From the NCBI GenBank assembly GCA_010909165.1, contig MU008167.1, positions 1,737,220 through 1,789,341 of the forward strand: DNA of 52,122 nt, given 5' to 3'. Under the pieces are notes generated by a model. It worked only from the letters and a program-made list of their open reading frames with translations, was not told where the DNA came from and did no database searches. This document shows positions 1-52,122 of this stretch, piece by piece. Position numbers and translations under genes: made by a program. Origin of the DNA: Anthoceros angustus (Eukaryota > Plantae > Anthocerotophyta). Numbering within the stretch: the first letter of the stretch is position 1; each line of letters opens with the position of its first letter.

Positions 1-1986
1 CTAGGTTAGGTGCGGAATTACTAATTAACAAAGCGGGAGGGCGAGGAGGAAAATGTAAAAGTAAGCGAGCCCGACCAGCAGCGGCACCATTCAAGCATTG
101 GCATGAAGTCTCCGCAGATGCAACCTTAGAGGACAACCAACATGCATCCTCATAAGTCCTTATTTGCACATGCCATCAGAAGAGGAAGCCACAAAGATTT
201 TGCCTGCTTACCTTTGCACAATCGTCCTAGTCTTGAGGCACTAAGGATTGGTTCGCCGCTGCTCTTTGGACTTGGTGGCCTTCACGCGCTTTTCCTCAAC
301 TTCCTTTGCGCAAGGTCACGTCGGGATGAAGCGTAGGATTGTTCTGATTTTGTGCCCCAGCCCCAAAAGCCGCTTCAAACCAAACTTTCTTCCATGTTGG
401 GAGCGTGCCATGGTGGAAGCGCAAAGCAAACAAGGATGAGGGCATAAGGCGATTACAAAATCGTAAACACGAGCAAAAGGCTGATTACAACAAGAGTGTA
501 CGCCATTTCAAAACCATATCTCGATTTCAAAACTTGAAAGGGTTTTGAAACCGTATCTCTTCAAAACATGAAGGTTTCAAACCCAACAGGTTTCCAAACC
601 GACATGCTCCATGTAGATGAGGCTGTGGCGTTGGCATACCTTTCGGAACATTGATGCTCGAACCAGGCTTGGTGCGCAGCTGCACTGCCGCCCGCTTGTG
701 GGTTGCCTTGGCGAAAGACCTCGCGATCGGAGGCCTTCGTGCAAGTCCTCTGTTCCTAAACCATCAAGTGCTAGGAAGTTGCGCTCACCCCATGCCGTGC
801 CCTCAAGCTGCCCTCAAATGTGCTGCAGTTCGGTGCGGTGCAAACAAAACCCTAAATAGAGCTTTGCTTGCGAATGCTCTAATTATTCAATCCCAGTATG
901 TTACATATATAGTTGTCCGAAGGTGTAATTCTCGATAGCGGTTTCTCAAATCTCGATCATGGACTTCAACATCCGGAATTTGATGAAATATTAAGATAAT
1001 TTGGACACTATTTATTAGGGCACCTAGAAGTGTCTAGATTAATATTTAATTAAATCTGGGGCTAGAAGTAGTCACTCATTTTAGCTAATTGGTTATTTTG
1101 GTTACAACTACTAGTAACTACCTAGACTTTATAAACACTTGTACTATTGTTTATCGCTTAATGCTAGAGATACTTTGAGCAAGTGTGATGATTATGGGAG
1201 GAAAATCCTAGGGCTTCCGAGATTCACCCTCTAGTGGCCACACTTATTCCATCGCTCGATGCGTTGGGTTTCGTCCCATGAGACTTGTGTGGATAGCCGG
1301 ATTCTAAGAGATCAATCGTTGCCTTCACCCATTCACAACCTCACCCCCTCAACAAGCAAGGCGCCTCTAACTCTCCCTCTACAGTGCACCACTTGCCTTG
1401 CTCATTCACCAACTCCCGACCTACGACACAACAGTAGGCCATGCCTCAGTGGAAAGGAGTCCACCACGGCGCCCGAGTTTGAGGTGCTGAAGCGTTTGAT
1501 CAAAGTTTAGTGCTTTACTAATGGATACAATTGATTACAAGAGGTGGGCTTTTATAGCCTGTGTATGAAGAGTTGTACCTCTTCGGTACAAGATACCAAA
1601 GGTTATGACCACGCTTGGTTAAGCTAAGCTAACCATAACCAACGCGGTATGTACTTCTAACTCTCCCTCTCATACTAGTTGGGTTATCTAAATCAAAGAA
1701 CTAATAATCATTTGCCGCTGGAGTATTGTATGAGTACTAAGATCTTCAACTAAACTCAACTCACCGATCGTCACCGGTCGCAAGTAAGATTGAAGCAAGC
1801 GGTCTAATAGCTCAACTTCAAGCGAGCGTTACGAGATAAGATCGCCTCACCAAATGTGTGATTGGTCCAAGTGCAAAAAGTCTGATCAACCAATCCAAGC
1901 CCTTCTCTGGGCAGTGTTTGAACTTCGGCAAGGATTTTGTCGATTATATCTTGTATTGTCATCTGTGGGTACATACCTTAACAATT
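1..1986. repeat. Duplicated block, copy 1 (copy 2 at ~5757-7705)
   Basis: CTAGGTTAGG..GGAATTACTAATTAACAAAG at 1 recurs at 5757. Similarity runs colinearly to CCTTAACAATTCC (~1986 and ~7705), differing mostly by small indels. Confidence 0.93.
1194..1475 (-). mobile_element. 3' end of a giant-LTR gypsy-family LTR, truncated (duplicate at ~6914-7200)
   Basis: Reverse complement of ~37210-37492, sharing ATAAGTGTGGCCACTAGAGGGTGAATCTCG and ending in TTTTCCTCC. Confidence 0.85.
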
Positions 1987-4500
1987 CCTCTCTCACGGTG
2001 TGAATAGAATGGTGTTGAATCTCAATATGCTTCGTGCGCATGAAAGACGGATTAGCGACAAGAGCAATGGTGACATATTGTCACAATTAAGCCATTGGCC
2101 CTTCACCTTCATATCCAAATCTTCACATAGCTTTCTTTCCCATTCAGCCTCTTTCGTGGCTTAGTGAGTGCTTTGTACTCGATTTTGATGAAAGTGATAT
2201 TGCAGCTTGTTTCTACAAGACCAATTAACAACAGTGGAGCCAGCAAGGAAGCAATATGCTGAGATACTTTTCGGGTGTCAGTGTCTGAAGCCCAATCTGC
2301 ATCGACAAAGCATGTCAGTAGCAGATGCTTCTTTCCACTAGGCTTGAAGCAAAGGCCATAATTTGGAGTACCCTTGAGGTACCGCATGATGTGCTTGAGA
2401 GCAACCCCGTGATCCTTTCTGGATTCTCGAGGCGAGCAATAGCATTTTATGTTGAGATATCAGTGCAGTGCGATTACTCAAGAACATGAGAGTACCAACT
2501 CCCATATGATAAGGAATATTTTCCATCTCTTTCTTTTCTTGATTGGGCAGATGAGATAAGCTTAACACCCTGGCTCCGGTGTGGCGGCCCATTCTCCAAA
2601 TTAAAGTGTTTTAACATACCAGCTACATATCTTCCTTGGTGGAGATAGATAGCACCGATGGTATCTCTATGTACATGCATACCAAGAATATATTTAACTT
2701 TGCCGAGATCCTTTATCTCGAATTCTTTACTAAGGTCACTTTAATCTTGTTAACTAGTTCAATATTGTTGCGGGAATAACTAAGTCATCAACATATAGTG
2801 CAACCAGACAAGGAGCTGTGAGTACATAGATATTGGTGTATACTTCACTTTGGATAAAACCTATCTTCGTGAGGTAAGAATCCATTCTCTCATACCATAA
2901 GCGTGGGCTTTGCTTTAGTTCGTAAATAGAATGAATAAGTTTACACACCTTGTTTGGGTATTGCTCATCTTCATAGTCTTCTGGTTGATCCATATAGATC
3001 TCTTCTTGCGATGACCATAAAGGAAAGCGACAAACATCAAGTTGATAAATTTCCAGTTAAGCTCGGCACATAAAGCCGGAGCATTCTCACCAGGCACCTT
3101 GACTACATGTGAATAAACCTTATCTACGATAGTCCACTCCCTCTTTCGACTATAACCTTAGCCACTAGTCTCGCCTTATAGCGAATCGAGGTTCAACCTC
3201 ACGGAATTTAGTTTTGAGAACCCACTTGCATTTGTGATGGTTACGCCTTTAGGCAAGTTTACTAGAGTCCAAGTATTGTTTTGATAAGAGAATTATATTC
3301 ATCATCAATAGCGAACTTCCACTTAGGCATCAATCGAATATGCCTCTTGAAGAGTGAGAGGATCTCCCTCTGAAGGGGCAACATTGAAGGCGTTGAAATG
3401 ACCTACAGCAGTGGTGGTGTAGCCAGTTTGATTGAACTCTAAATCAAAGGGGATCTCATTCCAAAGGTGTCTCGGTTGACGATGACGTGAAGGATATCTT
3501 CGCTCAGGGGCTGGATCAAGTATTACAGGAGAGGGTGGAGCAGGAACAGTCTCTGGTCTTGTGGATTAAGAGCACCAAAGTCTTCTCTATTTTCATAAGG
3601 ATTAACAATGGCCTGTTCATCTTCCCCCTCTCGAGTAGGAACTATAGGGATGGATGCTGCTTGAGGTGAAGAGGCAAGGAGGGAGCAAGGTGAAGACTAG
3701 AGTCGGGAAAACAAAGGGTGAAAAACTCGGTCATAAGGTCACAGGTTGGAAGAAGCGTGTTGCAAGGAGCCAGTAATCCATGGACGCCGAGCAGCGGATG
3801 TTAACCTCGAAACAAAGGTTTCGAGGTTTTGCGGTGAAAGAGGAGCTCACATTCGACGCCCACCAGAGAGAGCGGCTGATTACAGGCCAAAGAGGTTTGT
3901 ATGAGTGAAAAAATTGTTTGAGGGCTCAAAGTTGTTCTACTTGGTGCAAGGAGGATGAAAATGCAAGCAGGGGACTTGCGGGAGGAAGGACCACAAACCC
4001 GACCAGTGGCGTCTGCTGAGTGGTGGTGACAAGGAGGAAAGAGACAACGAAGAAGATGAAGACGCGAAGACTTTTGCGAAAATGGAAAGGATTGGAATGC
4101 ATCGCAACCTATCAGCTTATTTTAGATTCGAAGCCACCCAAGCACGATGAGTCTCAAATCGCATGAAGGATCTTTGTAGAGGAAGACTTTTGAGAGACGG
4201 AAGAGGTTTTTGAAGCTGTGAGATCATGATTTCCTTTCGATGTAAGAAACCATAGCTGTGGGCAAGGAAGTTTCCGGACTGGCGCCGGCTAGCCGGCGCC
4301 AACAAAGACCTTTTTGTTTCATGGATTGTTGAATCTGTAGTTTTCCAAGAAAAAGGGTTTTTAGCATGGTGCAGTTAACTGTGGATTCGCCATAATGCGC
4401 ATTTCCGGAACGATGTCTTTTTTGTGAAGGGGGTTTCGAAAGTGTGGAAGGGGGTTCATATATTAATCCCCTTCTAGGATTATCATGTTCTTTGTTTCGT
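1476..4500 (-). mobile_element. Ty1/copia element A, 5'-truncated: IN-RT linker, RT, RNase H, PPT and remnant 3' LTR (~1476-1661)
   Basis: Minus-strand motifs RRYPSRHRQP, KWKFAIDDEYNSL, LKQSPRLWYER, VALYVDDLVI, RYLKGT and FVDADWASD. Purine tract TGAGAGGGAG at 1663-1672. No gag or integrase core seen; the 5' limit near 4500 is uncertain. Confidence 0.88.
1880..3345 (-). pseudogene. Copia reverse transcriptase-RNase H, frameshifted
   Basis: ORF-track fragments 2754-2993 (YVDD), 2474-2680, 2338-2592 (IPY..GVG.LM) and 2109-2387 (YLKGT, DADWA). Confidence 0.92.
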
Positions 4501-4549
4501 CAATTTTAGTCTCAGGCTATATATGTAGGGTTTTGTATCAGTCCAATAT

Positions 4550-6170
4550 CATTGAACCGTTGAGTTCCAAGTTGCAGCAAAATCTACAATTTGTTGTGCA
4601 CTTGCTTGGGAACTTGGTGCGAGGAGATATGGCGCATCGTGATGCTACTGCTTTGGACCCCAAGTCGTAGCGATGGGGGCCCCGATATGGCAACATTGTG
4701 GGAGAACCTCACGACGGTTGTGGGCGGTGCTGTCCTCTCCGCCATTGGCAAGCGCATTTCGCCGAGCATGCGTGCGACGGTGGTACTACGATGAGGTCGC
4801 CTCTTTTCTTGGAGGAGCATGCGCAAAATTTAATGATCGGGATGTGGAGTCGTCCCACTACAATGTGCGTTGTGGCGCCCGTTGAAGAGAGGCCTAGGAG
4901 CTCAAGGGGTCGGAGATGGATTTGTCCTTCCTTCCACGGAGATATTGCGATTTATTTTGTGTGCGATCCGAGCTTGAGGCGGAGTGCCTTGTGGGTTCCC
5001 GACACCACGCGTTCGCAGGCCACACGGTGGCGGCTACATTGTTGTCGCCGAGACAGTCCGCTGGATGGGAGGATCCAATGGTATCACTAGATTCTTGCAT
5101 TTTCAATCTAGTGACCAAGACGTCTGAGGAGTTACTGTCTTTGAATCGAGCCGGGTTGGCGGTCCCGCTACGGAGTGTGCAAGTAGTAGTACGCGGATGG
5201 GTTCAACATTTTGTACTTCACCACGTTAGTGGGGTGAAGTTCGAGCCTCGATGTATAATGCACCTGGCGGGCATATGTTTGATTACCTTTCAATGCCCGG
5301 CCGATTCGATCAACCAGAGCTTGATGCGGCTCATCCCATCCACGGAGCTCCACCTCGGTGAAGGACCAAAAGAAAAAGTGAACAATTTGGCGTGACGAGA
5401 TCGCGATCGGTCCCAAGCCATCCTTGTCGAAAGCCTCTTGAGTTGATCGGTCGACTTATCGATAGCGCCTCCACTAGGCCTCGTGGGTCTTCCTCCACCG
5501 AGATGGAGGTGGACTTGAGGCCTTCTTGCATTTAGCACTCTCGCCCGGGGACATCTCCTCCTCCTCGCTTTGGAATCGGATCCAGCGGTTGGCGATCGGC
5601 GGAGCGGGTCTTGGCTTGCTCGTTGTTGCTTCCTCTTGCCAACCTTGCCTACTTCTCTAGGATCGAGACAACCAAAACGTCCTTGCTCCGTGTGCCTCCA
5701 ACCAATGCACAAGGCAAAATCTCCATGTTCTTAGTCACCACGCGGCGGCTAAGGCACTAGGTTAGGGTGGGAATTACTAATTAACAAAGGGAGGGCCGGA
5801 GGAGGAAAATGTAAAAGTAAAAGCGCATCCGACCAAGCAGCACCGTTGCCATAGCTTGCATTGGCATGAAGTCTCCGCATGATGCAACCATAGAGGACAA
5901 CCAACATGCATCCTCATAAGTCCTTATTTGCATGCCATCGAGAGGAAGCCACAAAGATTTTGCTTACCTTTGCACAATCGTCCTAGTCTTGAGGCACTAA
6001 GGATTGGTTAGCGCGGATGCTCTTTGGACTTGGTGGCCTTCACTTTTCCTCAACTTCCTTTGCAAGGTCACGTCGGGATGAAGCGTGGGATTGATTTTGT
6101 GCCCCAGCCCCAAAAGCCGCTTCAAACCAAACTTTCTTCCATTGGGAGGCGTGCCATGGTGGGCGCAAAG
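4550..6170 (-). pseudogene. Unknown, possibly spliced minus-strand gene (partial copies at 1-411 and ~12725-13620)
   Basis: Coding-like peptide IVHFFFWSFTEVELRGWDEPHQALVDRIGRALKGNQTYARQVHYTSRLELHP (5168-5416). Upstream are a GTAAGC donor-like site (~210 and ~5967) and a pyrimidine tract ending CTAACCTAG (at 1 and 5757). No family recognised. Confidence 0.35.
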
Positions 6171-7705
6171 CAAACAAGGATGAGGGCATAAGGCGATTAC
6201 AAAATCGTAAACACGAGCAAAGACTGATTACAACAAGAGTGTCGCCATTTCAAAACCATATATTTCGAAACCGTATCTCGATTTCAAAACATGTCAAGGT
6301 TTCAAACCAAGGTTTCAAACCGACATGCTCCATGTGAGGGCGTGGCGTTGAAAGCTGCATACCTTTGGAACATTGATGCTCGAACGGCTTGGTGCGCGCA
6401 CAGTCGGCTGCCCGCTTGTGGGTTGCCTTGTGAAAGACCTCGCGATCGGAGGCCTTGTGCAAGTCCTGCTCCTAAACCACTAAAGTGCTAGGAAGTTGCG
6501 CTCACCCCATGCCGTGCCCTCAAGCTGTGCCCTCAAATGTGCTGCAGATTGTGCGGTGCAAAACAAAACCCTAAATAGAGCTTTGCTTGCGAATGCTCTA
6601 ATTATTCAATCGATTATGTTACATATATAGTTGTCCGAAGGTGTAATTCTCGATAGCGGTTTCTCAAATCTCGATCATGGACTTCAACATCCACGGAATT
6701 TGATGAAATATTAAGATAATTTGGACACTATTTATTAGGGCACCTAGAAGTGTCTAGATTAATATTTAATTAAATCACAAGTAGAAATAGTCACTCATTT
6801 TAGCTAATTGGTTATTTTGGTTACAACTACTAGTAACTACCTAGACTTTATAAACACTTGTACTTTTGTTTTATCGCTTAATGCTAGAGATACTTTGAGC
6901 AAGTGATGATTACGTGGGAGGAAAATCCTAGGGCTTCCGAGATTCACCCTCTAGTGGCCACACTTATTCCACATCGCTCGATCGTTGGGTTTCATCCCAT
7001 GAGACTTGTGTGGATAGCCGGATTCTAAGAGATCAATCGTTGCCTTCACCCATTCACAACCTCACCCCCCTCAACAAGCAAGGCGCCTCTAACTCTCCCT
7101 CTCAGTGCACCACACCACTTGCCGCTCAGTCACCAACTCCCGACCTACGACACAACACAATAGGCCATGCCTCATGGAAAGGAGTCCACCACGCGCCCAG
7201 TTTGAGGTGCTGCGGGCGTTTGATCAAAGTTTAGTGCTTACTAATTGATGCAATTGATTACAAGAGGTGGGCTTTTATAGCCGGTGTCTGAAGAGTTGTA
7301 CCTCTTCGGTACTAGATACCAAAGGGTATGACCACGCTGGGTTTAGCTAAGGTAACCATAACCAGCACGGTCTGTACTTCTAACTCTCCCTCTCAGACTA
7401 GTTGGGTTATCCAAAGAACTAATAATCATTTGCCGCTGGAGTATTGTATAAGTACTACGGTCTTCAACTAAACTCAACTCAGCGATCGTCACGTCATAGT
7501 AAGATTGAGCAAGCGGTCTACAATAGTCAACTTCAAATGGCGAACGTTACGAGATAAGATCGCCTCACCAAATGTGTGTGATTGGTCCAAGTGCAAAAAG
7601 CTGATCAACCAATCCAAGCCCTTCTCTGTGGGCGGTGTTTGAACTTGCAAGGATTTTGTCGATATGCTTTGTATTGTCATGGGTACATATATACCTTAAC
7701 AATTC
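5757..7705. repeat. Duplicated block, copy 2, including the gypsy LTR end and the copia A 3' end
   Basis: Colinear with 1-1986. Confidence 0.93.
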
Positions 7706-7879
7706 CCGGCCGATTCGATCAACCGAGCTTGATGCGGCTCATCCCATCCACGGAGCTCCACCTCGGTGAAGGACCAAAAGAAAAAGTGAACAATTTGGCG
7801 TGACGAGATCGCGATCGGTCCCAAGCCATCCTTGTCGAAACTCTTGAGTTGAGAGCTCAATCTTTAATGCTGCCCTTCA

Positions 7880-8130
7880 AACCCTATGCATTTGTCGCTG
7901 TGCTCGAATGCGGCAGGCCTACTAACTTTTTTGTTGCCAACTGGCTGGTGTGGGACATGTGTGCAAGATCTGGCGAGTTGAAAGATGCGCGGTTTTATCA
8001 GCATGGCCACAAAAGGATGTCGTAATGTGGAATGCCCTTGGATTTGGTCATGCAAAATGTGATGAGCTGAAACATCACACTACGTTTTTGACAAGTTGAG
8101 GCACAAGGATATGGTGAAAGGGAATGCCTA
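7880..8130 (+). pseudogene. PLS-class pentatricopeptide repeat (PPR) gene fragment
   Basis: Across frameshifts it reads NFFVANWL..DMCARSGELKDAR..WPQKDVVMWNALGFGHAKC..FDKLRHKDMVKGNA. This fits the PLS consensus N.LVDMYAKCG.L.DAR.VF..M..KDVV.WNA.I.G.AK. Confidence 0.8.
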
Positions 8131-8160
8131 AGGATCTAGCTCTTGTCGGAGTAGGTTGCA

Positions 8161-8335
8161 GATGCTTACGATGCTAAGGGAAGATGCTTAGGATGCTAAG
8201 GATGGATGATTAGGATGCTAAGGATGGATGATTAGGATGCTAAGGATGGATGATTAGGATGCTAAGGATGGATGATTAGGATGCTAAAGGCAGATGCTGA
8301 GGATGCTAAGCGCACATAGCGCTAAGGATGGTAAG
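8161..8335 (+). repeat. 22-bp minisatellite GATGCTAAGGATGGATGATTAG
   Basis: Four perfect units with degenerate flanking units. Confidence 0.95.
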
Positions 8336-8617
8336 GGCAGGGCTGGCTCCCTCCCACAAAGCCAACATTATCCGAACCAAATTGTAAAGTTTGAAACATG
8401 AAAGACAAATCAAAAAGTAGTTTGAGTTATTTGAGTAGTCCGAATACATTATATAATATTAAAAATAATTTAGATTGATTGAAGAAATTCTTGTCACTTT
8501 AAATAATTTTCAATAATAAATTATGATTAATGATCCTTGATTATTTAATTATAGTTTGAATTTTGAAACCCAACATGCTCACATGTCCTAGTGCCATAGG
8601 GTGACATGTGTGGCACG

Positions 8618-9992
8618 TGTGGAGTGAAAAAGTTTGGTCATCTAGGTAGGATATAGGAAAGTCGCATAGGTAGGAGGTTGTTGACCAGTGTAGCAGGATC
8701 GTGATTCGAGACGTCATATACGGCTGGTAGGATGTTGGGAGGTCGGTAGTAGGAATGGGACTTTGAATTTTTCCAATAGGGTACTAACCCTTGAAACTCG
8801 TAGGCTAACAGCGGTACTTAGTTTTATAAGCAAAAGTCCTTGGACCTTGGTAGGTCGTGGTAGGAAAAAGTACCTTGATCCTCAGAGGATGCGGTAGGTG
8901 ACCCTTGGCCTTCGGGTAGGAAAAGTTGGAGCGATTATTTCGAAGAGCAAGGAAGGCAACTTCCTTGGTCCTCGAAATTGAGCATCTTGAGGACTATATA
9001 TGCAAAGGCGGATATAGCAAATCAAGTTTTGAATGGAAGCACCATCGATGGTGCCACGTGGCGGACATCGCGGTCGCTGGAGAAATCCCTACTAAAATCA
9101 TGCATGACTGCAAAACCCTCAAGAAGCTGTGGTTTGGTCGTTTGGGAAGTAAAGCGGAAGGAGACGGCATGAGCAAGAGGGGAAGACGCTGCGGCATGAG
9201 CTGAAGAAGGAGTTTTCATGAAAGAGGACGGTCTAGCGATTTCGAGGAGAGGAGAAGGGAACCACCCATGTTTGGAGCAAGAACGACGAAGGCGTGAGGA
9301 GGCTTGTGACTTTTCTAAGGAGGCGAGGCCAGCGGGGGAGGCTCAGCAAGAAGAGCTTAGAGGCTGTGAGGAAGAGTGGGTGCTAGGTGGTGTCCAATCC
9401 ATCCATGCCGAGGAGTGTGCGCGGTTGCGAGCCACAAGAGCGGAGGCCGGTGCCCGAGGGGCGTCACGGTCAAGTCATCCTAGAACGTGGAAGGTGCGCC
9501 ATTTCCAGCAAGCGTGCTTGATACCCGAGGCGCACAAAGGAGGAATCATCCCATCGGCCCGCTTTTCCAAGAATCGATTTTGAAAGCGACCATGGATATG
9601 TTCCTCGACCCAAGGAGGAAGTTTGGTCTCGGTAATGGTTGGCGAGTTTCCATGTTCAAGGAGAGGAAGTGGAATCTCTTCGCCAAGATTTGGTGGGATT
9701 GATCTGTATGGGAAGACCTACATAGGCAATTCCCACCTTATGATGATCTATGAGATGTCCAAGGGCAAGTTGGTAGATTGGGCAAGCATTCTCTATGAGC
9801 GGTGGTGGCTCATAGGAATCATTTGATGAGTGAGGAGGCCAAAATCAGTTTGTCTCCACCTTCCTAGTGCATCTATACCATAGGGAGGAGTTCTAAAGGA
9901 GGAGGAACTGGAGGAAGCTAAGATAGAAGCTTCCTTGGTCCGAGTGGTGGAAGGAGAGCCATCCATGGCAGCAGAGGACCGGGAGGTAGGCA
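8618..9992 (+). mobile_element. Truncated giant-LTR family LTR with 5' part of the LTR-borne ORF
   Basis: Starts TGTGGAGTGAAAAAGTTTGG, matching the TSD-defined LTR start at 18915. Encodes NGWRVSMFKERKWNLFAKI and HLMMIYEMSKGKLVDWASILYER. Confidence 0.65.
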
Positions 9993-12900
9993 TCGTCACG
10001 TCATAGTAAGATTGAGCAAGCGGTCTACAATAGTCAACTTCAAATGGCGAACGTTACGAGATAAGATCGCCTCACCAAATGTGTGTGATTGGTCCAAGTG
10101 CAAAAAGCTGATCAACCAATCCAAGCCCTTCTCTGTGGGCGGTGTTTGAACTTGCAAGGATTTTGTCGATATGCTTTGTATTGTCATGGGTACATATATA
10201 CCTTAACAATTCCTCTCTGTCACGAATATAATGGTGTTGAATCTCAATATGCTTCGTGCGCGCATGAAAGACGGATTAGCGACAAGAGCAATGGCGACAT
10301 ATTGTCACAATTAAGCAGCATTGGCCCTTCAGCTTCATATCCAAATCTTCACATAGCTTTCTTTCCCATTCGGCCTCTTTCGTGGCTTGAGTGAGTGCTT
10401 TGTACTCATTACATTGATAAGTGATATTGCAGCTTGTTTTCTACAAGACCAATTAACCATGGAGGCAAGAAAGCAATATGAGATACTTTTCGGTGTCGTG
10501 TCAGCCCAATCGCATCGACAAAGCATGTCGATGGCGGATGCTTCTTTCTGGAAGCGAGGCCATAATTTGGAGTACCCTTGAGGTGCGCTTGAGCAACAGC
10601 GGTGATCCTTTCACAATTCTCAGAACGAGCAATAGCATTTCTGATGTTGAGATATCGTGTCAGTGCGATTACTCAAGAACGTACCAACTCCCATATGATA
10701 AGGAATATTTTCCATCTCTTTCTTTTCTGATTGTGGCGGTAGCGGATAAGCTTAACACTCCGGTGTGGCCCGCCGTGCATTCTCCAAATTGAAGCGTTTT
10801 AACATACCACATATCTTCCTTGATGGAGATAGATAGCACCATGGTATCTCTATGTACATGCATACCAAGAATATATTTAACTTTGCGAGATCCTTCATCT
10901 CGAATTCTTTACTAAGGTCGACTTTAATCTTGTTAACTAGTTCAATATTGTTGCGAATAACTAAGTCATCAACATATAGTGCAACCAAGGAGCTGTCCTT
11001 GTGAGTACATAGATATTGGTGTAGCTTCACTTTGGATAAAACCTATCTTCTTGAGGTAAGAGTCCATTCTCTCATACCATAAGCGTGGGCTTTGCTTTGG
11101 TTAGTAAATAGAATGAATAAGTTTACACACCTTGTTTGGGTATTGCTCATCTTCATAGTCTTACGGTTGATCCATATAGATCTCTTCTTGCAGATGACCA
11201 TAAAGCGGTACAAACATCAAGTTGATAAATTTCAGTTAAGCTCGGCACATAAAGCCGAGCATTCTCGCAGGCGACCTTGACTACATGTGAATAAACCTTA
11301 TCGCCGATAGTCCACTCCCTCTTTGACTATAACCCTTAGCCACTAGTCTCGCCTTATAGCGAATCGAGGTTCAACCTCCACGGAATTTAGTTTGAGAACC
11401 ACTTGCATTTGTGATGGTTACGCCTTTAGGCAAGTTTACTAGAGTCCAAGTATTGTTTTGATAAGAGAATTATATTCATCATCAATAGCGAACTTCCACT
11501 TATTGCATCGGTCGAATATGCCTCTTGAAGAGTGAGAGGATCTCCCTACGAAGGGGCAACATTGAAGCGTTGAAATGACCTCGGCGGTGGTGGTGGCTTG
11601 ATTGAACTCTAAATCAAAGGGATCTCATTCCAAAGGTGTCTTGGTTGACGATGACGTGAAGGATATCTTCGCTGTTGGATCAAGTATTACGGGAGGGTGG
11701 AGGCGAGAATAGTCTCGGTCTTGTGGATTAAGAGCACCAAAGTCTTCTCTATTTTCATAAGGATTAACAATGGCTTGTTCATCTTCCCCCTCTCGAGTAG
11801 GAACTATAGGGATGGATGCTGCTTGAGGTGAAGAGGCCAGGGAGGGAGCAGAAGGTAGAAGACTAGAGTCGGGAAAACAAAGGGCTGAGTCAAAAACTCG
11901 TCCATAAGGTCACAGGTCGGAAGAAGCGATGTTATGCGAAGGAGCAGTAGAATCCATGGGCCTTGAGCAGCGGATGTTAACCCTAGAAACAAAGGTTTCG
12001 AGGTTTTTGCAGGAAAGAGGAGCTCACATTCGGCCCACGGAGAGAAGCGGCTGATTCACAGGCCAAAGAGGTTGTATGAGTGAAAAAATTGTTTGAGGGC
12101 TCAGTTGTTCTACTTGGTGCAAGGAGGATGAAAATGCAAAGCAGGGGACTTGGGGAGGAAGGACCACAAACCTGGACAGCGTATGGCGGTCTGCAGTGGT
12201 GGTGACAAGGAGGAAAGAGACAACGAAGAAGATGAAGACGAAGACTTTTGCGGAAAATGGCAGCCACGATGATTGGAATGCATGCAACCCTAGCGATTAT
12301 TTTAGATTCGAGAAGCCACCCAAGCACGGTATGAAGTCTCAAATCATCGCATGAAGGATCTTTGTAGAGGGAAGACTTTTTGGAAGGGACAAGAGGTTTT
12401 TGAAACCGTGAGATCATGATTTCCTTTCGATTACTTGTAAGAAACCATAGGCGGCAAGGAAGTTTCGGATGGCGGCCAGCCGCGCCAACAAAGACCTTTT
12501 GTTTCATGGATTTTTGAATCAGAAGCGTTTTCAAGAAAAGGGTTTTAGCATGGTGCGATTAATCGTGGATTGCCATAATCGCATTTCGGAGCGATGTCTT
12601 TTTGTGAAGGGGTTTTTTGAAAGTGTGGAAGGGGTTCATATATTAATCCTTCTAGGATTATCATGTTCTTTGTTTAGGTCAATTTTAGTCTCGAGCTATA
12701 TATGTAGGGTTTTGTATTAGTCAATATCATTGAACCGTTGAGTTCCAAGTTGCAGCAAAATCTACAATTTGTTGTGCACTTGCTTGGGAACTTGGTGCGA
12801 GGCGAGATATGGCATCGGTGATGCTACGGCTCCATTTTGGACCCCAAGTCGTAGCGATGGGGGCCCGATATGGACACAACATTGTGGGAGAACCTCCAGC

Positions 12901-13620
12901 GAAGTTGTGGGCGAAGTGCTGTCCTCTACGCCATTGGCAAGCGCATTTCGAGCATGCGTGCACGGTACCGCGTACATGAGGTTGCCTCTTTTCTTGGAGG
13001 AGCATCTTGCAAAATTTAATGATCGGGGATGTGGAGTCGGTCCTGCTACAATGTGCGTTGTGGGCCCCGTTGAAGAGAGGCCTAGGAGCTCAAGGGTCGG
13101 AGATGGATTTGTCCTTCCTTCCACGGAGATATTGCGATTTATTTTGGTGCTGCGATCGAGCTTGAGGCGGAGTGCCTTGTGGGTTCCCGACACCACGTTC
13201 GCCACGGTGGCGGCTACATTGTTGTCGTGAGGCAGTCCAGGATGGGGAGGATCCAATGGTATCACTAGATTCTTGCATTTTCAATCTAGTGACCAAGACG
13301 TCTGAGGAGTTGCTCTTGGTCTGAACCCGACCGGGTTGGCGATCCCTACCGGAGTGTGCAAGTAGTAGGCGCGGATGGCGGGTTCAACATTTTTGTACTT
13401 CACCACGTTAGTGGGGTGAAGTTCGAGCCTCGATGTATAATGCGACTGGCGGGGCATATGTTTGATTACCTTTCAATGCGGCGGCCATTTCGATCAACGA
13501 GCTTGATGCGCTCATCATCCACCAAGGGGCTCCACCTCGGTGAAGGACCAAAAGAAAAAGTGAACAATTTGGCGTGGCGAGATCGGTCCCAAGCCATCCC
13601 TTGTCGGAAACTCTGAGTTG
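9993..13620. repeat. Duplicate of ~1766-5446 (copia A RT/RNase H plus unknown gene, both minus strand)
   Basis: Colinear match. Copia motif LVALYVDDLVI..LSKEFEMKDL at 10752-11030. Confidence 0.93.
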
Positions 13621-13644
13621 AGAGTGAATCTTTTAATGCCCTTC

Positions 13645-13880
13645 AAACCCTATGCATTTGTCATTTGTGCTCGAATGCGGCCCTACTAACTTTTTGTTTA
13701 TGGCTGGTGTGGGACATGTGTGCAAGATGGGTGAGTTGAAAGATGCGGTTTTATCGGCATGGCCACAAAAGGATGTCGTAATGTGGAATGCCCTTGGATT
13801 TGGTCATGCAAAATGTGATGAGTGGCATCACACTACGTTTTGACAAGTTGAGGCACAAGGATGTGGTGAAAGGGAATGCC
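13645..13880 (+). pseudogene. PLS-class PPR fragment, second copy
   Basis: ORF 13652-13843 contains GELKDAVLSAWPQKDVVMWNALGFGHAKC. Duplicate of 7880-8130. Confidence 0.8.
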
Positions 13881-13911
13881 TAAGGATCTAGCTCTTGTCG
13901 GAGTAGGTTGC

Positions 13912-14073
13912 GGATGCTTACGATGCTAAGGGAAGATGCTTAGGATGCTAAGGATGGATGATTAGGATGCTAAGGATGGATGATTAGGATGCTAAGGATG
14001 GATGATTAGGATGCTAAGGATGGATGATTAGGATGCTAAAAGGCAGATGCTGAGATGCTAAAGCGCTAAGGAT
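13912..14073 (+). repeat. 22-bp minisatellite, second copy
   Basis: Same unit as 8161-8335. Confidence 0.95.
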
Positions 14074-14350
14074 GGTGGCGGTGGCTCCTCCCACAAAGCC
14101 AACATTATCCAACAAATTGTAAAGTTTCAAACATGAAAGACAAATCAAAAAGTAGTTTGAGTTATTTGAGTAGTCCAATACATTATATAATATTAAAAAT
14201 AATTTAGATTGATTGAAGAAATTCTTGTCACTTTAAATAATTTTCAATAATAAATTATGATTAATGATCCTTGATTATTTAATTATAGTTTGAATTTTGA
14301 AACCCAACATGCTCACATGTCCTAGTGCCATAGGGTGACATGTGTGGCGG

Positions 14351-17300
14351 TGTGGAGTGAAAAGTTTGGTCATCTAGGTAGGATATAGGAAAGTCGCATA
14401 GGTAGGAGGTTGGACCCGATTATGGCAGGATCGTGATTCGAGACGCGTCATATCGGGTAGGATGTTGGGAGGTCGGTGGTAGGAATGGGACTTTGAATTT
14501 TTCCAATAGGGTACTAACCCTTGAAACTCGTAGGCTAACTGTAGTTTTATAAGCAAAAGTCCTTGGACCTTGGTAGGTCGTGGTAGGAAAAAGTACCTTG
14601 ATCCTCGGAGGATGCGGTAGGTGACCCTTGGCCTTCGGGTAGGAAAAGTTGGAGCGATTATTTCGAAGAGCAAGGAAGGCAACTTCCTTGGTCCTCGAAA
14701 TTCGAGCACATGCAGGAGGACTATATATGCAGCTAAAAGGGGCAGATATAGCAAATCAAGTTTTGAATGGAAGCACCGTCGATGGTGCCACGTGGCGGAC
14801 ATCGCGGTGGGCCGCAACTGGAGAAATCCCTACTAAAATCTGCATGTACCGGCAAAACCCTCAAGAAGGGGGTTTGGTCGCTTTGGGAAGTAAAGCGGAG
14901 GAGGCAGAGGGAGCAAGAGGCCGAGGCGAGCTGGAAGAAGGAGTTTCATGAGGGCGGTCTAGCGCGATTTCGGGAGAGGAGAAGGGAACCACCCATGTTT
15001 ACGGAGCAAGACGGCGAAGGCGTGAGGAGGCTTGTGACTTTTCTAAAGGAGGCGTGGCAGCGGTGGAGCCGAGGCTCTGCAAGAAGGCACGAGCTTAGAG
15101 AGCTGCAAGCGAGGAAGAGGCGAGTGGGTGCTAGGTGGTGTCCTGAATCCATCCATGCGAGGAGTGTCTTGGCGGTTGCGAGCCACAAGAGCGGAGGCCG
15201 GTGCCCGAGGGCGTCCGATCAAGTCATCCTAGAACGTGGAAGGTGCGCCATTTCAGCAAGCGTACTTGATACCGAGGCGCACAAAGGAGGAATCATCCCA
15301 TCGGCCCGTTCCAAGAATCAGTTTGAAAGCGACCATGGATATGTTCCTACGACCCAAGGAGGAAGTTTGGTCTCGTAATGGTTGGCGAGTTTCCATGTTC
15401 AAGGAGAGGAGTGGAATCTCTTAAGATTTGGTGGGATTGATCTGTCGCTAGGAAGACCTACATAGGCAATTCCACCTTATGATGATCTATGAGATGTCCA
15501 AGGGCAAGTTGGTAGATTGGGCAAGCATTCTCTATGAGCGGTGGTGGCTCATAGGAATCATTTGATGATGTGAGGAGGCCAAAATCGGTTTGTCTCCACC
15601 TTCCTAGTGCATCTATACCATAGGGAGGAGTTCTAGGAGGAGGAAGGCTGGAGGAAGCTAAGATAGAAGCTTCCTTGGTCCGAGTGGTGGAAGGAGCCAT
15701 CCATGGCGTGAGAGGACGAGGAGGTGAGCGGTCGACCATCCGGAAGAGACCACCACCCCACCCCACCAGCATGAAGCCTCGGGATCGGGAACCAAGAGCG
15801 ACAAGGGGAAGGAGAAGGGCATGGCGCCTCCTACGGAGAAGGTAGGAAAGGACTCGACCACCTACCATGGGGCTTCACATTGGTGGCGGTCACCACCACC
15901 AGGGGATGGCCGGTGGGACTACCTGAAGGAAAGCTCACAGGGAGGAGCTCTGACCTGGGAGAACAAGCTCCTACCAAAGGAGGAGACAGACGGGCTTGTC
16001 GCCATGGGAGTAGAGGGGCAAGGAGACCCGGAATGTTGGTGACCTACGCACAAGAGGAGGCAGGGAGGTGTGATGAGCACAGGAATCTTTCGGAGAATGG
16101 TTCACCGAGCTGTAGGAGATTGGACTAAAGCTAGTAGATGCCGTAGAAAGTTTGAGAAGCTGAAGTTCGTCTTGAACTTCTGGGATGTGAAGAAGGAGTT
16201 GGATGATGTGGACAAGAAGCTCATGGGAGCTCAAGAGAACCTCCAGAAGCAACACTCTATCGTGGACTTGGCCAAAGAGCGAGATAGACTCACCACAAAG
16301 TTGATGAATGTGTGGAAATGATAGACCAAGTCTTGGGGAGGAAGCCGGTTTAACCAAGAAGGCTGAGGAGATGGAAGCCGCCAAGAGTCGAGGCGGAAGA
16401 GCGTTTGAGGCGGCACTAGAAAGGGTAGGAGAAGTGAATCGAGAAAGGAGGCAGCCACACTACTAGCAAGGCCCGAAAGGACCTTGAAGATGAGAAGGAC
16501 CTCCTACAAAGAGATTGCTGGCCATGGACAAGCGAAAGGAATACTATAAAGGAAATCGTGGCCTAGCAAGTGAGAAATAGGAATGGGACAACGTGGCTAG
16601 AGGACTTGAGGGAGCTCCGCATCACAAGGGAACTCCACGGACCAGCGTATAGCAATCAAACCACCTTGCCAATGCCTACGGACGGAGGCAAGGAATTGTA
16701 GGAAGGAAGTGGACGGTTCGACACACCTAAAGGCGTTACAAGGTCTCGGGGAAGAACAAGCTAGAGCCCGGCGGCAGCCGGTGAAGGCGCAGTCGAAGCC
16801 AAGCAAAAGATGAAGAGAATTGGGAAGCTCACCTTGGAACTAGAAAGGCGGAGATCGAAGAGAGACCATGTAAATTGGCGGATATGGTTGAGTGGAAAGA
16901 ACGCGTCAACCCACTACAAGTCAAAATCATGGACACACAAAAGAGGGAAAGTTGAGTGGCCACTTACTACAACAACCTCCAGAAGCCATTGAGGAAAAAT
17001 ACAACGAGGAGGAAGAGGAGGCGGATCGCCATCCCTAACGCTGAGGGCATGCCAACTTTAAAACTTGGGCTGCTCCTCATTCGAAGAGGTTAGGCTGGAA
17101 TATCCCTTAATAGTGGTATCTAGGTAGAAAGTTTGAGGAAGCCGTGAGTTCGTCTTGAACTTGGGATGTGAAGAAGGAGTTGGATGATGTGGACAAGAAG
17201 CTCATGGGAGCTCAAGAGAACCTCCGAGAAGCAACACTCTCGTGGACTTGGCCAAAGAGCGAGATAGACTCACCACAAAGTTGATGAATGTGTGGAAATG

Positions 17301-18099
17301 ATAGACCAAGTCTTGGGGAGGAAGCCAGGTTTAACCAAGAAGAGGAGATGGAAGCCGCCAAGAGTCAGGTGAAGAGCGTTTGAGGCGGCACTAGAAAGGG
17401 TAGGAGAAGTGAATCGAGAAAGGAGGCAGCCACTACCACTAGCAAGGCAAAGGACCTTGAAGATGAGAAGGACCTCCTACAAAGAGATTGCTGGCCATGG
17501 ACAAGCGAAAGGAATACTATAAAGAAATGATGGCCTAGCAAGTGAGAAAGCAGAATGGGACAACGTGGCTAGAGGACTTAGGGAGCTCGCATCACAAGGG
17601 AACTCCGGACCAGCGATAGCAATCAAACCACCTTGCCAATGCCTACGGACGGAGGCAAGGAATTGTAGGAAGGAAGTCTTGTGGTTCGACACACCTAAAG
17701 GCGACAAGCTCTCGTGGAAGAAGAACAAGCTAGAGCCACGCAGCGTAGCGCTTGGTGGCCAAGCAAAAGATGAAGAGATTGGGAAGCTCACCTTGGGGCT
17801 AGAAAGGCGGAGATCGAAGAGAGACCATTTATGTGAAGGTGGCGAGATATGGTTGAGTGGAAAGAACGCGTCAACCCACTACAAGTCAAAATCATGGACA
17901 CACAAAAGAGGGAAAGTTGCAGAGTGGCCACTTACAACAACCTCCTGGAAGCCATTGAGGAAAAATACAACGAGGAGGAAGAGGAGACGGATCTGGCCAT
18001 CCTAACGCCTGAGGGCATGCCAACTTTAAAACTTGGGCTGCTCCTCATTCGAAGAGGTTAGGCTGGAATATCCCTTAATAGTGGTATCTAGGTAGAAAG
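14351..18099 (+). mobile_element. Giant-LTR family LTR, 3'-truncated, with LTR-borne ORF at ~14845-18060
   Basis: Starts TGTGGAGTGAAAAGTTTGG. Conserved domain at ~14950-15570, then an E/K-rich heptad-like region (VKKELDDVDKKLMGAQENLQKQ). No LTR 3' end found. Confidence 0.65.
16143..18099 (+). repeat. ~0.98-kb tandem duplication (16143-17123 and 17124-18091)
   Basis: Colinear units with GTAGAAAG at 16143, 17124 and 18092. Confidence 0.93.
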
Positions 18100-18319
18100 G
18101 GATTTCTCTGGTAACCCCTTTTTGCACACGGACTTCCGCAAACCCTAAATTGCATGCTAAAAAATCCGCAATAAAAACGGCCATTTTGAAGAGTCTAGGT
18201 CTTATATACGCGTGCACAAACGTATTTGATTTTAAACTTTATCCAATTCTTAGCCTTCCTAAAAGAAGGTCATTCTCACAATCGCACGTGTGCAAACATT
18301 TAGAGTTCTTGGGGCTTGT

Positions 18320-18914
18320 GATTCTAGTGCAAGTTTGTTTGCAAGACCAACCTTTCACTCGAACCACCAATCATAAGACTATACTCTCGCTTTGGGAATT
18401 CTACAGGACTTTGTTTCTTATACATTGGGACAATAATATCTTCGTTGACCAGATGCTCTTGATCCGTGCAAGGCGAGAAGAGGGTGGTATGGGCTTGAGG
18501 AGCTTCTCCTATGGTGGAGTAAGCCTCATACATGATTGTTCCCCAATCCGACGGCTCCTCTTACAATCTTCCACAAGAATTGTAAGAAGTTGGTCAAATA
18601 AGAGGTGCTGATAATTTACTAACCCCAAGACAATTTTGGAGAAGAGCATCCACTTGAGCTCCTCGATGTTCTCCGCCTTCCAGCTTTTGGTTTTGGCCTT
18701 CATCCCTCCATCGATGAGGTCCAAAACCTCCTGATGTATGTAAACAACGTAGCTTTCCTCCTCGTCTTCCATACACTGACGATGCTCGATTGTCCAACAG
18801 CGGGGACCAGTCCTAGCATTCCTCTCGCAACGCGGGCTGCCTCGATTGGTGAAGATTGACATAGCATTCTTCAATCAGCTCTAAATTGGTGTAGGCCCAT
18901 TGGTGGCCATACAC
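18320..18914 (-). pseudogene. Fragment of the LTR-borne ORF family, interrupted by the 18915-31790 insertion (continues at 31791-31834)
   Basis: VYGHQWAYTNLELIEECYVNL..ERNARTGPRCWT..KWMLFSKIVLGLVNYQ..DWGTIMYEAY. Removing the insertion restores a sequence matching GGCCATACACCCATCCAATTGGATGTTATCC at ~42891-42921. Confidence 0.85.
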
Positions 18915-21696
18915 TGTGGAACGCAAAAGTTTGGGCAACCAGCCCAAAAGAGCCCAACGAACAAGTTTGATTTTTTGGCTAGGAACGATTGAAGAGGAGC
19001 ATGAGAAATTTTAGAATCTTGAAGCTGAGTTGTAGGATATTGTTAGGAAGGCGAAGAGGATATCCGAGGAAGAAGAACGGGTCAAAACGACCCCGTGCAA
19101 GGCGTAATGGCAGTCAGGGCGGTGGTGGCACTACCGTCAGTGGGCGCCACACCACGTCGGTAGGTCGAGAGGAAGGCACTACCGGTAGGTGGCGATCTTG
19201 GACAAAAGGGAAATTAGGATAGGGAGATATCCACTATATATGCCCACCAATAGTGGACTAGATAAATGGGTCGAATAGGAAATTAAAAGCTAGATTGGGC
19301 CGTTAGGAAACTAGGGGAAATAGTATCTTAGTATAAGAGGAATTGGGAAACTCCAATCAAGCTGTAGAAAAGGTGCCACGTGGTGCATATCCAAGGCGAG
19401 TAGATTGGTAGTTACCATTCCTAACCCCAAGTTATCTTTATAATCTGCTGCATGTGTGTAGGAGGTCACAACTTGAAGGTGAGGAAGCGCCAACACTGCA
19501 GGAAGGCGCCGCCACACCAAGAGTCAGAGAAGAGACACGGTGACACGTACGTGCGCAGTGCGGATAGAGAAGAGGCGCGAGCTAGGCAGTAGAGGAGGAA
19601 AATAGGCAAGACAAGTAGGGGTGCAACAAGAGAAGAAGAAGGAAGGAAAGGGCCGGGGTGGAAGGAAGAAGGCAATGCTTGCCCAAGCCCAAAGGAGTGT
19701 TGGGAAGAGCAAGGCATGTCAAAATTGAAGAGAAATTGCGGAGAAGGGACTCTCAACTTGCTGGAGAAGATGTAAGAATCCGTGAAACGCCCTTAGAGAA
19801 TTCCTTCTTTCGAAATCACAGCAATTGGAAACTCGTGCTGGAAAAGCAAGGGTATAAGAGCTAGGGGTGTGAGCAAGGGCGAGGTCAAGGCCGGGTGTGT
19901 GTGTGGAAATTGCAAGGAGTGGAAGGTTCTTGGCATCCATTCGAGATTGTCCATCTCGAGGCCAAGCATGGAAAGACCATTGCCTTTTATGTTGAAGAAG
20001 ACACTGGAGGACAGGCATCGTCAAGCGCTGCAGCATCAAGGCTGGAGGACTCTGCGAAGGAAGAGGAGGAAGTAGTGGTAGAACCCGAGGGGTTGTGGGA
20101 GGAGGAGGAAACCTCCATGAGCGAGCCCCAGAGGAGCTCAAGAGATGCAGCGGATAGGGCCAAATGGTGTATAGGGGACGCCTACCATGGTAGGTGCACA
20201 CCCTACCGTGATAGGAACAACACGTACAAGGGTGAGTGGGGTACCCACTATAGCCCGGTACCCAAAGACCGGTGGTAGGCAGCCCTGGTAGGTGGGCAGC
20301 CTCTGGCGGAGGAAGGAATTGGAGTGCCTAGCACATGTTGCGGGTGAAGGCCACAAGGCGAAGGATGAAGAAGAGAGAAGAGCTGGAGTTATGGAATGCT
20401 AGTCATTTGCAAGAGGAGGCCATGGCGGTCAAGCATGTGGAAGTACTTGCAGTGGAGTAATGATGTGAGGATGGCATGATAGGGCCGTGTCGAACTAGGA
20501 GAGGCCATGGCTGAATTTACAGCTGGGCTGCAAGATGGAGGTGGCGCACAGGGTAGTATTGCGGATGGGCTGCAATATGGTGAAGGAATCGCAATGGGGT
20601 GTGCATCATGAAGGCAAAATTCGCAGCTGCAAGTAGGTGTGAAGGAGGTCGTTGTGGTGGCGAGGAGAATTGGGCAGCAAGGTAGGCTGATTCGAGAGTT
20701 GGTCAAGGAGTTCGCTAAGGAGAAATGTGGAGAAGGAGCTTGGTGAGGAGTTCAATAATGAAACAAATGTATGCAAAAAGATATGCACAAGGGAACTTGG
20801 TGTGTTGGATGTGGATATAAGAACTCGAGTTAAGCGTCCTTGGGCGGATCAGCGCGGATGGGGTGCCTTTTGTGTGAGGAGTATGAGCTTATATTTGCAA
20901 AAGACACAAGGGAGCTGATTGGGAAAGTTCTTAGTAGGGGAGTTGCAGCACGCATTTTGGTGAGGATTGAGCTTTTTCCTTGGGTTTTGATGGTAGGATG
21001 GTCTCTATGGGCGCCTAGGGCCAAGGAGATGCAGGAATGTTGCTCTTGCACAAGAGCTGAAGGATTGATGACTTAAGAGCCTTCTTGGTGCAAACCAACT
21101 AGGGTCTTGAATTTGTGCAAGATGGATGGAAAAGGATCCTTAGATTCATGGTGGGGATTGATGGCTACGATAGAAATTAGAGGTTATGGCTGGTGTGCAA
21201 ATAATGGATGGGATATGGCCACATGCTTGCAGAACCACTCAAATCTATGGCTGCAATTTAGGAGCTCTGCTATAATTGTCGCATGAGAAGACCGGAGCTG
21301 TCTAAAAGTGCAGGAGTGAGCTAGAGCTTGTGTGTGCCCTCCCTGTGTGTGCCTTCTTAAGAGTGATGCCGCCATCTCCTCTTGGTGTTCTCTTTTCTTG
21401 TGGCATCAATTTCTTGGGTCTTGGTGCCTTGGCTTGGTTTTGAGAGTGAATTTCTTCTAAGAGAGGGATGTCCTTAGTGTTCTTGGTGCTTAGCTTGGTG
21501 TTTGTTCTCCTCATGGGATTGCTAAGAGCCAAGCTGCAAGGATGAGGCTGGTTCGGAGGAAGCCGTGTGGATGCCGTGAAGGGTTTCAAGGCCAAGAAAC
21601 CCCAACTCATGAAGCGCATGGTGGTAGTTTGGAGTGTAAACCCATTGCCAAAAATATTGGATGGCATGGTGTGTGGAGGCCTACAATAATTGTGAA

Positions 21697-21808
21697 GAGG
21701 AGGAGGTTGTATGTGGAAGGCCTCCTATAAGAGGAGGAGGTTGTATGTGGAAGGCCTCCTATAAGAGGAGGAGGTTGTATGTGGAAGGCCTCCTATAAGA
21801 GGAGGAGG
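21697..21808 (+). repeat. 3 x 34-bp tandem repeat GAGGAGGAGGTTGTATGTGGAAGGCCTCCTATAA
   Basis: Perfect units. Copy of 23162-23201. Absent at the equivalent site (~29465) of the 3' LTR. Confidence 0.95.
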
Positions 21809-23161
21809 AAGAGGGAAGGAGAAGGAGGTCACTTGTTCCACAAGTGAAGGAGAGGAGGAGGAAGAGGGAAGGTAGGGGTCACCCTACCACGGTGGGAGGC
21901 AGCCCCGCCGTGGGAGGCGCCACCGGCGTGAGGAGGCAGCCTACGCGTGGGTCTGCAAGGAGGCAATGGATGCAAGTGCTATTGAGGCGATGGTAGGAGG
22001 CAAGTACACAGAGATGTTAAGGAGGAGGTTGTCTCCCTAGGAGAATGAAAAATCACAAAGAGGAGCTCAACCTACCAACATAAGTGCAGGAGCAAGGAGG
22101 TCACTTGTTCCACAAGTGAAGGAGAGGAGGATGAGTCCTCGCGCCAAAGGAAGGAGATGGCGCAGAAGCAAGGTAGGGGTCACCCTACCACGGTGATACC
22201 CTACCACAGTAGTCTGGGACTACCGTGGTGCTGCCACCCACGGTAGTCGCACTACGGTAGGGGCGGTACCTACGGGCGTGGGACTGGGGAGCCAGCCACG
22301 AAGGCCCGATTGAGGATGGAAGGGGGTCCAACATGCCCCTAAGATAGATGATAAGGTGGTTGAGGAGCAATGCCACCGGGAAGACCAAAGGCGGGGTATG
22401 GCCCGTGAAGAGGGGAGGGTAAGAAATTCCCTCACCCCACGGATAAGGGAGGAGCCAGCCAAGAGAGGAGACCAACGCAAAGAAGGCCCGGAGGAATTAG
22501 CGAGGTGACAACATCGGCAAATGGGGAGGAACCTTTGAAGACATGCTCCATGATAGGTATGGACAAATCAAACAGGAAAGGAGCAAAAAGGATCTCAAGG
22601 ACCATCACCGATGAGGAAGAGGGAAGGAGATAGGGACCAGACTACCATGGTAGGTAGTCACCTAGATGCGGACTACCGTAGGGTGCCCTTTGAAGGAGAG
22701 CGGTCGTCGGTGGAGGCTAGAAGATGGGCCATTCGAGTGCGGAAGGGGCGCGATTGCTGGATGGCAGAGGAATCGGCGCCGCCCAGAAAGAAGAAGGGCA
22801 GAAGGTACTTGCCCCAAAGGTCGGAAGGCGGAAGGTGGTGCCCCAAAAGTCATGAGGAGTCGAGGAGGCGGGAAGACCAGCAAAAAGGGAAGACCAGCAA
22901 AGGGGATGAGAAGACCAACCGAGGGAACCCGTTGCCACCCAGCAAGATAAGGACTGAGAATTGTCAATGACCATAAATGAGCTTTGGGGAATGGGAAGGA
23001 TAGGTGGTGTAGGTTGGCAACATTAAAGAGTGGCCATAGGTGAAGTTGCTAGAATAGAATTTACCTAGGATCAGAGAGTAGACTTAGATGCCAGGCCTTA
23101 AATGCTGGCGGTAGGAAATAATAGAATATTGGAAAAGGTGACCTGCAGTAGGGTCACCCAA

Positions 23162-23201
23162 GGGAGGTTGTATGTGGAAGGCCTCCTATAAGAGGAGGAG
23201 G
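23162..23201 (+). promoter_or_regulatory. Putative LTR TATA box (CCTCCTATAAGAGGAGG)
   Basis: Conserved ~0.8-0.9 kb from the LTR 3' end in four LTRs: 23182, ~30918, ~36615 and minus strand ~39963-39979. Promoter function is inferred. Confidence 0.55.
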
Positions 23202-24040
23202 ATTTCACAAAGTAAAGTATCATGTCTTGCGCTTCCACGCTCATCGAGTCCTTTGCCATTACAGAGGAATTTCGTGCCGGCTGTGAGCCAACACAGCGTC
23301 TGGTAGAGAGGAAGTCGCGGTGGTCGGAGTGCTTGGTGGAGGACTTGCTCGCTGCAAGTGCCTAAACGAGTTGCTCCCCTTGTGAATGGTTGCTGTGAAA
23401 TTGCTTTGCTTTGGGTGTGTGGCAAATGCCCAGAGAACTCTCGGCTTGAGGGTAGACTACAGGGAAAGACTCCCTGGAGGTTCTCATTGTCAGTGTGTCA
23501 AACTCATAGCAACCGCCCAAGGAAGAACTTGCTAGGCGGACCCCAGGCGGTTGTGCCGTAAGGGGCAGTCGAGCAAGAAGCCCGAACGAGGTTAGACTAG
23601 GAGGAAGAGGATGAGGAGATGAGAAGATGAGTAGAGGATTAGAGGTGTAGGTGTTAGTGGAAGGCCTGCTAAGGGACGAATCCCAAACTGCAAGTAAAGA
23701 GCGCTCCCGAGTGGAGAAGTAGGTCTTAGAAGTAGGGACGAAATCGCGGTGTGAACTGGGGTCCCAGGCGCCCGTGGTAGGCTCCTCTTGAGGCGGGACC
23801 TGCAATTGTGTTGTGTCGTTGTAGGTCGGAGGTTGTGATTTTAGCGTGCAAGTGGTGCAGGTGCAGAGGAGGGAGTGGGCGCCTTGCTCGTGGAATGAGA
23901 AGTGTCACTGCGGTAGCGATCGGGCATCACAAGGCCTCGAACTTTCACACAAGTCTCATGGGACGAACCCAACGTCAAGCGACGTGGGATAAGTGTGGCC
24001 GCTATAGTGGGAGGACCTGAGTGCCCTTCTCCCTACCACA

Positions 24041-26718
24041 TTTTTGGCCTGTCTTGTTGTTGAAAGGTTGAAGTTTTGTGGTTTCCATCGCTAGGCTGTA
24101 GAATGCTTGAGAAGGGACCGAGGTGACCATATGTTGTGAAGAAGGAACTTCCGCCTAAGTTGTCATAGGGGTGAATGGGTGAGACACTAAGGGTGTGATT
24201 TGCTTCCTTCTTAACGATCGTGGGTTGGAGGTCATGAGGATGCTTGCGCATGTCTAGTTGGGGAGGGAAGGAAGTAATTTACGTGTAGAGCAGATCGCCC
24301 TGCGCAAAGGATTTGTGTGGTGACGGAGAAATCATGTGTGTGAAAAGCTTAGTTGCTGTGCACAATGTGCAAAGGAAGAAGCGGAGGAGAGCTCTTGAGG
24401 AGGAAGCTACATGTGCTAACATCTTCGAGGTTCCGTTGAGGAAGAAGAGGTAGTTGTCTAAGAGCAGGAGGAGGTTGTGCTCACGGACAGAGAGGAAGGA
24501 GGTTGTTACCGAGGAGTTCGATTAAGGGTGAGGGTCAAGAATCCGAGCCAGCGGTTAGTAATTTCAAGTACATCTTCCGTTCCTGCAAGAGGAGGACTTT
24601 TTCGGTGTGGATTGTTGAGCTCTTCTAGCTCGAGTTTGTTGCTATAAGAGGAGGAAGGCAAGAGGGTGAGATTTGGAAGCGGAGAAGTTGGGGTACGAGA
24701 TCTAATGGCCGAGCTTTCAGGTCTTGATTATTGCCCAACTTGCTGCCCTTTCAACGATTGCTAGGAGGACTAAGGCGCGTGCCCAAGTCTGTCTGAGACA
24801 TCCCGCTTGCAGGCAGCATATTTGTTGCCAGACAGGGAGTTTCTTGGGATGTGTGCCCACAATTTTGTGGACGCCCTCGACCATGAGTGGAGGAAGTAGA
24901 GGTGGTGAGTCCCACCCCAGCAGGATGAGATTTGGGAGAAGCAACAAGGTGAAGATGCCGAGGCTTTTGAACTTTTGAACATGTGACGATGCGAATTTGG
25001 AAGCCTCAGATTGTCTCCAAATTTTCCTAGAGTGCTTGAGGTCATGAGAGTATAGTTGCGATGGGGCTGCACCACCGCTGCATTGGGATTATATGGGAAT
25101 TGTAGTTTTGAAACGATTGTGGCGAGCTATGCACATCATACGTTGGCGGTGGAGCACTCTGCGAAGGAAGAGGGGGAGTCTTTGTATGATTATGTAGAGG
25201 GATTTATGGTTACTTCAAGAGAGTACCACCACGTCCGGGAAGGAGTGACCTTTCCGATAAAAGTTCGGGAAGTTCGGGAATGTATGATGCTATAGAAGAC
25301 GAGAGCTAGAGTCCGTAAGATAGCAAGGATTTCTAAGTACCTAGGTGTAGAGGAGATGGTAGAGTTGAAGAGGTTGCAGGGGAACATCATGAATGAAGGT
25401 CTTATTTCTCGATCGAAAACGGCTTGAGGCCAGATGACCGATTTCCACGAGGAGTTGGTTGCCACGGCTTGGGTCAAAGGAGGAGGACGCGAGCATGTTG
25501 TAGACGGCCTAAGAATTGATCAGCAAGTCTTGTTGCCGGTAGAGAGGCCAAATGAGCAAGAAGGGAGTGTTGTGCGAAAAGCGCAGCAGGACAACTGGAA
25601 ATCCGAGAGAGGATAAGAGGGCCAGCATGGGCGCAAGGAGGAGGCTGGAATTCTCCTCAAGGTGAGCAGTCGAGGGCTGCAAGTGGAGGCCACACGTTGG
25701 CAAAGAAAGAAGCAAAACGGACATGAGAGCACCGCTTTTGAGCGACGGAAGGCCCCCACTTGGCGAGGTCAAGCCAGGCGCCATGAGGGGCCGAGGAGGA
25801 GAAGCCCTAGGGAGATGGACACAGAGGGCGAAGAAGGAGATGCGCTTCATGAAAGTTTGAGCTGCGAGAAGGAGAGTTGGCGGCAATCACCAAAATTCAC
25901 CATGGAGGTGCAGCAAGGCGAGGAGGTCGCCATGGGAGCACGAGCTGGACCTAGACACGAGGCTAGACCAGCAGGAATGGAAGAAATCAGAACGTTGTCG
26001 GAGGAGGAGCATGCAAACGGGCTGCAGGCTAAGAAACTTGCAGCATGGACAAAGCAGGGAGAAAATGGATGGAGCAACGCCGTCTGGGGCTGCTGGTAGG
26101 CGAGCTAGCAACAGGAAACGTGGTATGCTTGGAAGGAGAAGAACGTGGGCAAAGTTTAGGTGTGATTGGCTGCAGCAAGAGGTGTTGCAAGTAGAAGGGC
26201 CAAGTGTCCATGGAAGGGGTTTTGTGCAGGGTTTGCTGCAGGAGGTCAATCTAAGAGCTCGAGATGAAGCAAAGAAGTGGCAACATGTGTACAAGGAGAA
26301 CGAGGAGTGCTCTAAGGGTGAGCAGTCGAGGGCTGCGAGAGGCCATGATGGTGGCAAGGAGCGATGGAGAAATTGCGAAGAAATCGCAATTTGGAGGAAG
26401 GAGTTGCATATAGGGAGGAAGCTTTAGAAGGAAACCCAAATTCAAGAAACCAAAGGATAGGCATGATGGGAAGTTGAGGAAACAAGAGGCTATCGTGGCC
26501 GGGGATTTAGTTCTTCTATATGATAGCCGTTATATGGACTTCCCAAGGAAGCTTAGGTTGAGGTGGATGGAACCTTCTCAGGTGGTGGTAGTATATGTGA
26601 ATGGATCCGCAAGCTAAGTCGGATGGGGATTTGCCAACTATGGTGAATGGGTGGAAGATTAAGAAGTACCTTCAACCCGAGTACTGTTTGCGAGGACGCA
26701 AACAGTGAGGTGGGAGTA
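24041..26718 (+). pseudogene. Internally deleted gag-pol remnant
   Basis: Retains IAQLAALS (pre-protease), the pre-RT segment, the RH-IN spacer (GLRIDQQVLL, as at 45403-45681) and the IN C-terminus (GDLVLLYDSR..PRKLRLRWM..VNGWKIKKY). No RT, RNase H or IN core motifs seen. Confidence 0.85.
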
Positions 26719-29700
26719 TGTGGAGCCAAAGTTTGGGCAACCAGCCCAAAGAGACGACAAGTTTGATTTTTTTTGGCTAGAACGATTGAAGAGGAGGAGC
26801 ATGCGAAATTTTCAGAATCTTGAAGCTGGAGTTGTAGGATATTGTTAGGAAGGCGAAGAGGATATCCGAGGAAGAAGAACGGGTCAAAACGACCCCCGAG
26901 GCAAGCGGGCTCCGAAGGCGGTGGTCGGCAGACTACCGTCGTGACCACACCGTAGGCGAGAGGAAGGCGGACTACCGGTAGGCTACGAGATCTTGGACAA
27001 AAGGGAAATTAGGATAGGGAGATATCCACTATATATGCCCACCAATAGTGGACTAGATAAATGGGAATATTAAAAGCTAGATTGGGCCGTTAGGAAACTA
27101 GGGGAAATAGTATCTTAGTATAAGAGGAATTGGGAAACTCAATCAACAGAAAAGGTGCCACGTGGTGCATATCCAAGGCGGAGAAGATTGGTAGTTACCA
27201 TTCCTAACCCCCAAGTTATCTTTATAATCACGCATGTGTGTAGGAGGTCACAACTTGAAGGTGAGGAAGCGCCAACTGGGAAGGCGCACACCAAGAGTCA
27301 GAAGAGCCCCACATGTTGCGTACGTGCGTGCGGGGATAGAGAAGAGGGGCAAGCTAGGCAAAGAGGAAAATAGGCAAGACAAGTAGGGGTGCAACAAGAA
27401 GAAGAAGGAAGGAAAGGGCCGGGTGGAAGGAAGAAGGCAATGCTTGCCGCCCAAAGGAGTGTTGGAAGAGCAAGGCATGTCAAAATTGAAGAGAAAATTA
27501 TGAGAAGGGACTCTCAACTTGCTAGAAGATGTAAGAACTGAACCTTAGAGAATTCCTTCTTTCAAATCACAGAATTGGAAACTCGTGGAAAAGCAAGGGT
27601 ATAAGAGCTAGGGGAATTGTGAGCAAGGGCGAGGTCAAGGCCGGTGTGTGTGTGGAAATTGCAAGGAGCTGGAAGGTTCTTGGCATCCATTCAAGATTGT
27701 CCATCTCGTGCCAAGCATGGAAAGACCATTGCCTTTATGTTGAAGAAGACACTGAGGACAAGCATCGTCAAGCGCGCATCAAGGCTGGAGGACTCGAAGG
27801 AAGAGGAGGAAGCAGGTAGAACCCGAGGGGTTGTCGAGGAGGAGGAAACCTCCATGAGCGAGCCCCAGAGGAGCTCAAGAGATGCAGCCGGATAGGGCCA
27901 AATGGTGTATAGGGAGACGCCTACCATGGTAGGTGCACACCCTACCGTGATAGGAACAACACGCATAAGGGTGAGTGGGGTACCCACCCCGGGTACCCAA
28001 AGACCGTGGGTAGGCAGCCTACGTTGGTAGGTAGGCAGCCTACAAGGGAATTGGAGTGCCTAGCACATGTTGCGCAGGTGAAGGCCACAAGGCGAAGGAT
28101 GAAGAGAGAAGAGAGCTGAGTTATGGTGCACCAATGCTAGTCATTTGCAAGAGGAGGCCATGGGCCGAAGCATGTGGAAGTACTTGCAGTGGAGTAATGA
28201 TGTGAGGATGGCATGATAGGGCCGTGTGCTGAACTAGGAGAGGCCATGGCAAGCTGAATTTACAGCTGGGCTACAAGATGGAGGTGGCACAACCACAGGA
28301 AGGCAGTATTGCAGATGGGCTGCAATATGGTGAAGGAATCGCAATGGGGTGTGCATCATGAAGGCAAAATTCGCAGTTGGGCTGCAAGTAGGTGTGAAGG
28401 GAGGTCGTTGTGGTGTCCGCGAGAATTGGGCAGCAAGGTAGGCTGATTCGAGAGTTGGTCAAGGAGTTCGCTAAGGAGAAATGGAGAATGGAGCTTGGTG
28501 AGGAGTTCAATAATGAAACACCAAAATGTATGGAAGATATGCACAAGGAACTTGGTGTGTTGGATATCTGTATAAGAACTCCAGTTAAGCGTCCTTGGGC
28601 GGATCAAGACTCGATGGGGTGCCTTTTGTGAGTATGAGCTTATATTTGCAAAAGACACAAGGGAGCGATTGGGAAAGTTCTTAGTAGGGGTTGCAGGCAC
28701 GCGCACGGATTTTGGAGGCTGAGGATTGAGCTTTTCCTTGGGTTTTGATGGGTAGGATGGTCTCTATGGGCGCCTAGGGCCAAGGAGATGCAGGAATGTT
28801 GCTCTTGCACAAGAGTGAAGGATTGATGACTTAAGAGCCTTCTTGGTGCAAACCAACTAGGGTCTTGAATTTGTGCAAGATGGATGGAAAGGATCCTTAG
28901 ATTCATGGTGGGGATTGATGGCTACGATAGAAATTAGAGGTTATGGGAGTGGCTGGGCTAAATAATGGATGGGATATGGCCACATGCTTGCAGAACCACT
29001 CAAATCTATGGCTGCAATTTAGGAGCTCTGTTGCTATAATTGTCGCATGAGAAGACCGGAGCGCTGCCTAAAAGTGCAGAGGGAGTGAGCTAGAGCTTGT
29101 GTGTGCGCCTCTGCTGTGTGTGCCTTCTTAAGAGTGATGCCATCTCCTCTTGGTGTTCTCTTTCTTGTGGCACCAATTTCTTGGGTCTTGGTGTGCCTTG
29201 GCTTGGTTTTGAGTGAATTTCTTATAAGAGGGATGTCCTTAGTGTTCTTGGTGCTTAGCTTGGTGTTTGTTCTCCTCATGGGATTGCTAAGAGCCAAGCT
29301 GCAAGGATGAGGCTGGTTCGGAGGAAGCCAGTGTGGATGCCGTGAAGGGTTTCAAGGCCAAGAAACCCCAACTCATGAAGCGCATGGTGGTAGTTTGAGT
29401 GTAAACCCATTGCCAAAAATATTGGGCGATGGCATGGTGTGTGTGGAGGCCTACAATAATTGTGAAGAGGAGGATGCTTGGGCCACACGATGATGATAGG
29501 GAGGCCCTCGTGCATTAAGCCGGGGCCTTAGATTTTGATGAGGTCACAAGCGATATGGACTCGAGGAGTTTGGAGAAGAAATGGCGAGAGGAGCCCATAG
29601 TGCCATAAGGAACAGGAGGGAAGAAGGCAACCTACCACGGTAGGGAGGCAGCCTACAGAGGGAGGCGCCTACCGCCGTGGCAGACCGAGGCGGGCAGCCT

Positions 29701-31790
29701 CAGGAGTCAAGGAGGCAATGGATGCAAGTGCTATTGAGGGAGAGCGATGGTAGGGAGGCAAGTACTTTGGCCCCACGAGATGTTAAGGAGGAGGTTGTCT
29801 CCCTAGGAGAATGAAAATCACAAAGAGGAGCTCAACCTACCAACATAAGTGCAGGAGCAAGGAGGTCACTTGTTCCACAAGTGAAGGAGAGGAGGATGAG
29901 TCCTCGGCCAAAGGAAGGAGATGGCGCGGGAAGCAGGTAGGGGGTCACCCTACCACGGTGGTGACCACCCCACTGTAGTCTGCCGACTACCGTGGTGGCT
30001 ACCACCCCGTAGTGCGGACTACGGGTAGGGGTACCACGCGTGGGACCGGAGCCAGCCACGAGGCTGAGGATGGAAGGCGGGGATCCACATGCCCCTAAGA
30101 TAGATGATAAGGTGGTTGAGAAGCCAGGAGGAAGAAGGCGGGGTATGGCCGTGAAGGGGAGAAGGGTAAGAAATTCCCTCACCCCACGGATAAGGGAGGA
30201 GCCAGGGGCCAGAGAGGAGACCAACGCAAAGAAGGCCCGGAGGAATTAGCGAGGTGACAACATCGGTCAAGAAATGGGGAGGAACCTTTGAAGACATGCT
30301 CCATGATAGGTATGGACAAATCAAACAACAGGAAGGAGCAAAAGGATCTCAACCCTGTGGACCATCACCGATGAGGAAGAGGGAAGGAGATAGGGAGACT
30401 ACCATGGTAGGTAGTCACCCTACCCGGTAGTCGCCGGACTACCTAGGGTGCCCTTTGAAGGAGCCGCGCGGTGGAGGCTAGAAGATGGGCCATTCGAGTG
30501 CGCGGGCGCGATTGCCCGGATGGCAAGAGGAATCGGGCGCCGAGCGAAGAAGGCGGTGCCCCAAAGGTCGGAAGGGGGAAGGTACTTGCCCTAAAAGTCA
30601 TGAGGGGTCAGAGGCTGGGGAAGACCAGCAGCAAAAAGGGGAAGACCAGCAGCAAAGGGGATGAGAAGACCAACAAGGGAACCCTGCCACCAGCAAGATA
30701 AGGACCGAGAATTGTCAATGACCATAAATGAGCTTTGGGGAATGGGAAGGATAGGTGGTGTAGGTTGGCAACATTAAAGAGTGGCCATAGGTGAAGTTGC
30801 TAGAATAGAATTTACCTAGGATCGAAGAGACTTAGATGGCCTTAAATCTGTAGGAATAATAGAATATTGGAAAAGGTGACTGCAGAGGGTCACCCAAGGG
30901 AGGTTGTATGTGGAAGGCCTCCTATAAGAGGAGGAGGATTTCACAAAGTAAAGTATCATGTCTTGCGCTTCCGCTCGAGTCCTTTGCCATTACAGAGGAA
31001 TTTCGTGCGTGAGCCAACACGTCAGTAGAGGAAGTCGCGGTGGTCGAGTGCTTGGTGGAGGACTTGCTCGCTGCAAGTGCCTAAACGAGTTGCTCCCCTT
31101 GTGAATGGTTGCTGTGAAATTGCTTTGCTTTGGGTGTGTGGCAAATGCCCAGAGAACTCTCGGCTTGAGGGTAGACTACAGGGAAAGACTCCCTGGAGGT
31201 TCTCGCTGTCTGGTGTCAAACTCATAGCAACCGGCCCAAGGAAGAACTTGCTGGTGGAGGCGGACCCCAGGCAGTTGTGCCGTAAGGGCGAGTCGAAACC
31301 AGTAAGCCCGAACTGAGGTTAGACTAGGAGGAAGAGGATGAGGAGATGAGAAGATGAGTAGAGGATTAGAGGTGTAGGTGTTAGTGGAAGGCCACAGGCA
31401 GAGCCTAAGGGACGAATCCCAAATGCAAGTAAGCGCTCACAGGTGGAGTGGTCTTAAGTAGGGACGAAATCGCGGTGTGAACCGGGGGTCCCACAGGCGC
31501 CCGTGATAGGCTCCTGCTGAGGCGGGACACCTGGTTGTGTTGTGTCGTTGTGGGTCGGAGGTTGTGATTTTGAGGCGGTGCAAGTGGTGCGGCTGTGAGA
31601 GGAGAGTAGAGGCGCCTTGCTCGTGGAGAAGGCTGAGAAGTGTGTCCGCAGTGGCGATCGGGCATCACAAGGACCTCGAACTTTCACACAAGTCTCATGG
31701 GACGAAACCCAACGTACGAAGCGACAGTGGGATAAGTGTGGCCGCTATAGTGGGAGGACCTCGGGAGTGCCCCGGATTCTCCCTACCACA
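26719..31790 (+). repeat. 3' LTR, 5072 bp
   Basis: Begins TGTGGAGCCAAAGTTTGGGCAACC just after GTGAGGTGGGAGTA. Colinear with 18915-24040. Confidence 0.93.
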
Positions 31791-32249
31791 TACACCCATC
31801 CCAATTGGATGTTATCCTCCTCCGTCCATTGCCTTGTGAAATGCAAAAGTTTGGGCCCTTTATTTTTTTTTTGGTTAGAATTGACAAAACTTGGATCAAA
31901 ACGGACTCGGAAAAGTGCCAAAAGAATTTGCTAGGTATTTCTTTGTGGAAGCTCAGACGCAAGTGAGTGCAAGTAGAGATCTAGGTAGAGGCAAACCACT
32001 TGCATGCAGGAAGGGAGTTGCATATAGGGAGGAAGCGAGTGTGAATGATGTGGCAGAGGCAGCCCCTACACAAGGGAAAGATGGGTAAGAAGGGTATGTT
32101 GTCCAATAGATATAGGGCATGGCATTCCCTACCATAGGGAGGTGCACCCTACGTGGGGTAGGTGTAGGGTGGTAGCTGGCCCTACAAGAATGGAGAGGGG
32201 CTCCCTACATGGATAGTTTAAGCCAGTTCTAGAGTGTCAAAAGCTAGTC

Positions 32250-32606
32250 CTACAAAGATGAGACGTAGGGTGACAAAGGTGACCCTACATAGATAGGTCA
32301 TGGGTCCCTGCATGTATGTATGTGGGTAAGACGACACCGTGTCCCTACACGAGGGAGTAAGTAGGGGGAGCGCTCTACATGTGGATGGAGAGGCTCTTTT
32401 GGTAGATAGTATGTAGGGTGGCAAGGGTGACCCTACATAGATGAGACGTAGGGTGGCAAGGGTGACCCTACATAGATGAGGTGTAGGGTGGCAAGGGTGA
32501 CCCTACATAAATGAGGCGTGGGGTGGCAAGGGCCTACATAGATGAGGCTTAGGATGATAAGGGTGACCATACATAGATAGGACGTAGGGTGGCAGGGGCT
32601 CCCTAC
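32250..32606 (+). repeat. 35-bp tandem repeat GTAGGGTGGCAAGGGTGACCCTACATAGATGAGAC
   Basis: About five units at 32413-32606 plus one near 32250-32295. Each contains GTAGGG and its complement CCCTAC. Confidence 0.9.
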
Positions 32607-33420
32607 GGACGGTAGTTGGGGAGATAGGTAGGTAGGATGAGAGGTCTTCCTACCGTAAGGAGTGGTGAGGACTCCCTGGGCAGTGGAAGTGGGGTGCGAC
32701 ACCCTACTTGGATACCTTGGGAAGCAAGCTTTCCATATTAGGCGAGTTCCAACCTAGGAAGTTGTTAAAAGGATTGTATATGCAAGCTTGTGGATAAATA
32801 GGATATATTAGGAATAATAGAATATAAATATGTAGGAATAGTGTAGGGTGCTTTTAACATATAGGGCTGCTAAATAGAGGATGGTGGAAATGGTGCCACA
32901 TGGCAAGGAATCAACGGCCTAGTTTCACTGTCACTACCAAAGGGCCATGCGAGCTGGGTGTGTAGGGAGTGGCACCTAGGAAGCCTGCGAGGAATCGCGA
33001 GGAAGAGCTTGTGCATGCAAGGGAAAGCTAGGGCAAGGACTCGGTGAGAACGCGGTGCCCATGTGTATGCAAGGAGAAGGAGGTGTGCGTGCATAAGAAG
33101 TTGTGTGTGAAGGAATTTGAAGCACAACTGTGAAGAGGGCAGCGGCGTTGAATTTTTTGTGCCTAGGACCTTGCAAGTGAGGGATTTAGGCGCATAAGGA
33201 GCTGTATGCTATGAGGACATCAAGTTTGAGCTAGGTATGACTGTGGAGTGAAGAGGAAGTAAGTGGAAAAGGGCTGAAGTTGCTCTCTTAGTGGATTTTG
33301 TGTGGCAAGTAAAGAAAGCTTGCAATTGTGTGTAGAAACTGAGGTGACAACTGGGTAGAAAAGAGCAAGTGGGTGTGCCCAAGCTTGTCTTGTTTGTGCA
33401 ATTATCTTGAAGGGTGCAAG

Positions 33421-35480
33421 ATGGTGAAAGCGCCTGCACCTAAGAAGGGCAAGCTGGTTGCTAGGGAGCCGGAGAAGAGGTACAGATGCCCGAATTTAAT
33501 TGCTTCCCTGCACAGGTGGAGGCTAGGCACTTGGTGGCATTCAGACGGTTTGCTGGAGAGCCCAACGTACAATTGCAATGGGTGTATGGCCGCCACTGGG
33601 CCTATGTCAGCTTGGAGATGATAGAGGAATGCTTTATAAACTTCACTATGCCACGGCAGGAACTTGAGGAACTGGAAAATAGGGATGCAAGGACTGATCC
33701 AGGGTGCTGGACAGCCCAACACATCCGACAGGTATATGGAAGGCCAAATGAGGAGGCTCAAGAGGGGATTGCAATCATGGAGCTTGAAAGGAAGGTTGAG
33801 GAGAAAGGAGAAGAGAAAAAGGAGAATAGGAATTGTCATGAGCTGCTTAAGAAGGCCATGGACATGTTACAGCACGGGCATAAGTCTAGAGGGAAAGGTG
33901 GTTGATGCAAGGAAGAGAAATGGAGAATGTTTGTAAAGATTCTCCTTGGATTGGTGAGTGCTCAACGGAAGACATCTTAGTGATGCACAGTTGTATTTCA
34001 TTTGGAGGTTGTCTAGGGGGGCTACTTCGGATTGGGGAATGGTAATGTATGATGTTTATCGCACATCGCAAGGTTGCTTATGCCCAATGCCGAGAATCCA
34101 AGAGCACGGAGCTAATCTCCACCTACGATTCATATTTATGAGCTCCAAGGATTATTGAAGCTGTGGAGAATTGGAGTTTTCTAAGATGGATTTCCAAGAG
34201 GTACCATTGGATGCAGGAATCCCTAAGCCCGTGAGAGAAGTCCCCAACAAGAGACGGGAAGAAGGAAGCAATGGAGGATCTTGCCTACTTGTCCCATCGC
34301 AGAGGAAGAAGAAGAAGAGGTTCATCTAGTGAGAGCACCGAGGAAGAGAATGGTAGGAAGAGGTGAGTCGGAGCCACCTCCTACGGCGGTGGAGAGTGAA
34401 AAAGCTCTTGTTGAGAGAGTCAAGGCAGCTTCCATTGCGAAGGAAGCTGCAAGAAGAGCTGGTATGGGTGGAAGAGAAGGAGAAACTAGCAAGTCGGCGG
34501 AACTTGGGCAGGTAGGAAGGGCTAGCATAACCAGTGGGGCTGCCGTAGGGAGCGCATTGTCCTTTGCGTTCGTAGGCCCGGTGGAGGGAAATTTTCTTTC
34601 AATGTATGCGTCTTGTGAGTTCGACTTTGTATCGTGCAGTATAGCCGTATTCGTGAACGGGAACTTGAATTAGTTCCTTGCCCCGTGGCCCGATCGCGGC
34701 TGGGTCGATACGAGAGAGAGGGGAGAGGAAGGCCATGCTCATGGCATGGCATGTCGGTTCGCCAAGCCGCACTGCGAACCGATATTTAGGCCTAGCTGCT
34801 GCCTGAGGAAATGTGGATACAGAAGAATTAAGGGCAGCTCAAACTAGGATTGTAGAGCTAGAGTCAAGTGTAGGTAGGTTCTTGAAAGGGAAAAGCGACT
34901 TACATTGGACCTTGAGGAGCTGAGTTGAGGCATCAAGAGATGGTGCAAGAGTTGGATGGCATTATGGTGACACGCTAAGGAGAAGGAAGGATGGGCCTTG
35001 GAGAATCGAGGATGCGAGAACAAGTCCGGAGTTGGTGTATCGTGGCGATGGCCAAGAAGGATGTAAAGGAGGTCCAGGGCCTTGCAAAGGCTAAGGATGA
35101 CTTATTAAATGGCAAGGACCTCGAGGTAGGAGAATTGAGAAGGAGAAGGAGACCCTACAAGAGTCATGGGACTCCTCAAGCGAGTTAGAAGAAGCCAAGG
35201 GGCTGTGAGTGAAGCTAATCGTAGGGCCTCGCAAGAGAGAGAGAGAGTTGCAAGAAAGCTGAAGACATGGTACGCCGCTTGATGGTTGTGCGTAAGAGAA
35301 GGTTCGAGCCGATCATGCCCTGCAAAAGAGGATGTTGAGGCGCATCCATGATGCGGAGAAGGGTATCACGCTATGTCCATATAAGTGGGGCAGCTATGGA
35401 AAGGGATGCCTTGCACACGAAGTGTGAGATGGCAAGTGACTGCAGACTTGGAAGATTTGAAGAACAAATATCGCAACCTA
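33421..35480 (+). pseudogene. LTR-borne ORF: basic N-terminus, conserved domain, low-complexity linker, coiled-coil-like C-terminus
   Basis: MVKAPAPKKGK; QWVYGRHWAYVSLEMIEECFINF..NRDARTDPGCWT (33486-33905); DAQLYFIWRLSRGATSDWGMVMYDVY (33958-34158); charged region at 34800-35480. Confidence 0.75.
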
Positions 35481-35565
35481 CACCTTAATTCGGTGAATAG
35501 ACTAGTTAGGATCAAGGCTGATCTGTTGAGATTGGAAGCTAGCCATGCTTCAAGAGGGTCACAAG

Positions 35566-36560
35566 TGTCAAGAAAGTAAGTGTTCGATTGCAAAACTAAG
35601 CGAGGCCTTAAAACACAAGTAAAGAGCAACTTTGAGCATAGAACACAAAGACAATAGTCAAAGAGCTGAACCTACTATAGCTAGCTGGTCTCACCCTTTT
35701 AAACCCTAAAAGTGTCACTCACGTTTCCTACTCAATATGGGGTATATGTTTCCCATTTACCCACTTATATGCTCAATCACCTACATCTTTTACATAGTCA
35801 TATCCATCTTAACAAACTCGATGGTAACGCCGTCAACAATCCCACTCAGCGACCTGAGTTTGCCTTAATCCAACTACCTCTCTACACTTCTCAAACTTGA
35901 ACTTGCTCAAGCCTTGGTAAAGAAATCTGCAGCCATATCCTCCGTTTGCAATACTCAAATGGAACCTCCAATGATTTCACCCTTTCACGAACAAAGTGAT
36001 GTTGGATATCAATATGCTTTGTCCTTGAGTGGTGCAGGTTCTTGATCAATGCCATGCTTCCTGGTTGTCACTTTGAAGAAACGTTGGGTACACTTGTTGA
36101 TACCCAATTTCTTCCATGAACCTTCTCAACCAAATGGCTTCCTTTGTAGCTTGTGTGGATGCCATGTACTCACAGACATTACAGCGTTGGTTGCTTTTGC
36201 TATTCAACTGATGGCACCTCCCCTAGGATAAAAACATATCCGGTTGTGGACCTCCGATCATCAAGATCGCTCCCCAATCCAGTCACAATATCCAAGCGTG
36301 TCCTTCATTTGAACCTGAAAACTCAAGGTACATGTCATGTGTGACTTTCAAGTACCTCATTATCCTCTTCACGCAATCCAATGTGGCTTTCCGAGATTTT
36401 GCATATATTGGCTCACAGCACCTAGAGCTTTCTCAAGATCTGGACGAGTTGCAACCATGGCAAACATCATACTACCACCGCTTGTCTGTAGGAATGTTCT
36501 TCATCTCCTCCTCCTCGTGATTGGTTGCAGGACATTGGTCTTTGCTAAGCCTCATATCTA
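35566..36560 (-). mobile_element. Ty1/copia element B, 3' fragment: RT end, RNase H, PPT and 273-bp LTR (35566-35838)
   Basis: MFAMVATRPDL, RTKHIDIQHHFVRERV and DMAADFFTKA. GAGTGGGAT precedes an LTR reading TGTTGAC..TTGACA. Confidence 0.9.
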
Positions 36561-37494
36561 AGCAGGAGGCAGGAGGATCCCCATATACAACCTCCGAGGG
36601 AGGTTGTATGAGATCCTCCTATAAGAGGAGGATGATTTTACCGAAAAGTATCACGTCTTGCACTTCCATACTCATGAGTCCTTTGCTCCTTGTGAAGGAA
36701 TTTCGTCTTGTAAGCTAACGGTCTGGTAGAGAGGAAGTTTGGTAGTCGGTGCTTGGTAGAGGGCTCGCTCCTGCGCCTCGACGAGTTGCTCCCCTTGTGA
36801 ATGGCTGCTGTGAAATTGCTTTGCTTTGGGTGTGTGGCGATGCCCAAGGAACTCTCGGCTTGAGGGTAGCTACAAGGAAAGACTCCCTGGAGGTTCGCTG
36901 TCTGGTGTCAAACTCATAGCAACCGGCCCAAGGAAGAACTTGCTGGCTTGTGGCGGCACCTAAACCCAGGCGTTATGCCGTAAGAGCGGGGCGTGAGCTT
37001 GAAGTGAAGTTAGATTAGGAGGAGGATGATGAGTTGAGTTGAGCATTGAGGAGGATGATGAGTGGGATGATGAGTAGAAGATTAGAGTGTAGGAAATAGT
37101 GGAAGGCCACAAAGCGAGCCTTAGGGACGAATCCCAAATTTGTAACAAGAGGGAGCTCAAATTGTTGGAAGAGTTAGTCTTAGAGGTAGGGACGAATCGG
37201 CGTGGGTCATGGGGTCCCCGCCTGCGGTGGGCTCCTTTCCCGAGGCATGGCGTTGTGTTGTTGTAGGTCGGGAGTTGGTGAATTTTGAAAGGCAAGTGGT
37301 GCAGCTGTAGAGGGAGAGTTAGAGGGCGCCTTGCTTGTTGAGGGGCCGAGGTTGTGAATGGGTGAAGGCAACGATTGATCTCTCGTAATCCGGCTGTCCA
37401 CACAAGTCTTATGGGACGAAACCCGACGTCGAGTGATGGGATAAGTGTGGCCACTAGAGGGTGAATCTCGAGCCCCGGGGTTTTCCTCCGCAGA

Positions 37495-39120
37495 CTAACA
37501 CTTTATTACAACATTAAACTTTGTATTTTGGGCATACGCTACTATTACGGTTGCATTCCAAGAAACAAGTATGCTTTTGTCTCTGCGCAAATCGAGCTCA
37601 CATGGCTTGACATGAAATGTAGAATCAAGCTCAATGAACCGAGCCAACTTCATGCGCCAATATCGAGTTGCAATTAGAGAGGCATCACGACCTGCACTCA
37701 TCCGACGGCTCGCCATGTAATTTCTACCATCACCTATAATCAATTCGTGTGCACCGCTCACCTGTCGTCCATGCCCAGAACCCAGGGTATACGATATCGC
37801 GCAGAGGAATGGCATCCTTGCCCTAAACAGTGAAAAGCGCCCACCAACCGCTTGTCAAACCATTCACCGATCCTCGGGTTAGGCGGTGTGGTCATCCACC
37901 GTAATTTCGAGCAAGCACCTCCCAACGATAAGCACGCACGTGTGCTGCCCCGGCGGCAGCTGTCGTAGCGACTACCCACATCCGGGCGTCGTTGTCAAAA
38001 GTCCGGATGGCATTAGGAAGCTGCCAAAGTGCCCACGAATCCGCCCAGGTTTGCTTGATACTAGCCTCTATGCACGCAAGAAAGCGGTGTAGTCACCGCC
38101 TGCTTTGGTCCCGCCCGCCATCCCCACCCGCCTGCAAACACCCACCGAACGGGCATTCAAAACCGCCATGCCCACAAACAGCCTCATGAACACAACCAAA
38201 GCATCCCCAAAGCTTGAGATGAGGTAGAGGAGGAGGACCTCAATGGTGCTCTTGCCTTGAAGGAGGCGAGGCCGGACCTACATGAATCGGCGGTGAAAGC
38301 CCGTATGGACACTCTCCACCTCCCGACCTTAGTATGGATGCAATTCAAGCCGTTGATGCGTGTATTCGCGCACCGCTCGAGCCGATGCGTGATATTGCGG
38401 TCCAACTATGCTATGCTCAAATATTCGCGACATGACATCGCCGCCATTGGTCGTCACCCGCGGGCCCTTTCCTCTCCGTGCAAATGAGCCTCCGCGTACA
38501 TAATTAAATAGCACCATGCCAACGGGACATACCTTGGCACACCATAATCCAAGGACGCCAAAAACCTAGGTTCAAGCGATTGCGTTGAGGTCACATCACG
38601 ACTCAGCGAACGTCATTGGCTCATGACAATGGATTGGCATACTGGCATACATCATGGTCTGGATGTCGATCATGCTGAGGCGCACAAACAACCAATACTT
38701 GAAGATCGCCGAACGATAACAATTACGGTAGGGTGCCAACACGTGTGGGTGCATGCACCAATGAAACAATCATGCGCTCTGCGGGGTTTGCACGTTAATT
38801 TTCAGCACTAGCCAAAACCGGCAATTAGTAGGTGGTGCATTGCCACGCCTGGGGCTTAGGCCGTTGTGCGCCTTTCGCTCGCAAGTGTGCGAGTTCGACC
38901 TACGAAAATGTACATCACAAGATCCGCGGCCGTGGCTTCACCGCAATATGCCCTTAAAACCAACGCCGCGCCATTTCACGTCCCTTCTTGCGAGCGAGGG
39001 AATAGCTAAAGCCCAATTCAAGGGCTCGGAATAGTGAGGATAGAGTTGCCCGGATAGGTCAATAATCACCACATCGGTGTGCTCTTCGTCCCTTCTATGA
39101 CAAAAACCTCATATACGTCT
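37495..39120 (-). pseudogene. Unknown coding-like island, tentatively DNA amino-methyltransferase-like
   Basis: Hand translation gives DVVIIDLSGQLYPHYSEPLNW (~39075), DLVMYIFV (~38925), GKSTIEVLLLYLISSFGD (~38255-38200) and, in the next frame, GCVHEAVCGHGGF (~38198-38160). Confidence 0.3.
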
Positions 39121-39169
39121 TAAACTATCTCAAGAGCACGCATCTTGTGTTGCTTTGATCCTTGATGCT

Positions 39170-42100
39170 TGTGGAGGAAAACCCCGGGGCTTCCGTGGCT
39201 TCCCCTCTGGCCACACTTATCCCATTCGCCAAAACCGTCGTTGGGTTTCGTCCCATGAGACTTGTGAAAGTTCGAGGTCTTGTGATGCGATCGCTACTGC
39301 GAGACACACTTCTCGACCTTCTAAACAAGCAAGGCGCCCTCTACTCTCCCTCTTCACGGCCCCCACTTGCCTGCTCCAATCCTCGACCTACAACGACACA
39401 CAATTGCGGTCCGCCTTGGTGAGGAGCCTATCACGGGCGCCGGGACCCCAGTCCACACGCAATTTAAATCTAAGACCACTCTTCTCCCACTCGGGGCGCT
39501 TTTACTTGCGGTTGGGATTCGTCCCTTAGGCTCTGCCTGTGGCCTTCCACTAACACCTACACCTCTAATCCTCTACTCATCTTCTCATCTCCTCATCCTC
39601 TTCCTCCTATTCTAACCTCGATTCGGGCTTCTTGGCTCGCCCTTACGGCTGGCACAGGTCGGCCTCCACCAAGTTCTTCCTTGGGCGGTTGCTATGAGTT
39701 TGACACGGCGAGAACCTCGAGTCTTTCCACAGTCTACCCTCAAGCCGAGAGTTCACAGGCATTGCCACACACCCAAAGCAAAGCAATTTCACGCAACCAT
39801 TCACAAGGAGCAACTCGTTTAGGCACTTGCGTGAGCAAGTCCTCCACACTCAGACCACATGACTTCCTCTCTGCAGACTGCGTTGGCTCACCGGACGAAA
39901 TTCCTGTAATGGCAAAGGACTCGCGTGGGCGCAAGACATGATACTTTACTTTGTGAAATCCTCCTCCTCTTATAGGAGGCCTTCCACATACAACCTCCCT
40001 TAGGTGACCCTCTGCGGTCACCTTTTCCAATTCTATTATTTCCTATGACATTTAATGCGGCACCTAATCTATTATGCATCCTTGGTAAATTCTATTCTAG
40101 CAACTTCACCTAATCATCCTTAAGGATGTCATCTACACCTATCCTTCCCTTCCCCAAAGCTCATTTATGGTCATTGACCATTTAGTCCTTATCTTCTTGG
40201 GGTGGGACGTGTCCCTTGGATTGGCTCCCTCGCCCTCCTTTTGCTCTGTCCCTTCCCAGCTTGTCGCTTCCTAATGTGTGGGGCAAGTATCTGCCCCTTC
40301 CTCCATCTCAGGCGGCGCCCAATTCCTGTCCCCTCCGGTCGCGCCCCTGCGCCTGCCTTTTCTCCGCCACCTCGCGCTGGTCGCCCGTTCATCGCACCCT
40401 AGCGGTAGTCGGCGGACTGGGGTGGTGACCTACCATGGTAGTGATCTTCTTTTCTTCTTCTCCATCTCCTCCTCTTGAGTGGATCTTCATTGCTCCTTTC
40501 CTTCTGTTTGGATTTGTCCATACCTATCATGGAGCATTCTTCAAAATCTTCCTCCCCATTGTCGGATTTTCTAATCTCTCGGGCCTTTTGCATGGCCTCC
40601 TCTCTCCCCTTGCTCGTGGGTGGGAACTTCTCACCCTCCTTCCTCGGTCGGATCAGTCTCTCCTCCGGTGGGGTTGTCTCCCCCCCCTTCTCGGGGTATG
40701 CTGACCCCGGCTCCCCTCTCGGCGGGCCTCGGCGACTCAAGCCCGGCGCTCGCGCCCCCTACCCGGTGGTCGGCGGACTACGGCGTGGGTGGTGTCCCGC
40801 GGTGGTCTGGCGGACTACCGTGGTATGGTCACCGTGGTAGGTGACCCCTGGTGGGTCCCCCCTCCTTGCTCTCGCGCCATCTTCCTCCTTTGGCGTCCGG
40901 CCTCTCCTTCTCCTCGACTCCTCGTTCCTCGGAGTCCATTTGGCCTCATCAAAATTAGGCCTCAGGCTGCACTTGTTCGGCTCCCATCATCATGAGGACC
41001 CAATGTCCTCCTCTTGGCCAAGTAAGACTCATTGTTGGCCTTCAAAATCTATTGTGAGCCCCAAGCTATGATGCATTTGGAGATCATCAATCTCCGTGGG
41101 CCACTCTCCATCCTCACACCTACCTTGTAGGCATCCCTTGAGGTGGTCAATTCCCACCTTCACATGGAGGTTACATTCTCTCCTCCTTGCTTTTGGTTGG
41201 CCAATTTTGCTGAAGGGCATAATCCAAAATCTCCTCTTCCTCACCACCCATCCATGCACCACCTTCTTGTGGTGCTCCTCCTCTGGAACCTCCTTTGTTC
41301 CAGCTCATTGCTTGGCAAGCCTCCTTCTCCACTTGCCAACTCACTTCTCGCGCTCCACTCTTCTTGTCTTGAGCCTTTAGCTCACGCTTCTCTTCAAATT
41401 ACCGGGTCCTTAATTCCTCTCCATGTCCGGATCTTGATGGCTTAGTAGCCATCACTGCTCTTGTGTCCATTTGTTGGACACCTTCTCCTTCCTAGAGCCT
41501 CTGTTTTGCCCTTTCTCTTGCTAATTGGGCAAAATGCTCCTCATATACGCCTCCAAGTCCCGTTGGGTTGTTGCCGAATGGCTCTTTCTTGATTTGTGAC
41601 AACCTTCCCTCAGGACCTTCTCCTCTCTGGTGAGTCGTGGAGCTTCTACCTTTTCCAACTTGGCTGCCTTCGTCGGACTCCATGGCCTCCAATTGCCATT
41701 TGGTCCACTGCCTTCCTCCGGCCATGTCTTGGGCTTTGACTTCCTCTTGCATGCCCACAAGGAGGCTAGCTCCTAGCCCCTTCAAATCCACATGAGTGCT
41801 TCACAAGCACTCGGCAATTCTCTAGGGTCCTAATTCCACCCCTCCTTCTTCTGGAAATTTCCAGCTCCCTCACCTCGGGCCATCGCAGCGTGGTCCCTCC
41901 CTCATCCGCCCTTCCTCCCGGCGGTGGTGGCCTCGGCGCCTTGCTCTCAGCTTCTTCTCCTTCCCTTCCCCGTAGCTGGCGTGGGCTGCCCTGCGTGTGC
42001 ACGCCTACCATGGTGGTCCCTCCCCTATGATACCACCTCTGGTGGTCGCCTCTGATGCGCCTTGGGTGCCTCCCCTCTGGGTAGGTGCCTCTCTCTAGGC

Positions 42101-43950
42101 ACAAAGGAGATGGTGGGGACTCCCCACCCTTGGTATCACCCCTCACTGGTAGTCCTCCTCTCATAGACTACCATTCGGCCTTCCTCGGCGGTTCTTCCTC
42201 TCCTCCTCCTTGCTCTGTGGGGAAAAATTCCCACTCGCAACCTTGTTGCCTCACATCTCTCCCTTGCTCTAGCATGCTTGTGGAGTCGACCTCCCCTCTT
42301 CCTCAATGCAAAGGCAAGGCCTTTCCCTGGAGATGGATTATCTCAAAGGATGCCAAGCATCTTCAACTCCTTGCTTGAGAAGTCCCTCGGTTTCCACAAT
42401 GCACCAAATAGGTGCTAAGGTAGCAGGCCTTGGCCTTCCTCATCCACCGAATTGAGGAGCTTCTCGGTGGTGGATGTAGGCCTCATACATGATGGTCCCC
42501 AATCGCTTGGCTCCCCAAATCTTCCACAAAATTGGAGGAAGTTGGTGCTTTGAAGAGTCGTTGGTAATTACCAACCCCGGCACAATCTTAAGAGCCTCCA
42601 CTTGACTCCTTGATGCTCTCGGTCTTCCAGCCATTCTTGGCGTGGGCCTTCACTCCTCCATCCATCATGTCGAGGAACTCTGCGGAATGTCGGAGGGGCC
42701 GTCCTCTTCCTCCATTCGACCTTCGAGGGAGCAATTCGAGCTCTCCTCCTCGGTCTTCCATACACATCGAATGCTCCTTACGGTCCAGCGAGGATCGTTC
42801 GAGCATTCCTTTCCGTGCGGCAAGGGGCCGATTGATGGAGGTTGATGTAACACTCCTCAATCAATTCCAAATTGGTGTAGGCCCATTGGCGGCCATACAC
42901 CCATCCAATTGGATGTTATCCTCCTACGCCCTTCGAAAATCAACCAAATCGCGGGGTTGTGCCAAAGCAAGTGAATTGGGGCATCTCGCTCACCTCTGGC
43001 AGTGGCCCTCTCTGCCTTCTTTCCTCCTCGCCTCGAGGAGCCCTTGGCGGCTCCTTCCCTTGCCTTTTTCCCTCGAGGCATGGTGCGTCCTCTCAAGTGC
43101 TTCAAAAGGAAATTACTTCTCCAGCTTCAAAATTCCCACTCTCACCTCTTCCTTGTGTAACCCCCTCTCACCACGCCACGTTAGCCACAGTTTGGCTGCT
43201 CAATTCCTCTTGATTCTTCTTCCGGTGCGCGCAGCGATCTGCGCTCTCCTCTCAATTCCCCAGCGCTCGCGCCTCCCCTTTTGCTCCGCTCCTTCTCAAT
43301 TGGTGCTCCTCCTTCCCACTCTGGCGCTCCGCGCTTCCCCTCCTCGCCTCCGCTTGGGTCTCCTTCCCGATGGGCGTTCTCGCTCCTCTCGGCGCTCGTG
43401 ATGGCGGCCTTTTCCTTCCGATGGTCTTCCTTCCTTCTCTTTCGCTCCAACTCCTCGTTCGCTCTTCTCGAAGTGAGGAGGGCGCGCCAAAGCACTTTGC
43501 CCTCTTTTGGATGCCACACAGGCTGCACAACCCTAGATTGGTTCATCATTCCAAAATCCTAATCCTACTACCTATTTTCCTATCTTTCCTACCCTAATTA
43601 ATCTATATATTTATTCCCTATTGGTGAGCATATATAGTGGATATCCCCTTATTCTAATTTCCTTTTGCGAGATTCGTCGACCTACCCGTGATGGTCTCTT
43701 CTCGACCTACGGCGTGGTGTGGCGACCTACGGTAGTCTGCCCGACCTACCGACGCCCTCACGCTCGCTGAGTCGTTTTGACCCGTTCTTCTTCTGGGATA
43801 TCCTCTTGCCTTCCTAACAATATCCTACAACTCCGACTTCAAGATTCTCAGAAAATTTCTTGGCATGCTCCTCTTCAATCGTTTTAGCCAAAAAAATCAA
43901 ACTTGTTGTCTTGGCTCTTTTGGGCTGGTTGCCCAAACTTTTAGTTCACA
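39170..43950 (-). repeat. 3' LTR, 4781 bp
   Basis: Minus strand reads TGTGAACTAAAAGTTTGGGCAACC to GGTTTTCCTCCACA. Both ends are homologous to the TSD-defined LTRs. Confidence 0.88.
41450..43082 (-). pseudogene. LTR-borne ORF inside the 3' LTR, same strand as pol
   Basis: MPRGKKAREGAAKG..GWVYGRQWAYTNLELIEECYINL..LDMMDGGVKAHAKNGWKTESIKE..GTIMYEAY..AWHPFEIIHL. The 3' limit is approximate. Confidence 0.8.
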
Positions 43951-43989
43951 TACTCCCTCCTCACTGTTTGCGTCCAAACAACGCTAATT

Positions 43990-46900
43990 TGAGGTACTTC
44001 TTAACCTTCCACCCATTCACTCGTGGGTAATTCGCCTAGTACGGAGTTGCAGATCCATTCTCATATCTGCGACCACCTCGTAGGTCCCATCCATCTCAGC
44101 CTAAGCTTCTGGAAGTCTAGGTGCTCGACTATCATAGAAGAACCAAATCCCGTCCACGATAGCCTCTTGCTTCCTCAACTTCCCATCATGCGATCTTTTA
44201 CGAGTTCCACATCCTGGTTTCTTCTAAAGCATCCTCCCTCGTTCCTCCTGCTCTATGAGATTCTAGTCTAGCTACACTATCTCTCTGATCATCGTTCATC
44301 CTCCATGATCACAGCAGGTAGGTACTTCAAATTCCACGGGCATCACGGGACATGCCATGTTAGATAATAAGGGGTCTTCTTGGTGGTTACCTTCTCCATG
44401 ATCTGTAGCCCACGGTCTTGAATGCAACTTAGCATCCCAATCATACATGTGTTCGATTACCTTGGTGAGGATTGTGCGCAACCCATTCGTCTTCTCCGTC
44501 ATTCCGTTTGCCTTTGGGGTTGTAGGGGTCGTCTTCGATGCGAATGTTGAAGTAGGTGGTTAGGGACTCAGCGAGTTGAGGAAATGTGTCCCTCGTGACC
44601 AACTCTAAAGGACATCCGTACCTCGTTATGATGTTCTCGAATAAAAACTTTGCCCAGTCGTCGTCCTTCCTCGTCCGCTTCCACCATCTTGTACAATAAT
44701 CAGCCACCAAAATGTCCTTCTTAGTCCATTGCGTTGGTGGTTTGATCGGTCATTCCCCACTTCTCGAAGGTGCTAGCGGTAAGATGTAGGTAAGAGGCCA
44801 TTGTGTACAACGTGGGCCGTAACCCTCGACACGCATCACACCTCGGTGAACTCCCACATCCTTTTGCGCCATAGCCCACGAACCACATTCAAAATCTTCT
44901 TAACGGTCACTGCGAATAGTGTCCTGCCTCTTACGCATGTATGCCTCCGTGGGTGAGCCTCTTGCTCGAGGCATCTCGGATCTTCTCGTCCCCAAGTTTA
45001 TAGACGCCCTTTGCAATAGGCGAGGCTTTATGGAGAAAAAACAGCCGCCCCCCTGGACAAACCATCGGGCATGATTCCATGCTCCAGAATTGCGTACTTC
45101 CATTCAAAATCTTGGGCATGAACGCCCCTCGCGTTCTAATCTCCTCCTTCCGGGCGTACTCGTGCCTCCACCTAGCTCGTCCGTTAGGCCCCGGTGGCGT
45201 GGATCTATCCAAATCCATCGCCTCCACCGCCCGCCCATCTTGCGTTCCCTGCGGCGTTTGCATGCTCCTCCTCGGCAACGGGATCTCTTCCATTCACGCT
45301 GGTCTAGCCTCGTGTCTAGGTCCGGCTCATTTCATGGCCTCTTTTCACCTCCATGTCCTCCTGGTGATTTCCCATGAATCCATTCTCCTTCTCCTGTTTT
45401 CTTCAAAGCATGGGGTGCATCTCCTTCCTTTTGCCAACTCGTGGCCTCCACTTGCAGCCCTTGTTGCTCACCCTTGAGCATTCAGCCTCCTCCTCGCGCC
45501 CATCTTGGCGCCTCCTATCTCCCCTCGGTTCCAGTTGTCCTGCTGACTTTTCTGCGCTCCCTTCTTGCTCATTTGGCCTCTCCTGCAACAAGACTTGCTG
45601 ATCAATTCTTAGGCCGTCAACATGCTCACGTCCTCCCCTTGACGTGCGGCAACTCCTCGGAAATCGGTCTCGTGGCCTCAAGTCGCTCTCCGGTTTTCGG
45701 CGAGAAATGAAATCAGCATTTTGATGTTGCTTCCACGCCTAGTTTCTCGTCGTAGTCAAACTCTTGCAGCATAGTACCCATCGGCAATCCTTCACGACAA
45801 ATCGGCTTGACAAGATACTTCAGCATAAAATGGTCAACATGGAGCGTCACCTTGCAAGCAAGCGGATAGTGTCTAAACTTCTTACAAGTAAATGATACCA
45901 AGACCCTCCGCTCCGTGGTTGAGTAGTTCTTTTCGTGGTGACATTTCTGCATAGAAAATCGGATGATCCGTTTCTTCTCGTCCGGCTTAAGGCGGTCCCA
46001 ATGGCATAGCGGACACATCACGTATACATGAAGCGGTTTCTCCCCGGCGGTTGTAACGTTGGTGCGCTCACCAGCATCCTTGAAAAGCCTCTGTCTTGTT
46101 GTCCATTCGAAGGTGTATCCTTCTTGGTCAATTGTGTCAACAAGGCTGCCTTCTTGGCGAAATCCTTGATGAACCTCACGTAATATCCTACCAGCCTACA
46201 AAAGCCTTTCTCACCGTTTGTGGTGCGTCCATCTCGACTATAATTACTCTTCTCCTTATCTACACCGCAATCCTCTCAAACTCGATGTGCTAACAAAATA
46301 CCCCTCATCATACAAAATAACACTTCCCGGATGAAGTTTCATGTTCGACTCTGCATTTGGAAACATTGTCTCAAATGATCTAGATCGGTTTCCTCCAAAC
46401 ACGAAATCATCTAGGAATACCTCCATGAACTTTTAAAATCTCAATATATCACCACCTGAAAGTGGCGGGGCATTACACAACCGAAGGGAGCTTGAATAAG
46501 CGTAAGTTCCCCAATCCGTTGTGAAGCGTTGTCTTGTCTGATCCTCCTTCCTCCGAAATGATTGTACCCATATCATCAAGTACATCTCTCATGTCTCATG
46601 TCCAGCCCTGTCCATGAAAGGCAAAGGTGATGATCCTTCTTCGTTCTTCATTGAGCTTCACGAAATCACACATGCGAACCTTTCCTGCTTCTTGGTACAA
46701 TCACGATGGGCGACCCACTCCTAGTGAGCAGGATAATTACTCACCTCCAAATATTGGTCGGTGATCCTTACGACCATGGAATACTTGGGATTCAGCATCT
46801 TGATCCTCGAGTCTTGCCCTCCTTCAAATTCGATGTATCCCAGTTCTTCCTATTCTGTCATGTCGGTAATCTTGAAGGCAAACACATCGACATACTCCCT

Positions 46901-47375
46901 AAGCATACTCGAAACTCTTCTCTACATCCTAGATACCTAGAAACCTTGACTACCTTGCGGGTTCTAACTCTAAGTCCTCCCACGGGATCTACATATGTTC
47001 CTTTGCTGCTACTGTCGGGATCCTCTCGGAAAATCTCATAAGCTTTACCCTTCAAAGGCTACTCCTCTCTATGTGCCTCATCTTGACTCTTCTGACTTCC
47101 TCTATGCGCATGAATACTCCAAATCACTCTTTATTTGACCTCATTTTGAGGACCCCGATATGCTCGATCCTTTGCAGGAGCTTACCCGTGCTACGAGGTG
47201 TACCCGCAGTGGGTCGGGACTCCCCTCATAGGGCCTTGCTCCATGACACAAAAGCGATCAGGTCCGTATCTCTTGGACTTGAAGGTGATGCCACTCGACC
47301 AAAATCAAAAACATGTACCATACAACCAAGGCCTACCTATCAAAACCTTATAGCCTAAATAAATGGCGCATCACA
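43990..47375 (-). pseudogene. Gypsy pol (PR end, RT, RNase H, spacer, IN), frameshifted
   Basis: ORF-track fragments 46858-47055, 45713-46021, 44441-44710 and 44296-44502 in gypsy domain order. Confidence 0.92.
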
Positions 47376-47384
47376 ATGTGAGGC

Positions 47385-50300
47385 TTAATGTATTCGTCTG
47401 AGACAAATAAAGCGGCGCTTATGTCATTCCGGAATCGCATGCCAGTATATGGCTGCGCCTCTCCCAAGTCATCATTTCAAAGTGAGCATTCAACTTTGAC
47501 TTCATGAAATCTCATCGATCTTGTTCGACAATTAGCATATCATCCACATAGAGGATCAAAATGAGCAAGCTTTGATCCTTAGCTTGCTTTATAGAGGCAA
47601 TGATCCTCATCGCTACGTTTGTAGCCTTGAGAAAGCATAAATGAGTGGAACTTGTGATACCACTCTCTGGTGCTGTTTCAAACCATAAAGGCTCTTCCTC
47701 GCACACACGGATGCTCTTTGCCCTTCTCAACAAAACCTTACGGTTCTTGCATGTATAGGCGTCCTCTTGAAGGTCACCATGCAAGAATGCCGTCTTGACA
47801 TCCATACAGTTCCATATCATTCACGGCAACCAAAGCGAGAACACGCAGTTGTCATTTTGACTCGGTGAGAAAATCTCATCAAAGTCAATGCCTGGTTGTT
47901 GCTTGAAACCCTTAGCAACCAGTCGTGCCTTGTACTTTGGTTTGCCATCAAGCGGTATGACCTTCATCTTGTACACCCATTTGCATGGTAGTGCCTTCTT
48001 ATCCTTAGGCAACAGAACCAACTCCCAAGTTTGGTTCTTATGCAGCGAATTCATTTCTGACTGCATGGCCTTCTCCCACTTCTCTTTGTTGCTCATTGAC
48101 ATGGCCTCGTTGTAAGAAGAGGGTTCCCCACAATCTGTCGGACATAATCCGAGATGGATCATACACAGAGGTGTAATCTGCACGACCTCTGAAACAGCAC
48201 CTCTATAGGTGCTTGTTCGACTCTTGGTTCATCTACGGTGGAGGAATGTGCTCCACGCACATTACCACGTTATCAACGCCCATGATGATCATGTCCATCT
48301 TCTTGGAAGATCACCCTTCGCACCTCCACGGTTGGAGTAGGCTTCACATCTTGTTCTCATTGAAGAACACGTCGTTAGTCGAACAACCTTTCTAGCCTCT
48401 GGATCCCACAAGCGGTATCCCATCTCACGGAATCACCATAGCCAAGAAAAATACATTTCTTGGACTTAGGTGCCAACTTGTCCCGAAACTCTTTTGGAAC
48501 ATGGCGGTATGCCTCACGCCAAACACTCATGATGCTTGTAGGATGGTTTCTTTCCACCATAGCTCCTGGAACTGCTCATCAATGACCTTATTAGGAGATC
48601 TGTTAAGATGAACTGCGATGAACGCTTACGCCCAAAACCCATTAGGCAATCCGAGTTTGACAACAAACTCGCATCCTCTCACGAATGGTTACATTCATCC
48701 TCGGCACACCATTTTGTGGAGGAGTATCTGGTGATCAATTCTCTTTTGATTCCTTGGAATCAGAATGACTGAAAGCTTTCGAAACATACTCACCATTATC
48801 GTCTTAGACACTTCAATCGGTGGCGGTGATTCTCTACAAGGGTGACAAATTTACGAAACACCGTGAACTTCATCCTTTTCCTCAAAGGATAAACCCACAC
48901 CTTGCGTGAGAAATCATCTATGAAAGTGACAAAATAGGCACCGCCTAATGATGATCATGGCATAGGTCCACATACATCACGTGAACCAACTCAAGAGGTT
49001 TACTCCTACTTTTACCTCTTGTTCGATGTGATGATTTTATCATTTCCCATATAAGCAGTGCTCACACATCGAGATCGAGAGAAGTTAAAACGAGGATATA
49101 ACGAGCGAGATAAAACCTTCATTCCCTTAGACATATGTCCTAAGCAATGCCACAAGGAAACATTTGGTGCTCTGTCACACGATCACATGATCTTTGATGT
49201 TTACAGTGAGTACAAAGTGCCACACTTGATCCACGAGCTAACACAAGAGAACCTTTGGAGATCTTCCAAGAGTGATCCCCAAAACCAGTGGTAACCAGCA
49301 TCATCCAAGCGCTAATCATGCTCTTTGTCAACTTGAACATGCCGTCCTTGCATGAATGAAGATCCGTTGTCAACTTGAGTTGCACATCACCTCGCTGCGA
49401 TCGGCATGCGTAGTTATTTCCAAGCCTAACGCATCCTTTCCTTGTAGCATCATCGTAAACCACACTCTCTATGAGTAACATGGAAAGATGCACCGAGTCA
49501 ATTATCCAATTGCGAGAATAAATGACTATCCACACGTTAATTGCGCATTCAAGTAAGAAGAGATAAGGACATCTCCGTCCTCAGAGTTTAACTCTTCCAA
49601 CTGACACGAAGTCGCCTTCTTGTCGTCTGCTTCTCTTTTCCTTGGTCCTTTTGAACTTCTCGCACTCTCTTTTGAAGTGACCCCTTTTGTGACAATAGTG
49701 ACACTCCACATTCTTATTACGACTACGAGATTTGCTACGAGAAAGCTTGTCGGTTGCTTCCCTTGATGGACCTCCCTCTCACTATGAGGGCACTTTGGAA
49801 CCTTTGGAAGGTTCCATGTTTTCCTGTTCACCTCCTCGTTAACAGGCTACCTTCTACATTTACAATGGTAAGACCACTAGCGGTAATTACTCAGGCATGC
49901 GAAAGGTGTCCCAACTCTCGGTAATGTGACCAGAAACATAGCTCTCTCGGAATGCGTGATACCTTGAGATGAGGCTGAAAATGGTATTGAAATCATTCGA
50001 TGATCGGACATCCTCGTCCCTTCCTTCATCTTCAAGTCCACCATGTTTCAACCAATACACGAAGCACTTTGCTTCTCATACAGTCACAACCACACGCATC
50101 GTAACTCGTGGTCTTATCTTTCACATTGAAGTACTGTTTTTGACAATGTTAGCATGATAGTAGATCTAGCAAGCTCATCCAGTCCCGCCACTCATCCTGA
50201 GTCATACTATCGGTTTGGCCTAACAACTTTATGGGCTTGATCGCTTTTTACGCACTAGAACATTATACACTTGTTCTTTCCGAGCGGGAAGTTAGTACCA

Positions 50301-51375
50301 TCTAACTTCGATATTGAACATGACGTTTTCGATGATGAAGACATCATGACTCAAAAAATCGTCTGATAAAACACTCGACGCCTTGTCGGAAAAGTCAAAG
50401 AAAACGATCCGTGCGGTGTGTATTTTGCCGTTGACTATTCCACCAGTATTCGAATATTTCGGCGAATTTTTACGCTCCGCCGGCGTTGGCACCCCTGTGC
50501 TGCCGCCGGCCACACGCGGCGCTGCCGCCCCGCGCCCGCACGGCGCCCGGCAACCACGGCGCGCCTGCACCCGCCGCCGGCCGCGCTGCGGCTGCGGCCG
50601 GCGCCCGCGCCTGCGGCTGCGCGCGCGCCACAGCCTGCGCGCGGCTGCGCGCCCGCGCCCGCGGCTGCGGCCCATGGCCGGCGCCCGCGCCCTGCGGCCG
50701 CGCCGGCACCCGCGGGCCCGCAGGCTGCGCGCCCTGCCGGCGCCCAGCGCCCGCCCGGCTGTGCCGCCGCGCTCGCTGGCGGCTGCACGCCGCGCCCGTG
50801 GCACCGGCGCTCCGCCGCGCCCGGCCAGCGCCCGCGGCGCCTGCCGCGGCTGCGCGGCTCCCGGCGCGCCCCGCTGCCTGCCCGCCCGCGGCCCGTGTTG
50901 CGCCGGCCTCCGCCCGTGCCGCCGCGGCCGCGCGCTCCGCCGCGGCCTCCACGGCCCGGCCGCCGCGGCCAGCGCAAACGGCTGCGGTGTGCCCTCGCTC
51001 ACGGCCTCGCCTCGCGGCCTGCGGCGTTGACCCTCGCCGCGATCTGGATCACCACCGCAATTCCACGAGCTGCGCACTGCGGCTAGAAAATTCTAGCATC
51101 ACAACACCAAACCAAGCTCGATACCGGTTGAAGGATCGTGTGACCATGCGGTGGGAGGAGAGGAGAGGAGGAGGCAAGTGTAGCTCTCTCACATTGAGAT
51201 GAGGCTTGGAGGGTATTTATACCTCCAATAGGGCTCCCTAGGAAGCTCCACAAGAAGCCCCTAGGAAGGAGCACAAGAAGCTTCTAGTGATTAGCTTGAC
51301 TAAACTAATGATATAGCGACACCTAACTTAGACTAAGTGTATTGGTCTAAGTGCATTGACTTTAATACCTTTACA
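47385..51375 (-). mobile_element. Ty1/copia element C (Tnt1-like), 3'-truncated within RT
   Basis: 5' LTR ~51127-51375 (starts TGTAAAGG; TATAAATA at ~51213-51220). tRNA-iMet-like PBS GGTATCGAGC (~51116-51125). gag MFNIE..DGTNF (~50330), zinc knuckle ECHYCHKRGHFKREC (~49665-49710), PR WIIDS, IN DKLAPKSKKCIFLGYG, RT KARLVAKGFKQ, MDVKTAFLHGDL and LYVDDMLI. Confidence 0.94.
50475..51040. other. Extremely GC-rich low-complexity tract in the 5' leader of copia C
   Basis: Almost entirely G/C by eye (GCGGCTGCG and CGCCCG motifs), lying between the PBS and the gag start. Confidence 0.85.
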
Positions 51376-52122
51376 TCCCTACCCATGTGGGTGTTGACAA
51401 AGGGGGCAGAGATGTAAGTAGTATGTAGGGCATGTCACCACATGGGTAGCATGTAGGGCGAGAGGCTCCCCTAGGAAATGATTAGGTAGGTAGATGGGTA
51501 GGATGAGAGTGTCTCCTCACACCAGGGTGGTGAGGTCTCCCTACCGTGAGGAGTGGTGAGTCTCCCTACGTAGGGTGGTGAGGTCTCCCCGTAGGGAGTG
51601 GTGAGGTCTCCCTGGTAGGGAGTGAGGTCTCCCTACATGGGCAGCGGAGGTGGGGTGCGACACCTACATGGGCACCTTGGGCAGCAAGCTTTCCAGTTAA
51701 GCGGAGGATGGTGGAAATGGTGCCATGGCAAGGAATGAGCAGCCTACATCAAGTAGTTTCAATGTCACTACCAAGGGGCCATGCGAGCTTGGTGTGTGAG
51801 CACCTAGGCAAGCTTGTGAGGAATCGCGAGGAAGAGCTTGTGCATGCAAGGGGCCAAGTGCAGGGCGAGGTTGGTTCGGAGGAAGCTAGGTATGGATGCC
51901 GTGAAGGGTTTTGAAGGACAAGGAAACAAGCTTATGAAGCACATGGTGGTAGTTTGGAGTGTGAGCTCGTTCTTTGGAAATATTGGGCGTGGACGGTGTG
52001 TGTGGAGGCTTGCAATAATTGTGGAGATGGAGTGCAAACCACGGGAAGAGCATGGGTCTCTTCTCCACCAAGCTTTAGATTTCATGATGTTGAGTGTGTG
52101 GCTCGGAGCCACTGTGGAATTA
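51376..52122 (+). mobile_element. Internal fragment of a giant-LTR family LTR with a ~25-bp tandem repeat (51525-51637)
   Basis: 51640-51850 matches 32680-33022. 51868-52025 matches 21543-21695. Repeat unit is approximately GGTGAGGTCTCCCTACCGTAGGGAGT. Confidence 0.8.

What the first reader, a model, noticed from the sequence alone, without database searches (positions are those of the whole stretch)
39170..43950. Giant gypsy LTRs that carry their own conserved protein gene inside the LTR
Seen: LTR limits are fixed independently of the ORF, by a TSD, PPTs and shared termini (TGTG..AAAGTTTGG at 8618, 14351, 18915, 26719, 31835 and 43950). A ~1.6-2 kb ORF starts 0.5-1.6 kb inside the LTR 5' end at 43082(-), 33421(+), ~14845(+) and ~9100(+); another copy lies at 18320-18914(-). 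Three copies share VYG..WAY..LE.IEEC..N. All share, to varying degree, a later GW...E.KW..F.KI...G...DW...(M/L)Y(E/D) block despite divergent DNA. The two longest copies end in a coiled-coil-like region. Established: extra ORFs of Tat/Ogre/Athila elements normally lie between the LTRs and gag-pol, whereas U3-encoded genes are known from retroviruses (MMTV sag, lentiviral nef). Inference: this lineage has moved an accessory gene into U3, so it is doubled at each transposition and survives in solo LTRs. It might be a nuclear anti-silencing or trans-activating factor.
Basis: partly seen in the sequence, partly recalled or inferred. Interest (0 to 1): 0.85.

Follow-up and report, generated by a model that had tools for sequence, protein, structure and literature searches.

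The report
Plant retrotransposon gene inside giant LTR
Several related plant jumping genes carry a protein-coding gene, conserved by selection and of no recognised family, inside their 5-kb terminal repeats, a region that is normally non-coding; the protein likely acts in the nucleus as a helper for the element.

Summary
The core claim holds. 39170-43950(-) is a 4.8-kb 3' LTR. It follows a pol with RNase H and a polypurine tract (PPT), and both its ends match the 5.1-kb LTRs of a two-LTR element with a target-site duplication (TSD; 18915-31790). A sense coding block lies 0.9-1.5 kb inside it, upstream of the TATA-like LTR promoter, so probably in U3. Homologues occur in two further subfamilies. 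Substitutions favour third codon positions (pN/pS 0.23-0.33 against 0.6-2.4 in shifted frames).

No copy is an open frame; the contig is indel-noisy. The copies at 8618 and 14351 are one duplicated locus. The 31835 copy has no TSD and holds a copia fragment, so no solo LTR is shown. The only complete two-LTR element carries just a shorter related ORF without the conserved domain. The single RNA-like contig is spliced and drops the start codon.

No homologue, Pfam family or fold was found. Most likely this is an Athila-type 3' extra gene that became part of U3 and acts as a trans-acting nuclear helper; the function is inferred. Verdict: new variant of a known kind.

The parts
39170..43950 (-). 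LTR A, a 4.78-kb 3' LTR
   Evidence: TG...CA ends; first 350 nt and last 1.1 kb are 78-80% identical to the TSD-bounded LTRs F and G; a PPT lies directly upstream
43951..43965 (-). Polypurine tract of element A, directly behind the integrase end
   Evidence: 13 of 15 purines; 43951-44239 matches 26412-26718 before LTR G at 76%
43966..46900 (-). Broken gypsy pol (RT, RNase H, integrase end) upstream of LTR A
   Evidence: Pfam RT_RNaseH PF17917, E 3.7e-8, in 45716-46195. RT and integrase were recognised by eye from recalled motifs; Pfam did not detect them
43629..43637 (-). Upstream TATA-like 9-mer, 314 nt inside the LTR; candidate own promoter of the ORF
   Evidence: Same 9-mer at LTR offsets 311-377 in A, F, G, C and D, absent from B; 9 matches in the window against 0.15 expected, 4 of the 9 outside these LTRs
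41171..43081 (-). U3 ORF copy A, broken by many indels: basic N-terminus, conserved domain, low-complexity linker, possible coiled coil; 3' limit inferred
42450..42950 (-). Conserved domain (about 170 codons) of copy A
   Evidence: pN/pS 0.23 against E and 0.24 against B; third-position excess p 0.001 and 0.004
39967..39976 (-). TATA-like 10-mer of the LTR promoter; implies U3 of about 4 kb and R-U5 of about 0.8 kb (inferred)
   Evidence: Same 10-mer in A, F, G and B at offsets 3975-4784; homology between A, B and F runs from this block to the 3' end
18915..24040 (+). LTR F, 5' LTR of a complete but internally deleted element
   Evidence: 5-bp TSD at 18910-18914 and 31791-31795; 3% substitutions against G
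24041..26718 (+). 2.7-kb internal region of F/G: integrase 3' end and PPT, no RT or RNase H match (non-autonomous, inferred)
   Evidence: Three segments match the internal region of A; no Pfam hit
26719..31790 (+). LTR G, 3' LTR of the same element
19865..20278 (+). Shorter related ORF piece in LTR F (also in G, about 27620-28010); lacks the conserved domain
   Evidence: Score 88 against A, 544 against G, null maxima 46-65; no match to the domain
18450..18914 (-). ORF copy E (domain), interrupted by the F/G insertion; continues at 31796-31834(-)
31835..35580 (+). 5' part of LTR B with ORF copy B (start 33421, in-frame block 33465-33902)
   Evidence: Terminal motif; a contig of run X2 shows a purine tract before 31835
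33344..33464 (+). GT-AG intron 1 implied by one contig of run X2 (contains the start codon)
   Evidence: joint; dinucleotides checked
33480..33714 (+). GT-AG intron 2 implied by the same contig (contains the first motif)
   Evidence: chance of both junctions being canonical about 4e-4
35580..36590 (-). Copia RT/RNase H fragment inside B
   Evidence: tblastx to the window's own copia copies, E 1e-10 and 2e-5; translation
36594..37492 (+). TATA block and R-U5 of a B-type LTR; no TSD with 31835
14351..16460 (+). Copy C: probable LTR 5' end with a diverged ORF copy (start 14844) and coiled coil 16043-16318
   Evidence: terminal motif, 9-mer at offset 371
8618..9990 (+). Copy D: duplicate of C, truncated

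Best explanation
A plant Ty3/gypsy lineage has 4.8-5.1 kb LTRs whose upstream part carries a sense-strand protein gene that shows purifying selection across three subfamilies, and its product likely works as a trans-acting nuclear helper of the element. Shown: the position of the gene between PPT and LTR promoter motif in copy A, the homology, and the selection. Inferred origin: the gene began as an Athila-type extra ORF between pol and the 3' LTR, and became U3 when plus-strand priming moved to a purine tract directly behind the integrase end; reverse transcription then copies it to both ends. Inferred expression: it is the last cistron of the genomic RNA, so it is probably read from a spliced message or from a second promoter in U3 (the TATA-like 9-mer about 315 nt from the LTR end), as for MMTV sag. 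Inferred action: basic N-terminus for nuclear import or nucleic-acid binding, a conserved helical domain, and a coiled coil for oligomerisation, raising the element's expression or shielding it from silencing. It seems dispensable in cis, because the internally deleted F/G element transposed without the conserved domain.
For: LTR anatomy. Two promoter-like motifs at fixed offsets on either side of the ORF. Protein homology without DNA homology: B and C have no BLASTN match, A and C only 42 nt, yet E-D and B-D score above all 25 shuffles. Selection: pN/pS 0.23, 0.24 and 0.33 in frame against 0.62-2.39 in the six shifted frames. A frame-blind periodicity test gave A-E p 0.001, with 0 of 6 non-ORF LTR controls significant. 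Breaks look like read errors: duplicated segments differ by about twice as many gap events as mismatches, and all 12 indel rows shown (of 149) from short-read contigs are letters the window lacks. Sense transcription through U3 with two canonical introns, in one contig. Precedent: sense 3' extra ORFs of Athila (PMC7264820; PMC11728184) and the U3-encoded sag gene with extra U3 promoters (PMC12789967).
Against: No open copy was seen. The only TSD-bounded element lacks the domain. The one spliced contig removes the start codon and first motif; it has depth 4 and comes from a run only guessed to be RNA. In the frame-blind test only 1 of 5 ORF pairs was significant (A-B p 0.056) and both pol positive controls failed (p 0.41, 0.81). 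B against E is not significant at the third position (p 0.058), and the frames used there were chosen from cross-copy similarity. B lacks the upstream 9-mer, and 4 of its 9 matches lie outside these LTRs. The sense strand is purine-rich, which inflates K/R/E content. The U3/R border is inferred from a motif, not from a mapped start site. There is no functional evidence, and the origin by PPT shift has no sister element to support it.
Confidence: 0.55

Rival explanations
1. The coding block is a passenger: an old nested element or captured gene fragment that landed in U3 and is copied along. The selection signal dates from its donor family.
For: The region is heavily nested (F/G in E, B beside it, copia inside B). 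F/G spread without the domain.
Against: Same strand and similar position behind the LTR end in three subfamilies whose U3 DNA no longer aligns. Synonymous distance between copies is high (pS 0.54-0.82) while pN stays 0.14-0.20. No copy of the domain was seen outside LTR-like context, apart from the unanchored fragment E.
Confidence: 0.15
2. The gene was functional but is now decaying or is switched off by splicing; the U3 transcript matters as RNA, or not at all.
For: All copies are broken in this contig. The only spliced contig deletes the start and first motif.
Against: The indels look like read errors. A 1188-nt contig of run X2 (depth 58.5) ends in a match to the first motif, so unspliced related sequence is present in that run (strand and RNA status unproven).
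Confidence: 0.15
3. The protein is an env-like or movement factor acting at membranes, not in the nucleus.
For: Sense 3' extra ORFs of Athila are often described as env-like with transmembrane segments (PMC7264820). One frame of B has a hydrophobic stretch near 34500-34670.
Against: No comparable hydrophobic stretch was seen by eye in A or C. The N-terminus is basic. No transmembrane predictor was run.
Confidence: 0.1
4. The long LTR is an assembly artefact and the ORF really lies in the internal region before a short LTR.
For: The contig has duplicated, indel-rich segments, and only the last 1.1 kb and first 0.35 kb of the LTRs are conserved between subfamilies.
Against: The 5.1-kb F/G repeat is bounded by a 5-bp TSD that splits a recognisable ORF copy. 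An independent contig reads integrase end, PPT and LTR start in one piece.
Confidence: 0.05

Closest known systems
Sense extra ORFs between pol and 3' LTR of plant Athila elements (ATHILA ORF1 PF03078, Transposase_32 PF20167; PMC7264820, PMC6317226, PMC11728184)
   Same: Sense-strand accessory ORF of about 500-700 codons downstream of pol in a gypsy element, function unknown. The spacing of the two motif blocks resembles my recollection of Transposase_32; that is a recalled lead and comes from no call.
   Different: Here the ORF is downstream of the PPT, inside the repeat. There was no Pfam match on fragments.
MMTV sag and HIV-1 nef in U3 (PMC12789967, passages)
   Same: Protein gene in U3 upstream of the main LTR promoter; MMTV also has extra U3 promoters and spliced messages.
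   Different: Those are vertebrate retroviruses; no sequence relation is implied. U3 here is about 4 kb.
Retand/Grande antisense ORFs (Transposase_28 PF04195) and Ogre PMD ORFs (PF10536) (PMC11963269, PMC6317226)
   Same: Conserved extra genes of non-chromovirus plant gypsy elements, some nuclear and proposed to regulate transposition.
   Different: They are antisense or upstream of gag and lie in the internal region; Retand LTRs are 0.3-1.2 kb.
Retrosat2/RIRE3 ORF0 with LTRs over 3 kb (PMC3485330, passages)
   Same: Very long LTRs together with a lineage-specific extra ORF.
   Different: ORF0 is described upstream of gag-pol, and these are Tekay chromoviruses.

Membership tests
Ty3/gypsy LTR retrotransposon | Direct terminal repeats with TG...CA ends and a TSD | tested here: met
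   F/G: 5.1-kb repeats with a 5-bp TSD. A is homologous at both ends; its own TSD cannot be tested. B has no TSD.
Ty3/gypsy LTR retrotransposon | PPT directly before the 3' LTR | tested here: met
   A 13 of 15 and G 12 of 15 purines
Ty3/gypsy LTR retrotransposon | pol order RT-RNase H-integrase | tested here: inconclusive
   RNase H PF17917 found; RT and integrase recognised only by eye from recalled motifs and missed by Pfam on the noisy pieces
Ty3/gypsy LTR retrotransposon | tRNA primer-binding site after the 5' LTR | tested here: inconclusive
   A TGG triplet lies a few bases after F; it was not matched to a tRNA
U3-encoded gene (sag/nef-like arrangement) | ORF between PPT and LTR promoter | tested here: met
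   Copy A: ORF start at LTR offset 870, domain at about 1000-1500, TATA-like block at 3975; start site not mapped
U3-encoded gene (sag/nef-like arrangement) | Present in both LTRs of one element | tested here: inconclusive
   True for the shorter ORF in F and G; no two-LTR element with the full domain is in the window
U3-encoded gene (sag/nef-like arrangement) | Purifying selection on the reading frame | tested here: met
   pN/pS 0.23-0.33; 2 of 3 pairs significant
Transposase_32 (PF20167) / ATHILA ORF1 (PF03078) | Profile match to the domain | tested here: inconclusive
   0 hits on 78 and 12 fragments. The fragments cover the domain only in part, and Pfam also missed the RT and integrase pieces here. 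No family members could be fetched for a profile-profile test.
Transposase_28 (PF04195) / plant mobile domain (PF10536) | Profile match; antisense or 5' internal position | tested here: inconclusive
   No Pfam hit; position and strand differ from the published ones
Tat clade | Additional archaeal-type RNase H | tested here: inconclusive
   None detected by Pfam in 43950-47500, but the pol is broken and incomplete
Env-like ORF | Conserved transmembrane helix | not tested
   No predictor was run; inspected by eye only
VANC-type anti-silencing protein | Sequence-specific binding and demethylation of its own element | not testable with these tools
   Needs experiments; family recalled, not searched

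The most novel reading that the evidence does not exclude
A high-copy plant gypsy lineage has turned its whole 3' accessory region into U3, with a private promoter upstream of the gene. Every LTR, solo LTRs included, would then be a self-contained expression cassette for a new family of nuclear anti-silencing or trans-activating protein that also drives non-autonomous partners.
Probability: 0.25. Interest if true: 0.82.

Novelty: new variant of a known kind. Interest (0 to 1): 0.6.

Why it matters
LTRs of plant retrotransposons are treated as non-coding, and solo-LTR formation is seen as the host's way to delete an element's genes. A selected gene in U3 would be duplicated at each insertion and would escape that deletion, so solo LTRs could keep supplying a regulator in trans. 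It would also extend the MMTV sag arrangement to plant retrotransposons, and give a defined, testable case for the open question of what the extra ORFs of plant gypsy elements do. Five literature searches for LTR-encoded ORFs listed no plant example; I judged most hits from title and abstract start, and the library lacks most subscription journals.

Tried and rejected
Homologue searches, all empty: phmmer of the 146-aa block against 1.84 billion representatives, 0 at E up to 0.001; word-seeded searches with 1315, 119 and 7993 candidates, 0 scored. Locus scans: metagenome contigs 0 of 123 and 0 of 160 candidate stretches, GTDB genomes 0 of 35, viral contigs 1 of 85 and 0 of 6. The single hit L001 lies in a collagen-like phage repeat and was rejected. 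The ESM Atlas gave no answer.

Pfam on 78, 104, 12 and 54 fragments gave only RNase H, RVT_2 and sub-threshold noise. PDB sequence searches of two pol pieces were empty.

Folding: 171-aa model pLDDT 49.7 and 91-aa model pLDDT 60.9. Viral fold searches had 0 of 97 matches at E up to 0.001. Best PDB Z was 4.3 (rmsd 3.3, 79 aligned), not taken as a match.

Sequencing runs: no RNA holder listed. Contig depth was not used as copy number; two bins at 43016-43517 had almost no cover, which proves nothing. No whole genome is held. The sigma-70 promoter scan is irrelevant to a plant. Two rows of alignment A1 were out of frame, and A1 was the input of the first fold job. Rejected: B as a solo LTR; C and D as independent copies; F/G as carriers of the full domain. 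Earlier-findings look-ups by place and sequence were empty.
Full report
Setting. The window is a cluster of nested LTR retrotransposons. No whole genome is held. Copia RVT_2 and gypsy RNase H domains and the style of the pol suggest a land plant, by my recollection a non-seed plant; this is not established. The sequence is noisy. Five internal duplicates differ by 2-3% substitutions but by about twice as many gap events. Of 149 indel rows from the short-read contigs of run X1, the 12 shown are all letters that the window lacks. Frameshifts in this contig therefore cannot be read as real decay.

LTR limits. F (18915-24040) and G (26719-31790) are the two LTRs of one element: 3% substitutions between them, a 5-bp TSD, a purine tract before G, and a 2.7-kb internal region with only an integrase end. 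A (39170-43950, minus) matches F and G over its first 350 nt and last 1.1 kb at 78-80%. It directly follows a purine tract and a pol with RNase H, so it is a 3' LTR fixed independently of the ORF. The terminal motif occurs at exactly the six places named, against 0.015 expected. B has a supported 5' end (motif, and a purine tract before it in an X2 contig). It has no TSD, and a copia fragment separates its ORF from its 3' end, so it is not a proven solo LTR. C and D are one duplicated insertion; they rest on the terminal motif and on a 9-mer at the same offset as in A, F and G.

Promoter anatomy. A TATA-like 10-mer lies 3975-4784 nt into A, F, G and B, and homology between these subfamilies runs from it to the 3' end. 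I read it as the LTR promoter, which puts the ORF in a U3 of about 4 kb; no start site was mapped. A second TATA-like 9-mer lies 311-377 nt into A, F, G, C and D, upstream of the ORF. It is absent from B, and 4 of its 9 matches lie elsewhere.

The gene. A frameshift-aware scan finds one homologous domain in A, B, E and D, weakly in C, and not in F or G. B and C share no alignable DNA, and A and C only 42 nt. F and G share a different downstream ORF segment with A. In the coding frame, substitutions fall 15/10/30 (E-A), 18/14/32 (B-A) and 6/7/13 (B-E) on codon positions 1/2/3. This gives pN/pS 0.23, 0.24 and 0.33, against 0.62-2.39 in shifted frames; 2 of 3 pairs are significant. A frame-blind periodicity test was significant for 1 of 5 ORF pairs (A-E, p 0.001), 0 of 6 non-coding LTR pairs and 0 of 2 pol controls, so it has low power. 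The N-terminus of A is basic (10 of 25; 2.9% of windows in this LTR reach that). Coiled-coil signals are clear in C, modest in B and marginal in A.

Expression. No RNA holder was listed. Run X2 is only guessed to be RNA. One of its contigs (depth 4) joins positions that resolve to two GT-AG introns in U3 of B (chance about 4e-4). This shows sense transcription through U3 in that one contig, but the form lacks the start codon and first motif, which counts against simple expression. Another contig reads integrase end, PPT and LTR start in one piece, and a 1188-nt contig ends in the first motif.

Identity. All sequence, family and fold searches were empty or unusable. These blanks are weak evidence: the queries were fragments, and Pfam missed even the RT and integrase pieces. 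The motif spacing recalls Transposase_32/ATHILA ORF1; that is my recollection and it could not be tested.

Mechanism. Shown: a selected sense gene between PPT and promoter motif in a giant LTR, shared by three subfamilies and truncated in a deleted element that still inserted with a TSD. Inferred: origin from an Athila-type 3' extra ORF by an upstream shift of plus-strand priming (the PPT abuts the integrase end); expression from a spliced RNA or from the upstream U3 promoter; a nuclear, trans-acting helper role. Overall 0.55; about 0.85 for the part 'selected gene inside the LTR'.

Literature. PMC7264820 (parts 1 and 2 of 3, the whole main text) places plant extra ORFs in the internal region. 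[quoted passage not shown] PMC11728184 (passages) links an Athila sense ORF to PF20167. PMC11963269, PMC3485330, PMC5408684, PMC10508981, PMC13468544 and PMC1560396 were seen as passages and showed no LTR-resident ORF. PMC12789967 (passages) documents sag and nef in U3 and extra U3 promoters in MMTV. Searches listed no plant LTR-encoded gene. Three earlier AI notes describe similar arrangements in other genomes, one fungal, one moss and one unspecified; I did not check them and they are leads only.

Verdict. It is a new variant of plant retrotransposon extra ORFs by its position in U3. Interest 0.6.

Noticed in passing
window 33191-33770 (+): One contig of run X2 implies two canonical GT-AG introns inside U3 of copy B with a 15-nt mini-exon between them; this form drops the start codon and first motif.
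   Followed up: partly
window 21695-21808: 3.4 perfect tandem copies of a 34-bp unit containing the LTR's TATA-like block sit 1.4 kb upstream of the normal copy in LTR F; the 10-mer has no such extra copies in G.
   Followed up: partly
window 35580-36590 (-): A copia RT/RNase H fragment ends right at the TATA block of a B-type LTR, suggesting a recombination or deletion junction.
   Followed up: partly
window 18914 / 31791-31834: Two family members (F/G and B) inserted about 40 bp apart into the conserved domain of a third copy (E); possible insertion preference for the family's own U3.
   Followed up: partly
window 45250-45700 (-) and 25480-26020 (+): A segment of about 450 bp between RNase H and integrase of element A is shared with the deleted internal region of F/G; identity unknown.
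   Followed up: no
window 51590-52050 (+): The window end is a mosaic: 51603-51852 matches U3 of B and 51845-52032 matches U3 of F/G, suggesting a further subfamily or U3 recombination.
   Followed up: no
window 1-15725 and 16143-18099: Large direct duplicates at 88-91% identity, indel-dominated: probably the same loci assembled twice from noisy reads.
   Followed up: yes
window 50300-51200: A GC-rich (0.66) stretch of short imperfect repeats, open in several frames, with no Pfam match; unexplained.
   Followed up: no
window 2477-3056 (-), 47515-48228 (-): Copia reverse transcriptase pieces (RVT_2); the second lies just upstream of the gypsy RT of element A on the same strand, where gag and protease would be expected.
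   Followed up: no
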